The translations under genes were made by a program, and so were the position numbers. Positions 1 to 64,000 of a stretch of 64,000 bases of DNA are shown one piece after another. The stretch covers positions 8,441 to 72,440 of the forward strand of contig DATDEH010000072.1 of the NCBI GenBank assembly GCA_036523395.1, written 5' to 3'. Numbering within the stretch: the stretch's first letter is position 1; each line of letters starts with the position of its first letter. The notes under the pieces are model-generated. The model searched no databases, was not told the DNA's origin, and saw only the letters and a list, made by a program, of their open reading frames with translations. The DNA comes from Candidatus Limnocylindria bacterium. Its GTDB lineage: Bacteria; Chloroflexota; Limnocylindria; P2-11E.

Positions 1-236
1 ATCGGGTCGACGAAGAACCAGTTGAACGCCAGGAACGACACGATCGACGCCGCGATCGCCGGCCCGCGTCCAAGGAGCGTCGCGGAGGCCAGCACCGCCA
101 TGAGGTAGAGCATCGAGATGTTCGCGACGTGGGCGCGCGCCTCGATCGCGCCGATGATGGCACTGATCAGGGCCACGGCCGCGAGCGCGGCGGCGTATCC
201 ACGAAGTGGAGCGAGACGCCGCATCTCTTCGAGCAT
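1..236 (-). CDS. Partial (window-truncated) N-terminus of a DUF4118/KdpD-like membrane sensor domain protein
   Basis: Minus-strand ATG at 236 gives MLEEMRRLAPLRGYAAALAAVALISAIIGAIEARAHVANISMLYLMAVLASATLLGRGPAIAASIVSFLAFNWFFVDP. This resembles the DUF4118 membrane domain of KdpD-type sensors and runs off the window edge. It starts 9 bp after the stop of the upstream Hsp70-like gene on the same strand. Confidence 0.45.
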   Translation of the reverse strand, partial: MLEEMRRLAPLRGYAAALAAVALISAIIGAIEARAHVANISMLYLMAVLASATLLGRGPAIAASIVSFLAFNWFFVDP

Positions 237-244
237 ACGCGGCG

Positions 245-1578
245 TTACCGCGCGAGCGCGGCTTCCTCGACGCCAGGCATCGCAAGACCCGCGGCGACGC
301 TCGTGAATGCCGCTGCGTCACGAACGCGCGCGTTCGGGAAGCGCCGCGCGAGGAGCGCGCGGAAGGCCGGGATCGCGCTCGATCCGCCCGTCGTCACGAC
401 CTCGACGATGTCGGTCGAGCGCACCGTCGCGCGGACGAGCACGTCCGTAACGAGCGCGTCCGTCTCCGTCACGAGGTTGTCGATGAGGCGTTCGAACCGA
501 CCGCGTGTCACGCGGGCGTCGACGTCGACCGCGCCGTGGTGATAGGTGAGGATCGCCGCGGGCTCGCTCGAGAGAGCGCACTTGGTGATATCCGCGGTCA
601 TGAAGATCTCGTAACCGAGCTGGAGCTCGATGGCGCTGCGGAGTGCGGCGAGCTCGCGCTTCGGAGCGCCCTGGCGAACGAGATCGTCGAGCGCCTCGAG
701 CAGCGGCTTCTCGTTCAGTGCCGATAGCGCATGCCAGTCGTGCAGCGCGTTCACCATGAACGCTGGTAGACGCAGACGTTTCGGTGTCCAGGTCGCCCGC
801 GAGCCGAGCTGTGGCGCGATGACGTCGTCGATGAGCCGCTCCGTGCAGCGGTCGCCGCCGATGTTGCGGCCCGCCGTCGACAGCACCTCGAGCGCTCCGG
901 CCTGGCGCCGAACGATCGCGAGGTCCAACGTGCCGCCGCCGAAATCGAAGACGAGCGTCAGCCCCGACGTGACGTCCGCCGCGTGCGCAGCGCCGACGGG
1001 CTCGAACGCGAAGCGGACCTCACCGATCCCGGCGAGCTCCGCCGCGCGACGCATGCGGCCCACGGCCCGCGCCTCGGCCGCCGGCCCGCCGATGTACTCG
1101 ACGGGCCGGCCGACCGTGATCTCCGCTGGCATTTCGCCGACGAGGTCGCGTACGCGCTCCCGCACGTGCGCGAGGACCACGGCGATGAGGTCTTCAAGGC
1201 CGCGCTCCTCGCCGAACACGTTTGTGCGAACGTCGAGCGGATCGCCCAGGAAGGTCTTCAGCGCTTGGAAGAGCCGGCCCGGTGAAGACGTGTCGGTGTA
1301 GATCACGGCCTCGACCGTCTTCTGCCGCGGGTTCGACGACTCCATCCGGATGCCGAGCGGCTTGAACTCCCGCGTGACCGGGCCGCGCTGGCGGTTATCC
1401 AGGAGATACGCGTCGATCGCCGGCCGCCCGACGATGCTCGACCCATCGCGCCGGACGTACAGGACCGTCGGCATCGCGGCCCCGGCGAGCGGGTCGACAG
1501 GCAGCACGGTCGAGCGCTCGCCGTCCCAGACAGCGACCGACGTGTTGGAGGTACCGAAGTCGAGACCGAAACGCACGG
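245..1578 (-). CDS. Hsp70-family protein, nucleotide-binding (actin-fold ATPase) domain only
   Basis: Motifs FGLDFGTSNTSVAV and LVFDFGGGTLDLAI are typical of the DnaK NBD. About 445 aa with no substrate-binding domain. Start placed at the V of VRFGLDFG; the upstream part of the 499-aa ORF is Arg-rich and probably not coding. Confidence 0.7.
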
Positions 1579-1706
1579 CGCGCGATTGTCCCACTCGGGG
1601 ACGACCGCGCGTGTATTTCCGCGGGCCGCCGGTGCGTCTTCGCCTGATGGCTGGCTCTTCTTGCGCGTGGCGGCCGACAAGGGTTGTGCAGCCAACGGCA
1701 GAAGTC

Positions 1707-1735
1707 TTGACAATGGCGTTGACAGGTTTTATACA
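1707..1735 (+). promoter_or_regulatory. Consensus sigma70-type promoter for hspR. It is TTGACA-N17-TATACA, and the -10 ends 7 nt before the ATG, so the mRNA is probably leaderless. A second TTGACA lies 6 nt downstream of the first.
   Basis: Read directly: -35 TTGACA at 1707-1712 and -10 TATACA at 1730-1735, with the ATG at 1743. A tandem TTGACA is at 1719-1724. No canonical HAIR (CTTGAGT-N7-ACTCAAG) was found. Confidence 0.5.
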
Positions 1736-1742
1736 AAAGCGC

Positions 1743-2111
1743 ATGGCAGGTGGTCACCGACCCGTCTACGTCATCTCCATCGCGGCCGGTCTCGCGGGCT
1801 GCCATCCGCGGACGCTACGGATCTACGAGGAGGAGGGCCTGCTCGAACCGGTCCGGACCGAGACGAACATCCGCCTCTACTCCGATGACGATCTGCAGCG
1901 CGTACGCGTGATCCGGTACCTGACACAGGTGCGCGGCGTGAACCTCGCGGGCGTGAAGCTGCTTCTTCACATGCGCGATGCTGCGGACCTGATGGAGGAC
2001 CTCATGCGCGAGCTCGCAGAGCTCGGCAGCGAAAAGGACGACGTGGACGGACAGGTGGACACCGCCGACCAAAGACCAAAGCGCGGCCGAACAGACGGCA
2101 CGCGCTTCTAA
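1743..2111 (+). CDS. hspR: HspR, MerR-family heat-shock transcriptional repressor
   Basis: MAGGHRPVYVISIAAGLAGCHPRTLRIYEEEGLLEPVRTETNIRLYSDDDLQRVRVIRYL is a MerR HTH typical of HspR. It sits immediately upstream of hsp20/lon/clpB. Confidence 0.85.
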   Translation: MAGGHRPVYVISIAAGLAGCHPRTLRIYEEEGLLEPVRTETNIRLYSDDDLQRVRVIRYLTQVRGVNLAGVKLLLHMRDAADLMEDLMRELAELGSEKDDVDGQVDTADQRPKRGRTDGTRF

Positions 2112-2124
2112 GAGGAGGACGAAC

Positions 2125-2586
2125 ATGACCATCGCCCGATTCACGCCAATGACCGACATCGTGTCCCTCCGCGACGCCATGGATCGTCTCTTCGAGGAGA
2201 GCTACATCCGTCCGACCGTTTGGACGGGGCTCGCCGCGGGCCAAATGGCGGTCCCGGTGGACCTCTGGGAGACGAAAGACGCCTATCACCTCCGCGCTGA
2301 TCTTCCCGGTGTGACTCCGAATGAATTGGAGATCAACGCAACGAGCGATTCCATCTCGATCGGTGGCGAGGTCAAGGGCCGGACCGACGTGAGTGAGGAC
2401 GGTTGGCTCCGACAGGAGCGGCGCGCGGGCAAGTTCCAGCGCGCCTTCACCCTTCCCGTCGCGATCGATCCGACCAAGGTCGAGGCGACCTTCGAGAACG
2501 GCGTTCTGCAGCTCGTGCTGCCGAAGGCTGAGAACGTGAAGCCCAGGACCATCAAGGTCAACGCGACCGGCGGGAACTCGAAGTAG
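2125..2586 (+). CDS. Hsp20/alpha-crystallin family small heat-shock protein
   Basis: 153 aa with an alpha-crystallin domain (AYHLRADLPGV...ENGVLQLVLPK). RBS AGGAGG at 2113-2118, 6 nt before the ATG. Confidence 0.9.
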   Translation: MTIARFTPMTDIVSLRDAMDRLFEESYIRPTVWTGLAAGQMAVPVDLWETKDAYHLRADLPGVTPNELEINATSDSISIGGEVKGRTDVSEDGWLRQERRAGKFQRAFTLPVAIDPTKVEATFENGVLQLVLPKAENVKPRTIKVNATGGNSK

Positions 2587-2605
2587 TACCAATAGGAACG
2601 CACGG

Positions 2606-2648
2606 GGCGTGGCCGGGCGGAATGGTGCGCCCGGCCACGCCGTTTCAC
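2606..2648 (+). terminator. Putative intrinsic terminator after hsp20
   Basis: Perfect 14-bp inverted repeat GGCGTGGCCGGGCG-gaatggtg-CGCCCGGCCACGCC, followed by a weak T-tract GTTTCAC. Confidence 0.45.
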
Positions 2649-2703
2649 ATGACGAGCGCGCAACGCATCTGACCTGAACCGCGAAAAGAAACAGAGGACC
2701 AAA

Positions 2704-5211
<2,508 letters not shown>

Positions 5212-5281
5212 AGGGGTTGCAGGGGTGACTCCGCCGCTGAAGAGGGGGTTGCAGAGGGTTCTCCCCCTGCGATAAACGGGC

Positions 5282-6247
5282 ATGCCGGTCGAATACAAGG
5301 ACTACTACAAGACACTCGGCGTCTCGAAGAACGCGAGCGCCGAGGAGATCAAGAAGGCATACCGCAAGGCCGCGCGCCAGCACCATCCCGACATCAACAA
5401 GAAGCCTGAGGCCGAGAAGCGCTTCAAGGAGATCAACGAGGCCAACGAGGTGCTCTCCGATCCCGAGAAGCGCAAGCGCTACGACACCGTCGGTCCGGAG
5501 TGGGAGCGCTTCCGGCAAGGCGGCCAGCAACCCGGTGGATTCCAGTGGGTCTACACCGGCCAACCCGGCCAGGACCCGTTCAACGGCGGCGAAGCGGGAG
5601 GGTTCTCCGACTTCTTCCGCACGCTGTTCGGCGAGGGACAGACGGACTTCGACGCCGGGACACTCTTCGGGCGTCCGAGCACGCGGCGGCGTCGTGCGGT
5701 TGCGGGTACGGATGTCGAGAGCGAGGTCGAGGTAACGCTGGCGGAGGCGTACAAGGGCACCGAGCGATCGGTCGAGATGCGCCTCCCCGATGGAGCGACG
5801 CGCCGCCTCAGCGTGAAGATCCCGGCGGGCGTGAAGGACGGTCAGCGCATCCGGCTCGCGGGACAGGGCGCGCCGGGCAGCGCGGGCGGACCATCGGGCG
5901 ATCTTTTCCTCCGCGTGCGTGTGAGGCCGCATCCGGTCTTCGAGCGAGACGGTGAGGATCTGAGGCTGGTGTTACCCGTGGCTCTGCACGAGGCGCTGCT
6001 CGGCGCGGAGGTCACGGTCCCGACACTCAAAGGACGCGTGTCGCTCCGGATACCGCCCGAGACTCAGAACGGCCGGACCATCCGGCTCGCGGGGCAGGGG
6101 ATGCCGCGCGCGACCGGTGGGCACGGCGATCTGTACCTGACCGTCAAGGTCGTGCTGCCGACGAAGCTGACCGACAAAGAGCGCGAGCTCGTCACGGAGC
6201 TCGCGACGACACGCGCTGGTGAGGATCCCCGCAAGGGACTCCTCTAA
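5282..6247 (+). CDS. cbpA: DnaJ-class (type II/CbpA-like) co-chaperone lacking the Cys-rich zinc-finger domain
   Basis: J-domain with HPD (KAARQHHPDINK), a G/F-rich linker and a DnaJ C-terminal domain. It has no CxxCxGxG repeats. Confidence 0.88.
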   Translation: MPVEYKDYYKTLGVSKNASAEEIKKAYRKAARQHHPDINKKPEAEKRFKEINEANEVLSDPEKRKRYDTVGPEWERFRQGGQQPGGFQWVYTGQPGQDPFNGGEAGGFSDFFRTLFGEGQTDFDAGTLFGRPSTRRRRAVAGTDVESEVEVTLAEAYKGTERSVEMRLPDGATRRLSVKIPAGVKDGQRIRLAGQGAPGSAGGPSGDLFLRVRVRPHPVFERDGEDLRLVLPVALHEALLGAEVTVPTLKGRVSLRIPPETQNGRTIRLAGQGMPRATGGHGDLYLTVKVVLPTKLTDKERELVTELATTRAGEDPRKGLL

Positions 6248-6268
6248 AGAGATTGAGCAGGTAGTGAA

Positions 6269-8911
<2,643 letters not shown>

Positions 8912-8949
8912 CACACTGTTCGCGGCGAGGGCCCGTTTAGCCTAGAACG

Positions 8950-10032
8950 ATGAGGGCTCTCGCCGCACTGCTCGTCACGCTATCTGTGTCATGCGGCGCG
9001 ATACCGGCGAGCGTCGGTCTGAACACGTCATCACCGACGGCCGCAGCGGTCCCGTCGACAGCGGCGGCGAGCGCTTCCATCGCAGCGTCCGCGACGGCTC
9101 GTCCTACGCCCACGCCGAGTCCGACACCGAAGCCGATCGCGGACATCGTCGCGCAGATCAACCCAGCCAAGCTCGACGATCATCTGCGCGCCCTGACCTC
9201 CTTCGTATCGCGTCATCCACTGCATCCGGGACACGCCAGGGCGGTCGCATACCTCATGGAGCAGCTGACCGCGATCCCGGGCGTGGTCGTGCAGGACATC
9301 CCGACTTCGTACAACGGTGTCAGGCTCGACAACATCTTCGCGACGATCAATCCGCTCGCCGCCGGCGCCGAGGGCTTCCTCGGCGGCGCCGGGATGGTCT
9401 GCGCGCACTACGACTCCACCGCGAATCGCACGCCGGGCTGGCGTCCCGCGCTCGATCCCGCGCCGGGCGCCGACGACAACGCGACCGGTACCGCCGCGCT
9501 GCTCGAGTACGCGCGGATCCTCGCCGCGGATCGCGCGTCGTTGCGCATGCCGATCGTGCTCGCGTTCTTCGACGGCGAGGAGTACTTCTTCAAGGGCAGC
9601 CTCGCCTATCTGCAGTCCCTTCCGCCGCCGAATCCGTACCGTTGGGTGATCAACATCGACATGGTCGGATTCAATCCGCTCGCAGACCGCCTCGACCTCG
9701 TCTACTACACGGCGAAATCCGCAGGGCTGCGCGACCGCGTGAAGGACGCGAACCAGCGCTACGCGATCGGCATCTCGCCTCTCGTCGAGCAGCTCGCGAC
9801 CACCGACGCGTTCATCCTCGATGCCGCGCCCTTCGGTCTCGTCGGCGGCATCCCATCGGTCGCGCTGGTGCAACGCTACGGTGAGATCGACTCGACGTTC
9901 CCCGGCAACTTCACGTTCCACACGGTGAACGACACTCCCGACAAGATCACGAACAAGCGCCTCTGGCTCAAGGCCGCGAAGCTGACGCTCGCAACTGCGC
10001 TCGATCTCGCGCGCGGTGGGGCGCAGCTCTGA
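8950..10032 (+). CDS. M28-family Zn aminopeptidase, lipoprotein
   Basis: Signal peptide plus lipobox (LSVSCG) and a Pro/Thr/Ala-rich linker. M28 motifs HYDSTA...GADDNATG...FDGEE are present. Confidence 0.8.
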   Translation: MRALAALLVTLSVSCGAIPASVGLNTSSPTAAAVPSTAAASASIAASATARPTPTPSPTPKPIADIVAQINPAKLDDHLRALTSFVSRHPLHPGHARAVAYLMEQLTAIPGVVVQDIPTSYNGVRLDNIFATINPLAAGAEGFLGGAGMVCAHYDSTANRTPGWRPALDPAPGADDNATGTAALLEYARILAADRASLRMPIVLAFFDGEEYFFKGSLAYLQSLPPPNPYRWVINIDMVGFNPLADRLDLVYYTAKSAGLRDRVKDANQRYAIGISPLVEQLATTDAFILDAAPFGLVGGIPSVALVQRYGEIDSTFPGNFTFHTVNDTPDKITNKRLWLKAAKLTLATALDLARGGAQL

Positions 10033-10079
10033 CCCGGCGCATCAGCGTCCGCGCACAGCTCGCGATCTTCGGGGCACTC

Positions 10080-10349
10080 GTGGCGATCTTCGTGATCGCG
10101 TTCCTTTATCTGCGCCCCGGGGTTGGCGCCCTCAGCGACGCCGAGTACGTCGCCATCGCGAAGGCAACGCCGCAGGGACAGCTCTACTTCAAGAAATATG
10201 ACGCGCCGTGCCAGGTCATACGCGTGTTCACCGTCCAGGTGAACTGCGATTACGTGCCCCCCGGCGCGACCGCGACGGAGAAGTTCCGCGCGAACATCGA
10301 TCCACGAACGAACGCGGTCATCGAGGTCGAGGTGGACTTCACTCCCTGA
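10080..10349 (+). CDS. Small hypothetical membrane protein (89 aa, one TM helix); doubtful
   Basis: GTG start. The TM helix is IFGALVAIFVIAFLYL. Convergent with the ECF sigma gene and overlaps its 3' end by 11 bp. Function unknown. Confidence 0.3.
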   Translation: MAIFVIAFLYLRPGVGALSDAEYVAIAKATPQGQLYFKKYDAPCQVIRVFTVQVNCDYVPPGATATEKFRANIDPRTNAVIEVEVDFTP

Positions 10350-10860
10350 CGCTCAGCTCCTTTGCGAGGGTCGCCAAGCCTCGGCGTTGTAGCTGCTCGA
10401 CCGCTCCTTCGGTCTTCCCCAGCACCTGCGCGGTCTCCCGGCTGCTGAAGCCGAGCACAAAGCGCATCACGACCGTCGAACGCTGATCGTCCCCGAGCTT
10501 CGCCAGGGCCGCCTGCAGCGTGACCCGCTCGACCACGTCCCCGGAGCGATCGTGGGAAACGAGGTCTGGCACATCTTCCAAAGGGAGCTGCGGCTTCGCC
10601 TTCCGGCCGCGATCGATGATGGTGTTCCGAGTGATCCTGATCAGCCATCCGGTGAACTGGACGGCGGTGCCCCGAAACCGCCTGACGTTCTCGATGGCGC
10701 TGAGGAACGCGTCGGCCGCCGCGTCCTCGGCGTCCGCGACCGTTCGGGTGTGAAAGTAAGCGAAGCGATACACGCTGGGATAACACGCCTCGTAGAGCCG
10801 GGCGAACGCGTCGCGGTCGCCGCGACGCGCCGCGTCGATGAGCTCTTCATCGGGGATCAC
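10339..10860 (-). CDS. ECF (sigma-70 family, group IV) RNA polymerase sigma factor
   Basis: 173 aa with a sigma2 region (FARLYEACYPSVYRFAYFHTRTVADAEDAAADAF) and a sigma4 HTH (STVVMRFVLGFSSRETAQVLGKTEGAVEQLQRRGL). GTG start at 10860. Confidence 0.85.
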   Translation of the reverse strand: MIPDEELIDAARRGDRDAFARLYEACYPSVYRFAYFHTRTVADAEDAAADAFLSAIENVRRFRGTAVQFTGWLIRITRNTIIDRGRKAKPQLPLEDVPDLVSHDRSGDVVERVTLQAALAKLGDDQRSTVVMRFVLGFSSRETAQVLGKTEGAVEQLQRRGLATLAKELSVRE

Positions 10861-10901
10861 CCCGGCGATTCTGCGACGTTCCGCTGCGCCGGGGCCGGAC
10901 C

Positions 10902-11330
10902 TTACTTCTGTCCGTCGTCCTGGTTGTTGTTGTTGCCGTTAGCGCCATTGCCGCTGGTGCCGGCGCCGCCGCTCGCGCCCGTGGCCGGTGTCGCGGCTCC
11001 GTTGTCCTTGTGGTCCATGTCCCCGTGAGTTCCGGCGCCCGCGGTCTTGTTCTCCTTGGCGCCGTCTTCGTTCGTGCCGCACTCGTTGTTGCCCTTGTCG
11101 GTCGACGCCTGCTCGTCGTGCATCTTGCCGTTCTCGTCGGCGTCGCTGGCGACCTGTTTGTCCTGCTCGTCCGCGTCCAGGTTGTTCGCGCCCGTGTCGG
11201 TGCTGCCATCGGTGTTGCACGTGTCGCCGGCGAGCACCGCGACCTCGACCGCGAGCGTCGTCGCAGAGCCGGCGATGAGCGCGGCCGCGGCGAAGACGCT
11301 GATGAAGAGTGCTCGAAGATGAGTCCTCAT
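10902..11330 (-). CDS. Secreted acidic low-complexity protein (about 142 aa)
   Basis: ATG at 11330 is preceded by AGGAGG 8 nt upstream. Signal peptide MRTHLRALFISVFAAAALIAGSATTLA. The mature part is D/E/N/G-rich and ends GNGANGNNNNQDDGQK. No recognisable domain. Confidence 0.6.
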   Translation of the reverse strand: MRTHLRALFISVFAAAALIAGSATTLAVEVAVLAGDTCNTDGSTDTGANNLDADEQDKQVASDADENGKMHDEQASTDKGNNECGTNEDGAKENKTAGAGTHGDMDHKDNGAATPATGASGGAGTSGNGANGNNNNQDDGQK

Positions 11331-11369
11331 ATGTCGTTCCTCCTGTCGAATGCGCGTCGGGTTGATCGC

Positions 11370-11421
11370 GTGATCTGCGGAATAAGACGTACGGAAGGGC
11401 CGGAACCTACGGCCTAGTACC
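11370..11421 (-). promoter_or_regulatory. Conserved hairpin + U-rich element, copy 1. It overlaps the stop codon of the anti-sigma-like gene and is a putative terminator or attenuator.
   Basis: Minus-sense GGCCGTAGGTTCCGGCC is a 5-bp GC stem with loop TAGGTTC, followed by CTTCCGTACGTCTTATTCC. About 85% identical to copy 2 at 12127-12175. Confidence 0.45.
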
Positions 11422-12126
11422 TTCGTTCTGTCCGTTCGGCCCGTTCTGCCCGTTCTGTCCATCGTTCTCGTCGCGGTCGGCGTCGCGATCGAGGGCGGAC
11501 TGCACGCCGTTCAGGACGTTGTTGTTCTCCCCATTCGCTTCCTGACGGGACTCCTCGAGGCGGTCCCGGGCCCCGCGCTCGAAGGCGGCAAGGTTCCTCT
11601 GCTCGAGTTGGCGTTGCCCGTCGGGCAGGCGTGCGATGTCAGCGCGAGCGCGCGCGAGATAGCGGAGCACGTCGTCCAGCGTCACGCGCAGCGCGTCTGG
11701 TGACGCTTTCTTGGCGGCGCTCGCCGCTTGGGCGACGCGACGGTCGGCCACGCTCAGAGACGCGCTCGCGGATCCGCTGGCCGATCGGGGCAGCGTGAGA
11801 TACGCGTCGTCGAGCCCGCGCTGGAGCGCGAACAGGGGTTCGCCTGGCGTGCTGGCATACGCGGCTCCGCCGAGGCTCAGGACGAGCAACACCACCGTGG
11901 CGAATGCGAACGCCGGCCGCAGCCAGACCAGTCCGCGCGGCCGCGGGGCCGTCGCGCGGCGGCGGATCCGATCGAGCGAACCGACCGGAGGCTCGATCGC
12001 GCGGCCCTCGGTGACGAGGAGCTGGGCGGCCCTCGCCAACGGGCGCAGGTCCGCGTGTAGCTCGGAAGGGTCGACCGCCTCCCCGCTCGCGAGACGGTCT
12101 AGGGCATCGCGTTCAGCCTGATCCAT
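11407..12126 (-). CDS. Single-pass membrane protein, putative anti-sigma factor (DUF5667-like)
   Basis: 239 aa with a roughly 60-aa cytoplasmic N-terminus, a TM segment (LVWLRPAFAFATVVLLVLSLGGAAYA), an extracytoplasmic domain and an N/Q/G/D-rich C-terminal tail. Same operon as the ECF sigma. The anti-sigma assignment is by architecture and context only. Confidence 0.55.
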   Translation of the reverse strand: MDQAERDALDRLASGEAVDPSELHADLRPLARAAQLLVTEGRAIEPPVGSLDRIRRRATAPRPRGLVWLRPAFAFATVVLLVLSLGGAAYASTPGEPLFALQRGLDDAYLTLPRSASGSASASLSVADRRVAQAASAAKKASPDALRVTLDDVLRYLARARADIARLPDGQRQLEQRNLAAFERGARDRLEESRQEANGENNNVLNGVQSALDRDADRDENDGQNGQNGPNGQNEGTRP

Positions 12127-12175
12127 CGCCGAGAAAGACGTTCAGGCGGGCCGAAAACCTACGGCCTCGTGCCTG
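12127..12175 (-). promoter_or_regulatory. Conserved hairpin + U-rich element, copy 2. It lies between the methyltransferase stop and the anti-sigma-like start and is a putative terminator or attenuator.
   Basis: Minus-sense CAGGCacgaGGCCGTAGGTTTTCGGCCcGCCTG is an extended stem, followed by AACGTCTTTCTCGGCG and then the ATG. Paralogous to copy 1. Confidence 0.45.
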
Positions 12176-12697
12176 TCAGACCCTGATGCTCGCCGCCGAG
12201 TAGATCCGCCGGAGGAATCTGCTGGGTACGCTCGCGAGCTCGCGCGTGCCTGTGAAACCGTTCGCATCGGCGAGCGCGCGCCACGTCTCGAACGTCAGCG
12301 GGTGCGGGACCCACGTGTTCCCGTGATCGGCGTCGTATTCCACGAGCAGCAGGCGTCCGGATGGCTTGAGCATCGTACGCACGATCTCGAGCACCGGCGC
12401 CTTGTCGCGAACGAAATGCAACGAGTTCGCCATCACGACACCGTCGAGGGACGCGAGGTCGACCGCCTTCGTGAAGTCCGCGGCAAGCGTGCGGACCGTC
12501 GCGCCACCCGGTCGAACCGCGCGCTCGAGCTGGCGCAGCGCGCCGCGGTCACGGTCGACCGCGACGACCTCGCCTTCAGGTCCGACGAGCTCCGCGAGCG
12601 CGAGCGTGAAGGCGCCCGTCCCGGCGCCGAGGTCGGCCCACCTCCCGCCGCGCGTGACTCCGTCCCGAAGGAGGCGAACGTGCTCCGCGTGATCCAT
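12176..12697 (-). CDS. Class I SAM-dependent methyltransferase
   Basis: Motif I LDLGAGTGAFTLALAEL and an acidic post-I region. ATG at 12697 (MDHAEHV...) abuts the dtd stop. Confidence 0.75.
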   Translation of the reverse strand: MDHAEHVRLLRDGVTRGGRWADLGAGTGAFTLALAELVGPEGEVVAVDRDRGALRQLERAVRPGGATVRTLAADFTKAVDLASLDGVVMANSLHFVRDKAPVLEIVRTMLKPSGRLLLVEYDADHGNTWVPHPLTFETWRALADANGFTGTRELASVPSRFLRRIYSAASIRV

Positions 12698-13170
12698 CAG
12701 GCCTTGCGGCCGAGGTCCGCCTGCGCCCACCCGTCGGTCGAGAGCACCAGCGTCACCGGGCCGTCCGCCTCCAGGACGATGCGCATATCGGCCCCGAATC
12801 GTCCCTGGGCGACGGCGGCGTTCGCGCCGCGGAGCACGCCGCAAAACGCTTCGAAGAGCCGCCGGCCGAGCTCCGGTGCCGCGGCCGCAGTGAAGTCCGG
12901 CCGCCGCCCGTGGCGGACGTCGCCGTAGAGAGTGAACTGGGGGATGACGAGGACGCTTCCGCCGGTGTCCTTCAGTGTGCGGTCGAGGCGGCCGCGGCCG
13001 TCATCGAAGATCCGCAGAGCGAGGATCTTCGCCGCGATGCGCTCGCCGTCCTCGGGCCGATCGTCGGCCGCGACGCCGAGGAGCACGCTGAGACCCGGCC
13101 CGATCGTCGCGAGGGTCTCCTCCGCGACGTGAACGGAAGCGGAGCGCACACGCTGAACGACCGCGCGCAC
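12697..13170 (-). CDS. dtd: D-aminoacyl-tRNA deacylase
   Basis: 157 aa beginning MRAVVQRVRSASV and containing SVLVIPQFTLYGD plus a C-terminal SNGP-like region. Typical Dtd. Confidence 0.85.
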   Translation of the reverse strand: MRAVVQRVRSASVHVAEETLATIGPGLSVLLGVAADDRPEDGERIAAKILALRIFDDGRGRLDRTLKDTGGSVLVIPQFTLYGDVRHGRRPDFTAAAAPELGRRLFEAFCGVLRGANAAVAQGRFGADMRIVLEADGPVTLVLSTDGWAQADLGRKA

Positions 13171-13185
13171 CGCCGTCTGTCCTGT

Positions 13186-13392
13186 CTAGTCCAGCATCCA
13201 GGGGTTGTCCCCGCGGACGACCGACTCGACCTCGCTTGCGGAGAGGTGCCCGGGCGCGAAGACCGTCATGCTCTTGTCGAGCGGTAGCCGCGTGATGTAC
13301 GTGACCTTGCCAAAGCGGTAGCCGTGCTGGAACAGAAAAGGCTTGCCGTCGATCTCGATGCGCTGCCGGCGATCTGTGGATGTAACGGGCAC
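13186..13392 (-). CDS. Hypothetical 68-aa protein; doubtful
   Basis: GTG start with no clear RBS. Several A/T-ending codons in a high-GC genome. No recognisable domain. May be non-coding. Confidence 0.25.
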   Translation of the reverse strand: MPVTSTDRRQRIEIDGKPFLFQHGYRFGKVTYITRLPLDKSMTVFAPGHLSASEVESVVRGDNPWMLD

Positions 13393-13434
13393 GACGTCAG
13401 TATGTCGAAGCGCCCGACCGACCGCCCCTCAGGG

Positions 13435-13620
13435 CTATTCGGTGAACGGCCAGGGCGCGGGCGCTGGCTGCGGTGCCTCGGCACCGGGAAGTCCCGGGTC
13501 GTACGGCACGACGTTGAGGGACGATCCACCGTCGTCCGCAGCCGCCACGTTCGCTGTGAGCGCGAGGATCATGAGCGTCATCACCAGGGCGCCCATGAGT
13601 CGCTTCCGAAGTGGTGTCAC
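13435..13620 (-). CDS. Small secreted pro-peptide (61 aa) with a Sec-type signal peptide
   Basis: GTG start preceded by GGGGAGA 5 nt upstream. N-region MTPLRKRL, H-region MGALVMTLMILALTA, then an AXA-like site NVAA|ADD. The predicted mature part is about 34 aa (ADDGGSSLNVVPYDPGLPGAEAPQPAPAPWPFTE). Divergent from the XRE-TPR regulator. Confidence 0.45.
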   Translation of the reverse strand: MTPLRKRLMGALVMTLMILALTANVAAADDGGSSLNVVPYDPGLPGAEAPQPAPAPWPFTE

Positions 13621-13768
13621 CTCTGTCTCCCCTCGTTCCCTCCCCCGTTCGGCGGATTGTGCCCGCTGAGAGGGGTTGGCTATCGTCTGGCGAGTCTACG
13701 AACGCTGAACATGCAGGCGCAATGCGAAACAGGACGCCTGTCTGTCAGTTCGGTGACATTGGAGCGAT

Positions 13769-15082
13769 GTGACGACCACTGACATGCTGGCGAAACCTAA
13801 CGGGACGAACGGACTCGGGGCCCGCGTACGCGAAGCGCGACGCGAAAGAGGCATGAGCCAGGCTCAGCTGGCCGGCGAGGAGCTCACCAAGGGGTTCATC
13901 AGCCAGGTCGAATCCGGCCTCGTTCGCCCATCTGTTCGTTCGCTCCAGATCCTCGCGGCGCGGCTCGGTAAGAGCCTGGATTACTTCCTCGGCGACGAGC
14001 CGCTCGCCACGTCGAAACGTCTTGTTTTCCACCGTTTGGCCGCGGAAGCCGCCGCCGAGCGGCGCGACTGGACCGTCGTCCGGGATGAAGTGACCCAGGC
14101 CCTCGTGGACAAGCCCGAGAAGCGCGAGCGCGCGACGCTGCTGCGCTTCCTGGCGCAAGCAGAGATGAACACCGGAAATCGTGAGGTCGCCTTCGACCGC
14201 ATCGGCGAGGCGCTCTCGCTCATCGACGCGACGGCGGACGCCGCCGAGGTCGCGCACCTTCTGCACCTCCGTGGCATCGCGTACGGACAGATCGGTCAGT
14301 ACGTCGCCGCAGCGGAGGCGCTCGAGGCGGCGCGCGACGCGATGGAGCGGCACGAGGTCAGCGATCCCCGTCTACGCGCACGCATCCTCGTCGCGCTCGG
14401 CACCGCCTATCGCCGTCTGAACCGTACCGCCAAGGCCATGCAGACCTATGTCTCGGCGCTGGACCTCGCGAGCGGCATCGACGAGCTCCGCCTCGCGGCG
14501 CAGGGCTACATGGGTGTTGCGGTCTCTCTCTATGACGCTGGTGAGCTCGACGGCGCGATCGCGAACTACCGCCGCGCGCTCGATCTCTTCACCCGTGTTG
14601 AAGACACCACGTTCCAGCTCCAGGTGCTGCACTCGCTCTCGTCGATCCACTTCGAGATGGGCAAGACCGATGAGGCACGTGAGCTCGCCCAGCGTGGCGC
14701 AGCGACGGCCCGCATGGTCCACGACGAAGGAATGGTCGTCGTCGCCGAGCTTGTGATCGCGCGGATCGCCCTCGTGAATGGCGACGCGGAGCAGGCGCTG
14801 AACATCGCGCGCCACGCCGAGAAAGTCCTCACCGATCAGCCCGTGCAGCGCGCCGACGCGCTCCGCGTCATCGGCGCGGCGAACGACGCGCTCAAGGCGT
14901 TCACCGCGAGCGACCGCGCGTACCGCAAGGCCGTCGAGCTCCTTGTGGAGGTGGGCGACCACCCGAACCTCTCGACGTTCGCTGCCGAGTACGCGATGAA
15001 GCTGCGCGCGCGCGGCGAGACCGATCAGGCCTTCCGCTACCTCGAGCTCGCGCGCACCCCGGTGTCCACCAACCGCACCTAG
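13769..15082 (+). CDS. XRE-family HTH + TPR-repeat transcriptional regulator (RNPP/Rgg-like architecture)
   Basis: N-terminal HTH_XRE (LGARVREARRERGMSQAQLAGEELTKGFISQVESGLVRPSVRSLQILAARLGKSLDYF), followed by about 350 aa of TPR-like helical repeats. Confidence 0.8.
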   Translation: MTTTDMLAKPNGTNGLGARVREARRERGMSQAQLAGEELTKGFISQVESGLVRPSVRSLQILAARLGKSLDYFLGDEPLATSKRLVFHRLAAEAAAERRDWTVVRDEVTQALVDKPEKRERATLLRFLAQAEMNTGNREVAFDRIGEALSLIDATADAAEVAHLLHLRGIAYGQIGQYVAAAEALEAARDAMERHEVSDPRLRARILVALGTAYRRLNRTAKAMQTYVSALDLASGIDELRLAAQGYMGVAVSLYDAGELDGAIANYRRALDLFTRVEDTTFQLQVLHSLSSIHFEMGKTDEARELAQRGAATARMVHDEGMVVVAELVIARIALVNGDAEQALNIARHAEKVLTDQPVQRADALRVIGAANDALKAFTASDRAYRKAVELLVEVGDHPNLSTFAAEYAMKLRARGETDQAFRYLELARTPVSTNRT

Positions 15083-15117
15083 CGCGACGCTCTCGCGCGC
15101 TCGCTAAGATTTCGCTC

Positions 15118-16869
15118 GTGCCCCGCGATGCCGTCACGTATGACAACGAAGGCGTCGCCGCGGTCCTTGATGAGATCGGCGATCTCCTCGAGTTAAAGGG
15201 CGAGAACGTCTTCCGCGCGGTCACTTACCGGGCCGTCGCTCGCGCGATCCGCGATCTGCGCGAGCCGATCGCCGCGCTGGTCGAGCAGGATCGCCTCGGC
15301 GAGATACCCAAGGTCGGTCCGTCGGTCCGCGACGCGATCGTCCAGCTCGTCAGCACGGGAACGTCGCAGCGTCACGAGGAGCTCAAGGCCGCGGTGCCCA
15401 CCGGTCTCCTCACGCTCCTGAGCGTGCCGGGCGTCGGACCGGCGACCGCGCGGATCATCTACGACAACCTGAGGATCACGACCGTCGACGATCTCGAGGA
15501 GGCCGCGAAGGCCCATCGCCTGCGTGAGCTGCCCAAGATCCAGGCGAAGACCGAGGAGAACATCCTCAAGTCGATCACGTCACTCAAGCAGCGCAGTGGC
15601 CGCACTCTGGTGCACCACGCTCGCGAGGCCGCGAGCTCGATGGTCGATTGGCTGCGGCAGGAGACACGGATCGAGGCGGTCTCCATCGCGGGGAGCCTGC
15701 GGCGCTACCGCGAGACGATCGGCGACATCGATCTGCTCGTCGCGTCGACCACGCCGGGGCCGGTGATGGACGCGCTCGTGCGAGCACCCGCGGTGGAGCG
15801 CGTGCTCGCGAAGGGGGAGACGAAGACGTCGGTGATCGTCGCGCGCGGCCTGCAGATCGACCTGCGCGTCGTGCCGCCGGACTCCTGGGGCGCCGCGATG
15901 GTCTATTTCACTGGGTCGAAGGAGCACAACGTCCGGCTGCGCGGCCACGCGCTGAAGAAGAAGCTCCTGCTCAACGAGTACGGGCTCTACCGGGTGGGCG
16001 CGGAGGCACGCGGTCAGGAGATCGCCTCGCGCACGGAAGAGGAGATCTACGCCGCGCTGGGGATGGACCTCATCGCGCCGGAGCTGCGCGAGGATCACGG
16101 CGAGATCGACGCCGCGATCGCGCACACCCTTCCGGCGCTCGTCACTCTCGCTGACATGCGGGGCGATCTCCACACCCATACGAACTGGACCGACGGCCGC
16201 GACACGCTCGCCGACATGGCGCGCCGCGCGCGCGACAAGGGCTACTCGTACTACGCCGTCACCGACCACTCGCCCGGCCTGGGCTTGGTGAATGGTCTCG
16301 GTCCCGAGCGCATCACCGCCCGGATCGAGGAGGCCCGTCGGCTCAGTGAGGAGCTCGCGCCGTTCCGGATCCTCGTGGGCACCGAGGTCGATATCCGAGC
16401 GAACGGGACGCTCGACTACCCCGACGAGATGCTGGCGCGCTTCGACATCGTGAGCGCGTCGGTGCACTCCGCGTTCGGCCAGACGCGCGACGTCATGACC
16501 GAGCGGGTGCTCACCGCGATGCGGCATCCGCTCGTCACCCAGATCTCACATCCGACCGGGCGGCTCCTCGAGCGGCGCGATCCACACGCACTCGATCTCC
16601 AGGCGCTCATCGACGCGGCCGCCCTGACGGGGACGTGGATCGAGATCAACGGTGGACCCGAGCGGCTCGACCTCCCGGACGTCTGGGTACGGAAGGCGCT
16701 GGACAAAGGAGTGACGCTCGTCGCGAACTCCGACGCGCACCGTACCGAAGAGATCGACTGGATGGAGTACGCGGTCGCGACCGCGCGTCGCGGCTGGGCC
16801 ACGCGCGCTTCGATCGCGAACACCGCCGCTCTCGATGACATGCTCGCGAGGCGCAAGCGCCGCGCATGA
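15118..16869 (+). CDS. polX: DNA polymerase X family protein with a C-terminal PHP phosphoesterase domain
   Basis: Helix-hairpin-helix motifs, a Pol-beta-like core (GSLRRYRETIGDIDLL), and PHP motifs (GDLHTHTNWTDG...VTDHS). Confidence 0.88.
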   Translation: MPRDAVTYDNEGVAAVLDEIGDLLELKGENVFRAVTYRAVARAIRDLREPIAALVEQDRLGEIPKVGPSVRDAIVQLVSTGTSQRHEELKAAVPTGLLTLLSVPGVGPATARIIYDNLRITTVDDLEEAAKAHRLRELPKIQAKTEENILKSITSLKQRSGRTLVHHAREAASSMVDWLRQETRIEAVSIAGSLRRYRETIGDIDLLVASTTPGPVMDALVRAPAVERVLAKGETKTSVIVARGLQIDLRVVPPDSWGAAMVYFTGSKEHNVRLRGHALKKKLLLNEYGLYRVGAEARGQEIASRTEEEIYAALGMDLIAPELREDHGEIDAAIAHTLPALVTLADMRGDLHTHTNWTDGRDTLADMARRARDKGYSYYAVTDHSPGLGLVNGLGPERITARIEEARRLSEELAPFRILVGTEVDIRANGTLDYPDEMLARFDIVSASVHSAFGQTRDVMTERVLTAMRHPLVTQISHPTGRLLERRDPHALDLQALIDAAALTGTWIEINGGPERLDLPDVWVRKALDKGVTLVANSDAHRTEEIDWMEYAVATARRGWATRASIANTAALDDMLARRKRRA

Positions 16870-17150
16870 CGCGAGCGCGTTTCGTCGTGCGCGGTCTCGT
16901 GCAGGGCGTGAACTTCCGCGCCGCCGCGGTGCGCGAGGCGACGGCTCACGGACTCACGGGCTGCGTTTGGAATACCGACGACGATGCGGTCGAGCTCGTT
17001 GCCGAAGGCGACGCGGATGCTCTCGCTCTACTTGAGCGATGGCTGGCACGCGGACCGAGCCTGGCCCGCGTCGAGCGCGTCGAGCGCATGGATCTCGGCG
17101 GTGTGCGGCGTTATCAGGACTTCAGCGTCGCGTACGCGGCGCCGGAGTGA
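16866..17150 (+). CDS. acyP: Acylphosphatase
   Basis: 94 aa; VRGLVQGVNFRAA matches the VxGxVQGVxFR signature. ATGA overlap with the polX stop. Confidence 0.85.
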   Translation: MTRARFVVRGLVQGVNFRAAAVREATAHGLTGCVWNTDDDAVELVAEGDADALALLERWLARGPSLARVERVERMDLGGVRRYQDFSVAYAAPE

Positions 17151-17151
17151 T

Positions 17152-17550
17152 CTAGCGCCGCCGCCGCTTCTTGCGCCGCTCCGGCTGTGGGAAGTAACGC
17201 TGACGGCGCTGCTCGCGTTCCCAGGCAGCTTCCTGCGGCGGTAGCACGTAGAGATACATCAGTCCGAGCGCCGCGATGTTCGCCGCGATCGTGACGCCGA
17301 TCACCCAGAACGGCAACTTCGCGATGATCCAAACCATGAGCACGATGAGGAACACGATGTTGGTCCAGAACGCCCACGATTTGAGCGTGTTCTCAGCCGG
17401 AGGCACGGGTCCGCGGCGCCGCCAGTTGTACCAAACGACGTTCGCGACAAGGGATATCGCGACCGCGTAAACAGCGGGCCAATAGAACCGTGACTCGGTA
17501 TTGAAGGGCTGGGAAAAACGGTCAATGAAGTGACCGAGGTCGAACGGCAC
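17152..17550 (-). CDS. Hypothetical integral membrane protein (3-4 TM helices, Arg/Lys-rich C-terminus)
   Basis: 132-aa ORF with hydrophobic helices. No recognisable domain. Confidence 0.5.
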   Translation of the reverse strand: MPFDLGHFIDRFSQPFNTESRFYWPAVYAVAISLVANVVWYNWRRRGPVPPAENTLKSWAFWTNIVFLIVLMVWIIAKLPFWVIGVTIAANIAALGLMYLYVLPPQEAAWEREQRRQRYFPQPERRKKRRRR

Positions 17551-17596
17551 GGTCCGGCTATGCTAGCGACCGCCAGCGGGATTGACAGGAGACACC

Positions 17597-19147
17597 GTGC
17601 GAGCACTCCTCTCAGCTTCTGATACGACCGGTCTCGTCGCGTTCGCGCGCGGTCTGCGCGAGCTCGGCTGGGATCTCATCGCGACCGACGGCACGCGTGC
17701 CGCCCTCGCGATGGAGGGCGTTGACTCGAAGGCAGTCGAAGAGCAGACCGGCTCGCCGGTGCTGCTCGGCGGTCGCGTGAAGACGCTGCATCCGCGCATC
17801 CATGCCGCGCTCCTGGCGCGGCGGGACAACGAGTCGCACCGGGCCGAGCTCGCGCGCGAGGGCATCGAGCCGATCGACCTCGTAGCGGTCAACCTGTATC
17901 CGTACGCAAAGGCCGCAGCCGCAGGTAAGCGAGGTCTCGAGCTTCAGGAGCAGATCGACATCGGCGGCGCGACCCTGCTGCGCGCCGCGGCGAAGAACTA
18001 TCAGGACGTCGTCGTGATCGCGAGGCCGGACCGGTACGGTGCCGTGCTCGACGAGCTCAAGGGCCGAGGCAATGTTTCACTAGAGACACGCCGGCTCCTC
18101 GCCGCCGAGGCGTTCTCGCACACCGCGGCGTACGACGCGACGATCGCGGCGCGCTTCGTCGGCGAGGCCGGCATCCAGTTCCCCGACGACATGACACTGT
18201 CGCTCCGCAAGGTGCGCGACCTTCGGTACGGCGAGAACCCGCATCAGCAGGCGGCCTTCTACGCGATCCGGGGTGAAGAGAGCGGCGCGATGGTCTCGAT
18301 GGAGCAGATCCACGGACGCGCGGCGAGCTTCAACAACGTGCTCGACATCAATGCGGCGTGGCGCATCGTGTCCGACTTCGCGCAGCCGACCGTCGCGATC
18401 GTGAAGCATCAGAACCCATCCGGCATCGCGTCGGAGAGCGACATCACCAAGGCGTACCGCAGGGCGTTCATGGCCGACTCGGTCTCGGCGTTCGGCGGCA
18501 TCGTTGGCGCGAACCGCCAGGTCACTCGCGAGCTCGCCGAGGCGATGCAGGACACGTTCTACGAGGCGATCATCGCGCCGGGGTACGACGACGACGCCCT
18601 ACCGCTCCTTCGTCAGCGCAAGAACCTGGAGATCCTCGGGGTACCGAACGCGCTCGTTGACGGCCGTCGTGTCCGCCGCACCGACGATCACGCGCTCGAT
18701 CTGAAGAAGGTCTCCGGCGGCATCCTGGTGCAGACGCCGGACGAGTCCGTGACCGAAGAGGGCAACTTCAAGGTCGTCACCGAGCGCACCCCAACGCTCG
18801 AGGAGCTCACCGACCTGCTGTTCGCGTGGCGATGCGTTCGCCACGTCACCTCGAACGCCATCGTCCTCGTGAAGGGCCTTGCGAGCGTCGGTGTCGGTCC
18901 CGGTCAGCTCTCGCGGGTGGTCGCGGTCGAGGTCGCCGTGCGCAAGGCGGGCGAGAACGCGCGCCTGGCGGTCATGGCCTCCGACGCGTACTTCCCGTTC
19001 CCGGACGGCATCGAGGTCGCCGCGCGAGCCGGCGTGACCGCGATCATCCAGCCCGGTGGCTCGCTGCGCGACGCGATGATGATCGAGACGGCCAACAAGC
19101 ACCGCATGGCAATGCTGTTCACGGGCAGGCGACATTTCAAGCATTAG
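17597..19147 (+). CDS. purH: Bifunctional AICAR transformylase / IMP cyclohydrolase
   Basis: MGS-like N-domain and AICARFT domain (GGRVKTLHPRIHAALLARRD). AGGAGA RBS 4 nt before GTG 17597. The TTG at 17582 is a less likely alternative start. Confidence 0.93.
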   Translation: MRALLSASDTTGLVAFARGLRELGWDLIATDGTRAALAMEGVDSKAVEEQTGSPVLLGGRVKTLHPRIHAALLARRDNESHRAELAREGIEPIDLVAVNLYPYAKAAAAGKRGLELQEQIDIGGATLLRAAAKNYQDVVVIARPDRYGAVLDELKGRGNVSLETRRLLAAEAFSHTAAYDATIAARFVGEAGIQFPDDMTLSLRKVRDLRYGENPHQQAAFYAIRGEESGAMVSMEQIHGRAASFNNVLDINAAWRIVSDFAQPTVAIVKHQNPSGIASESDITKAYRRAFMADSVSAFGGIVGANRQVTRELAEAMQDTFYEAIIAPGYDDDALPLLRQRKNLEILGVPNALVDGRRVRRTDDHALDLKKVSGGILVQTPDESVTEEGNFKVVTERTPTLEELTDLLFAWRCVRHVTSNAIVLVKGLASVGVGPGQLSRVVAVEVAVRKAGENARLAVMASDAYFPFPDGIEVAARAGVTAIIQPGGSLRDAMMIETANKHRMAMLFTGRRHFKH

Positions 19148-19191
19148 CCAGCCCGCGACACCAGTTTTTTCCCGGTCGTAACCTCTCCGGC

Positions 19192-20661
19192 ATGACCGAT
19201 CCGAACGGTGCGTCGACCCGGGAATTCGCGTCCTCGTTCAAACGCTTCATCGATGCGATGAACGCTGAGGCGGCGAAAGAGAGCAGCCCACTGCTCGAGC
19301 GACTGCGCGCGCATCTGGGCGGCGATCCCGGCCGCATGCCCATCGTCAGCGAGGACTTCGACAACTACGAGCATCCGAATGTCCAGGTCGCGCTCGACAA
19401 GGTGCTCTATTCGAACGGCCGGAGTGCTGATCTCGTCGGCTTCTCCGCTCCGAACAAACGATGGCAGCAGTTCGCGTTCTCGGATCTCCTGGCGACGAAC
19501 AGCCCATACGGACGGATCTCGGAAGGCCCCGTCGACTATGTGAACTTCCATCTCGAGGGCGACCGGACCCTCGCGTGCGTCCAGTACGGGCTCTTCTTTG
19601 TGACCTCAGGCGACGATCGGATGACCGTCTTCGTGGTCGGGCCCCCGACCCTGGAGATGGGGCCGCGGACCCGGCTTCGCGTCGAGGTCGCGTGCTCCCG
19701 CCGCGATGCCGCTCTCGCGCTGCTGCGCGATCTCACTGCCGCGAGTAAGGAGCTCAACGTCTACCGCGGCAAAGCGATCTCGCTCGCACCTGGCCAGTAC
19801 GGAGTGCAGTCGCTCGTGAAGTTCCACCGGCTGCCCAGCGTGCGCCGCGACGAGGTCGTACTACCCGACGGCGTGCTCGAGCGGATCGAGCAGCACGCGG
19901 TGCGCTTCTCCGACCACGCTGCGGCGCTGGTCGCGGCGAAGCGCTCGCTGAAGCGCGGCATCCTCCTCTACGGTCCGCCTGGCACCGGCAAGACGCTGAC
20001 CGTCATGTATCTCGCCACGCAGATGACCGGCAGGACGCTGATCATCGTGACCGGCCTCGGCATGGGCGGTCTCGGCACGATCGGTCAATTCGCCAGAGTG
20101 CTGGCGCCCGCGACCGTCGTTGTCGAGGACGTCGACCTCATCGCGCAGGAGCGCGGCATGCCGGGCCAGCAGGCGAGCCCGCTCTTATTCGAGCTGCTCA
20201 ACCAGCTCGATGGCCTTGCCGATGACGCCGACGTGCTCTTCATCCTGACGACGAACCGGCCGGACATCCTCGAGCCGGCACTCGCGGCTCGTCCTGGACG
20301 TGTGGACCTGGTCGTCGAGCTGCCTGTCCCAGATGCTCGAGGGCGCGCACGCCTACTCGAGCTCTATGCGCGCGGACTCACGCTAGAGGGCGTCGACTTC
20401 GCGCGTTACGTCGAGAAGACCGACGGAGCAAGTCCGGCGTACATCAAGGAGCTGCTGCGTAAGGCCGCGCTCCTCGCGGCGATCGCGGGATCGCGGGCCG
20501 TGACGCCGGAGCACTTCGACGCCGCGATGGATGAGCTCTCCGCCGGAGGCGAGCTCGCGAAGCGGATCGTCGGCTTCGGCACGTCGGGCGTCCCGCTGGG
20601 TCCGGTCGGACCGATGCGACCTGCGGGGTTCCCAGCGATCGAGGTCCGCCGGGCGCCCTGA
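19192..20661 (+). CDS. AAA+ (classic-clade) ATPase with an uncharacterised roughly 230-aa N-terminal domain
   Basis: ATG at 19192 (MTDPNGAST...). Walker A LLYGPPGTGKT, Walker B VVVEDVDL, and second region of homology TNRPDILEPALAARPGRVD. The upstream part of the track ORF overlaps purH and is not coding. Confidence 0.8.
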   Translation: MTDPNGASTREFASSFKRFIDAMNAEAAKESSPLLERLRAHLGGDPGRMPIVSEDFDNYEHPNVQVALDKVLYSNGRSADLVGFSAPNKRWQQFAFSDLLATNSPYGRISEGPVDYVNFHLEGDRTLACVQYGLFFVTSGDDRMTVFVVGPPTLEMGPRTRLRVEVACSRRDAALALLRDLTAASKELNVYRGKAISLAPGQYGVQSLVKFHRLPSVRRDEVVLPDGVLERIEQHAVRFSDHAAALVAAKRSLKRGILLYGPPGTGKTLTVMYLATQMTGRTLIIVTGLGMGGLGTIGQFARVLAPATVVVEDVDLIAQERGMPGQQASPLLFELLNQLDGLADDADVLFILTTNRPDILEPALAARPGRVDLVVELPVPDARGRARLLELYARGLTLEGVDFARYVEKTDGASPAYIKELLRKAALLAAIAGSRAVTPEHFDAAMDELSAGGELAKRIVGFGTSGVPLGPVGPMRPAGFPAIEVRRAP

Positions 20662-20663
20662 GG

Positions 20664-21362
20664 CTAGGCGAGCTCGATGTAGCGGAACGCCTCCGCGGCC
20701 GGGAGGTTCCACGTCGCGCCGATGCTCTTCGCCCACGCCCGCATCCGCTTCGGGAATTCGGTGCGGCCGCCGAGCTGCGAGCGGTGTGCCTGGAGCGCCT
20801 TGATCTTCCTATCGAGTGTGCCGCTGATGTCGAACCACACGTTCGGCTCGCGTGAGCCGAAGAGGAGGACGCGCGAGACCCGATGCTTCGCGAGCTTGCC
20901 GCCGCTCAGCTGGTCGGGAAAGAACAGGTGATCGCGAGCGGCAATGACGCCGTCCATGCCGGACCACCCCGCGACCCGGTGATCCGGATGGATCTGGTAG
21001 TGGCTCCACGGATCGTTGGTGAAGACGAGATCCGGCTTGTGCATCCGGATCGCGAGGCACACCTCTTCACGAAGGGCCATGGATCGCTCGAGCTCGCCGT
21101 CGTGGTGACGCAGGAACACGAACTCCTTGACGCCGATCGCCTCACCGGCGGCCCGCTGCTCCTTCTCGCGCGTCTCGGCGAGGGTCTCGGGCGGCATCTT
21201 CGGATCGTGCGTGCCCTTGTCCCCGCTGGTGAGGAGGCAGTACGTCACGTGCGTCCCTCGCTCGATGAATGCCGCGAGTGTCCCCGAGCAGCCGAAGTCG
21301 ACGTCGTCGGGATGCGCGACGACCGCCATCGCGCGCTTGGGGATCGCGAACGCGTCGGGCAC
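20664..21362 (-). CDS. PIG-L/LmbE-family N-acetylglucosaminyl deacetylase (MshB/BshB-like)
   Basis: AVVAHPDDVDFGCSGTLA...HPDH. Last gene of a three-gene operon. Confidence 0.85.
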   Translation of the reverse strand: MPDAFAIPKRAMAVVAHPDDVDFGCSGTLAAFIERGTHVTYCLLTSGDKGTHDPKMPPETLAETREKEQRAAGEAIGVKEFVFLRHHDGELERSMALREEVCLAIRMHKPDLVFTNDPWSHYQIHPDHRVAGWSGMDGVIAARDHLFFPDQLSGGKLAKHRVSRVLLFGSREPNVWFDISGTLDRKIKALQAHRSQLGGRTEFPKRMRAWAKSIGATWNLPAAEAFRYIELA

Positions 21363-21364
21363 GA

Positions 21365-22630
21365 CTAGACCTTCACCGCCGGTGAGGATGCCAGAACCAG
21401 GTCGTAGAGCGCGTTGATCTTGTCGCCAACGTTCTGCCAGGTGTAGTGCTCGGCGCGATCGCGCGCGCCGTGCGCGAGATGCATCCGCAGACGGTGGTCC
21501 GTGAGCACCTGCTCGATCGCGTCGGCGAGCGCCTGGTCGTCGCCGGCGGGAACGAGCAGGCCGGACTCGCCGTGCTCGATCAGCGTCTGAAGGCCGCCGA
21601 CGCGCGTGCCGACGACCGGTGTGCCGCAGGCCATGGCCTCGAGGGCGACGAGCCCGAACGATTCTGTTAGTGATGGGACCGCGCAGACATCGGCCGCGGC
21701 GTAGTAGAGCGCGAGCGTCTCCTGATCGAGCGAGCCGACGAAGTTGACGTTCGCCTCCAGGCGATGCTCGTGCACGAGCCGCCGGAGCTCGACGATCTTG
21801 TCGGTCTCGGGCGCGTCGTCACCCGGGTCGAGAGCTCCGCCGACGACGAGGAGGCAGACATCGCTGCGAAGGTCCGGCCGGCGCTGGAACAGCAGCCCGA
21901 GCGCGCGCAGCAGGACGTCGATCCCCTTGATCTGCTCGATGCGACCCACGAACAGCACGATGCGCTGGCACTGGTCGCGTCCGAGCTTCTCGCGCGCATC
22001 GGCCTGCCGGATCGGATGGAACAGCGTCGGGTCGACGCCGCACGGGATGATGTGGACCTTCGCCCCGTCCGCGCCGTAGAGCTCGCGCAGCTCGCCGAGC
22101 TCGATCTCGCTCGCCGCTACGATCGCCGCGGATTCCTGGACGGCCTCGCGCTCGATGGTGATGCGCACGTCGCTCTCGCCGTCGATGTCCTCGTCCATCA
22201 CCTCGCGCTTCACCAGGCCGAGGGTGTGGAACATCTGGATGCTCGGCACGCGCCAGCGGGCGGCGAGGGTGCGCGCGACGCTCGCCGAGAGCCAGTAGTG
22301 CGCGTGGATCAGGTCGTAGGACCGACCTTCGGCGGCGACGTACTCGTCGAGCTTCGCGGTGAACTCGTCGAGGTGGTCGTACACGTCCATCTTCGGCCAG
22401 TAGCCGATCGGCCCCGACTCGATGTGGACCACGCGCGCGTTCTCGCCGAGCTGTTGGATCCGCGGGTCGTACTTCTCGCGCCAGCGGGTGAAGACGTCCA
22501 CCTCGACGCCGCGCTTCCCGAGTACGCGCGCCAGCTCGCGAACGTAGACATTCATGCCACCCGAGTCTCGACCGCCAAGCTTTGCGAGCGGACATGCGTG
22601 GACCGACAGCATCGCGATGCGGCGAGTCAC
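21365..22630 (-). CDS. GT4 retaining glycosyltransferase, MshA/BshA-like
   Basis: N-terminus IAMLSVHACPLAKLGGRDSGGMNVYVRELARVLGKRG closely resembles MshA/BshA. A C-terminal GT1 domain with E...E motifs is present. Confidence 0.88.
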   Translation of the reverse strand: MTRRIAMLSVHACPLAKLGGRDSGGMNVYVRELARVLGKRGVEVDVFTRWREKYDPRIQQLGENARVVHIESGPIGYWPKMDVYDHLDEFTAKLDEYVAAEGRSYDLIHAHYWLSASVARTLAARWRVPSIQMFHTLGLVKREVMDEDIDGESDVRITIEREAVQESAAIVAASEIELGELRELYGADGAKVHIIPCGVDPTLFHPIRQADAREKLGRDQCQRIVLFVGRIEQIKGIDVLLRALGLLFQRRPDLRSDVCLLVVGGALDPGDDAPETDKIVELRRLVHEHRLEANVNFVGSLDQETLALYYAAADVCAVPSLTESFGLVALEAMACGTPVVGTRVGGLQTLIEHGESGLLVPAGDDQALADAIEQVLTDHRLRMHLAHGARDRAEHYTWQNVGDKINALYDLVLASSPAVKV

Positions 22631-23610
22631 GACAGAGAGGCCTCGAGCTTCGCGAGCCAGCGGTCCGTCGCGCCGAGGTCGTACTTGTACGGCTCGTCGC
22701 CGCGCAGCAGGTCGTACGTATCGAAGCGCTCCGCGATCGCCTCGCGGATCGCCCAGGCGTGGCTCACGATCCCGATCGACAGTGAGGCGAGCGCGGGATC
22801 GTAGGCCGCGTTGTACAGCGCGAGCGTTCCGCGGTACGCGAACGCGAAGAGCACCGCGGCATCCTGGTCGTGCGCGCGCAGCACGCCGAGACGGAGGCGT
22901 CCCAGCGGGGCAAGCGCGTCGGCGATGTCGCGGAAGAAATGCTCGACGTCCGGTGTCATGAAGTCGGCTTTCTCACCGCGCGAGAGGCGGTGCAGCGAGA
23001 AGAAGCGATCGAGAGTCGCGCCGCGCTCGGCGTCCGTGGCCCACCGGAACGTCGCTTGCGTCGCGTTCTCGAGGCGGCGGATCTTCCGGCGCAGCTCGTG
23101 CCGCTCCTTCTTTCCCAGACTCTGCACGTACGTCTCGAAGTCGCCCGGCAGACCGAGGCGGGGGCTGGTGATCAGCCGTGAGCGCTCGACCCGATAGCGG
23201 CGCGTAGCGAGCACCGAAGCGATGGCCTCGAGCGTTGGCGCGCTTTCCGGGACGAACTCGAGGCGGACGCGCCGCGGCCGCTCGCCGGCGATCCACTCCG
23301 CGACCGCTGTCGCAACTGCGCGCTCCTTGCCGACCGGGGCGACCACGTCCTGTTCATCGGTCAGCTCGCCGCCGGCGAAGCGGAGCGTGCCGTCCATGTC
23401 ACGCGCCAGCGCGGCGATACCGTGCGGCGCGTGGCCCACCGCGAGGGTGATCGCCTCGGCGCTGTCGTGTTCGCGCGCCACCGCCATCCACTCCGGAGTG
23501 AGGAAGATGCTCGCTGGCGATCGCCGCTCGGCGATCTGCGACCACGCTCCGGAGAGCTCGGCGGGGGCGCGCGGGGTACAGCCCGCGTCAGGCCCGGTCG
23601 TGAGGGTCAC
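22627..23610 (-). CDS. GNAT-fold acyltransferase of the Acetyltransf_6 (BioF2-like/CelD/FemAB-like) family
   Basis: 327 aa with a C-terminal DLLRGDEPYKYDLGA signature. GTG start at 23610. Translationally coupled to the downstream GT4 gene. Confidence 0.72.
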   Translation of the reverse strand: MTLTTGPDAGCTPRAPAELSGAWSQIAERRSPASIFLTPEWMAVAREHDSAEAITLAVGHAPHGIAALARDMDGTLRFAGGELTDEQDVVAPVGKERAVATAVAEWIAGERPRRVRLEFVPESAPTLEAIASVLATRRYRVERSRLITSPRLGLPGDFETYVQSLGKKERHELRRKIRRLENATQATFRWATDAERGATLDRFFSLHRLSRGEKADFMTPDVEHFFRDIADALAPLGRLRLGVLRAHDQDAAVLFAFAYRGTLALYNAAYDPALASLSIGIVSHAWAIREAIAERFDTYDLLRGDEPYKYDLGATDRWLAKLEASLS

Positions 23611-23670
23611 GTGCTTCCGAGTCTAGGGGGCACGCAGGAAGAACGTCCGCATCGTACCTATCATTCCCGC

Positions 23671-24831
23671 GTGCCCGAGCGCGACGCGCCGCGGGTCGTG
23701 ATCGCTCCCCAATCGTTCAAAGGCAGTGCCGACGCGGTCGCGGTCGCGAGCGCGATCGCGCGCGGCGTGCGGCGCACATGGCCACGCGCCGTTTGCGTCG
23801 AGCTACCGCTCGCCGATGGGGGAGAGGGGACGACGCTTGCCCTCGTGCGAGCGACCGGTGGTGAGATGCGTGGCGCTCGCGTGCACGATCCGCTCGGACG
23901 CGAGATCGACGCGCAGTGGGGCGTGCTCGGTGACCGCGTCACCGCGGTCCTCGAGATGGCTGCCGCGAGCGGGTTGCCGCTGCTTCGAGTGGTTGAGCGA
24001 GATCCGCGCATCACATCGACGCGCGGCACGGGCGAGCTCATCCTGGCCGCAGCCGCGTCGGGTGCGCAGCGGATCGTGATCGGGATCGGCGGCAGCGCGA
24101 CGAACGACGGCGGCGCGGGCATGGCGCGCGCGTTCGGCTATCGATTCTTCGACGCGCACGGTGCCGAGCTCGCCGAGGGTGGAGGCGCGCTCGTGCATCT
24201 CGCGCGCATCGAGGGACAGACCGATCCACGCCTCATCCGGCCCGCCATCGACGTCGCGTGCGATGTGCGCAATCCGCTGCTCGGTCCCGAGGGCGCCACA
24301 GCGGTCTACGGACCGCAGAAGGGCGCGACGCCGGAGATCCAACGCGCGCTCGAAGCCGCCCTCACGCGGTATGCCGACGTCGTCGAAGCGTTCGTGGGTC
24401 GCGACGTGCGGAGCGTGCCGGGTGCCGGTGCGGCCGGCGGCCTCGGGGCGGGGCTCATCGCGTTCCTCGATGCGCGGCTCGTCTCCGGATCGGCCCTGGT
24501 CCTCGACGCCGTCGGTTTCGATAAGCGTCTCGTCGGAGCGGACCTCGTGATCACCGGCGAGGGCCGGATCGATGGCCAGAGCAGCTACGGCAAGCTCACC
24601 CATGCCGTGACCGTTGCCGCCAAACGCCGCGGCGTCCCCGTCGTCGCGGTCGCGGGGACGGTCGGTCCCGGTCATGAGGCGATGCGTGAAGCCGGCATCG
24701 AGGCCATCGAGACGCTCGCGGGCACGTCGGACGCCGACCGAGATGCCGCGATCCGCTACCCCTTACCACGCATCGAGGACGCGGCCGAGCGACTGGCACG
24801 CGGTCGTGCACCGGCGCGCGGAAGCCGATAG
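23671..24831 (+). CDS. glxK: Glycerate kinase
   Basis: VVIAPQSFKGS...PLADGGEGT...VITGEGRIDGQS are glycerate kinase family signatures. GTG start at 23671. Confidence 0.85.
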   Translation: MPERDAPRVVIAPQSFKGSADAVAVASAIARGVRRTWPRAVCVELPLADGGEGTTLALVRATGGEMRGARVHDPLGREIDAQWGVLGDRVTAVLEMAAASGLPLLRVVERDPRITSTRGTGELILAAAASGAQRIVIGIGGSATNDGGAGMARAFGYRFFDAHGAELAEGGGALVHLARIEGQTDPRLIRPAIDVACDVRNPLLGPEGATAVYGPQKGATPEIQRALEAALTRYADVVEAFVGRDVRSVPGAGAAGGLGAGLIAFLDARLVSGSALVLDAVGFDKRLVGADLVITGEGRIDGQSSYGKLTHAVTVAAKRRGVPVVAVAGTVGPGHEAMREAGIEAIETLAGTSDADRDAAIRYPLPRIEDAAERLARGRAPARGSR

Positions 24832-24841
24832 GGTCTGGCCC

Positions 24842-25831
24842 ATGCTCGGTCCGCCGATCCCCACCGATCGCACTTCCAGCCTCGAGCTCGTGCGCATCAC
24901 CGAAGCGGCGGCGATCTCGGCCGCGCACTGGATGGGACACGGCGACAACGACCGCGCTGACGAAGCTGCGGTCGAGGCGATGCGCAAGGCGATGGATGAG
25001 GTCGCGTTCCACGGGACCGTCGTCATCGGCGAGGGCGAGCGCGACCAGGCACCGATGCTCTACATCGGTGAGAAGGTCGGTCGTGGCGAGGGTCCCGAGG
25101 TCGACATCGCGGTCGACCCGCTCGAGGGGACGAACCCCGTCGCGAAGGGCCGCGCGAACGCGCTCGCGACGATCGCCGTGTCGGAGCCCGGAGGCCTGCT
25201 GCACGCGCCGGACACCTATATGGACAAGCTCGTGGTGGGAAAACCTGCGGCAGGGAAGGTCGATCTCGACCGCCCGGTCGCGGAGAACCTCAAGATCATC
25301 GCGAAGTCGCTGAATCGCGATGTCGACGACCTCACCGTCGTCGTACTCGACCGACCGCGTCACGCACAGCTCATCGCGCAGCTGCGCGCGGCCGGATCGC
25401 GCATCAAGCTCATCGAGGACGGCGATCTCATGGCGGCGATCTCGGTGGCCGTGGCGGGCACCGGTGTGCACGCCGTGATGGGCATCGGCGGCGCACCCGA
25501 GGGCGTGCTCGCAGCGGCAGCTCTGAAGTGCCTCGGTGCGGAGATCCTCGGCCGTCTCAAGTTCCGCAGCGACGAGGAGCGCGAGCGCGCGAAGAAGATG
25601 GGCGTCGTCGACGACGGGCGCGTGTACCGGACCGACGATCTTGCGAGCGGACGCGATGTGCGATTCGTCGCGACGGGTGTCACCGACGGCGATCTTCTGC
25701 AGGGCGTTCGTTTCTTCGCCGGTGGCGCGCGGACCCACTCGGTGCTGATGGATCGCCGGCTCGGGAAGCTCCGCTTCATCGACTCGACGCACTTCGAGGA
25801 CCCGGCGAATCCACCCGTCGTCCGGCTCTAG
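24842..25831 (+). CDS. glpX: Class II fructose-1,6-bisphosphatase (GlpX)
   Basis: ATG at 24842 (MLGPPIPT...). Contains RITEAAAISAAHWMGHGD...DIAVDPLEGT...GIGGAPEGV. Confidence 0.9.
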   Translation: MLGPPIPTDRTSSLELVRITEAAAISAAHWMGHGDNDRADEAAVEAMRKAMDEVAFHGTVVIGEGERDQAPMLYIGEKVGRGEGPEVDIAVDPLEGTNPVAKGRANALATIAVSEPGGLLHAPDTYMDKLVVGKPAAGKVDLDRPVAENLKIIAKSLNRDVDDLTVVVLDRPRHAQLIAQLRAAGSRIKLIEDGDLMAAISVAVAGTGVHAVMGIGGAPEGVLAAAALKCLGAEILGRLKFRSDEERERAKKMGVVDDGRVYRTDDLASGRDVRFVATGVTDGDLLQGVRFFAGGARTHSVLMDRRLGKLRFIDSTHFEDPANPPVVRL

Positions 25832-25905
25832 CGACACGCGGGCGCTAGAACGTACTGTCGATCTACAGTTGACGTCCGCGCGCGACGGGCGTAGCGTCTG
25901 GCGCC

Positions 25906-27300
25906 GTGCCCACGCGCACCCGTCGGCATCGCGCGGCCCCGGACTCTCCAGCACTGCGCCAGCTCGGTCAGCGCCTTCGTGAGGCACGCGTCGCGGCGGG
26001 GTTGAGCCAGGCTCAGCTGGGGTCCCCGTATTACACGCGTGCCCACGTGAGCGCGATCGAGCTCGGGAAGATCCATCCCGCGATGAAATCCCTCGAGCAC
26101 ATGGCCGCGAAGCTTGGGAAGGCGGCCTCCTACTTCGTGGAAGACGCCGCGGTCGCACGTTCTCGTCGCGAGCAGGAATTCGACGTCGATCGCACGATCG
26201 CTCTCGCGTCGCGGATGACCGCCGCGGACTGCATCAGGCAGGCCGATGAGCTTCTCGAACGCGATGCGCTTTCGACGAATCAACGCAGCCGCCTTCACCT
26301 CGCGCGCGCGCGGGCCTTGAATCTGACTGAGCGGCCGAGTGGGGCCCTTCGAGATCTGACGATCGCGCAGCGCCTCGCCGCGCAGCTCAAGGACCCAGGG
26401 TTAGCGCACACCATCGACTACGAGCTCGGGGCCGCGACACGCGGGACCGGAGACTCATTGCGCGCACGGGACCTCTTCCTCGCCCTGCTCGGAACCCTCG
26501 AACGGAGCAACGATCGGGATCGCCTCCTACGGATACGCGTGCTGCAAGCACTCGGGGCAGTTTGCGTCGATCTCGGTGAGCCTCAAGCAGCGGCTGGCTA
26601 CCTCAATTCCGCACTCGAGTGGGCTCAGGACGTCGGCGACCTCAGCGCGTTGTTCGCGATCTACTACGCCTTAGCCGTGTCGCATCGTGCTCAGGGCGAT
26701 CTCGAGATCGCGACCACGTATCTGCAACGCGCTCTCGCGGCAAGCGAGGTGGCCAGGGATCTGACAGCGACCGCGATCGTCCACAACATGCTGGCTGTGA
26801 TCGCTGCCGACGGCGGTCGGGTTCAGGCCGCGTATGAGCATGCCGACCGCGCGATCGACCTCGGTCGGATGGCCGGACCGATCGTGTACGTCGCGCATTA
26901 CCTGAACACAAAGTCCGAGTGCGCTGCCAAGCTGGGTGATTGGACGACGGCCGAGCACGCCGCACGGGAGTCACTGGCCCTCGGGAAGACGGCCGAGAAT
27001 CAGGTGGCGGCTGCGGCCGGTCACGTCGCGCTCTCACAAGTGTTCGAGCATCGCGGCGAAGGTGAGGTGGCAACTCGCGAACTCCTACAAGCGGCCGACA
27101 TATACCGCAGCCTCGGCTCGAAGGCGGAGCTCGCAGACGTGCTCATGAGGCTCAGCCGCGCCGCTAAGGCACGCGGCGATCTCGTCGAGGCGGAGCGTTT
27201 CGCGACGCTGGCGTTCGAGGCGACCCGCTCGATAAGCACGTTCGTGGATGCGGCTAGCCGCCCGCCGTCTGCGCCTCCGCGGCGGTCAGCACATTCCTGA
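25906..27300 (+). CDS. XRE-family HTH + TPR-repeat transcriptional regulator, paralogue of 13769-15082
   Basis: HTH_XRE (LGQRLREARVAAGLSQAQLG...VSAIELGKIHPAMKSLEHMAAKLGKAASYF) followed by TPR-like repeats. Same architecture as the first regulator. No adjacent small ORF was seen. Confidence 0.75.
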   Translation: MPTRTRRHRAAPDSPALRQLGQRLREARVAAGLSQAQLGSPYYTRAHVSAIELGKIHPAMKSLEHMAAKLGKAASYFVEDAAVARSRREQEFDVDRTIALASRMTAADCIRQADELLERDALSTNQRSRLHLARARALNLTERPSGALRDLTIAQRLAAQLKDPGLAHTIDYELGAATRGTGDSLRARDLFLALLGTLERSNDRDRLLRIRVLQALGAVCVDLGEPQAAAGYLNSALEWAQDVGDLSALFAIYYALAVSHRAQGDLEIATTYLQRALAASEVARDLTATAIVHNMLAVIAADGGRVQAAYEHADRAIDLGRMAGPIVYVAHYLNTKSECAAKLGDWTTAEHAARESLALGKTAENQVAAAAGHVALSQVFEHRGEGEVATRELLQAADIYRSLGSKAELADVLMRLSRAAKARGDLVEAERFATLAFEATRSISTFVDAASRPPSAPPRRSAHS

Positions 27301-28102
27301 GTAGCAGAGCGGTCGTCACGGTCCCGACGCCTCCGGGCACGGGGCTGAGCGCTCCCGCGACGCTCGCGACGCTATCGACGTCGACGTCGCCGGCGAGACC
27401 AGCGGGTGTCATGTTGATGCCCGCGTCGATGACGGTCGCACCGGGCGCGACCATGTCGCCCGTCAGGAATCCCGCCCGCCCGACGGCGACGACGATCACG
27501 GACGCGCGGCGTGTCAGAGCGCCGACGTCGCCAGTGCGCCTGTGCGCGACGGTCACCGTCGCGTCCTCGTTCAGGAGGAGCGCCGCGGCCGGACGGCCGA
27601 CGACAGTGCTGCGCCCGACGACCACCACATTCGCACCGCTCAGTCGTATCTCGTGGAACTTGAGAAGCTCGACGATCGCCTCTGCGGTCGACGGGACGAA
27701 ACGCGGACGGCCATCGAACAGCAGACCGACGCTGTGCGGGCTCACGCCCTCGACGTCCTTCGTTGGCGCGATGTGATCCACGAGATGGCCCTCGTCGAGT
27801 TTTCCCGGCAGCGGCGTCAACAGCAGGACGCCGTGGATCACAGGATCGCGACTCGCGCGCTCCAGCTCGGCGACCACCGCGGCTTCGGTCGCATCGCGAC
27901 CGAGCGAGACGTCGCGCACGACAATGCCGAGGCTCTTTCCGCCGGACACGAGTCGCTGCAGATACGTGTTCGCGGCGGGGTCGACGCCGGCCGAGATCGT
28001 GGCCAGCGCCGGATGGACGCCGCGGCCCCGCAGTGTGTCGGATCGTTCGTGCGAGCGCGCGTTCAACTGCTCCGCGAGCGGTCGCCCGTGCAGCAGTCGC
28101 AT
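27254..28102 (-). CDS. folD: Bifunctional methylene-THF dehydrogenase / methenyl-THF cyclohydrolase
   Basis: ATG at 28102 (MRLLHGRPLAEQL...). Contains GKSLGIVVRDVSLGRD...VVVGRSTVVGRPAAALL...PVPGGVGTVT. The 3' end overlaps the convergent regulator gene by 47 bp. Confidence 0.85.
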   Translation of the reverse strand: MRLLHGRPLAEQLNARSHERSDTLRGRGVHPALATISAGVDPAANTYLQRLVSGGKSLGIVVRDVSLGRDATEAAVVAELERASRDPVIHGVLLLTPLPGKLDEGHLVDHIAPTKDVEGVSPHSVGLLFDGRPRFVPSTAEAIVELLKFHEIRLSGANVVVVGRSTVVGRPAAALLLNEDATVTVAHRRTGDVGALTRRASVIVVAVGRAGFLTGDMVAPGATVIDAGINMTPAGLAGDVDVDSVASVAGALSPVPGGVGTVTTALLLRNVLTAAEAQTAGG

Positions 28103-28728
28103 CAGCGCGCGATGCGCGTCTCGACGAAATCCGTGATCCGTTTGCGCTGTGCTTCGGCGCCGTCGAGCGCGCGATCGAGGTCCTCCGACAGTGCCTTGAC
28201 CTGCGCGGGATCTTTCACCGACGCGAGGTTGATCATCACGTTCAGCGACGCACCGCGCAGCGCCGCCTCGGCCATGAGTGCGCCGACCCCGATGTCGCTC
28301 GCGGTCGCCGGTGTCGCCTTGGCGATACCGCGCTCGCACGCGTCGAGCAGTCGCCGGCTCGTCTTCGCGACCTCGAGCGGAACGCGTGAGGCCGCGAGCA
28401 AAGCCGACTGGAGGCGCTCGGTCCGCTCGCGTTTCTCGTCGTCATTCGACTTCGGCAGCTTCAACGCTTCCGCGACGCCGCTGTACGCCGCGCTGTCGTC
28501 GTCCACCAGACGGAGGAAGTCGGCGCGCAGGTTCTCCATCTCGGCGACGTAATCAGCGAACCATCCATCTTCGGACTTCTTGGCTGCGATGCGGGCGACC
28601 ATCGCCGCGAGTGCCGCTCCGAGGGCGCCCGCGTATGCTGCGGCGCTGCCTCCACCGGGGACCGGAGCATCGGAGGACAGATCGTCCGTGAACGCGCGTA
28701 AGGTCCGGTCAACGAGCCGTTTGGTCAT
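28102..28728 (-). CDS. Formiminotransferase-cyclodeaminase / methenyl-THF cyclohydrolase-like (FTCD_C) protein
   Basis: 208 aa containing GGGSAAAYAGALGAALAAMVARIAAKK, typical of the cyclodeaminase domain. Translationally coupled to folD. Confidence 0.72.
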   Translation of the reverse strand: MTKRLVDRTLRAFTDDLSSDAPVPGGGSAAAYAGALGAALAAMVARIAAKKSEDGWFADYVAEMENLRADFLRLVDDDSAAYSGVAEALKLPKSNDDEKRERTERLQSALLAASRVPLEVAKTSRRLLDACERGIAKATPATASDIGVGALMAEAALRGASLNVMINLASVKDPAQVKALSEDLDRALDGAEAQRKRITDFVETRIAR

Positions 28729-28782
28729 GGGAACGGCGAGAGTGTACGTGTTACGATTCGACGAAAGTTCAGACGCGATTCC

Positions 28783-28919
28783 TTTTTCATCCAGAAGAGG
28801 CTGAGGGAACGGCCCGATGACGCCTCGGCAACCAGCGGAGGCCCGCTACGGTGCCAACTCCGGCCCTGAAGATCAGGGAAAGATGAGAGAGGGTCGACCC
28901 GCAAGGGCGACTTCTCTTG
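28783..28919 (+). ncRNA. SAM-I (S-box) riboswitch with an intrinsic terminator, leader of metF
   Basis: Matches S-box cores. P1 is UUUUUCAUC (28783-28791) paired with GAUGAGAGA (28883-28891). Core motifs GAGGGA-ACGGCCCGAUGA-CGCC-UCGGCAACC, GGUGCCAACUCC and AAAGAUGAGAGA are present. The terminator is GUCGACCC-GCAA-GGGCGAC (28894-28912) followed by UUCUCUU. Confidence 0.85.
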
Positions 28920-28941
28920 AGATGGAGAGGTCGTTCTTCAT

Positions 28942-29862
28942 TTGAGCAACCTGGCAGCGCTCCTCCGGCAGGGCGAGTTCGTCGTGACCGCCGAACTCAA
29001 CCCGCCCAAGAGCGCATCCGGGACCGCCGTGAAGCGTCGGGCGGCCATCCTGAGGGGCACCGTCGACGCGGTCAATGTCACCGACAGCAACCGCAGCGTC
29101 GTGGCGATGGCCGCGATCCCGGCCGCGTTGCTGGTTCGCGAGGCCGGCGTTGAGCCGGTCGTCCAGATCACGGGACGCGACCGGAACCGGATCGCCCTCC
29201 AGGCGGACCTGCTCGGTGCCGCCGCGCTCGGTCTCGCGAATTTCCTGTTCATGAGCGGCGACGACCCAAAGCACGGGAATCACCCGGACGCCGTGCACGT
29301 CAAGGATCTCGACGGCGTTGGCCTGGTGAAGATGGCGGTCGGCATGCGGGACGACCATAGGTTCCTCTCGGGCGACGAGATAAGGCAGGCACCCGAGTAC
29401 TTCATCGGCGCGACGGCATCGCCGTTCACCAAGCCGATGTCGGCCGATCTCGAGCGCACCGTGGAGAAGATCAACTCGGGCGCGGACTTCCTGCAGACGC
29501 AGCCGGTGTTCGATCTCGCGACGTTCAGTCAATGGCTCGCCGAGCTGCGGCGCATCGGCGGCGGGCGCCAGGCGTCCGTCATCGCCGGAGTCCTCGTGCT
29601 TCGCTCCGCCGAGCAGGCCGAGCGTGTCGCACGCGTGCCCGGCGTCGCTCTCGGACAGGATGTCGTCGATCGGCTCAAGAAAGCGCCCGACGCGGAGCAG
29701 GAGGGCATCGCGATGGCAGTCGAGATGTCGAAGTCGCTGCGGGCCCTCCCCGGTGTTCACGGCGTGCATCTGTACTCGATCGAATGGCCCGAAGCCGTTC
29801 CATTGGTGGCGGAGCGCGCGGGCCTCTTGCCACGACCGAAGGTAAAGGAGTCGAACTCATGA
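28942..29862 (+). CDS. metF: 5,10-methylenetetrahydrofolate reductase
   Basis: TTG start (MSNLAALLRQGEFVVTAELNPPKS). MTHFR TIM-barrel motifs are present. ATGA overlap with the next gene. Confidence 0.85.
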   Translation: MSNLAALLRQGEFVVTAELNPPKSASGTAVKRRAAILRGTVDAVNVTDSNRSVVAMAAIPAALLVREAGVEPVVQITGRDRNRIALQADLLGAAALGLANFLFMSGDDPKHGNHPDAVHVKDLDGVGLVKMAVGMRDDHRFLSGDEIRQAPEYFIGATASPFTKPMSADLERTVEKINSGADFLQTQPVFDLATFSQWLAELRRIGGGRQASVIAGVLVLRSAEQAERVARVPGVALGQDVVDRLKKAPDAEQEGIAMAVEMSKSLRALPGVHGVHLYSIEWPEAVPLVAERAGLLPRPKVKESNS

Positions 29863-30821
29863 AGACGACCGTGATCGGCGCGTATCCCAAGATCTCTGAC
29901 GAGCACCAGGACCTGCGCCGCGCGCTGCACCGTTACGACCGCGGGGAGCTCGACGCTGACGGACTCTCCGCCGTGCTCGACGAGAGCACGCGGTGGGCGA
30001 TCGGCGAGCTCAACTGGGCAGGCATCGACGTGATCAATGACGGACAGATCCGCTGGGACGACCTGCTCGCTCCGTTCGCGCGCGCCTGGAACGGGTGCGA
30101 TCGCGGAGCGCTCGAGCGCTTCTACGACAACAACACCTACTTCAGGCAGCCGGTCATCACCGGACCGATCACGACCGACGGCAAGACGCTCGTGCGCGAT
30201 TTCGAATTCGCGCGCCGCGAGGCTCGGGGTGAGCTGAAGGCGGCGGTCTGCGGCCCGCTGACATTCGCGACGCTCTCAGAGGACAGCCACTACAAATCGC
30301 TCGAGGAGCGCACGCTCGCCGTCGCCGATGCGATCGCGGCGGAGATCCGCGGGCTGGGGGCGGCGGGCGCGACCCTTGTTGATGTCGAGGAGCCGGCGCT
30401 CGTCGCGCACCCCGAGCACTTCGCTATCGCCCGCGCGGCCATCGAGCGTCTCGCGGCGGCCGGCGTGCCACTCGCGCTCCAGACCTACTTCTTCCCGGCC
30501 GATCCGCTTCTCGATGCGCTCGCGGCGTTTCCCATCGCCCAGGTCGGCATCGACGTGCGAAGCCGCGACACGCGTGTTCTCGAGAAGCTCACCGGGCTTC
30601 GCCAGACCGTGGTCCTCGGCATCGTCGACGCGCGCAACACGCGCGTGGAGACGGAACGGGAGCTCGTCGGTCTCATCGAGGCGGCTCTCAGGCGGATCCC
30701 GGCCGAATACCTCTGGCTCGCCCCGACGACGGGGCTCGAATACCTGCCGCACGACGTCGCGGTGGAAAAACTGAAGGCGCTGGTCTCGGCTGTGCACGCG
30801 ACCGGAGGGGTGAAAGCATGA
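29859..30821 (+). CDS. MetE N-terminal-like (UROD/MetE-fold) domain protein, no Zn ligands
   Basis: 320 aa (MKTTVIGAYPKI...) with MetE-like fold signatures but no His/Cys/Cys zinc triad. Translationally coupled to the catalytic half (ATGA at 30818). Confidence 0.75.
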   Translation: MKTTVIGAYPKISDEHQDLRRALHRYDRGELDADGLSAVLDESTRWAIGELNWAGIDVINDGQIRWDDLLAPFARAWNGCDRGALERFYDNNTYFRQPVITGPITTDGKTLVRDFEFARREARGELKAAVCGPLTFATLSEDSHYKSLEERTLAVADAIAAEIRGLGAAGATLVDVEEPALVAHPEHFAIARAAIERLAAAGVPLALQTYFFPADPLLDALAAFPIAQVGIDVRSRDTRVLEKLTGLRQTVVLGIVDARNTRVETERELVGLIEAALRRIPAEYLWLAPTTGLEYLPHDVAVEKLKALVSAVHATGGVKA

Positions 30822-31807
30822 GCGATCAGGTGCTGCTCACGACGAGTGTTGGCTCGTTCGGAAAGCCCGATTACCTGCAGAAGGCACGGAACGCGAACGC
30901 GCGCGGGAAGCTCGGCGATCCCGAGCTGAGCGAGCTCGAACGTAAGGCCACCGAGGAGTGGATCCGCCGTCAAGAGCGCCTCGACCTCGACATCCTCGTC
31001 GACGGCGAGATGTATCGCGGCGACATGGTCGCGTACTTCGCCGAGCGTCTCGATGGGTTCCGCATCGGCGGTCTCGTGCGCTCCTATGGCAACCGCTACT
31101 ACCACAAGCCGATCATCGCCTCGAAGGTCGCGCGTCCAAAGCCGATGACCGTCGATTGGTTCCGCTTCACGCAGTCCCTCACGGATCGGCCGGTGAAGGG
31201 AATGCTCACGGGGCCGTACACGATGCTCGACTGGTCATACAACGAGGCGTACAAGACGCGTCGTGAGGCGGCGCTCGCGCTGGCGGAGGTCGTGCGTCAA
31301 GAGGCGGAGGATCTCCAGGCCGCCGGCGCGCGCTACATCCAGATCGACGAGCCCGCCATCCACGCGCGGCCCGAGGAGATCGACATCGCCATCGAGGCGA
31401 TGGGTGTGGTCACCCAGAACCTCGACGCAAAGACGATCTCGCACATCTGCTACGGAGACTTCGCCGCGATCTATCCGAGAGTCCTCGACCTGCCGGTCGA
31501 TCAACTCGACCTCGCGATGGCGAACTACGAGTACCGATGGCTGCAGCTCTTCGACAAGAACCCGTTCACGAAAGAGCTGGCGATCGGCATCGTCGACGTG
31601 CACCAGCACGAGACCGAGACCGTCGCGGTGGCCGCCGAGGGCATCCGCAAGGGCCTCCGTTACGTCTCGAAGGAGCGGCTCTTGCCCCATCCCGACTGCG
31701 GACTGAAGACGCGTACCGTCGAGGAGTCCGAGGAGAAGTGCCGCGTCGTTGTCGAGGCGACCAAGGTCGTGCGGAAGGAGCTGGCGCGGCAGGCGACACC
31801 GGCCTAG
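30818..31807 (+). CDS. metE: Cobalamin-independent methionine synthase catalytic (C-terminal) domain protein
   Basis: 329 aa with Zn-binding residues HICYGDF...E...HPDCGL and YIQIDEPA. It is a stand-alone C-terminal MetE domain. Confidence 0.85.
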   Translation: MSDQVLLTTSVGSFGKPDYLQKARNANARGKLGDPELSELERKATEEWIRRQERLDLDILVDGEMYRGDMVAYFAERLDGFRIGGLVRSYGNRYYHKPIIASKVARPKPMTVDWFRFTQSLTDRPVKGMLTGPYTMLDWSYNEAYKTRREAALALAEVVRQEAEDLQAAGARYIQIDEPAIHARPEEIDIAIEAMGVVTQNLDAKTISHICYGDFAAIYPRVLDLPVDQLDLAMANYEYRWLQLFDKNPFTKELAIGIVDVHQHETETVAVAAEGIRKGLRYVSKERLLPHPDCGLKTRTVEESEEKCRVVVEATKVVRKELARQATPA

Positions 31808-31915
31808 ACATACCGGCGTGGCATCGCCTGAGGCGCCAGAGCTCGATCGCGCGAGGCTGACGTCGGTCGCGGCGGCTGCGCTCGGCGCGGCGTCGACCTG
31901 GACTAGAGTCTCGGC

Positions 31916-33247
31916 GTGGCGAGCCTGGTGGAGGAGACGACCGACCTCCTGCAACACCTGATCCGGAACGAGTGCGTGAACGACGGCACGCCCGCGTCCG
32001 GACACGAGATCAGAAGCGCCGACACGCTCGCGAGCTACCTCCAAACGCCCGGCGTCGAGATCAAGCGGTACGAGCCGCAGCCTGGTCGTGGGAGCCTCGT
32101 GCTGCGTATCGAGGGGAGCGATCCGAAAGCGCCGACGCTCCACTTCATGGGGCACACCGACGTGGTCCCGGTGACGCGGTCGGGGTGGCGGCACGATCCG
32201 TTCGGCGCGGAGCTCATCGACGGAGAGGTCTGGGGCCGCGGTGCGGTCGACATGCTCGACGTGACCGCATCGATGGCGGTCGCGGTGCGGCATCTCCTCA
32301 CGAGCGGGTTCCGGCCGAAGGGGACGTTCATCTACTCCGCGGTCGCGGATGAGGAAGCGCTCGGCACGCACGGCGCGCAGTGGCTGACCGAGAACGCCTG
32401 GGACGACGTGAAGAGCGACTACCTGCTCACGGAGTTCGGCGGCGCGCGCTTCCCGATGGGGAAGGGCACAAAGCTCCCGATCATGAGCGCGGAGAAGGGC
32501 TCGCAGTGGACGCGGCTGCGCGTGAAGGGCACGCCGGGCCACGGATCGATGCCTTACAAGTCGGACAACGCGCTGGTGAAGGCGTCCGAGGTCATTACGC
32601 GCGTCGCGCGGTACAAGGCGCCGCTGCATCTTCAAGAGGTCTGGCGCTCGTTCGTCGCAGGCATCGATCTCGGTACGGTCGAACGGATGGCCCTCACGAA
32701 CCCAGCCTCGTTCGATGTCGCGCTCGAGCGCGTGCCCGAGGCCGCGCAGCCGATGCTGTACGCGGCGACGCGCACGACCTTGTCGCCCAATATCGCACAC
32801 GCGGGCGTGAAGGTGAACGTCATCCCCGACAGCGCGGAGGTCGACATCGACATCCGGACCCTGCCCGATGACGACGGCGAGGGCGTTCGCAAGATGCTGC
32901 GCGAGGCGATCGGCGATCTATGGAAGGATGTCGAGGTCGTGCATGAGGGAAGCAACCCCGCGAGCTCGTCGGCGATAGACACGCCGCTCTGGGACACGCT
33001 CACGAAAGTGACGCGGCGGCTCATCCCGGACTCGACCACCGTGCCGTTCCTCATCGTGGGCGCGACCGACGCGCGCTTCTTCCGGCGCAAGGGCGTCGTG
33101 TCATACGGCTACGGTCTGATGAGCGACAGGATCCCGTTCGGTCAGTTCGCGAAGATGTTCCACGGCAACGACGAGCGGGTCGACCAGGAGACGCTGCGCC
33201 TCATGAGCGAGCTCTGGGAGCAGACGGCGCGGGCGTTCGTCGGCTAG
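31916..33247 (+). CDS. M20-family metallopeptidase/deacylase (ArgE/DapE/CPG2-like)
   Basis: GTG start. Contains HFMGHTDVV...GRGAVDM...ADEE...GTPGHGS. Confidence 0.8.
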   Translation: MASLVEETTDLLQHLIRNECVNDGTPASGHEIRSADTLASYLQTPGVEIKRYEPQPGRGSLVLRIEGSDPKAPTLHFMGHTDVVPVTRSGWRHDPFGAELIDGEVWGRGAVDMLDVTASMAVAVRHLLTSGFRPKGTFIYSAVADEEALGTHGAQWLTENAWDDVKSDYLLTEFGGARFPMGKGTKLPIMSAEKGSQWTRLRVKGTPGHGSMPYKSDNALVKASEVITRVARYKAPLHLQEVWRSFVAGIDLGTVERMALTNPASFDVALERVPEAAQPMLYAATRTTLSPNIAHAGVKVNVIPDSAEVDIDIRTLPDDDGEGVRKMLREAIGDLWKDVEVVHEGSNPASSSAIDTPLWDTLTKVTRRLIPDSTTVPFLIVGATDARFFRRKGVVSYGYGLMSDRIPFGQFAKMFHGNDERVDQETLRLMSELWEQTARAFVG

Positions 33248-33666
33248 AGCGCGAGCGCCCTCCGCAGCTTCGCCGCGATCTGCTCGGCCTCACCGTTCGA
33301 ATATCGCCGCCGGATCCACATGCCGCGACCCGGTGAGAACAGGCCATCGCCCTTGCGACGCGGCACGCAGTGCACGTGGACGTGCGGCACGCTCTGGCTG
33401 ATGCGCGTGTTCACCGCGACGAACGAGCCGTCCGCGGCGAGCGCGGCTCGGAATGCGATCGACAGGCGGCGCGCGAGAAGGAACAGCGGGGACACCTCGC
33501 TCTCGGGGATGTCGTCGAGCGTGTCGTAGTGGCGCGCGGGCACGATGAGCGTGTGCCCGGGAAACACCGGCGCGTGGTCGAGGAACGCGACGACGTGGTC
33601 GTCGCGGTAGACCGACAGATGCTCCGCGCCGCCCACGACCGCGCAGAACACGCAGCCGGCTCGCAC
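33244..33666 (-). CDS. HIT-family (histidine triad) nucleotide hydrolase
   Basis: CVFCAVV...HVHVHCVPR. GTG start at 33666, 2 nt after the helicase stop. Confidence 0.8.
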   Translation of the reverse strand: MRAGCVFCAVVGGAEHLSVYRDDHVVAFLDHAPVFPGHTLIVPARHYDTLDDIPESEVSPLFLLARRLSIAFRAALAADGSFVAVNTRISQSVPHVHVHCVPRRKGDGLFSPGRGMWIRRRYSNGEAEQIAAKLRRALAL

Positions 33667-33667
33667 G

Positions 33668-34804
33668 CTAGCGGCCGTACAGCTCGAGCACCTCGCGTCG
33701 GAACGGCACACCGGCCTTTGATCGGAGGCGCTCGAACTCGTCGAGGTCCCACTCGCCGACGAACGTCACCGCGACCCCGGCCTCGCCGGCGCGCCCGGTG
33801 CGGCCGACGCGGTGCGTGAAGGTCTCCGCGTCCTCGGGGAGGTCGTAGTTGATCACGTGCGAGATGTCCTCGATGTGCAGGCCGCGCGCCGCGAGGTTGG
33901 TCGCGATCAGGACCTTGATCTCGCCGCTGCGGAACTGGTCAAGCGTCCGTTCGCGTTCGCGCTGCGACAGATCGCCGTGGATCGCGGCGACCTTCTGGCC
34001 GCGCCGCTTGAGATCGTCGAAGAGCTTGTCCACTCCGCGCTTGGTGTGGCGGAACACGAGCACCTGGTCCGTTTCCCAGCGGCGCAGGAGCTCGGCGAGC
34101 GCCTTCGGCTTGTCCTGATCGAGGACCTCGACGTAGACCTGCTCGATGGCCACGAGGTTGCGCTGACCCGGATCGATCGAGATCTGTGCCGGGTCCCTGG
34201 TGAAGCGATGGGCGAGGTCGCGGATCTCGCCCGACAGCGTCGCTGAGAAGAGCGCTGTCTGGCGCTTTGCCGGACACATGCGCAGCAGCTTGCGAACGTC
34301 GGGCGCGAAGCCCATGTCGAGCAGGCGGTCGCCCTCGTCGAGAACTACGACGCGGATGCCGTCGAGCGAGAGGCTGCCGCGGTCGATGTGATCCAGCAGC
34401 CGACCGGGCGTTCCGATGACGATCGGGACCCCGCGTTTGAGGGCTCGCTCCTGCGGGCCATACGGGACCCCGCCGTAGATCGCCACTTCGTGGGTGTGAC
34501 GGTACTTGCCCAGCGCGCCGAATTCGCGTGTCACCTGTACGGCGAGCTCGCGCGTCGGCACGACGACGAGCGCCTGCGGTCTTTTCTCATCGGGGTCGAT
34601 GCGCTCGATGATCGGGATCGCAAATGCCGCGGTCTTGCCGGTGCCGGTCTGCGCCTGCGCGAACAGGTCGCGGCCGGCGCGCAGCACCGGGATCGCCTCC
34701 TGCTGTACGGGCGTGGGCGCCATGAAACCGAGCTCATCGATCGCGCGCGCGATGTCGGGATGGATCTCGAGCGTGCCGAAGCGCCCGGTCGCGACCTGTG
34801 TCAA
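33668..34804 (-). CDS. DEAD-box ATP-dependent RNA helicase (motif II is DEGD)
   Basis: Q-motif region, AQTGTGKT, DEGDRLLDMGF, SAT, HRVGRTGRAG. Confidence 0.9.
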   Translation of the reverse strand: MTQVATGRFGTLEIHPDIARAIDELGFMAPTPVQQEAIPVLRAGRDLFAQAQTGTGKTAAFAIPIIERIDPDEKRPQALVVVPTRELAVQVTREFGALGKYRHTHEVAIYGGVPYGPQERALKRGVPIVIGTPGRLLDHIDRGSLSLDGIRVVVLDEGDRLLDMGFAPDVRKLLRMCPAKRQTALFSATLSGEIRDLAHRFTRDPAQISIDPGQRNLVAIEQVYVEVLDQDKPKALAELLRRWETDQVLVFRHTKRGVDKLFDDLKRRGQKVAAIHGDLSQRERERTLDQFRSGEIKVLIATNLAARGLHIEDISHVINYDLPEDAETFTHRVGRTGRAGEAGVAVTFVGEWDLDEFERLRSKAGVPFRREVLELYGR

Positions 34805-34881
34805 GCCACGTGGCGTCGCTGGCGCTCGTCCAACATCGTCCTCATCCGCTTCCAGTATCGCATCGCGGCTATGCTCGCCTG

Positions 34882-36030
34882 GTGCCCGGATCGTTCCGTG
34901 TCGCGCGCATCCTCGGTATCGACATCCGCATTCACATCTCGTGGCTGCTGATCTTCTTCCTCGTGCTGCTCTCGCTTGCCGACCAGGTGTTCCCTGATTG
35001 GTACCCCCAGTGGTCGCAGGAGAAGACGTTCGTCGTGTCGGCGATCGCGGCGCTGCTGTTCTTCACTTCGGTGCTGCTGCACGAGCTTGCGCATGCCATC
35101 GTCGCGCTGCGCTTCAAGATGTCGGTCTCCTCGATCACGCTCTTCCTCCTCGGTGGCGTAGCGAATCTCACGAAGGAGCCACCCAGCGCAAGAGCGGAGT
35201 TCTTCATGGCCTCTGCGGGCCCCTTCACCAGCCTCGCGATCGGCGGTCTCGCGCTCCTCGTGCAGCAGCTCGTCACCGACAACATCATCCGTTTGCCGTC
35301 GCTGCAGCCGGTCGAGGGAGTTGCGCGCTACCTAAGCTTCATCAACATCGCCGTCGCGCTCTTCAATCTGGTGCCGGGGTTCCCACTCGACGGTGGGCGG
35401 GTCCTGCGCTCGATCATCTGGGGGATCCGGGGCGATCGCGTCGTCGCGACGCGCATCGCCGCGCGCGGCGGCCAGCTCGTCGCCGGCCTGATGGTCGTGT
35501 ACGCCGCCTCCCGAGTCCTGAACGGCGAGGCCACCGGTGGGCTGTGGCTCGGTCTCATCGCCTACTTCCTCTACGGAGCGGCGTCCCAGGCGCTGCAGCA
35601 GGAGCGAGTCACCGCGGCGGTTGGCAGCGTTCGTGTGGCTCAGCTCATGACGACGGACTTCCGCTCGGCACCGGCGGGGATGGCGATAGGACAGCTCATC
35701 CGCGACATCGTCCTGCCGAACAACCTTCAGGCGATCCCGGTCGTCGCGAGCGACAAGCTCGTCGGCCTCGTCACGATCGCCGATCTGCGCAAGGTCGAAC
35801 AGGATCAGTGGGCGACGACAGCGGTGGATGTGGTGATGACTCCGGCCTCCGCGCTCGCGACCGTGTCGCCGGGCGATGAGCTCGTCGCGGCGCTCGACCG
35901 CTTCGGGAGCGGTGACCTTCCGCTCCTGCCCGTCGTCGAGCGCGGATCGCTCGTCGGCGTTCTGTTCCGCGAGTCCGTCGTCGGCTATGTACGCATGCGC
36001 GAGATGCTGGGTTTCGACTCCCGGCGGTAG
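34882..36030 (+). CDS. M50 (site-2 protease-like) membrane metalloprotease with a C-terminal CBS pair
   Basis: HELAHA (HExxH) in a TM helix, then NLVPGFPLDGGRVL, then two CBS modules. Start set at GTG 34882. The 34798 ORF start overlaps the helicase. Confidence 0.78.
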   Translation: MPGSFRVARILGIDIRIHISWLLIFFLVLLSLADQVFPDWYPQWSQEKTFVVSAIAALLFFTSVLLHELAHAIVALRFKMSVSSITLFLLGGVANLTKEPPSARAEFFMASAGPFTSLAIGGLALLVQQLVTDNIIRLPSLQPVEGVARYLSFINIAVALFNLVPGFPLDGGRVLRSIIWGIRGDRVVATRIAARGGQLVAGLMVVYAASRVLNGEATGGLWLGLIAYFLYGAASQALQQERVTAAVGSVRVAQLMTTDFRSAPAGMAIGQLIRDIVLPNNLQAIPVVASDKLVGLVTIADLRKVEQDQWATTAVDVVMTPASALATVSPGDELVAALDRFGSGDLPLLPVVERGSLVGVLFRESVVGYVRMREMLGFDSRR

Positions 36031-36067
36031 GGATCGCGAGCCTGATCCGGAGCAGACCGGGACCCGG

Positions 36068-36964
36068 CTAGATCGAGAGCGCCAGCGCGATCTGCGCCGC
36101 GATGCGCGCGTTGCCGCGCAGCAGTGACACGTTTGCCACGAGGCTGCGCCCGCCGGTCGCGTCGCTGAGCTGCGCGAGTAGGAAGGGTGTCAGAGCGGCG
36201 CCGCGAACGCCCTGCCGTTCGGCCGCGGCGAGCGCGCGCGCGACCTCGGCCTCGGCCTCGCGCCGGTCGAGCGCGTCGCGCTCCGCGATCGGAACGGCGA
36301 TCACGATCCCCGCTCCGCGCGCGAGCTGCTCGCGCGCGACGCGTGCCGCGGCGAGCGCGTCGTCGACGCGATGGGCGAGCGGCAGTCCGCTCGACCGGAC
36401 GTAGAACGCCGGCAGCTCGTCGGTGCCGTAGCCGATGATCGGAACGCCGAGGGTCTCGAGGCGTTCGAGCGTGAGCGCGAGGTCGAGCACGAGCTTCGCG
36501 CCCGCGCAGACGACGCACACCGGATGCTTTGCGATGGCCTCGAGGTCCGCGGACTCGTCGAAGGAGCGTTCGCCGCCGCGGTGCACGCCCCCGATCCCTC
36601 CGGTCGCCATGACCGCGATGCCGGCGCGGGCCGCGATCTCGACCGTCGCCGCGACGGTCGTGGCTCCCAGTCCGCGGCGCGCGAGTACCGGCGCGAGGTC
36701 GCGCAGTGACACCTTCGCGACCGCGAGGTCCTCCGCGAGGCGGACCAGGAGCGCGTCGTCGGCGCCGACGATCGCCTGGCCGTCCGCGATCGCGATCGTG
36801 GCGGGCAAAGAACCGAGGCCGCGCACCTCTTCCTCGAGCGCGCGTGCGGCCTCCAGGTTCTGCGGCCGGGGAAGGCCGTGCGCGATGACCGTGGACTCCA
36901 GGGCGACGACGGCCCGGCGCGCGGCAAGCGCTGCGGCGACCTCAGGGTGGACCGCGAGCTTCAC
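36068..36964 (-). CDS. psuG: Pseudouridine-5'-phosphate glycosidase
   Basis: 298 aa of the indigoidine-synthase-A-like family (ESTVIAHGLPRP...ATGGIGGVHRG...VVCAGAK). Confidence 0.8.
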   Translation of the reverse strand: MKLAVHPEVAAALAARRAVVALESTVIAHGLPRPQNLEAARALEEEVRGLGSLPATIAIADGQAIVGADDALLVRLAEDLAVAKVSLRDLAPVLARRGLGATTVAATVEIAARAGIAVMATGGIGGVHRGGERSFDESADLEAIAKHPVCVVCAGAKLVLDLALTLERLETLGVPIIGYGTDELPAFYVRSSGLPLAHRVDDALAAARVAREQLARGAGIVIAVPIAERDALDRREAEAEVARALAAAERQGVRGAALTPFLLAQLSDATGGRSLVANVSLLRGNARIAAQIALALSI

Positions 36965-37471
36965 CTAGGCGCGGCCGCGGGCGTGACCGGTCTCGCCGCT
37001 CTCGCCGGCGAGCAGCTCGATCGCGTGAGGGAGGACCGGCAGCAGCACCTCGAGCGACTCGCGGACCGCGCGTGGCGAACCCGGCAGGTTGATGACGAGC
37101 GTCGAACCAACCGCGCCCGCGACGCCGCGCGAGAGCATGCCGTGCGGGGTCTTCTCGAGCGACCGGGCGCGCAGGGCCTCGGCGATACCGGGTACCTCGC
37201 GGTCGATCACACGCCGCGTCGCTTCGGGCGTGACGTCGTTCGGCGAAAGCCCCGTGCCGCCGCTCGTGAGCACGACGTTCGCGCCTGCGCGCACCGCACT
37301 GAGGATCGCGGTCGCGATGCCGGCCGCGTCGTCGGGCACGAGATCGCTCTGGATGACCTGGTGGCCGGCGCCAGCGAGCGCGTCACGCATCGCCGGTCCG
37401 CTCTCATCGGCTCGCTGGCCCGCGGCGCCCCTGGTGCTCACCGTGATGATCGCGGCGCGGACCGAGCTCAC
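36965..37471 (-). CDS. mogA: Molybdenum cofactor biosynthesis protein MogA/MoaB
   Basis: 168 aa. [12 protein letters not shown]...[20 protein letters not shown] matches the MoCF_biosynth domain. Confidence 0.85.
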
Positions 37472-37995
37472 GGCGCGCGGTACTCCCCGCTGCGCCCGCC
37501 ACTCTTCAAGACCAGGCGAACATCCGTCAGTCGCGCTCCGCGCTCGACCGCTTTCAGCATGTCGTAGAGCGTGAGGCCCGCGACCGCGACCGCCGTGAGA
37601 GCCTCCATCTCGACACCGGTCCGCGCCGTCGTCGCGACGGTCGCCTCGATCGCGATGCCGGTCGCTTCGATCGTCACATCCACGCTCGCGTGTGTGATGG
37701 GCAGGGGATGCGCGAGCGGGATCAGCTCAGACGTCTTCTTCGCCGCCATGATCCCGGCGAGCCGCGCGCTCGCGAGCACGTCACCCTTCGGCGTGCGTCC
37801 GTCGCGGACGAGCGCGAGCGTTTCGCTCGAGACCAGCAGCATCCCGCGCGCGGTGGCGCGTCGCTCTGTCACGGCTTTCGCGCCGACGTCGACCATCCGC
37901 GCTGCTCCGCGCTCATCGATGTGCGTCAGCGTCTTGCGCGCCGCAGCAGGCCCGGGTTTACGCGCCGTCGCGCCTGCTGACTTGCGAGCCGGCAC
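37468..37995 (-). CDS. moaC: Cyclic pyranopterin monophosphate synthase MoaC
   Basis: [25 protein letters not shown]...[27 protein letters not shown]...[17 protein letters not shown]. It has an N-terminal K/R/A-rich extension. Confidence 0.85.
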
Positions 37996-37996
37996 G

Positions 37997-39250
37997 CTAG
38001 TGATCCTCCGGCAGATCGGTGAGCAGAACGCTCACGGTATCGCCGGGACCAGCGGCCGCGATCGCTTCAGGCAGATCGATGAGAGCATTCGCGAGCGACA
38101 TCGAGCGCAGGATGCCGGAGCCCTGCGGCCCGGTCGACCGGACGGTCCCGGCCGCGGTGTCATAGATCCCGCGCGCGAACATGCGCAGGCCGACCGGCTT
38201 GTCGACACGGTCGAGCAAACGCGCCTGCACGCGCGGGCGATGCAGCTTGGTCCGTCCCGACATCTTCAACAGGGCCGGGCGCACGAAGAGCTCGAACGTG
38301 AGGAGCGCCGAGACCGGATTGCCCGGCAGCCCGAAGATCGGAACGGCGCCGCGCTTGGTGCGCAGCTCGCCGAATGCGAGCGGGCGGCCGGGACGAAGGG
38401 CGATCGACCAGAAGTCCATCTGCCCCATCGCGTCGACGACCGGCTTCACATGGTCGTGGTCGCCGACGGAGACTCCGCCGCTCGTCACGACGAGGTCGCC
38501 GAACGCCGCGTTGCCCAGCGCATGCCGCAGGTCGTCGGCCGAGTCGCGCGCGATCCCGAGCTCGAACGCCGCGCAGCCGGTCGCGCGGACCGCGGCCGCG
38601 AGCGAGTAGCGGTTCGTGTCGCGGATCTTGCCCGGGCCCGGCTCCTCCTCGTTGATGTCCACGAGCTCGTCGCCGGTGGACAGCACGGCCACGTTCGGAC
38701 GACGAACGACGTTCACTTTCGCGCGGCCGATCGATGCGAGCACGCCGATCTCGGCGTGTCGCAACAGCGTTCCGCGCGCGAGGATGACCTCGCCGCGCCG
38801 CAGATCCTCGCCGGCCTGTCGCACCGCGACGCCCTTCGGCGTCGCCTTGTCGATCGTGACGACCGAGGCGCCGTTGTCGGTGTCCTCGACCCGCACCACG
38901 GTGTCGGCGCCATCAGGCATAGGCGCGCCGGTCATGATGCGCATGGCCTCGCCGGCCCCGACGGCGCGTTCGGGCATCGAGCCGGCGGCCACGGCGCCGA
39001 CGACGCGGAGGCTCACGCCGTCGCGCATGACGTCTGCTCCTCGCACGGCGTAACCATCCATCGCCGAGTTGCGGAACGGCGGCACATCGCGGTCGGCCGT
39101 CGCGTCCTCGGTGAGCACGCCGCCGAGCGCGTCGAGGAGGCCGACCTCCGTCGGCGCGAGCGGCTCGATCCGCGCGAGCACGCGGTCGAGTGCTTCATCG
39201 ACGCTCAGCGTCGAGACCGCCGCGCGCGCCGCGCTGGGGCTGGTGGGCAT
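37997..39250 (-). CDS. moeA: Molybdopterin molybdenumtransferase MoeA
   Basis: 417 aa with MoeA N, MoCF and C domains ([11 protein letters not shown]...VLSTGDELV...GLPGNPVSA). Confidence 0.9.
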
Positions 39251-39271
39251 CGTCAGGAGTCTAGGAGCGAC

Positions 39272-40318
39272 TCAGGCCGGGTAGACCGCGACCTCCGCTG
39301 CCTTGAGGCTGACCCACACTTCGCCACCTTCGGCGAGATGGAGCTCCTGGACCGCGGCCGGCGTCACCTCGGCGACCATTCGCGGCGTGCCGCCGACGGT
39401 CACCCGCACTCGGTCACCCTGCTGGTCGAGCGAGGTGATCCGGCCGGACCATACGTTGCGAGGTGTGCCCTCAGGTTGCGATCGGTAGAGCGCGACATTG
39501 CGCGGGTGGATGACGGCGAAGACCTCGCCGTCCACGCCGTCCATCGCGGTCAGCGTGCCGCCACCCTCTATCGCGATGTGGCCTCCGCTGGCGTGCCCGC
39601 GCATGAGGTTGACGCCGACAAGGTCCGCCACGTAGCGCGACCGCGGTCGCTGCGTCACCTCGCTGGCTGTGCCCGATTGAAGGATGCGGCCGTCTTCAAG
39701 GATCACGAGCCGGTCCGCGAGCGCGATCGCTTCGAGAGGATCGTGGGTCACGAGGATGCGGACGCCGTCGAAGTGCGCGAGGTCGCGTTTGAGATCGCGC
39801 CGTACGTTCACGCGCGCGGATGCATCGAGGGCGGCGAGCGGCTCGTCCAGCAGGAGGAGCCGCGGATCGGTCGCGAGCGCGCGAGCCAGCGCGACGCGCT
39901 GGGCTTGACCACCGGACAACGCACTCGGTTTCGCGTCGGCGTAGGCGGCGAGGTCCATCCGCTCGAGCCAGCCACGCGCGATGGCTCGCGCTGCGCCGCC
40001 GCGACCGCGCGCGCGCAGGCCGAAGGCGATGTTGTCGATCGCGGTGAGGTGCGGGAACAACAGGTAGCTCTGGAAGACGACACCGATGGGACGGCGTTCG
40101 GTCGGAACGTAGGTGCGTGTCTCGGTATCCTCCAGGACCACGTTGTCGAGCACGACCGAGCCGCGACCGATCGGGGTCAGGCCGGCGATAGCTCGCAAGA
40201 ACGTGGTCTTGCCTGCGCCGTTCGGGCCGAGCACCGCAACGACCTCGCCGGGGTCCGCCTGGAGCGCCACCGCGAGGTCCAGCGTGCCGAGCCGAAGCTG
40301 GATGTCGACGCGAAGCAT
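39272..40318 (-). CDS. modC: Molybdate ABC transporter ATP-binding protein with a C-terminal TOBE domain
   Basis: Walker A GPNGAGKTT, signature LSGGQAQRVALARAL, Walker B LLLDEP. A TOBE domain is at the C-terminus. Confidence 0.85.
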   Translation of the reverse strand: MLRVDIQLRLGTLDLAVALQADPGEVVAVLGPNGAGKTTFLRAIAGLTPIGRGSVVLDNVVLEDTETRTYVPTERRPIGVVFQSYLLFPHLTAIDNIAFGLRARGRGGAARAIARGWLERMDLAAYADAKPSALSGGQAQRVALARALATDPRLLLLDEPLAALDASARVNVRRDLKRDLAHFDGVRILVTHDPLEAIALADRLVILEDGRILQSGTASEVTQRPRSRYVADLVGVNLMRGHASGGHIAIEGGGTLTAMDGVDGEVFAVIHPRNVALYRSQPEGTPRNVWSGRITSLDQQGDRVRVTVGGTPRMVAEVTPAAVQELHLAEGGEVWVSLKAAEVAVYPA

Positions 40319-41103
40319 CAGTCGAGGCGCAAGTAGCGGTCACGAAGCGCGACGAGGACCGCCAAGGACACAAGCAGCAGCACGAGACTGAGGACGATCG
40401 CGACCTCCGGCCGCGTCTCCATGGCGATGTACACGGCGAGCGGAAGCGTCTGCGTGACCCCAGGGAGGTTTCCCGCGAATGTGATCGTCGCGCCGAACTC
40501 GCCGAGTGCACGGGCCCAGCAGAGAACTGCGCCCGCGAAGAGCGACGGAGCGACAAGTGGCAGCGTCACCTGGCGGAAGATCCGCCACTGGCTCGCACCG
40601 AGCGTGCGCGCGGCTTCTTCGTAGCGCTGATCGATCGAGCGGATGCCCGCCTCGACCGTCAGTACCAGGAAGGGCATCGACACGAACGTGGCCGCCATCA
40701 CCGTTGCGGCGGTCGTGAACGGGATGCGTAATCCGAAGCCGGCGTCGAGCCATTCGCCGACGAGCCCGCGGCGGCCGAACGCGACAAGAAGAGCTACTCC
40801 GCCGACAACCGGCGGAAGGACCATCGGAAGTGTGGTGAGTGCGCGGACGACGTTTCGCCCGGGGAACGCGACGCGGGCGTAGATCCACGCGAGCGGAACA
40901 CCCAGCAGCAGGCCAAGCACGGTGGCCGCGACCGACACGAGCAGCGACAGCCTGAGCGCAAGAAGCGCCTCAGGAGCCATCAGATCGCTGACGGCGCTCT
41001 CCCACGACACGCGATACAGCAGGCCCGCGAGTGGAAGGGCGAAGAACGCCACGCCGATCGCGGCGAGTGCCGCGATCGCGATTGGTGGCCGCGCGGCTCT
41101 CAC
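40318..41103 (-). CDS. modB: Molybdate ABC transporter permease
   Basis: 261 aa with 5-6 TM helices and an ABC-permease EAA-like region (ARTLGASQWRIFRQVTLPL). Confidence 0.85.
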   Translation of the reverse strand: MRAARPPIAIAALAAIGVAFFALPLAGLLYRVSWESAVSDLMAPEALLALRLSLLVSVAATVLGLLLGVPLAWIYARVAFPGRNVVRALTTLPMVLPPVVGGVALLVAFGRRGLVGEWLDAGFGLRIPFTTAATVMAATFVSMPFLVLTVEAGIRSIDQRYEEAARTLGASQWRIFRQVTLPLVAPSLFAGAVLCWARALGEFGATITFAGNLPGVTQTLPLAVYIAMETRPEVAIVLSLVLLLVSLAVLVALRDRYLRLD

Positions 41104-41900
41104 GGTATTGAGAATCCGAACTCCGCGAGCAGCCGCTGTCCCTCATCCGAAAAGAGGTAGTCGACATACGCCTTCGCAAGGCGCGGATTCTTCGTTTCCT
41201 TCACCACGGCGATCGGGTACCGGGCTATGACCTGACGCTGTTCGGGAATGTCAACGCCGGTCACGCGAGCGCCAGCCGACTTCACGTCGGTCACATAGAC
41301 GATGCCCGCGTCCGCTTCGCCGAGTGCGACCTTGTTGAGCACCGCCCGGACGTCGATCTCCTGGCTCGCCACCTTGACGGTGACGCCGGCCTTCTGGACC
41401 GATTCCAATGCGTACTTACCGGCCGGCACGGTCGGTGCGGCCAGCACCACGATCAGCCCGGGCTTCGCGAGATCGGTCAGGCCGGTGATCCCCTTGGGGT
41501 TTCCGGCCGCGACGGCGATCTGCAAGCGGTTGCTGACGAAGATCGCGGGCGCGCCATCGTTGAGCTTCGCATCCACGATCTTCTGCATGTTCGCCTCGTC
41601 CGCCGATGCGAACACGTCAGCCGGCGCGAGGTTGATGATCTGGGTCGCGAGCGTTGACGATGACCCGAAGTTGAACGTGAACTCGGTGCCAGGGTTCTTG
41701 ACCTTGAGCTGGTCGGCCGCCTTCTTGAAGGCGTCGGTGAGTGATGATCCCGCGAACACAGTGATGCTCCCGGCGAGCGGTACTGGCATCGGCGACGAAG
41801 ACGCGGTATTCGGTGCCGGCGACGATGCCGCGGGGCTCGCACCACCGCAGGCAGACGCGACGACCAGAATCGCGATGGCGAGCGCGGGCAGGCGGTGCAC
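41100..41900 (-). CDS. modA: Molybdate ABC transporter substrate-binding lipoprotein
   Basis: Lipoprotein signal (LVVASACGG). ModA-like domain (SITVFAGSSLTDAF...YPIAVV). Confidence 0.85.
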   Translation of the reverse strand: MHRLPALAIAILVVASACGGASPAASSPAPNTASSSPMPVPLAGSITVFAGSSLTDAFKKAADQLKVKNPGTEFTFNFGSSSTLATQIINLAPADVFASADEANMQKIVDAKLNDGAPAIFVSNRLQIAVAAGNPKGITGLTDLAKPGLIVVLAAPTVPAGKYALESVQKAGVTVKVASQEIDVRAVLNKVALGEADAGIVYVTDVKSAGARVTGVDIPEQRQVIARYPIAVVKETKNPRLAKAYVDYLFSDEGQRLLAEFGFSIP

Positions 41901-41927
41901 GTGAATCTTCCCGAAGCCTCTCGTCCG

Positions 41928-42344
41928 CTAGACCGTGGCGGCAGCGCCGCGCGCGATCTCAACGACAACGTTCGTAGCCTTGACGACGCACACGACCGGC
42001 ATCCCCGGCCGGAACGCAAGCTCCTCGGCGGCTTCCGCGGTCATGAGGCTGACGAGGCGGAACTGACCGGCCTGCACCTCGACCACAGCAGCGACGCGAT
42101 CGCGCTCGACCTTCGTCACGATCCCCGGGAACCGATTTCGCGCGGATTGGGCCACGATCGGGCGCTCGCGTTTCAACTGACGGCGCTCCGTCTGTAAGCG
42201 CCGGATCTCCGACATGGCGACGAGCCGCTGGCCACCTTTCGTGCGGGTGACCTTGAGCCGCCCCGAAGACTCCCAGCGGCGGATCGTGTCGATGGATACG
42301 CCAAGCACTTCGGCGGCCTCGCCCACGCGGATCGCATGCTGCAT
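41928..42344 (-). CDS. Molybdenum-responsive regulator candidate: MerR/excisionase-type HTH fused to a TOBE (Mop) domain
   Basis: HTH IRVGEAAEVLGVSIDTIRRWESSGRL, followed by a TOBE/Mop domain (FPGIVTKVERDRVAAVVEVQAG...VVCVVKATNVVV). First gene of the mod/moe operon. The start could also be the ATG at 42368. Confidence 0.65.
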   Translation of the reverse strand: MQHAIRVGEAAEVLGVSIDTIRRWESSGRLKVTRTKGGQRLVAMSEIRRLQTERRQLKRERPIVAQSARNRFPGIVTKVERDRVAAVVEVQAGQFRLVSLMTAEAAEELAFRPGMPVVCVVKATNVVVEIARGAAATV

Positions 42345-42455
42345 AGGTTTTGGCGTTGGAGATGGCATTGATACATAGGTATATCAGAACCTGGAGCTTC
42401 CGGACCGGGCCGGCGGCTGCCGGTGGCGCCGGCAGCGGCGTCTACTCTCGCCGCG

Positions 42456-43121
42456 ATGCTGCGTCTTGCGTCCTCGTCGCCGCGTCGCATCCAGCTCCTA
42501 CGACTGCTGCAGGTCACATTCGAGTCGACCGCCCCCGACATCGACGAACGGGGCATCGCCTCTCCTGCGCGGGCCAAGGCCGATGCCGTCGCGCGACCCG
42601 GGGAAGTGACGATCGCGGCTGACACGGTAGTCGAGATCGGCGGCGAACTCCTCGGAAGACCGACCGACGACTCGCACGCGGTAGCGATGCTGGCGACCCT
42701 TTCGGGCAGCAACCACGAGGTCCGTACCGAGGTCGCCATCGTCGCCGCGAGTGGCGCGCGACGGCGATTCGCGGTGCGTTCGCGCATCAGGCTCCGCGAC
42801 CTCTCGCTACGCCAGATCGAACGCTACGTCGGCACCGGTGAGCCGTTCGATAAGGCCGGCGGGTACGCCATCCAGGGCGAGGGTCGGCGGCTCGTCGACT
42901 CATACGAGGGATGTCTCGCGAACATCACCGGACTGCCGCTTTGCCACGTGTACTTCGCGCTCCGCGGCGCCGGTGTCGTGCCGCGGGAACGCCCGGAGAT
43001 CGTCTGCCAGGCGCACTTCACCTTTGTTTGCCCGGTGTGGCGCAAGGCGCAGCGGCAGGGTCGCGCGCTGCGCGACGGCGTGGAGTACGGCTCATGGTCG
43101 GAGGACGTTTCGGACGGTTAG
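42456..43121 (+). CDS. maf: Maf-family nucleoside-triphosphate pyrophosphatase with an unusual Cys-containing C-terminal extension
   Basis: MLRLASSSPRRIQLL...GKPTD. There is an extra roughly 40 aa (CLANITGLPLCHVYF...VCQAHFTFVCPVWRK) with 4-5 Cys. Confidence 0.82.
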   Translation: MLRLASSSPRRIQLLRLLQVTFESTAPDIDERGIASPARAKADAVARPGEVTIAADTVVEIGGELLGRPTDDSHAVAMLATLSGSNHEVRTEVAIVAASGARRRFAVRSRIRLRDLSLRQIERYVGTGEPFDKAGGYAIQGEGRRLVDSYEGCLANITGLPLCHVYFALRGAGVVPRERPEIVCQAHFTFVCPVWRKAQRQGRALRDGVEYGSWSEDVSDG

Positions 43122-43143
43122 GGTGCGGCTAGAGTGAAGGCTG

Positions 43144-43803
43144 GTGAACGACCGCATCACGGTGCTAATCGTCGATGACCACCTTGCCGTCGCGGAGAGC
43201 CTCCAGGCGCTTTTCTCTCGCCAGGTCGATCTCGATATCGGCGAGGTGGCGACGAACGGCGCCGCCGCTCTGCGCCTCGCGGCCGAGCGACCGCCCCAGG
43301 TCGTGCTCATGGATCAGAACCTGTCAGGCGAGTCCGGCGTCGCCGTCGCGGCGGCGATCCTCGCGGCTCATCCGCGGACGGCGGTCGTGATGCTCAGCGG
43401 CGCCATGAGCCAGGACGAGCTCATCGCCGCGGTCGAGGTGGGCGTGTCCGGATACCTTCTGAAGACGACGCCCGCGGCCGAGATCGTGAAGGCCATCCGG
43501 CGCGCCGCCGCCGGTGAGATCCTGCTTCCGCCGGACGAGCTGTCGTCGCTCCTGCGCCTCGGACGAGAGCGAACGCGCCAGCGAGACGAGCGCCAACGCA
43601 ATCTGCCGCAGCTCACCCGTCGCGAGCGCGAGGTCCTCGTCCTGATCGCCGCCGCGGTCGATGCCGAGCGCATCGCGGGTGAGCTCAAGATCAGCGTGAA
43701 CACCGCGCGCGGCTACATCCAGAACATCCTCGAGAAGGTCGGCGCGCACTCTCGGCTCGAGGCCGTCGTTCGCGCGACAGAGCTGGGCCTGCTGGACGCC
43801 TAG
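43144..43803 (+). CDS. NarL/FixJ-family (LuxR-type HTH) response regulator
   Basis: REC domain (VLIVDDHLAV...VVLMDQNLSGESG) with a LuxR HTH (LTRREREVLVLIAAAVDAERIAGELKISVNTARGYI). Confidence 0.9.
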   Translation: MNDRITVLIVDDHLAVAESLQALFSRQVDLDIGEVATNGAAALRLAAERPPQVVLMDQNLSGESGVAVAAAILAAHPRTAVVMLSGAMSQDELIAAVEVGVSGYLLKTTPAAEIVKAIRRAAAGEILLPPDELSSLLRLGRERTRQRDERQRNLPQLTRREREVLVLIAAAVDAERIAGELKISVNTARGYIQNILEKVGAHSRLEAVVRATELGLLDA

Positions 43804-43862
43804 GTACCACTACAGGCGCAGGGGTCGGACGCCCCTTCGTACAGCGCTTCTCCAGATCAGCG

Positions 43863-45893
43863 TTGGCCGATAGGTTTCCTCATGTGACCGAACGTAGGAC
43901 CCACCCCCTGATCCAGGCCCTTGCCCCTGTTGTCTCGGTGTATGCCCTCGTCGTCCCCCTGGCGTTCGGGCTCCTCGGCCCCGCCATCGGGATCATCCCC
44001 GCTTCCTCGATCTTGATCGCGGCCTGGCTGCGGGGGAAGCGCGCCGCGCTGTTGGCCGCCGCTGTCGTCATGGTCCTCAGTACGCTCCTTTACGTTTCGG
44101 ATGGCGAGAGTCTCGGGCTCGCGATACGCCAGTCAGCGCTTGCCGCGGGATTCTTCCTCGCGATCGGAATGCTGATCGCGCGCATCCGGGCGGACAAGGC
44201 GCGCGTCGAGCGGCTCACGATGTTCGACCGCCTGACCGATCTGCCTCGTCGCGACGTGTTCGACGAACGGGTCGCGCGAGTGCTTGGTGCGGGCGCGCGC
44301 GCTCACGTCGCGGTCATCGACGTGGTCGGACTCCGCATGCTGAACGAGAGCTTTGGTCACGATGTCGGTGATCAGGTCGTCCGAGAGATCGCTCGACGTC
44401 TTGCGGCGACCTTCAAAGAGGACGAGGTCGTGGCTCGCCTTGGAACCGACGAGTTCGGCGTGCTCGTGCAATCTGCTGGCACCGACGATGCCTTTGCCGC
44501 ACGCGTCCTCGATACTTTCCGCGCGCCCTTCCTCATCGGAGGAAGCCTGTTGACCGTCGAAGGACTCGTTGGTATCGCGCGTTCGCCCGAGCACGGCGAC
44601 ACGAGTGCGATGCTCCGGAGCGCGGCCGCCTCGGCGAAGCGCTCGATCCGCCATCTCGCGGGCGGATGGGCCGCGGCATCTGAGACCCACTCACGTGACA
44701 CTGCTGGCCGACTGCGAATGCTCGGTGAGCTGAGACGAGCGCTCGAGCGTGGCGAGCTGCGTCTGCACTACCAGCCGTTGCTCGACCTGATAAGCCGCGA
44801 GGTCCTTGGCGTCGAAGCTCTCATGCGCTGGCAGCGGAACGGCGAGCTCGTGCCACCGGCGGAGTTCATCCCACTCGCGGAGCGGACGGGTCTCATCGTG
44901 CCGCTGACCGACTGGGTGGTCGGCGAGGCGATGCGCCAGAGCGCGGCCTGGGCCCTGGTCGGGCACCCGCTCGGCATCAGCATCAACGTCGGCGCCAAGG
45001 CGTTTGGCGCGTCCTCGCACCTCGAGACCGTGATCGCGCAGGCTGTCGCGGATCATGGCGTGTCCGCATCGCAGCTCACGATCGAGGTCACCGAAACAGA
45101 TGTCATGACCGACACGGTCCAGGCGTCGCTGACGCTCGCGGCCATCAAGAAGCTGGGCGTCCGCGTTGCTGTCGATGACTTCGGGACCGGTTACTCCTCG
45201 CTCAGCTATCTGAATCAGCTGCCGCTGGACGAGGTCAAGATCGACCGGTCGTTCATCAGTCGTCTGGTGCGCGACCCGCAAACCTCGTCGATCGTCCGTA
45301 CCGCCATCGACCTAAGTCACGCGCTCGGGCTCGACGCGGTCGCCGAGGGCGTCGAAGACGAAGCGACCCTCGAGCGTCTCAAGCTGCTCGGTTGCGACCG
45401 CGCGCAGGGTTACTTCATCGCCAGGCCGATGCCCGCTGACGCCGTGCTGCCGTGGCTGCAGCGATACGTGCCGGCGCCGAGCGTGGTCACCGTGGTGCCG
45501 GCCGAGCGCGCTCTCACGACGCCGATCCGCGACGCGAACGGGAGCACCGTGCTCATCGTCGACGACGAGCACACCCTTCGTGTGGCCACCCACCGCATGT
45601 TGTCCAGCCAGGGGTTCAACGTTCTGCATGCCGCGACCGCCAGCGAGGCGATGCGGATCTGCTCAGAGCAACGCGGCTCGATCGACCTGGTCGTGACGGA
45701 CATCTACCTCACCGACCAGCGCGGGACGGAGCTCGCGAGTCGCCTTCGCGAAACACAGCCCAGCGCCAAGTTCCTCTTCGTCTCGGGCGATCCGATGGCG
45801 GGCGAGCTGGTGAACAGCGGGTCATTCCTCGCCAAACCGTTCTCGAAGCAACAGCTCATCGACCGCGTCGGCCTCGTCATGGCGGCCGCATGA
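43863..45893 (+). CDS. Membrane-anchored degenerate-GGDEF / EAL phosphodiesterase / C-terminal receiver protein
   Basis: 3-4 N-terminal TM helices. GGDEF domain has GTDEF in place of GGDEF. EAL domain is intact (EALMRW...DDFGTGYSSL...EGVE). A C-terminal REC (VLIVDDEHT...LVVTDIYL) is present. The TTG start is uncertain. Confidence 0.82.
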   Translation: MADRFPHVTERRTHPLIQALAPVVSVYALVVPLAFGLLGPAIGIIPASSILIAAWLRGKRAALLAAAVVMVLSTLLYVSDGESLGLAIRQSALAAGFFLAIGMLIARIRADKARVERLTMFDRLTDLPRRDVFDERVARVLGAGARAHVAVIDVVGLRMLNESFGHDVGDQVVREIARRLAATFKEDEVVARLGTDEFGVLVQSAGTDDAFAARVLDTFRAPFLIGGSLLTVEGLVGIARSPEHGDTSAMLRSAAASAKRSIRHLAGGWAAASETHSRDTAGRLRMLGELRRALERGELRLHYQPLLDLISREVLGVEALMRWQRNGELVPPAEFIPLAERTGLIVPLTDWVVGEAMRQSAAWALVGHPLGISINVGAKAFGASSHLETVIAQAVADHGVSASQLTIEVTETDVMTDTVQASLTLAAIKKLGVRVAVDDFGTGYSSLSYLNQLPLDEVKIDRSFISRLVRDPQTSSIVRTAIDLSHALGLDAVAEGVEDEATLERLKLLGCDRAQGYFIARPMPADAVLPWLQRYVPAPSVVTVVPAERALTTPIRDANGSTVLIVDDEHTLRVATHRMLSSQGFNVLHAATASEAMRICSEQRGSIDLVVTDIYLTDQRGTELASRLRETQPSAKFLFVSGDPMAGELVNSGSFLAKPFSKQQLIDRVGLVMAAA

Positions 45894-46258
45894 GTCGCAT
45901 CCTCATCGTCGACGACGATCCACAGCTGGGCCGATCGCTGCAGCGCGTCCTCGAGCATGCAGGACATACCTGCTGTCTCGCGACGGATCCCTGGGTCGCC
46001 GCCGAAGCGGCAGCCGGCTTCAGGCCGGACGCGATCCTCATCGAGCTTCAGCCTGAAGACAACCCAGCACTCCGGCAGCTCCGCGATACCGTCGGTGCGA
46101 TCCCCTTTGTCTTCATGGCCGGCCGGCACCAGGAGTTCGCGCAGCTCGGCGCACTCGTGGGAGCGTCGGACGACTGGCTGGCAAAGCCCGCGGCGCCACA
46201 GGAGTTCATCGTTCGTCTTGACACCGCACTACGTCGCGCGCAGTCCGAGGACGACTAG
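45890..46258 (+). CDS. Stand-alone receiver-domain protein with Glu at the phospho-acceptor position (pseudo-receiver)
   Basis: ILIVDDDPQL...DAILIELQPED...WLAKP. Position 52 is Glu where CheY has the phospho-acceptor Asp (D57). ATGA overlap with the preceding gene. Confidence 0.72.
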   Translation: MSRILIVDDDPQLGRSLQRVLEHAGHTCCLATDPWVAAEAAAGFRPDAILIELQPEDNPALRQLRDTVGAIPFVFMAGRHQEFAQLGALVGASDDWLAKPAAPQEFIVRLDTALRRAQSEDD

Positions 46259-47115
46259 GCCGCAGGCCGCCGCTCCGCTTCATCCCGCGCAAGTGCGTCT
46301 TGAGCGATGCGCAGCACCGCGCCGCTGGTGACAAGGTCCGCGCTCCACGTCGCGTCGCCGACCCGGACCTGCCAGCGTGCCCCGGCGAACGCACGGACGT
46401 TGACCGTCATCGTGCGAAGCAGCTCGTCGAGTCGTGTGCGGAGCAGCGTCGCGATCCGTGCCGCGCGCCGTTCGTCTCCGATGATCGGCGCGATGAGCGC
46501 GACGCCCGAATCGCCGTAGCGGAAGGCGCTCGCATCTCCACCGAAGAGCGTCGATGCGCCGCCGAGAGTCGCGCGGATGCAGCGATGGATGATCGCCCTG
46601 CGCGTCGCCTCCGACGATGTATCGACGTCGGCGACGCCCAACACGAGCGCGAAGGCGCGCCCACCGTCGCGGGCCTGGGCAACGCACTCACGTAGCGCGC
46701 CGACGAGGACGCGGTCGAGATACGACTCCGCGACCGCGGCGGTGCGATAGGCGACCGGCGGAGCCTCGGCGATCACGGGTGCGGGTCGCGGTCCGGGCTC
46801 GGGTTCGGCAATGAGACGGAGCACCGTTGGGATCACCGCGCGCCAGCGTTCGCGCTCTGCGACCCGCTCCGCCGCCCCGAGCCGCGTGAGGGCGACCGCT
46901 GCCTCCGGCGCCGGAACGAGATGGCCGCCTTCGAGCAGGGACTGGAGCGCGCGGCCGAAGGCTCCACTTGCAAGCGGAAGGCGCTCCGCGGAGATCGACG
47001 CCAGCAGCGTCGCCGGTCGCGCGGTCGTCGACGCGAGCGCCTCGAGGAGGTAGAGGCGGTAGAAGGCGGTCGCGAGGCCGGTCGCTGTCGGGCGGACCAC
47101 GGATGACCTCCGCAC
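46255..47115 (-). CDS. Hypothetical protein with a degenerate GGDEF-like domain (RYGDSG in place of GGDEF)
   Basis: AFALVLGVADVD...LFGGDASAFRYGDSGVALIAP...RIATLLRTRLDEL aligns weakly to a diguanylate cyclase fold. The N-terminal roughly 120 aa are uncharacterised. Confidence 0.5.
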   Translation of the reverse strand: MRRSSVVRPTATGLATAFYRLYLLEALASTTARPATLLASISAERLPLASGAFGRALQSLLEGGHLVPAPEAAVALTRLGAAERVAERERWRAVIPTVLRLIAEPEPGPRPAPVIAEAPPVAYRTAAVAESYLDRVLVGALRECVAQARDGGRAFALVLGVADVDTSSEATRRAIIHRCIRATLGGASTLFGGDASAFRYGDSGVALIAPIIGDERRAARIATLLRTRLDELLRTMTVNVRAFAGARWQVRVGDATWSADLVTSGAVLRIAQDALARDEAERRPAA

Positions 47116-47149
47116 GTGACTCGTCTCCTGTTACGGCTCGCCCTTGCGG

Positions 47150-49732
47150 TCAAGCCTTGGTGGCGAGCGCCTCCTCGACGGCGACGAGAAGGGAGTCACG
47201 CGTGAAAGGCTTTTGGACGATGGCGCCATCGATCCGAAGCGTCGCAGTGTCGAGACCCCCGCTGTAGCCGGTCATATACACCACGCGGAGGTGCGGCCGT
47301 GCCTTGCGCAGCTCGCGCGCCAGCTCGTCCCCGGACATCTCGGGCATCACGATGTCGGTCAGCAACAGATCGACCGGCCCCAGCCACATGGTCGCGAGCT
47401 CGATGGCGACCTTTGTTCCCGGGGCCTGGAGCACGCTGTAACCGCGGTCGGACAAGATCCGTACGACCGACTTGCGCACGGCGGCCTCATCCTCGACGAC
47501 CAGGATCATCGCCGCACTCGGCGCGGATTGCGGGGAGGGCGCCGTCCGGATGTCGTCGAGTTCCGCCCGCACACCCGTCCTCGCTGGGATGTGCACGTGC
47601 ACCGACGTGCCGCGCCCGACGACGGATTGGATCGAGATCGCGCCGTGTGCCTGCTGGACGATCCCGTACGCCGTCGCGAGACCGAGCCCGGTTCCCTTTC
47701 CTTTTGGCTTCGTCGTGAAGAACGGCTCGAAGGCACGTGCGATCACGTCCTTCGACATCCCGTAGCCGGTGTCGGTCACATCGAGCCGAACGTATCGCCC
47801 CGAGGTCAGCCCGCCGGGCACGTCGCCGTTGAACTCCACATTCGTCGTCACAAGGACTGCCGTGCCGCCGTCCGGCATCGCGTCGGCCGCGTTCATGATG
47901 AGGTTCAGGAGGAGCTGCTCGAGCTGTCCCACGTCGATCTCGATCGTCCAAAGATCGGGGGCGAGGTGCAGGTCGATGGCCACGCTCTTCGGGATCGTCC
48001 TCCGCAGCATCGATCGAAGCTCAGTGAGGACCGCGTTGAGCTGCACATCCTGTGGATTGACGGCGCCGCGGTGCGCGAATGTGAGGAGCTGCCGTGTGAA
48101 TGTCGCGCCGCGCTCTGCCGCAAGGCGGATCTGGACGACGTCGTCGCGTACCGGGCTGTCCGCGGGCAGCGTGTCCTCCACGAACTGCGAGTAGTTCATG
48201 ACCACCGCAAGGATGTTGTTGAAGTCGTGGGCGATCCCACCGGCGAGACGGCCGATACCTTCGAGGCGTTCGGACTGCCGGAGGCGCTCCTCGAGTGTGA
48301 GGCGCTGCTCCTCCGCTGTCCTCCGCTCGGTGATGTCGCGGATGAACGCGGTGAAGAGGTGACCGGTTGGAGTCTCGGCCGGGGTGATCGACAGCTCGAT
48401 GGCGATCTCGCGACCATCGCGCGTGCAGCCTTCGAGCTCGAGTCGTTTTCCCAGGAAAGGTCCCGCACCGGTCCGCCGGTACTCGGCGAGACCGGCGTTG
48501 TGTCGGGCGCGGTAACGCTCGGGCACGATCAACGAGACCAGCGGCTGGCCCATCACCTCGTCTCTAGACCAACCGAACGTCGCCTCTGCCTGTCGACTCC
48601 ACTCGACGACATTGCCGTCTCCATCCATGCCGACGATGGCGCTGAGAGACGCATCGAGCATCGCGCGGGCGTTGGCTTCGTCGCGCCGATGCTCGGCGAG
48701 TTGCTCTTTGACCGTGGCAAGTAGCTCATTGAAGTTCTCGGCAAGCCGCGCGATCTCCCCAGGACCCTTCACGCCGACCGGATCCGCCAAGGTCGGGTCG
48801 ATCACGCCACCGACGGCGCGGCTGAGCGCGGTCAACGGACCGACGACTCGCCGATACACGAACAGTGTGCCGACGAGGATCGCGACCAGGCCGACAGCGA
48901 TCACGACCAGCTCTTGACTGAATAGGCTGTCGGCGCTCGCGGCTACTTCGCGTTCCTCGGCACCCGCGTAGACCTTCCAGCCGCGGGCTCCGGCCGTCGC
49001 CTCTCCGTACACGCGCGTGGCGCCGTCAAGATCCAGGCGGGTCGACTGAGACGCGTTCGCGAAGGCCGTGCCTTCGATCGCTGTGCCGGACCAGCGCACC
49101 GCGTCCACCGAGCGCGTCAGTGCCGTCCTGCCGTCCGGGGTGGTCACCACGAACTCGAGCTTGCGCGGACCTCCGAAGCGCTTGGCCAGCGTCGGCCCCA
49201 GGTCGCTGAGGTCCGCGAAGGCGGCAACGACGCCCACGTCTTTGAATGGCGCCGCGGTCACGACGCTGGTGCGGCCGGTGCGGAGATCGATGACCGGCGC
49301 CGCGAACACCGCTCCGCGCAGCGCTTCGGTCAGCCACGCCGCGCCGCTGTGCGACACGCCGATCGGCGTGGACCCGGCGCTGGAGCAGGTGATGCCGCCG
49401 CGGGGCAAGACGAAATCCAGGCGGGTCTGCTGGAGGACGCCGATCGGGCCGGAGCCGACGTTGCACGCTGCGCCCGGCACGAAGAGCGACGCGCTGGCCG
49501 GGTTCGCCGCGGTCCCGGTCACGAGCTCCTCGATCCCGCCCAACGCGCTCGTCACTTCCGACGCCGCAAGATCTGCGGCGAACATCGCTTCCTGTCGACC
49601 AGTTCGCTCCGCGTCCTGCAGGCCTTGGGCGCGGACGACCAATGCGGCACCCGCGGCAGTGCAGAGAAATAGGACCAAGAGACCGACTAGGTAGAAGCTG
49701 AGCGGAATCCTGCGGCTACGTCCACTGGCCAT
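47150..49732 (-). CDS. Hybrid sensor histidine kinase (periplasmic sensor-HAMP-PAS-HisKA-HATPase_c-REC)
   Basis: ATG at 49732. Domains read from the sequence are two TM helices around a large extracytoplasmic domain; a PAS domain; an H-box GIAHDFNNIL; N/G boxes (NLIMNAADA...DTGYGM...GTGLGLA); and a C-terminal REC (ILVVEDEAAV...LLTDIVMP). Confidence 0.85.
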   Translation of the reverse strand: MASGRSRRIPLSFYLVGLLVLFLCTAAGAALVVRAQGLQDAERTGRQEAMFAADLAASEVTSALGGIEELVTGTAANPASASLFVPGAACNVGSGPIGVLQQTRLDFVLPRGGITCSSAGSTPIGVSHSGAAWLTEALRGAVFAAPVIDLRTGRTSVVTAAPFKDVGVVAAFADLSDLGPTLAKRFGGPRKLEFVVTTPDGRTALTRSVDAVRWSGTAIEGTAFANASQSTRLDLDGATRVYGEATAGARGWKVYAGAEEREVAASADSLFSQELVVIAVGLVAILVGTLFVYRRVVGPLTALSRAVGGVIDPTLADPVGVKGPGEIARLAENFNELLATVKEQLAEHRRDEANARAMLDASLSAIVGMDGDGNVVEWSRQAEATFGWSRDEVMGQPLVSLIVPERYRARHNAGLAEYRRTGAGPFLGKRLELEGCTRDGREIAIELSITPAETPTGHLFTAFIRDITERRTAEEQRLTLEERLRQSERLEGIGRLAGGIAHDFNNILAVVMNYSQFVEDTLPADSPVRDDVVQIRLAAERGATFTRQLLTFAHRGAVNPQDVQLNAVLTELRSMLRRTIPKSVAIDLHLAPDLWTIEIDVGQLEQLLLNLIMNAADAMPDGGTAVLVTTNVEFNGDVPGGLTSGRYVRLDVTDTGYGMSKDVIARAFEPFFTTKPKGKGTGLGLATAYGIVQQAHGAISIQSVVGRGTSVHVHIPARTGVRAELDDIRTAPSPQSAPSAAMILVVEDEAAVRKSVVRILSDRGYSVLQAPGTKVAIELATMWLGPVDLLLTDIVMPEMSGDELARELRKARPHLRVVYMTGYSGGLDTATLRIDGAIVQKPFTRDSLLVAVEEALATKA

Positions 49733-49818
49733 GCCTGCGGTCCCGACCAACCGCACATTACTGACCTTAATCGTCCAGTCAAGCGAGCCTTAGCACGTGT
49801 CAGGGGCTCAAAGTTCCG

Positions 49819-51312
49819 CTAACTCTTGCTGTCGGCCTCCATGGCCTTGGCGATCGAAGCGAGGAATTCCTTGTTCGTCTTCGTCTTGCCGAGCCGCTGC
49901 AGCAGAAGCTCGGTGCCTTCGATCTGACCGACCGCCGAGAGCATCTTGCGCAGCAGGATCACCTGCTTCATGACCTCGGGCGAGAGGAGCATTTCCTCGC
50001 GGCGCGTGCCCGACGCTGGGATGTTGATCGCCGGGAACGTGCGGCGTTCCTGCAGCTTGCGGTCAAGGATCATCTCGGAGTTTCCGGTGCCCTTGAACTC
50101 TTCGTAGATCACGTCGTCCATACGGCTGCCGGTGTCGACGAGACAGGTCGCGAAGATCGAGAGCGATCCGGCGGCCTGCCCGTTCGCGCCCTCGATGTTG
50201 CGGGCCGCACCGAAGAAGCGCTTCGGCGGGTAGAGCGCGACCGGGTCCATGCCACCGGAGAGCGTTCGGCCGGAAGGCGGGACGGCGAGGTTGTACGCGC
50301 GCGCCAGTCGCGTCACGGAGTCGAGGAGGATCGCGACGTCGCGTCCCGTCTCGACGAGTCGCTTCGCGCGCTCGAGCGCAAGCTCTGCGACGCGCGTGTG
50401 GTTCTCCGTCGGCTCGTCGAAGGTGGACGAGAACACCTCGCCCTTGATCGAGCGGCGGATGTCCGTCACTTCCTCAGGTCGCTCGCCGACGAGCACGACC
50501 ATGATGTGTACGTCGGGATGGTTGCCCGCGATGCCGTTCGCGATGTCCTTGAGCAGCGTCGTCTTGCCAGCCTTCGGTGGCGACACGATGAGCGCGCGCT
50601 GTCCGAAGCCGAGGGGATTCACGAGGTTGATGAGCCGCTGGCTGAGGTTTGCGCCCTCGATCTCGAGGTCGAACATCTCGTCGGGGAACACCGGCGTGAG
50701 CGCCTCGAAGAGCGGTCGCCGTTTCGCGACCTCGGGGTCGACGCCATTGACGGCCTCGACGCGCAGCAGGCTGAAGTACTTCTCATTGTCTTTCGGTGGT
50801 CTGGTCTGCCCGGTGACGTAGTCGCCAGTACGCAGACCAAGACGGCGCACCTGACTCGAGCCGACGTACACGTCGTCGGGTGAGGGAAGGAGGCTGCGGC
50901 GCCTGAGGAAGCCGAAGCCGTCCTCGACGATCTCGAGGATGCCCTGGGCGAAGATGTTCCCCTGGGCCTCGGTCTGCGCCTGAAGGATGCGGGTGATGAG
51001 CTCCGGTTTGAGCGTCGCGGGTGTGATGTCAGTGACGCCGAACTCCTTGGCGATCGCCAGCATCTCCTTCGGCTTCGCCTCGTTCAGCTCTGTGATCGTG
51101 TAGTACTTGCGCACGCTCGCTTCGCTCGCTGAACCGGGGCCCCCACCCCGGGGCGCCGGCGGTGGCGCTTCGCGGCGCGTGGCCGGTGCGGCGGGCCCGT
51201 TCGTCGGGCCGTTGCTGGGACCGCCCGCGCCATTCGTTTCGCTGGTCGTGGGGGTCGCCGCCGCGGTGGGGCTCGGTTCGGGTGTCTGTGGTTGGGTGGG
51301 CTCTGGGGTGTC
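49819..51312 (-). CDS. rho: Transcription termination factor Rho with a Pro/Thr/Gly-rich disordered N-terminal extension
   Basis: Rho_N, a cold-shock-like RNA-binding domain, then P-loop GKTTLLKDIANGIA, Q- and R-loops. The start is uncertain: TTG at 51312 with AAGGAG 11 nt upstream is the first plausible start that does not overlap the divergent gene. Confidence 0.82.
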   Translation of the reverse strand, partial: DTPEPTQPQTPEPSPTAAATPTTSETNGAGGPSNGPTNGPAAPATRREAPPPAPRGGGPGSASEASVRKYYTITELNEAKPKEMLAIAKEFGVTDITPATLKPELITRILQAQTEAQGNIFAQGILEIVEDGFGFLRRRSLLPSPDDVYVGSSQVRRLGLRTGDYVTGQTRPPKDNEKYFSLLRVEAVNGVDPEVAKRRPLFEALTPVFPDEMFDLEIEGANLSQRLINLVNPLGFGQRALIVSPPKAGKTTLLKDIANGIAGNHPDVHIMVVLVGERPEEVTDIRRSIKGEVFSSTFDEPTENHTRVAELALERAKRLVETGRDVAILLDSVTRLARAYNLAVPPSGRTLSGGMDPVALYPPKRFFGAARNIEGANGQAAGSLSIFATCLVDTGSRMDDVIYEEFKGTGNSEMILDRKLQERRTFPAINIPASGTRREEMLLSPEVMKQVILLRKMLSAVGQIEGTELLLQRLGKTKTNKEFLASIAKAMEADSKS

Positions 51313-51452
51313 CAAGCGGTGTGTTGCTCCTTGCTGGTGTGTGCTGGCGCTACTGCTTACGTCCTGTGAGGACCGGGGGGCGCATTCGAGGTGCGCTCGC
51401 GCCCGGCAGAAGCCAATAGGGGAAAAGTCGCTATAGGACAGTATACAGCGTC

Positions 51453-52594
51453 GTGAAGCCGATCTCCTCTCCGCTTGCCGACGAGCTGATCCAACTCTCC
51501 CGCGAGATCCATGCCGATCCGGAGCTCGCCTATCAGGAGCGTCGCGCCGCAGCACGGATCGCGGCGCTGCTTCAGCGCCACGGGCACGAGGTTCAGATGG
51601 GTATCGGTGGCCTCGAGACGGCACTTCGGGCCCGCGTGGGTCCGCCCGGCCCTTCGGTCGCGCTCATCGCGGAGTACGACGCGCTTGCGGGAGTCGGCCA
51701 CGGCTGTGGTCACAACCTTATCGCCATGACGAACGTCGGCGCGTTCTTGCATGCGGCGGCCGAGGACGATATCGGGATGGCCATCGAGCTCATCGGCACG
51801 CCTGCGGAAGAGGACGGTGGCGGGAAGATCGACCTGCTCGGCGCAGGGGTGTTCGACGACGTCGCGTTCGCGCTTTCGAGCCATCCCGCGGCGCAGGGGA
51901 GCTGGGGCGTGAGCGGCACGGGCCTCGGCATCGTCGGCAAGCGCGTCATCTACCGCGGAGCGGCGTCCCACGCCGGCTCGTCGCCCGAGCGCGGACGGAA
52001 CGCGCTCAACGGAGTGATCCGTCTCTTCACCGGCATCGATGCCTGGAGGCAGCATCTCCCGCCCGACAGTCGCGTGCACGGGATCATCACGCACGGCGGC
52101 GATGCGGTGAACGTGATCCCGCGCGCGCCGAGGCGAAGTTCGGGCTGCGCGCGAAGGATCTCGCGACCCTGCAGGCGATGGTCGCGACGTTCACCGATGT
52201 CGTGCAGGGTGCGGCGCTCGAGACCGGCACCACAGCGGAGATCACCGACTATCTGCCGCTCTACGCGCCGGTCGCCGCGGATCTCCGGCTCGGTGACGTC
52301 GTCGCCGAAGAGCTGCGGCGTCGCGGCGTCGACGCGGAGCGCGGCGTCCTGGTGACCGCATCGACCGATCTCGGCAACGTGTCGCAGAAGGTGCCGACCG
52401 ACTGGATCCGGTTCCCAGTGACGGAGCGTCCGATCGCGGGGCACTCCGATGCGATGCGCGACGCGAGCGCGAGCGACCTCGCCCACCGGAACGCGCTGCT
52501 CGTCGCAGACGCGCTGGGCGCAGCGGCGCACCGGGTCGCATCGGATGCGTCGCTTCGCCGATCGATCCAGGATGGCGCGAAGGTGATGGCATGA
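51453..52594 (+). pseudogene. AbgB-like M20D amidohydrolase interrupted by a +1/-1 frameshift near 52112-52125
   Basis: ORF 51453-52355 matches the downstream paralogue up to ...NVIPRAP. The remainder (ERAEAKFGLRAKDLATLQAMVATFTDVV...KVMA) continues in another frame (track ORF 52178-52594). The shift falls in a CGCGCGCGCC run. Confidence 0.6.
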
Positions 52595-53712
52595 GGGCCG
52601 ACGCGCTGCGCACGGAGCTGGTCGCGCTCTCACGCGCGATCCACAGCACCCCGGAGCTCGCATATCAGGAGCGAACCGCGGTGAAGAACATCGCCGCGCT
52701 CCTCGCGAGTCACGGCCACAGGGTCGAACAGCAGCTCGGCGGCGTCGAGACCGCCTTCCGCGCGCGGGTCGGACCCGCGGGTCCTGCCGTCGCCCTCCTT
52801 GCCGAGTACGACGCCCTACCGGAGATCGGGCACGCCTGCGGACACAACCTCATCGCGATGTCGAACGTCGGCGCGTTCCTCTTGGTCGCGGAGCGCGCGA
52901 AGGAGCTGAAGGTCGGCGTCGAGCTGATCGGCACACCGGCCGAGGAGAGCGGCGGCGGCAAGATCGACCTTATCGACGCCGGCGTCTTCGGCGAGTCGGT
53001 CGCGGTCCTCTCGTCGCACCCGTCGGGCGATCCGGACTGGGAGTTCGGCGGGAGCTCGCTGGGCGTCGTCACCAAACGCGTGACCTTCCACGGTGTTGCC
53101 GCGCACGCGGCGTTCTCGCCGCACCTCGGTCGCAACGCGCTCTCTGCGGCGATCCGGCTCTTCGTCGCGATCGACGGGTGGCGGCAGCACCTGCCCGCCG
53201 ACACGCGCGTCCACGGGATCATCACCAAAGGCGGCGCGGCGCAGAACATCATCCCGGAGCTCGCCGAGTGCGACATCGGCCTTCGTGCCGCTACCAAGGA
53301 GCAGCTCGACGCGATGCAGCGCACCTTCGCGGAGATGGCAAAGGGTGCCGCGATGCAGACGGGAACGACCGTGGACATCGTCGATGACATGCGCATGTAC
53401 GCGCCGGTGAAGCCGAGCGCGCAGGTCGGCGACCTCCTGGCGGATGAGCTGAAGCGCCGCGACCTTCCGACCGTGCGGGGCAAATTCGTCCTCGCGTCGA
53501 CCGATTTTGGCAACGTGTCGCAGGTGGCACCGGCGGACTACATCGGGTTCCCGGTCAGCGAGGAGTCGATCCCCGGCCACTCGCATGTGATGCGCGACTC
53601 GTCGGCGACGGACCTTGCCCATCGAAACGCGATGATCACGGCGGAGATCCTTGCCGCCGCCGCGGTGCGCATCGCGACCGACTCCGCCTTAAGGGAGCGG
53701 CTGCGGGGCTAG
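52591..53712 (+). CDS. M20D-family amidohydrolase (AbgB/HipO-like)
   Basis: 373 aa, intact (GHACGHNLIA...GTPAEESGGGKI...HAAFSPHLGRNAL). Tandem paralogue of the upstream gene, with an ATGA overlap. Confidence 0.85.
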   Translation: MRADALRTELVALSRAIHSTPELAYQERTAVKNIAALLASHGHRVEQQLGGVETAFRARVGPAGPAVALLAEYDALPEIGHACGHNLIAMSNVGAFLLVAERAKELKVGVELIGTPAEESGGGKIDLIDAGVFGESVAVLSSHPSGDPDWEFGGSSLGVVTKRVTFHGVAAHAAFSPHLGRNALSAAIRLFVAIDGWRQHLPADTRVHGIITKGGAAQNIIPELAECDIGLRAATKEQLDAMQRTFAEMAKGAAMQTGTTVDIVDDMRMYAPVKPSAQVGDLLADELKRRDLPTVRGKFVLASTDFGNVSQVAPADYIGFPVSEESIPGHSHVMRDSSATDLAHRNAMITAEILAAAAVRIATDSALRERLRG

Positions 53713-53728
53713 CGCTACCCTCGCACTC

Positions 53729-54679
53729 GTGGCCGGCCCGATCACCAACGACACGACGCATCCTGTGCCACGCATCCCGCAGGGCGGCCGCGTTCTCGAG
53801 TTCGACTTCCCGGGCCTCGAGGTCGGCGCGGCCCAGTACGCGGAAGGACCGACGGGCTGCACCGTTTTCCACTTCCCGAAGATCGCGTCGATGCAGATCG
53901 ACGTGCGCGGTGGATCGCCGGGGATCAATGGCGAGTACCTCACGGTCATCAACGCGATCTGCTTCGCCGGCGGCTCGCTCTATGGGCTGGAGGCGTCGAC
54001 GGGCGTGGCCGCCGAGCTCTTCGCGAAGCGCGGCTACTCCACGAAATTGACGGACATCGCGCTCGTCTCCGGCGCGATCATCTTCGACTACCGCCGGCGC
54101 CAGAACGCGATCTATCCCGACAAGGAGCTGGGCCGCGCGGCCGTGCGCGCGCTGCGACCGGGTGCCTTCCCGATGGGTGCGGTCGGCGCCGGCTGCTCTG
54201 CCACCGCCGGCCACGGCGACTCGGCGGAGCTTTCGGGACAGGGCGGCGCGTTCCGCGTCGTCGGCAAGACGCGCATCGCGGTGTTCACCGTCGTGAATGC
54301 GTATGGAGCGATCGTCGACCGCGCGGGAAAGGTCGTGCGCGGGAACCGCGACGTCCAGGGTCGGCGCCAGCATGCGGCCGACATCGTGAGCGCCACCGGC
54401 GCGTACTACCCGCCGGCCGAGCCGCGCTCGCGCAACACGACGCTGACGTGCGTCGTGACCGACCAACGACTCGACGCGCTGCAGCTGCGATCGATCGCAC
54501 GACAGGTGCACGCGTCGATGGCGCGCGCGATCCAGCCATTCCACGCGCGATGGGACGGCGACATCCTGTACGCGTGCTCGACGCAAGCCGTGGACGATCC
54601 TGCACTCGATGAGGTCAGCCTCGGTGTCGTCGCCTCAGAGCTGGCGTGGGATGCGGTGCTCGCGTGTTACGACGAATAG
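53729..54679 (+). CDS. P1-family (DmpA/S58, L-aminopeptidase/D-esterase-like) peptidase
   Basis: 316 aa with GPTGCTVF...GGSPG...NTTLTCVVTD (Ntn-hydrolase-type self-processing region). Confidence 0.78.
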   Translation: MAGPITNDTTHPVPRIPQGGRVLEFDFPGLEVGAAQYAEGPTGCTVFHFPKIASMQIDVRGGSPGINGEYLTVINAICFAGGSLYGLEASTGVAAELFAKRGYSTKLTDIALVSGAIIFDYRRRQNAIYPDKELGRAAVRALRPGAFPMGAVGAGCSATAGHGDSAELSGQGGAFRVVGKTRIAVFTVVNAYGAIVDRAGKVVRGNRDVQGRRQHAADIVSATGAYYPPAEPRSRNTTLTCVVTDQRLDALQLRSIARQVHASMARAIQPFHARWDGDILYACSTQAVDDPALDEVSLGVVASELAWDAVLACYDE

Positions 54680-55134
54680 CCGTTGCACTACCGCTGCTCC
54701 TGGCGATCGCGTGCCAGCACGTGCAGCTGCCGTCAGCGCTGAGCACACAGCCACCACCGCAGCTGCCACTCCAGCTCGAGATCCCGGACGGCTACCGTGG
54801 CTACGTCGTGCTGCAGTACGCGCTCGACTCGTGCGCGGTCCTGCCGCGGCGCGGCGGCTTCACCGTCATCCGCTTCGGCGACGATGGACGCGCGTGCACT
54901 TCGGAGACGACCGTCGCGACGACGCTCAAAGACACCGCGTTCTACGTCGCGCCGAACGGCGAGCACACCGGCGAGCTCCTCGGCTTCGACGTGAACTTCG
55001 AACAGCGGCAGGAGGCGACCCACCGGATCATCGGCATGGTCTTCGCGGTCGCGCCGGATCCGCTCGTGATCCGGGCGATCGAACAGTGCCGCTGGGAAAA
55101 CGCGAAATGCTTCGAGGGCATTCGCTCGCGCTGA
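54664..55134 (+). CDS. Hypothetical lipoprotein
   Basis: Signal peptide VLRRIAVALPLLLAIAC (lipobox LAIAC). No recognisable domain. Overlaps the end of the peptidase gene. Confidence 0.5.
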   Translation: MLRRIAVALPLLLAIACQHVQLPSALSTQPPPQLPLQLEIPDGYRGYVVLQYALDSCAVLPRRGGFTVIRFGDDGRACTSETTVATTLKDTAFYVAPNGEHTGELLGFDVNFEQRQEATHRIIGMVFAVAPDPLVIRAIEQCRWENAKCFEGIRSR

Positions 55135-55198
55135 CCATGCCCCGAATGGACACAGCTCTGATGCGCATACGAGCCTGGCGTACGTTGGTATAGAAGGT

Positions 55199-56890
55199 AT
55201 GCGTGCACTGACCGCTCTCGCAGCCCTTGCCGTGCTGTTGATCTCGTGCAGCACACCGGAGCCGTCGCGTCCGAGCGACCCTCCCGCGTCATCGGCGCGC
55301 ACCGCGCCGCCGACCGGTCCGGTCCTTTCGAAGCTCCCCGTCGCGGCGAAGTTCGGCGAGCAGGGCATCCGCGTGTCGCCGAACGGGGAGCTGGTGCTCG
55401 TCGTCGAGCGCGAGGGTTTCGTGCACACGATCTACGACCTCGGGGGACGGACCCTCGCCAGCCTGAAGCTCGGCGAGATCGGGATGAATCCGTTCTGGCT
55501 GCCCGACTCGTCGGGCGTCCTTATCGGACGACGCATCGAGAAGGAACCGGGCGGCGCGTATCTCCTCGACATCTCGGTCCTCGAGCCTGATGGGAGCGAG
55601 CACGCCCTCGCGCATCGCGTCGGCTACCCGCGCGCAGAAGGTCAGCTGGTCTCACCCGATGGCGCCTACCTCGCGTTCGACACGCCCTGCTGTCCGTCGA
55701 CGGTCATCGCGATCCCGCGCGTGGGTGGCGCGCCGCGCGAGCTCGCGACCGCGTCCGCGCAGCTGCACGTCCTCAGCTGGGACGCGGACGGTCATGTCGT
55801 GTACTGGGCGGGCGGTGACGCGCTGGACGCCGCCGGACTAGACGGAAGCCACTATCGCGTCCCGCTCGGACTTCCGGGCGGGGTGCATGCACTGGACATC
55901 GCGCCCGGCGCCCGCACCACTGACGGCGCGGCGACCGTGTTCTCCATCCAGGCCGACGGTCCGTTCCCCGGCACGGTGCAGAACAACGTCGCGGACCGCA
56001 CGCTGGTCGCCCGCGAGCTGCGCGCGTATCCGTCCGGCGTGCCGCTGTATATCCGGCTCAGCGCCCACGAAGCGCTGACCTACGCGATCGGAGGCGCACT
56101 CGGCGCATACGACATCACCACGGGGATCACGCGGCCGCTCGTGACGATCGCCGATGACGACGGCGGTCAACCCACGACGATGTCCGGCGCGATCCTCGTG
56201 GCCACCCCGGGCCGCACGTGGGTGCGTGTTCTCGACATCGAACACGACGATGAGTGGCACGAAGCCGACGTCGGGCGGCTGCTGCAGACCGCCGGTTATG
56301 CGCTGTCGCGCGGCCGTTTCTTGGTGTTCGATGAGGACGGCACCCCGTATGTGCTGGACGGGATCGCCGCGCGAGCCGCGCCCGCACGCCCACAGGTCAC
56401 GGCGACGTCTGTGAACACCGCCGTCGGGACCATCCGCGTTGCGAGGAACGCCTCCGTCGGTCGGAAGATGGAGCTCGCGTGGCGCATGAAGGATGGCGCG
56501 CCGCAGTCGCTGGACTATCTGGGCGCGAGCCTTGTCCTCGTGTCGACATGGACGCGACCGTGCGTGGTGTGCACGCAGCAGCTCGCGCTGCTCTCCGATG
56601 TCACGGTCGGCTCGCGGATCGAGATCATCGCGATCGGCGTGGACGAGACCGAGGCGTCGGCGCTCGACGTGGCCAAGGACTACCGGCGCCTCCGACCGCT
56701 CATCGGCAGCACCAGCGTCTTGAAGGACATCTCGCCGGGCCTTCTGCCGCAAACGTTCGTGCTCGACAGCGATCACATCGTGCGGCAGGTCATCTTCGGT
56801 CCAGTCACCTGGGACGACTTGGTGCGCGCGCTGACGGCGGCGTCGAAGAGTCGGCTAGCGCTCCGCGATGGGGATGTAGCGCTTTCCTGA
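55199..56890 (+). CDS. Lipoprotein with a TolB-like beta-propeller region fused to a C-terminal TlpA/ResA-like thioredoxin (redoxin) domain
   Basis: Lipobox LLISCS. Repeated SPDG...L/SWDADG beta-propeller-like blades. C-terminal WTRPCVVC (CxxC) in a redoxin-like fold. Confidence 0.68.
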   Translation: MRALTALAALAVLLISCSTPEPSRPSDPPASSARTAPPTGPVLSKLPVAAKFGEQGIRVSPNGELVLVVEREGFVHTIYDLGGRTLASLKLGEIGMNPFWLPDSSGVLIGRRIEKEPGGAYLLDISVLEPDGSEHALAHRVGYPRAEGQLVSPDGAYLAFDTPCCPSTVIAIPRVGGAPRELATASAQLHVLSWDADGHVVYWAGGDALDAAGLDGSHYRVPLGLPGGVHALDIAPGARTTDGAATVFSIQADGPFPGTVQNNVADRTLVARELRAYPSGVPLYIRLSAHEALTYAIGGALGAYDITTGITRPLVTIADDDGGQPTTMSGAILVATPGRTWVRVLDIEHDDEWHEADVGRLLQTAGYALSRGRFLVFDEDGTPYVLDGIAARAAPARPQVTATSVNTAVGTIRVARNASVGRKMELAWRMKDGAPQSLDYLGASLVLVSTWTRPCVVCTQQLALLSDVTVGSRIEIIAIGVDETEASALDVAKDYRRLRPLIGSTSVLKDISPGLLPQTFVLDSDHIVRQVIFGPVTWDDLVRALTAASKSRLALRDGDVALS

Positions 56891-58015
56891 GGGTCCGGTG
56901 TACTCGGACTCAGGCCGGATGAGCCGATTGTCGCCGTGCTGCTCCATGATGTGCGCGCTCCAGCCGGCGATGCGTCCGAGCGCGAAGATCGACGTGCCGA
57001 GATCGGCGGGGATGCCTAGGAACGTGTAGGTCGTCGCTGCGTAGTAGTCGACGTTCACGACGTTGACCTTCGCGGCGGCGCTCGGTGACATCTTCGGTCG
57101 CCGATCGGCGATCGCTTTCGCCAGTCGCTCCTGGATCTCGAAGTACGGCTTGCCCTTCCATCCCTTCGAGAGCTCCATCGCGAAACGTCGTAGGTACTTG
57201 CCGCGGGGGTCCTCCGTGAGATAGACGCGGTGCCCGAAGCCCGAGAACTTGTACTTCGTCGCGATGGCCTTGTCGACGAACGTTTCGACATGATCGGGCG
57301 ACCCGATCTCATCGAGCATCTTCATCGTGCCGTCCGTCGCGCCGCCGTGCAGCGGGCCCTTGAGGGCGCCGAATGCCGCAGTGACGGCTGCGTGCATGTC
57401 CGCGTTCGTGCCTGCGACGACGCGCGCGGTGAAGGTCGATGCGTTGAGGCCGTGCTCTGCCTGCAGGATGAAGCAGGTGTTGAGGATCTCCGCGGCACGC
57501 GGGTGGACGTCGACGCCGGCCATGTGCGCGAAGTTCGCGGCATGGTCGAGCGATGGGTCCGGAGGGATCGGCTGTTCCCCGCGGCGGCGCCGCATGTAGC
57601 TGGCGAGGATCGTCGGCAGCTTCGCGGTGAGCCGGATCGCCTTCCGGTACTCGGCTTCCTGGGAGTTGTCGCCCTCGGCGGGGTCCTCGACGGCGGAGGC
57701 AGAGGTGACCGTGCGGAGAACGTCCATTGCCGTACCGCTCTCGGACATCTCCTGCAGGATCTGACGCAGGAAGGGCGAGAGCGTGCGGTGCTTCACCAGC
57801 TCCGCCTTGAAGGCCCGGAGCTGTTCCTTCGTCGGCAGGTCGCCGTTCAGCAACAGGTAAGCGACCTCCTCGTATTCGGCCTTCGTGGCGAGCTCGTCGA
57901 TCGAGTAGCCGCGGTAGACGAGGCTGTTGTCCTCCACCTTGCAGATCGCCGTCGTGGTCGCAACGACGCCCTCGAGCCCGCGTGTGGGGGCCTTCATGCG
58001 GCTTTCGTCGGTCAT
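56855..58015 (-). CDS. gltA: Citrate synthase (short, type I-like / 2-methylcitrate synthase-like)
   Basis: ATG at 58015 (MTDESRMKAPTRGLEG...). Motifs GYSIDELA...HGGA...GFGHRVY...DYY. Confidence 0.9.
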   Translation of the reverse strand: MTDESRMKAPTRGLEGVVATTTAICKVEDNSLVYRGYSIDELATKAEYEEVAYLLLNGDLPTKEQLRAFKAELVKHRTLSPFLRQILQEMSESGTAMDVLRTVTSASAVEDPAEGDNSQEAEYRKAIRLTAKLPTILASYMRRRRGEQPIPPDPSLDHAANFAHMAGVDVHPRAAEILNTCFILQAEHGLNASTFTARVVAGTNADMHAAVTAAFGALKGPLHGGATDGTMKMLDEIGSPDHVETFVDKAIATKYKFSGFGHRVYLTEDPRGKYLRRFAMELSKGWKGKPYFEIQERLAKAIADRRPKMSPSAAAKVNVVNVDYYAATTYTFLGIPADLGTSIFALGRIAGWSAHIMEQHGDNRLIRPESEYTGPSGKRYIPIAER

Positions 58016-58389
58016 TGTTCGAGTGTCGCATAAAGGTGTCGGTCGACCCTCTTGGTGCTTGCCCACCCGCCTTGCCTACTTGCATTAGCCGGAGAAGCCG
58101 GAGTACAGTCGCGCCATCAGGGTCAGTCGTCACTAAACCCTGTGGGGAGGACGAAACGGACGCGGCGAGGCCGCGTTAGGCACCTTGGGGTGCCCGCTAG
58201 AACTGAAAGCCCCTCATCCCACCCACCAGCGGAGGGCGGCGGCCATCGGGCCGGCGCCCTTTCGCTATCTTGGCCGGAGGAACGGTGAAGGCAGGAGCTG
58301 CAGTTCCAGAGCGTCGTCCCCGCGTCCCGCGCGACACATATCGAGCGACAGCACGCTCGGTGGGCATCGCGCCGCGTCTCCGCAAACGC

Positions 58390-59373
58390 ATGCCTCTCTT
58401 CGACGCGGCGATCCTCATCCTCGCCGGTGTCTTCCTCCTCCTGACCGGCCCGGTCATCGGCTCCGCCATCGGCGACGGGATCCGCCAGATCACGGCGAGA
58501 GTCGGCGAGTCGATCGGCGGTCAACTCGGAAGTGGCCAGATCGAGCTGCCGGCTGGCGGCGGCAACGTCGTGAGTGCGGAGCCGGTCATCAACGGCCTGC
58601 CTGACTTCACGCGCGACTCGGAGCTGCAGATCTCCGGCCGCGTCCCGTCATTCGCGATCGCGCCGGGGCGCAGCGTCGAGATCGTGCTGAACGCCGCGGT
58701 CATCGCCAACGCGGAGCTCGATCCGACCGGCACATTCGCCGCAACGCTCACGCTGAAAGACGGAGCGAACGCGATCGGCCTCACGCTCCTCTCCGGTAAG
58801 GACGTCATCGCGCGCTCCGCCTACACCGTCATCCTCGACAAGCAACCGCCGACGCTCGACGTGCTCGGACCTGCGAACGGCGCGCTAGTCGAGGGACCGA
58901 ACGTCGTCGTGCAGGGGAAGGCCGAGGTCGGCGCGTCCGTGACGGTCAACGGTCGGACCATCGTGCCCGCTCAGGACGGCTCGTTCAGCGAATCGTTCAC
59001 GCCGCCGGTCGGCCCGGTCGCGATCACGGTGGTCGCGCGTGACCGTGCGGGGAACGAAACGACGGTGAAGGCGAATGTGACCCTGCGGGCGCCGACCGTC
59101 TCCGCAACGCTCGTCACGGTGACGCTCGATCGCGTGAAGGTGCGACCGGGTGAGATCGTCGGTGCGCAGATACGCGTGACCGAGAATGGCATCCCGAAGG
59201 GCGGTGCGCTGGCGACGCTGTCGGTCGGCGTCGTCACGATCGGCAGCTCCGCGACGGATGCCTTCGGCAACACCCGCATCTCCTTCGCGGCACCGCCGAA
59301 CGAGGGCGACGCCGCGGTGGTGGTGTTCGCGGCCGGCTCGTCAGGAAGGACCGTGCTCACCGTCGCACGCTGA
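58390..59373 (+). CDS. Membrane-anchored protein with tandem Ig-like (Big-type) domains
   Basis: ATG at 58390. N-terminal TM helix (LFDAAILILAGVFLLLTGPVIGSAIG), then beta-rich repeats (VVVQGKAEVGASVTVNGRTI...). Confidence 0.62.
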   Translation: MPLFDAAILILAGVFLLLTGPVIGSAIGDGIRQITARVGESIGGQLGSGQIELPAGGGNVVSAEPVINGLPDFTRDSELQISGRVPSFAIAPGRSVEIVLNAAVIANAELDPTGTFAATLTLKDGANAIGLTLLSGKDVIARSAYTVILDKQPPTLDVLGPANGALVEGPNVVVQGKAEVGASVTVNGRTIVPAQDGSFSESFTPPVGPVAITVVARDRAGNETTVKANVTLRAPTVSATLVTVTLDRVKVRPGEIVGAQIRVTENGIPKGGALATLSVGVVTIGSSATDAFGNTRISFAAPPNEGDAAVVVFAAGSSGRTVLTVAR

Positions 59374-59401
59374 GCGCGCGCTGCCCGGCGATACTGCGCC
59401 G

Positions 59402-61033
59402 GTGACGTCGGCCGATCTCGTCCTCTTCTCTCTTCTGGGTGGGACCGCGCTCCTCCTTTACGGCGTGCGCCTGGTCGGGGAAGGACTCCAGCGCGCGGCG
59501 GGGACACGACTGCGGCACTTCCTTTCGACGCTTACCGGGAACCGCTTCAAAGCGCTCGCCGTCGGCGCAGGAGTGACGGCCGTCCTCCAGTCGTCGAGCG
59601 CGACGACGGTGATGCTGGTCGGATTCGCCTCCGCGGGGCTGCTTTCGCTGCGGCAGACCATCGGCGTGATCCTCGGCGCCGACGTTGGAACGACCGTGAC
59701 CGTGCAGCTCCTCGCCTTCGATCTTCTCTCGGTCTCGCCGCTGATCGTCTTCGCTGGCTGGCTGCTGTGGACCGTAGGTCGCGGGACACTTCGCTACATC
59801 GGCCAGGCGGTGCTCGGCTTCGGATTCCTGTTCCTGGGCATGAAGCTCGTGTCGGACGGGACGGCGCCACTCGCGAGCAGCGCCCTGTTCCGCGATCTCC
59901 TCAGCGCGCTCACCGGCCAGCCGCTCATCCTGTTCCTCGTCGCGGCGATCTTCACGGCTCTTGTGCGCTCGAGCGCCGCGGTGATCGGTCTCGCGCTGTC
60001 GCTCGCGGCGAGCGGCCTGATGCCACTGACCGGCGCGATCCCGATCATCTTCGGCGCGAACATCGGGACAGCCGCCACAGCGCTGTTCGCGGCCATCGGA
60101 CAGAACGCCGAGGCGCTCCGCGTCGCCGCGGCTCATGCGGCTTTCAAAGTGGTGGGCGTGGCGCTCTTCGTGCCGTTCGCCGGCCTCTTCGCGGATGTGG
60201 TCTCCCGCACCGCGCCCGATGTGCCGCGCCAGATCGCGAACGCCCACACGCTGTTCAACGTGATCCTCGCGGCCGTGTTCCTCCCGTTCACGAACGTCGC
60301 GGCGGATCTCTTCACGCGGCTCGTGCCGGACCGGACGACGACGTCGACGGGCGCCATCTACCTCAATACGCAGACGATCGACACACCCGCGGTCGCGCTC
60401 GGCCAGGCCCTGCGCGAGACACTGCGGATGGGCGACATCGTTCAGCAGTCGCTGCGCGACTCTCTCGCCGTGCTCGAGCGCGACGACGAGCGGCTCATGC
60501 GCGAGGTCGTCGCGCGCGACGACGTCATCGACCAGCTCGAGGAGGACATCAAGCAGTTCCTCATCGGCCTTGGCCAGCAGCAGCTCACCGAGGAGCAGGC
60601 GGAGCGCGAGACGGCGCTCATCTTCGTCATCGCCAATCTCGAGGAGATCGGTGACGTCATCGAGAAGAATCTGATGGAGCTCGCGGCGAAGAAGATCGCG
60701 GGCCACCACGTCTTCAGCCAGCAGGGCTGGTCCGAGATCCGGCAGCTCCACGCCAAGGTGGTCGAGAACCTCGAGCTGGCGATGTCCGCGCTCGCCTCGA
60801 ACGACGCGACCATCGCGGAGAAGATCATCCGTCACAAGAGCGTCGTGAATGTCCTCGAGCGCCAGCTCCGCCAGACGCACATCCGGCGCCTGCACGAGGG
60901 GCTGCGCGAGACGATCGACACGTCGAGCATCCACCTCGACCTGCTGGCCAACTTGAAGCGCGCCAACTCTCTCGTCGCGGGCATCGCATACGCGGTCCTC
61001 GGAAAGCACGCGGTGAAGAGCGCCGAGGAATGA
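59402..61033 (+). CDS. Na+/phosphate cotransporter family protein with C-terminal PhoU-like domains
   Basis: Two NptA repeats (QSSSATTVMLVGFASAG...; RSSAAVIGLALSLAASG...). C-terminal PhoU-like helical domain. GTG start set at 59402. Confidence 0.82.
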   Translation: MTSADLVLFSLLGGTALLLYGVRLVGEGLQRAAGTRLRHFLSTLTGNRFKALAVGAGVTAVLQSSSATTVMLVGFASAGLLSLRQTIGVILGADVGTTVTVQLLAFDLLSVSPLIVFAGWLLWTVGRGTLRYIGQAVLGFGFLFLGMKLVSDGTAPLASSALFRDLLSALTGQPLILFLVAAIFTALVRSSAAVIGLALSLAASGLMPLTGAIPIIFGANIGTAATALFAAIGQNAEALRVAAAHAAFKVVGVALFVPFAGLFADVVSRTAPDVPRQIANAHTLFNVILAAVFLPFTNVAADLFTRLVPDRTTTSTGAIYLNTQTIDTPAVALGQALRETLRMGDIVQQSLRDSLAVLERDDERLMREVVARDDVIDQLEEDIKQFLIGLGQQQLTEEQAERETALIFVIANLEEIGDVIEKNLMELAAKKIAGHHVFSQQGWSEIRQLHAKVVENLELAMSALASNDATIAEKIIRHKSVVNVLERQLRQTHIRRLHEGLRETIDTSSIHLDLLANLKRANSLVAGIAYAVLGKHAVKSAEE

Positions 61034-61040
61034 GCCGGCG

Positions 61041-61760
61041 GTGAGCAGCCGTGCCTTCGTCGGCACCTCTGGCTGGTCGTACACGACCTGGCGGCCGAAG
61101 TTCTACCCCGAGGGCACGAAGAGCGCAGCCTTTCTCAGCTATTACGCGACGCGGCTCGCCACGATGGAGATCAACTACACCTTCAATCACCTCCCGACCG
61201 AGAAGAACGTGGCGCAGTGGACCAGGGCGACGCCTGAGGACTTCATCTTCGCGCTCAAGGCGTCGCAGCAGATCACCCACCGCAAGCAGCTGCGGGAGCC
61301 CGCGGAGACGCTTCCGATCTTCTTCGAGCGCGCGCGGCCGCTCGGCAAGCGTCTGGGTCCGATCCTTTTCCAGACCCCACCGTGGGTGAGGCGCGACGAC
61401 GACCGGCTCGCGATGTTCCTCGCCGCGCTACCACGCGATCTGCGCTGCGTCCTCGAAGTCCGCGATCCGTCCTGGTACGTGGCCGAGGTCTACGACCTCC
61501 TGAGCGCGGCGAACGTCGCGCTGGTGCACGCGGAGGGGGAGAAGGCGCCGTCTCCGGTCGAGACGCTCGGTGCGACAGCGGACTTCGCATACGCGCGTCT
61601 GCGTAGTCGCAGCGGTTATCCCGACGAGGTTGTCGATGCCTGGGCGGTGCGGCTTCGCGCGATCCTCGATTCAGGGAAGGACGTGTATGCGTACTTCCGT
61701 CATGACGAAGATGGCTCCAACGCCCTGTCGGCGGAGCGTTTGCGCCGATCGTTCACGTGA
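61041..61760 (+). CDS. DUF72 (UPF0759) family protein
   Basis: FVGTSGWSY...FYP...MEINYTFNHLPTEKNVAQW matches the DUF72 signature. Confidence 0.8.
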   Translation: MSSRAFVGTSGWSYTTWRPKFYPEGTKSAAFLSYYATRLATMEINYTFNHLPTEKNVAQWTRATPEDFIFALKASQQITHRKQLREPAETLPIFFERARPLGKRLGPILFQTPPWVRRDDDRLAMFLAALPRDLRCVLEVRDPSWYVAEVYDLLSAANVALVHAEGEKAPSPVETLGATADFAYARLRSRSGYPDEVVDAWAVRLRAILDSGKDVYAYFRHDEDGSNALSAERLRRSFT

Positions 61761-62860
61761 ATCCCTCCGTCGAGATAGTCGTCGCGCTCGCGATCTTGGT
61801 CGGGTTGATGTGGGCGGTGCTGTCGGCGACGCGCATTCGCGTCCCGTATCTCGAGATCGTCGCGGTCGTGGGACTCCTGGCTGCGGTCGTCTGGGCGCTG
61901 CTGGCGTCGCTGTCCGTTCTCGTCTTCGGTCTGAGTGCGGCGGATCTCTCGCACGAGCCCGAGGCGTCCATCACGTTCCCTGGCGCACGCGTTGAGCGCT
62001 CAGTCCAGTCAGAGGCGCAACTGGACATCATCTGGGGCGGAGATGTTGCTCGATTTAGCCGCGTGTATCGAACAGCGGCGCCTCTGTCAGAGGTCGTCAG
62101 CTTCTACCGGCTGGAGCTTGGATCGCGAGGTTGGTTTGTACTCGTAGGGTTAACCGACTTTGATGCGTGCGCCCGCGGTCTGCTGTTCTCTGTCAGGGGC
62201 GTCAGCGCGACGACCTTCGAGACACGGATATACCCGCACGGTAGGTCCACGCACCCGCCTGAGTGCAAGCAGGGCACTCCTCCGGCTCCAGAAGCCGTGG
62301 CCCTGATTGCGGTCGGCGCGTTCACGGTGTACATCGTCACGGCATCGCAGGTGCAACGCCGCGCGCGACGTGCCCGCGGCACTCCACTGCGCGCAGTGAG
62401 TGGGTTTGCGAGGTGGGGACCGGCGTTCGCATGGGTCCCCTATGTGTTCCTCGACGCACGACCGGGCCCGACGATCGCGCCCAGCGAACTGATCGTGTAT
62501 GTCGGCATCGTGCTCGTCGTCGTCGGCGCGGCAGTCGCGCTGTGGGCGGCGTTCACCCTAGGGAGCCAGTTCGATCTGGAGCCCGAAGTGCATCGAGACC
62601 ACGTCGTTGTCAGGGACGGCCCCTACCGTTTCGTCCGCCATCCTGTCTACCTCGGCCTCGGCGCGCATTTGGTCGGCGCATGCCTCGCGTCGGGCAATCT
62701 CGTTCTGACCCTCGGCGTGCTGCTCGTCGGCCTCCCGCTCCTCTATCTTCGCGCGTACGCGGAGGAGCGGCTCCTGCGTGCCGAGCTTGGGCCTGCGTAC
62801 GACGCCTACGCGCGAGAGGTGGGGATGTTCGTTCCGCGCCTGGTGCGCCCCGCTGGATGA
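61757..62860 (+). CDS. Membrane protein with a C-terminal isoprenylcysteine carboxyl methyltransferase (ICMT/PEMT-like) domain
   Basis: N-terminal TM helices and a central soluble region. C-terminal VRDGPYRFVRHPVYLG...LRAYAEERLL is an ICMT-family motif. Confidence 0.62.
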   Translation: MNPSVEIVVALAILVGLMWAVLSATRIRVPYLEIVAVVGLLAAVVWALLASLSVLVFGLSAADLSHEPEASITFPGARVERSVQSEAQLDIIWGGDVARFSRVYRTAAPLSEVVSFYRLELGSRGWFVLVGLTDFDACARGLLFSVRGVSATTFETRIYPHGRSTHPPECKQGTPPAPEAVALIAVGAFTVYIVTASQVQRRARRARGTPLRAVSGFARWGPAFAWVPYVFLDARPGPTIAPSELIVYVGIVLVVVGAAVALWAAFTLGSQFDLEPEVHRDHVVVRDGPYRFVRHPVYLGLGAHLVGACLASGNLVLTLGVLLVGLPLLYLRAYAEERLLRAELGPAYDAYAREVGMFVPRLVRPAG

Positions 62861-62938
62861 CGGCCCGGGATGGCCGGTTACTTGTGCGCTTGCCTTAGCC
62901 TACCCGCCAGGGGAGCAAGTCACGCTTAGGAGGGAAAG

Positions 62939-63328
62939 GTGAACTGGCTCGCCATCGTCATCGCGGCCATCGCGAACATGGTCATCGGAACGCTCTGGTA
63001 TGGAACCTGGGCCTTCGGCAAGAGCTGGACCAAGCTCTCAGGACACAACATGGGTGAGGGGATGTCCACGGGGCCCCTCTACGCAATGACCGCGGCCGCC
63101 GCGGTCGTCCAAGCGATCACGATGTCCTGGTTCGTTGCGCAGACCGGGGCGAACAGCGGCGCCGCCGGTGCGATCATCGGCCTCTACGTGGGCCTCGGCT
63201 TCGTCGCCACCGCGATGTTCGCCGAGGTGCTATTCGCCGGACGACACCCGCGCCTTTACGCGATCACCGCCGGTTATTCCGTCGTCGCGGCGATCGTGCA
63301 GGGCATGATCATCGGATTCCTCGGCTGA
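62939..63328 (+). CDS. DUF1761-family small membrane protein
   Basis: 129 aa with 4 TM helices. GTG start. Confidence 0.55.
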   Translation: MNWLAIVIAAIANMVIGTLWYGTWAFGKSWTKLSGHNMGEGMSTGPLYAMTAAAAVVQAITMSWFVAQTGANSGAAGAIIGLYVGLGFVATAMFAEVLFAGRHPRLYAITAGYSVVAAIVQGMIIGFLG

Positions 63329-64000
63329 TCAGCTAACCGTCGCTTTCGGGAACAGACGCGCACCGACCGCGGACGCGGCGATCGTGATCGCCGCGGCCGC
63401 GAGTACGGCGCTGAACTGGCCGGACGACACGACGCCCGCGGCGAGGCCGAGGCCCATCACGACGAAGCTGAATTCGCCGATCTGACCAAGGCCGACGCCG
63501 AGCTGCGCGCGCCGCGCCGGCACCGAGAACAGCGCGGCGAGCCCGCTGATGGTCACGATCTTCAGCGCGACGAGGAGGAGGACGAGCCCGAGCACGCCGG
63601 CCTCGCTCACGACCGTCGCGGGTTCCACCAGCGTGCCGATCGCGACGAAGAACATGACCGCGAAGAGATCGCGGAACGGCAGGACCTCGCGCCGCGCCTC
63701 CTGCGCCTCTGGCCGGATCGAGAGGAGCAGTCCCGCGACGAATGCCGCGAGCGCGACGGGTACGCCGAAGATCACGGCGCCAGCGCCGGCGCTCGCGAGC
63801 GCGACCGAAACGGCGACGATGAGGAAGATGTCCGGCTGCTCGCGCACGCGCGCGAGTAGCCATGGCAGGGCGACGAGCTGCGCGACCGCCGCGAATCCGA
63901 TGAACGCGAACGCCTTGCCGAAGGCCAGCGCGGCAGGATCGCCGCTCGGCGCGAGGAGGACGGCCAGGATCGTCGCCGCGACGAGCGTGACCGCGTCTTG
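63329..64000 (-). CDS. Partial cation:proton antiporter (CPA2/Kef-type) membrane domain; the N-terminus lies outside the window
   Basis: Continuous minus-strand reading frame to the window end (...TILAVLLAPSGDPAALAFGKAFAFIGFAAVAQLVALPWLLARVREQPDIFLIV...). Hydrophobic helices typical of the Na_H_Exchanger family. Stop at 63329. Confidence 0.68.
   Translation of the reverse strand, partial: QDAVTLVAATILAVLLAPSGDPAALAFGKAFAFIGFAAVAQLVALPWLLARVREQPDIFLIVAVSVALASAGAGAVIFGVPVALAAFVAGLLLSIRPEAQEARREVLPFRDLFAVMFFVAIGTLVEPATVVSEAGVLGLVLLLVALKIVTISGLAALFSVPARRAQLGVGLGQIGEFSFVVMGLGLAAGVVSSGQFSAVLAAAAITIAASAVGARLFPKATVS

Follow-up and report, generated by a model that had tools for sequence, protein, structure and literature searches.

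The locus lies in a 64-kb stretch of DNA (hereafter the window, meaning the whole stretch analysed) from Candidatus Limnocylindria, an uncultured soil Chloroflexota bacterium. At 20664-23610 it comprises three co-directional genes, read in the order acyltransferase, GT4 glycosyltransferase and LmbE/PIG-L deacetylase, next to a short intergenic region:

22627-23610, minus strand: Acetyltransf_6 acyltransferase, 327 aa (ORF and Pfam)
21365-22630, minus strand: GT4 glycosyltransferase, 421 aa (ORF and Pfam/NCBIfam)
20664-21362, minus strand: LmbE/PIG-L zinc de-N-acetylase, 232 aa (ORF and Pfam)
23611-23667, no strand: divergent intergenic region between the acyltransferase gene and an oppositely oriented glycerate kinase gene, presumed promoter site(s)

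The presence of these genes and their operon structure are direct observations, and all three ORFs fall exactly at the coordinates and on the strand given by an earlier sequence-only reading of this DNA. The same reading described three tightly overlapping genes, which holds for the first junction, where the TGA stop of the acyltransferase and the GTG start of GT4 share 4 nt (GTGA), but not for the second, where a 2-nt spacer separates the GT4 stop from the LmbE start. Its family assignments were borne out by Pfam, with 108 bits for Acetyltransf_6 (PF13480; gathering threshold, 22; residues 168-309), 143 and 102 bits for Glycos_transf_1 and Glyco_transf_4, and 103 bits for PIG-L (PF02585; cut-off, 28.2); the N-terminal string that it quoted corresponds to GT4 residues 8-38. 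The GC3 of the three genes (0.88-0.90) is like that of the other genes of the window, and an identical GT4 protein was found on contigs of three independent sequencing runs, with the longest contig carrying all three genes. No sigma-70 consensus could be recognized in the region 23611-23667, the presumed site of the promoter(s), and this region may be partly coding because the true start of glycerate kinase is uncertain. The Gly_kinase domain starts at residue 92 of the longest ORF (Pfam), and the public gene call places the glycerate kinase start back-to-back with that of the acyltransferase.

The database search returned hundreds of acyltransferase homologues, and a GT4 gene comes immediately after the acyltransferase gene in 77 of the 80 loci compared (31-87% identity), which span Limnocylindria, Dehalococcoidia, SAR202, Anaerolineales, Thermoflexus, Dormibacteria, Tectomicrobia, and a MAG of Thermodesulfobacteriota. 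This cross-phylum linkage, also a direct observation, agrees with the earlier proposal that the three genes form an operon unit. The exact 4-nt overlap recurs in 17 of 45 acyltransferase-GT4 pairs. LmbE directly follows GT4 in every Limnocylindria locus with enough flank (16/16) as well as in loci L038 and L051; of 45 Dehalococcoidia-type loci, 22 have it at a distance of up to 6 kb, in Dehalococcoidia 1-3 kb downstream, and the same 6-kb range contains no LmbE in the loci of Dormibacteria and Tectomicrobia. Glycerate kinase is kept as a neighbour in 18 of 19 Limnocylindria loci, the remaining one being without upstream flank, and was not seen in the other lineages of the 80-locus set. Such a gene order might reflect inherited synteny without any shared function, and many of the flanks clearly belong to a conserved housekeeping gene order, with hom, thrC, folE, and rpsF-ssb-rpsR beside the Dehalococcoidia loci and glpX, glycerate kinase, and purH beside those of Limnocylindria. 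Yet these flanks are wholly different between lineages while the acyltransferase-GT4 pair persists, often with its 4-nt overlap, and LmbE recurs in different arrangements, which makes this explanation highly improbable in our view. The comparison supports the view that the three genes act as one conserved functional unit, and the pairing of GT4 and deacetylase with a FemX-like enzyme recurs in several abundant uncultured lineages and appears to be undescribed.

The best NCBIfam model for GT4 is MshA (TIGR03449), at 357 bits (377-383 bits for its relatives) and below the cut-off of 462.5, compared with 128 bits on the BshA model TIGR03999 (cut-off, 273.7). Hence, from the earlier label of MshA/BshA-like, the BshA part falls and the MshA part stands, as MshA appears to be the characterized enzyme closest to GT4 by phylogeny, although TeSPS, the Thermosynechococcus sucrose-phosphate synthase (SPS) Tll1590 (PDB 6KIH), ties with it by raw score. 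Even so, MshA-like is not a specific label on model scores: genuine CgMshA reaches 720 bits on TIGR03449, and TeSPS, a proven SPS and not an MshA, itself matches this model best, with 289 bits. Among PDB entries, GT4 is closest to CgMshA (263 bits) and TeSPS (261 bits), and the Tectomicrobia homologue is closer to TeSPS (293 bits) than to CgMshA (276 bits). Because TeSPS is as close as CgMshA, the donor sugar and acceptor of GT4 are not readable from homology.

Conservation of individual residues was observed directly. We take the residues of CgMshA that bind the phosphate of inositol phosphate to be K78, Y110, T134, and R154, a list reportedly set out by Vetting et al. in 2008. They align to K80, Y112, T136, and R156 of GT4; in a set of 57 linked GT4s the Y, T, and R never vary, nor do the catalytic residues, and the K is present in 37. 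These residues do not single out inositol phosphate, as two of the positions, R105 and R178 in TeSPS, serve there to bind the phosphate of sucrose-6-phosphate.

Together with the tied scores and the poor discrimination of the MshA model, these shared positions favor an SPS-like GT4 that would use UDP-Glc to form a compatible solute or neutral sugar phosphate, with LmbE and the acyltransferase as mere neighbours that act on something else. We judge this very unlikely, since GT4 reaches only 149 bits on the SPS model TIGR02472 (cut-off, 576), and the 57 linked GT4s all agree with MshA in having Thr at MshA position 134, where TeSPS has Ser. Moreover, in a tree of moderate support, built by neighbour joining only with one MshA and one SPS reference, CgMshA is nested among the acyltransferase-linked GT4s and TeSPS branches outside this clade in 71.5% of bootstraps, whereas TeSPS groups with the linked GT4s without MshA in only 4.5%. 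An N-acetyl-hexosamine route is likewise favored by the recurrence of LmbE and by the overlapping start and stop codons that tie GT4 to the acyltransferase in different phyla. The phylogenetic placement proposed by the sequence-only reading, which had named clustering with SPS-like enzymes as its refutation, thus separated GT4 from SPS by tree and gene context, but only narrowly, because TeSPS ties with CgMshA as the best solved relative and itself reaches 289 bits on the MshA model. We predict from these comparisons that GT4 is a retaining glycosyltransferase with UDP-GlcNAc as the GlcNAc donor and a phosphorylated polyol or sugar as the acceptor.

The metal and catalytic motifs of the deacetylase are recognizable as AHPDD and HPDH. 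Its likeness to MshB or BshB, as first suggested, did not survive, since its closest PDB relatives are archaeal diacetylchitobiose deacetylases (127 bits), which act on GlcNAc-glycosides; the best NCBIfam model is BshB1 (TIGR04001) with 102 bits (cut-off, 182.5), and the MshB model TIGR03445 gives 24 bits (cut-off, 224). LmbE is predicted from its family to strip the N-acetyl group from a GlcNAc-glycoside, exposing the amine.

The AlphaFold2 model of the acyltransferase (pLDDT, 94.3; pTM, 0.90) is that of a stand-alone globular protein without membrane domain, with a pair of GNAT domains and a helix spanning residues 167-181. In a Foldseek search against the PDB, the top 27 matches are aminoacyl-tRNA-dependent transferases (TMq, 0.56-0.69), i.e., FemX, FemA, Sbb17/Sba18, and MprF-type (DUF2156) domains, one of them (2HQY) being annotated as of unknown function; the Sbb17 and Sba18 structures are bound to the amino sugar streptothrisamine. 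Fem-type enzymes typically combine a double GNAT fold with a positively charged helix in domain 2, which binds the acceptor stem of the tRNA, and have an aromatic residue just before the catalytic Lys (PMC12945691). In the acyltransferase, helix 167-181 opens GNAT domain 2 and reads KKERHELRRKIRR; in an alignment of 26 diverse members its stretch K167-R179, with 8 Lys/Arg, is invariant or nearly so, and Y308-K309-Y310 is invariant. Y308-K309 is a candidate counterpart of F304-K305 in FemX and F328-K329 in DhpH-C, at a comparable distance from the C-terminus. Sequence identity to solved Fem-type members is 8-18%, HMMER found no detectable similarity to any PDB chain, and weak matches to FemAB_like and FemAB occur in 21 and 6 of the 26 family members, respectively. 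The earlier FemAB-like assignment is upheld by fold and, weakly, by sequence.

Pfam places the Acetyltransf_6 domain under the heading Acetyltransferase (GNAT), and the enzyme might be an ordinary GNAT that moves a non-acetyl acyl group from acyl-CoA to the deacetylated glucosaminide, yielding an N-acyl-glucosaminide such as a glycolipid headgroup or compatible solute, which was the alternative raised by the sequence-only reading. Deacetylation followed by reacylation is chemically sensible, the sole NCBIfam match, a weak one of 25 bits, is the crotonyl transferase BspF, and acyl-CoA GNATs of the tandem type, MshD and a glucosamine N-acetyltransferase among them, did turn up in the fold search. 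However, these rank below all 27 aminoacyl-tRNA-dependent matches (TM-scores, 0.37-0.53), no significant acyl-CoA GNAT family match was found among the members searched, most of which match FemAB_like or FemAB, and the Q/R-x-x-G-x-G/A motif for the CoA pyrophosphate is absent from both GNAT domains in the family alignment. With the basic helix matching a Fem hallmark and the Y-K pair a candidate for another, we consider acyl-CoA-dependent N-acylation improbable. The acyltransferase is probably an aminoacyl-tRNA-dependent transferase adding an amino acid, and its predicted target is the free 2-amino group of the glucosaminide produced by GT4 and LmbE. To our knowledge, no Pfam Acetyltransf_6 member has been shown to use aminoacyl-tRNA.

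We propose a model, held tentatively at a little short of an even chance, in which the three genes form a translationally coupled operon and the locus makes an N-aminoacyl-glucosaminide by the logic of mycothiol and bacillithiol synthesis, with a tRNA-dependent ligase in the place of MshC or BshC; all substrates are those we infer as follows. (i) By homology, the MshA-type GT4 would join GlcNAc from UDP-GlcNAc to a phosphorylated acceptor, for which inositol phosphate, a sugar phosphate, or phosphoglycerate are candidates; (ii) judging from its family and context, LmbE would take off the acetyl group to leave a free 2-amino group; and (iii) as fold, motifs, and gene linkage suggest, the FemX-like Acetyltransf_6 enzyme would move an amino acid from aminoacyl-tRNA to this amine, standing in for the ATP-dependent ligases MshC and BshC. 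As the sequence-only reading had noted, neither of these ligases is present here: a scan of about 50 ORFs of the 64-kb window, covering all of those with at least 360 aa, and of recurrent neighbours in the 80 loci found no match to a CysRS-like (MshC), BshC, or other ligase family. A 563-aa ORF of the window matches no Pfam or NCBIfam model, and no dedicated tRNA or aminoacyl-tRNA synthetase paralogue was found linked to the cassette.

Cysteine would be the most attractive candidate amino acid, the product then being a low-molecular-weight thiol; that the Acetyltransf_6 enzyme ligates cysteine from Cys-tRNA(Cys) in place of MshC or BshC nevertheless seems to us doubtful. If true, a tRNA-dependent route would supply mycothiol, or a new thiol resembling it, to Limnocylindria of soil and freshwater, marine SAR202 and other Dehalococcoidia, Dormibacterota, and Tectomicrobia, and the so far unidentified major redox buffer of these abundant uncultured Terrabacteria-type lineages would be defined. 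It would further point to this pathway as the older one, from which the mycothiol synthesis of Actinobacteria descends or to which it is sister.

The proposed chemistry has a precedent in Orf11, which acylates an amino-sugar amine in a Gly-tRNA-dependent manner (PMC12945691). With Orf11, Sba18, and Sbb17, Fem-type enzymes of streptothricin-type pathways, the acyltransferase shares the double GNAT fold and the basic helix of domain 2, and it has a candidate for the aromatic-Lys motif near the C-terminus; it differs in its distant sequence, its Acetyltransf_6 assignment, and its primary metabolism-like context as opposed to an antibiotic cluster. The same logic of GT4, deacetylase, and cysteine addition, cysteine being here a candidate, is that of bacillithiol synthesis (BshA, BshB, BshC), and BshB1 is the closest NCBIfam model to LmbE. 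In contrast, GT4 is far from BshA by model and by structure (95 bits to that of B. anthracis), BshC was not found in the window, and the phosphate-binding residues suggest a phosphorylated acceptor in place of malate. Other GT4 and LmbE pairs placing free glucosamine on an acceptor are PIG-A/PIG-L in GPI synthesis and BtrM/BtrD or NeoM/NeoL for aminoglycosides; their acceptors differ, and we know of none of these modules that is followed by Fem-type aminoacyl transfer.

The product might instead be an envelope or membrane glycoconjugate, with GT4 putting GlcNAc on a lipid- or polymer-linked acceptor, LmbE deacetylating it, and the Fem/MprF-like enzyme aminoacylating the headgroup, to give a cationic aminoacylated glycolipid or a modified surface polysaccharide and not a soluble cofactor. 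GPI synthesis begins with a GT4 and PIG-L pair, and the GT4 and LmbE steps would parallel those of PIG-A and PIG-L for GlcNAc-PI. MprF-type enzymes can make lysyl-glucosyl-diacylglycerol, and the aminoacyl-phosphatidylglycerol synthase domains of MprF, tandem GNATs with a basic helix, are among the best fold matches of the acyltransferase, whose JGI family name is 'CelD/BcsL ... cellulose biosynthesis'. A DUF502 membrane protein directly follows GT4 in about 31-33 Dehalococcoidia/SAR202 loci, a divergent GT28/MGDG-synthase-like gene occurs in both Dormibacteria loci, and a gene for a Wza-like exporter lies downstream in one Tectomicrobia locus. These neighbours hint at an envelope product, against the soluble-conjugate reading, but they vary by lineage and none is in the window. 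Furthermore, the closest characterized GT4s (MshA, TeSPS, and GlgM) all take soluble phosphorylated acceptors and the phosphate-holding Y, T, and R are invariant, whereas PimA and PimB, which act on lipids, reach no more than 76-90 bits against GT4. MprF carries a membrane flippase domain in the same chain and forms an ester with a lipid hydroxyl, while the acyltransferase is predicted to be stand-alone and soluble and is linked to amine-generating enzymes. As the MshD-like partner of Dehalococcoidia/SAR202 also fits a small-molecule pathway, we regard an envelope product as unlikely.

The soluble N-aminoacyl-glucosaminide that we favor finds its nearest analogy in the mycothiol of Actinobacteria (MshA, MshA2, MshB, MshC, and MshD), with a GT4 of the same subclade that keeps the phosphate-binding and catalytic residues and an LmbE-family deacetylase after it. 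In contrast to mycothiol, the linked enzyme is a Fem-type tandem GNAT, the CysRS-paralogue ligase MshC was not found in the window or the 80 loci, the deacetylase is not MshB-like, and the hosts are Chloroflexota, Dormibacterota, and Tectomicrobia. The sequence-only reading took the GT and deacetylase pair as the core of a thiol pathway, and this stands in part: no gene reached the curated cut-off of the MshA, MshB, BshA, BshB, or MshD models, but the analogy is strengthened by an MshD-like tandem GNAT in 24-27 Dehalococcoidia/SAR202 loci, where a PHP phosphatase is sometimes present as well. No MshD-like gene is present in the 64-kb Limnocylindria window. The best NCBIfam model of this tandem GNAT is MshD (TIGR03448; 110-114 bits over full length; cut-off, 163), and M. 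tuberculosis MshD is its closest characterized solved relative. It could N-acetylate the added amino acid and the phosphatase, where present, could take the phosphate off the acceptor, so that these loci could represent a near-complete mycothiol-type pathway. In an Entotheonellaceae locus, a single-domain GNAT lies directly upstream in place of the MshD-like tandem GNAT.

The acyltransferase, GT4 and LmbE genes were found co-directional on the minus strand, exactly where the sequence-only reading had placed them:

22627-23610, minus strand: acyltransferase, 327 aa, Pfam Acetyltransf_6 at 108 bits (cut-off 22)
21365-22630, minus strand: GT4, 421 aa, Glycos_transf_1 at 143 bits and Glyco_transf_4 at 102 bits
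20664-21362, minus strand: LmbE, 232 aa, Pfam PIG-L/LmbE at 103 bits

Its description of three tightly overlapping genes was almost right, as the TGA stop of the acyltransferase and the GTG start of the GT4 share GTGA, but the GT4 stop and the LmbE start are 2 nt apart. This arrangement of an overlap and a 2-nt spacer points to translational coupling of the three genes. Their GC3 (0.88-0.90) is like that of the other window genes, and the identical GT4 protein was recovered on contigs of three sequencing runs independent of each other, where the longest contig has all three genes; near homologues carry the name Candidatus Limnocylindria, Chloroflexota. A promoter and terminator scan of the operon gave nothing informative.

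The acyltransferase was aligned with 25 diverse representatives (31-69% identity), and this 26-sequence alignment was scanned over one genome per GTDB species, where at least 571 stretches encode a relative; linkage was scored in the best 80 loci by local tblastn and ORF clustering. A GT4 homologue lies directly 3' of the acyltransferase in 77 of these best 80 loci. The pair is present in 18/19 Limnocylindria loci (the exception is a truncated contig), 47/49 from Dehalococcoidia and other Chloroflexota, 4/4 from SAR202, 2/2 from Dormibacteria and 2/2 from Tectomicrobia/Entotheonellaceae, and also in one MAG each of Anaerolineales, Thermoflexus and Thermodesulfobacteriota, with the exact 4-nt overlap at 17 of the 45 junctions for which both ORFs were called. 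Gene order reflecting nothing but synteny deserves hardly any credence, since the pair stays while its flanks are wholly different by lineage (glpX, glycerate kinase and purH in Limnocylindria; rpsF-ssb-rpsR, hom, thrC and folE in Dehalococcoidia), and inherited synteny thus cannot explain it. Wherever the flank of a Limnocylindria locus is long enough (16 of 16 loci), LmbE comes directly after the GT4, as it does in two further loci (L038 and L051), and in 22/45 Dehalococcoidia-type loci it is on the same strand, 1-3 kb downstream; none was seen within 6 kb in the Dormibacteria or Tectomicrobia loci. Altogether, ~9,200 cluster representatives (50% identity) match the acyltransferase, and no fewer than 571 GTDB species genomes encode its RHELRRKxRR subfamily. 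Carriers include the complete Dehalococcoidia chromosomes OZ242014.1, OZ220748.1, OZ240206.1, OZ244780.1, OZ244810.1, OZ252225.1 and OY282565.1. When cultured carriers were sought with the Thermoflexus homologue, only MAGs came up. Two homologues carry internal repeats: P0217 (809 aa), dropped as an informative fusion, is the whole Acetyltransf_6 protein duplicated head-to-tail in one polypeptide, and P0189 (401 aa) has a ~90-residue repeat around the basic helix that may be an assembly artefact.

The AlphaFold2 model of the acyltransferase, built on the 26-sequence alignment (pLDDT 94.3, pTM 0.90), consists of two GNAT domains joined via helix 167-181. When this model was compared with the PDB by Foldseek, the first 27 matches were aminoacyl-tRNA-dependent transferases (TMq 0.56-0.69), namely FemX of S. 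aureus and W. viridescens, FemA, the MprF aminoacyl-phosphatidylglycerol synthase domains, and Sbb17 and Sba18, which are annotated as "aminoacyl-tRNA-dependent peptide synthase" and were solved with the amino sugar streptothrisamine. Acyl-CoA tandem GNATs, including MshD, came below those 27 (TMq 0.37-0.53). By sequence, no relative in the PDB came up when the family profile was searched with HMMER, and Pfam FemAB_like was weakly matched by 21/26 members (best E = 2e-6) and FemAB by 6/26. Fem-type enzymes are marked by a double GNAT fold, a positively charged domain-2 helix binding the tRNA acceptor stem, and a catalytic Lys after an aromatic residue (F304-K305 in FemX, F328-K329 in DhpH-C); one of them, Orf11, acylates streptothrisamine from Gly-tRNA (PMC12945691, 2026 review). 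In the acyltransferase alignment, K167-R179 (KKERHELRRKIRR), the first helix of domain 2, and Y308-K309-Y310 are invariant. The family has the double fold and the basic domain-2 helix of Fem-type transferases, and Y308-K309 is a candidate for the aromatic-Lys pair, with K309 as the putative counterpart of FemX K305. The lone match to an acyl-CoA-type GNAT among the 26 members (Acetyltransf_17, one member, E = 0.13) was not significant, and the CoA-pyrophosphate motif Q/R-x-x-G-x-G/A was seen in neither GNAT domain when the alignment was read by eye; N-acylation dependent on acyl-CoA is, in our view, improbable.

Against NCBIfam, the GT4 best matches MshA (357 bits, cut-off 462.5), with the sucrose-phosphate synthase (SPS) model TIGR02472 at 149 and BshA at 128 bits. 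Its best solved relatives tie, Corynebacterium glutamicum MshA (CgMshA) at 263 bits and the Thermosynechococcus SPS Tll1590 (TeSPS) at 261 bits, and a Tectomicrobia homologue scores higher with TeSPS (293 bits) than with CgMshA (276 bits). As a control, TeSPS, a proven SPS (PDB 6KIH; PMC7264703), itself best matches the MshA model TIGR03449 at 289 bits, well above the SPS model at 145 bits (CgMshA scores 720). Thus, "MshA-like" is not diagnostic, best-hit annotation of this GT4 subclade is unreliable, and the names "MshA" or "D-inositol-3-phosphate glycosyltransferase" are unsafe for such GT4s. The sequence-only reading had proposed to place the GT4 phylogenetically, and the outcome was mixed, with CgMshA nested in the tree but TeSPS as close by raw score. 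In this neighbour-joining tree (rooted on GlgM, 200 bootstraps, thin reference set), CgMshA always nests among the GT4s adjoining the Acetyltransf_6 gene, whose monophyly without MshA appeared in 0/200 bootstraps, and TeSPS falls outside in 71.5% of replicates. Moreover, 57/57 of these linked GT4s have Thr where MshA has T134, and TeSPS has Ser there. The nesting and this Thr tilt the GT4 towards MshA rather than SPS. An SPS-like GT4 among unrelated neighbours was taken seriously, was downgraded on tree position and gene context, and seems very unlikely.

The residues that we take to hold the phosphate of inositol-1-phosphate in CgMshA (K78, Y110, T134 and R154) align to K80, Y112, T136 and R156 of the window GT4; of these, the Y, T and R do not vary within the GT4 clade, nor do the catalytic and UDP-phosphate-binding residues. 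Two of these positions are also those of TeSPS R105 and R178, which bind the S6P phosphate (PMC7264703). What can safely be concluded is that the GT4 is predicted to be of the retaining type and to act on a soluble phosphorylated acceptor. It is the LmbE partner, and not the GT4 itself, that suggests UDP-GlcNAc as the donor. LmbE has both AHPDD and HPDH motifs; among solved structures it is closest to archaeal diacetylchitobiose deacetylases (127 bits, with BshB at 50-60 bits), and its best NCBIfam model is BshB1 (102 bits, cut-off 182.5; MshB 24 bits). It is predicted to de-N-acetylate GlcNAc-glycosides and is not an orthologue of BshB or MshB specifically.

As the sequence-only reading had noted, no MshC or BshC is encoded in the window: none of the ~50 scanned ORFs, every ORF of at least 360 aa included, belongs to a CysRS-like, BshC or other ligase family. 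Among the remaining recurrent neighbours of the 80 loci, which matched Amidohydro_3, thymidylate kinase, MBL-fold hydrolase and others, no ligase, CysRS paralogue or inositol-phosphate synthase was found, and the cassette has no recurrent tRNA or aaRS gene nearby. Where one would expect the ligase, the loci consistently have the Acetyltransf_6 gene. Further partners occur in Dehalococcoidia/SAR202. A ~305-aa tandem GNAT lies on the opposite strand beside or between GT4 and LmbE in about 24-27 loci; its best NCBIfam model is the mycothiol synthase MshD (110-114 bits over the whole model, cut-off 163), and its closest characterised solved relative is M. tuberculosis MshD. A CpsB/PHP-type phosphatase is present there in 8 loci, its start overlapping the LmbE stop in one of them (L062). 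One Entotheonellaceae locus has instead a single-domain GNAT directly 5' of the acyltransferase, and an MBL-fold hydrolase lies downstream in both Tectomicrobia loci. Across the wider locus family, three of the four named mycothiol enzymes thus have homologues, and a candidate phosphatase comes in addition. The 64-kb window itself encodes neither an MshD-like nor a DUF502 protein.

We propose a model in which the GT4 would form GlcNAc-alpha-(phospho-acceptor), LmbE would uncover the amine, and the Fem-type enzyme would put an amino acid on this amine with aminoacyl-tRNA as donor; in Dehalococcoidia, the PHP partner would dephosphorylate and the MshD-like partner would N-acetylate, completing the pathway. 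A mycothiol-type pathway in which a tRNA-dependent ligase takes the place of MshC is the best-supported reading, to which we give slightly less than an even chance; the specific version with cysteine as the amino acid and a thiol as the product is doubtful. An envelope product, i.e., an aminoacylated glycolipid or polymer, is rather unlikely, although it is favoured by the likeness of the acyltransferase to MprF, a GT28 in Dormibacteria, one Wza-like neighbour and DUF502. This last membrane protein directly follows the GT4 in about 31-33 Dehalococcoidia/SAR202 loci (e.g., L062 8267-9133 and L035 8163-8885, both on the plus strand), and product export or membrane anchoring are among the possible leads for its function.

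Since no cassette gene passes the curated thresholds of mycothiol or bacillithiol families, we place the cassette outside both, as a system that would work in a similar way. In the open-access literature on mycothiol and low-molecular-weight thiols, Chloroflexi, SAR202, LmbE-FemAB and Acetyltransf_6, no description of the cassette was found; a SAR202 MAG paper merely names a "mycothiol maleylpyruvate isomerase" homologue. The cassette is a concrete candidate thiol pathway for lineages that are dominant in certain soils (Limnocylindria), in the dark ocean (SAR202) and in cold deserts (Dormibacterota). For most Chloroflexota and their uncultured relatives among the phyla, no low-molecular-weight thiol is known to us. 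If true, a tRNA-dependent ligase joining cysteine or another amino acid to a glucosaminide would form the central amide bond of mycothiol- and bacillithiol-type cofactors in a new way, and a large uncharacterised branch of Pfam Acetyltransf_6 would gain a function. We know of no in vitro reconstitution of the BshC step of bacillithiol.

The operon sits in ordinary chromosome, with two divergent genes upstream and, downstream, a convergent AAA+ ATPase followed by PurH:

19192-20661, plus strand: AAA+ ATPase, 489 aa as called in public contigs, converging on LmbE with stop codons 2 nt apart
23611-24831, plus strand: glycerate kinase, divergent from the operon
24860-25831, plus strand: GlpX (class II fructose-bisphosphatase), divergent from the operon

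The divergent glycerate kinase and GlpX genes recur in 18/19 Limnocylindria loci (the 19th is without upstream flank) and were seen in none of the other lineages. Phosphoglycerate might be the acceptor, but as the glycerate kinase neighbour is confined to Limnocylindria this stays only a lead, and the arrangement may be plain synteny. The AAA+ ATPase gives weak matches to the anti-phage ATPase IteA (64 bits) and to models of proteasome-activating nucleotidase and of FtsH type; the closest GTDB relatives (L004-L006) lack it and have PurH directly after LmbE, which marks it as a strain-variable insertion.

Other window genes include Lon, DnaJ, ClpB, FolD, MTHFR, MetE, Rho and citrate synthase. 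A full-length SAM riboswitch (RF00162, 84.6 bits, 28784-28889, plus strand) lies directly 5' of the MTHFR gene (28942-29862), after which comes a MetE-like cobalamin-independent methionine synthase (30818-31807), and together they look like a SAM-regulated methionine/one-carbon operon. Two regulators with an N-terminal HTH and TPR, which may be paralogues, are encoded on the plus strand at 13769-15082 (437 aa) and 25906-27300 (464 aa, its HTH read by eye only), and one of the two borders the operon neighbourhood on the GlpX side. An ORF at 55199-56890 (plus strand, 563 aa) has a gene-like GC3 of 0.85, and neither Pfam nor NCBIfam has a model that matches it. Lon protease, DnaJ and ClpB form a proteostasis cluster in a row (2704-8911, plus strand), divergent from which is an atypical Hsp70-like protein of 499 aa (245-1744, minus strand) matching the PRK11678 chaperone model at 122 bits.
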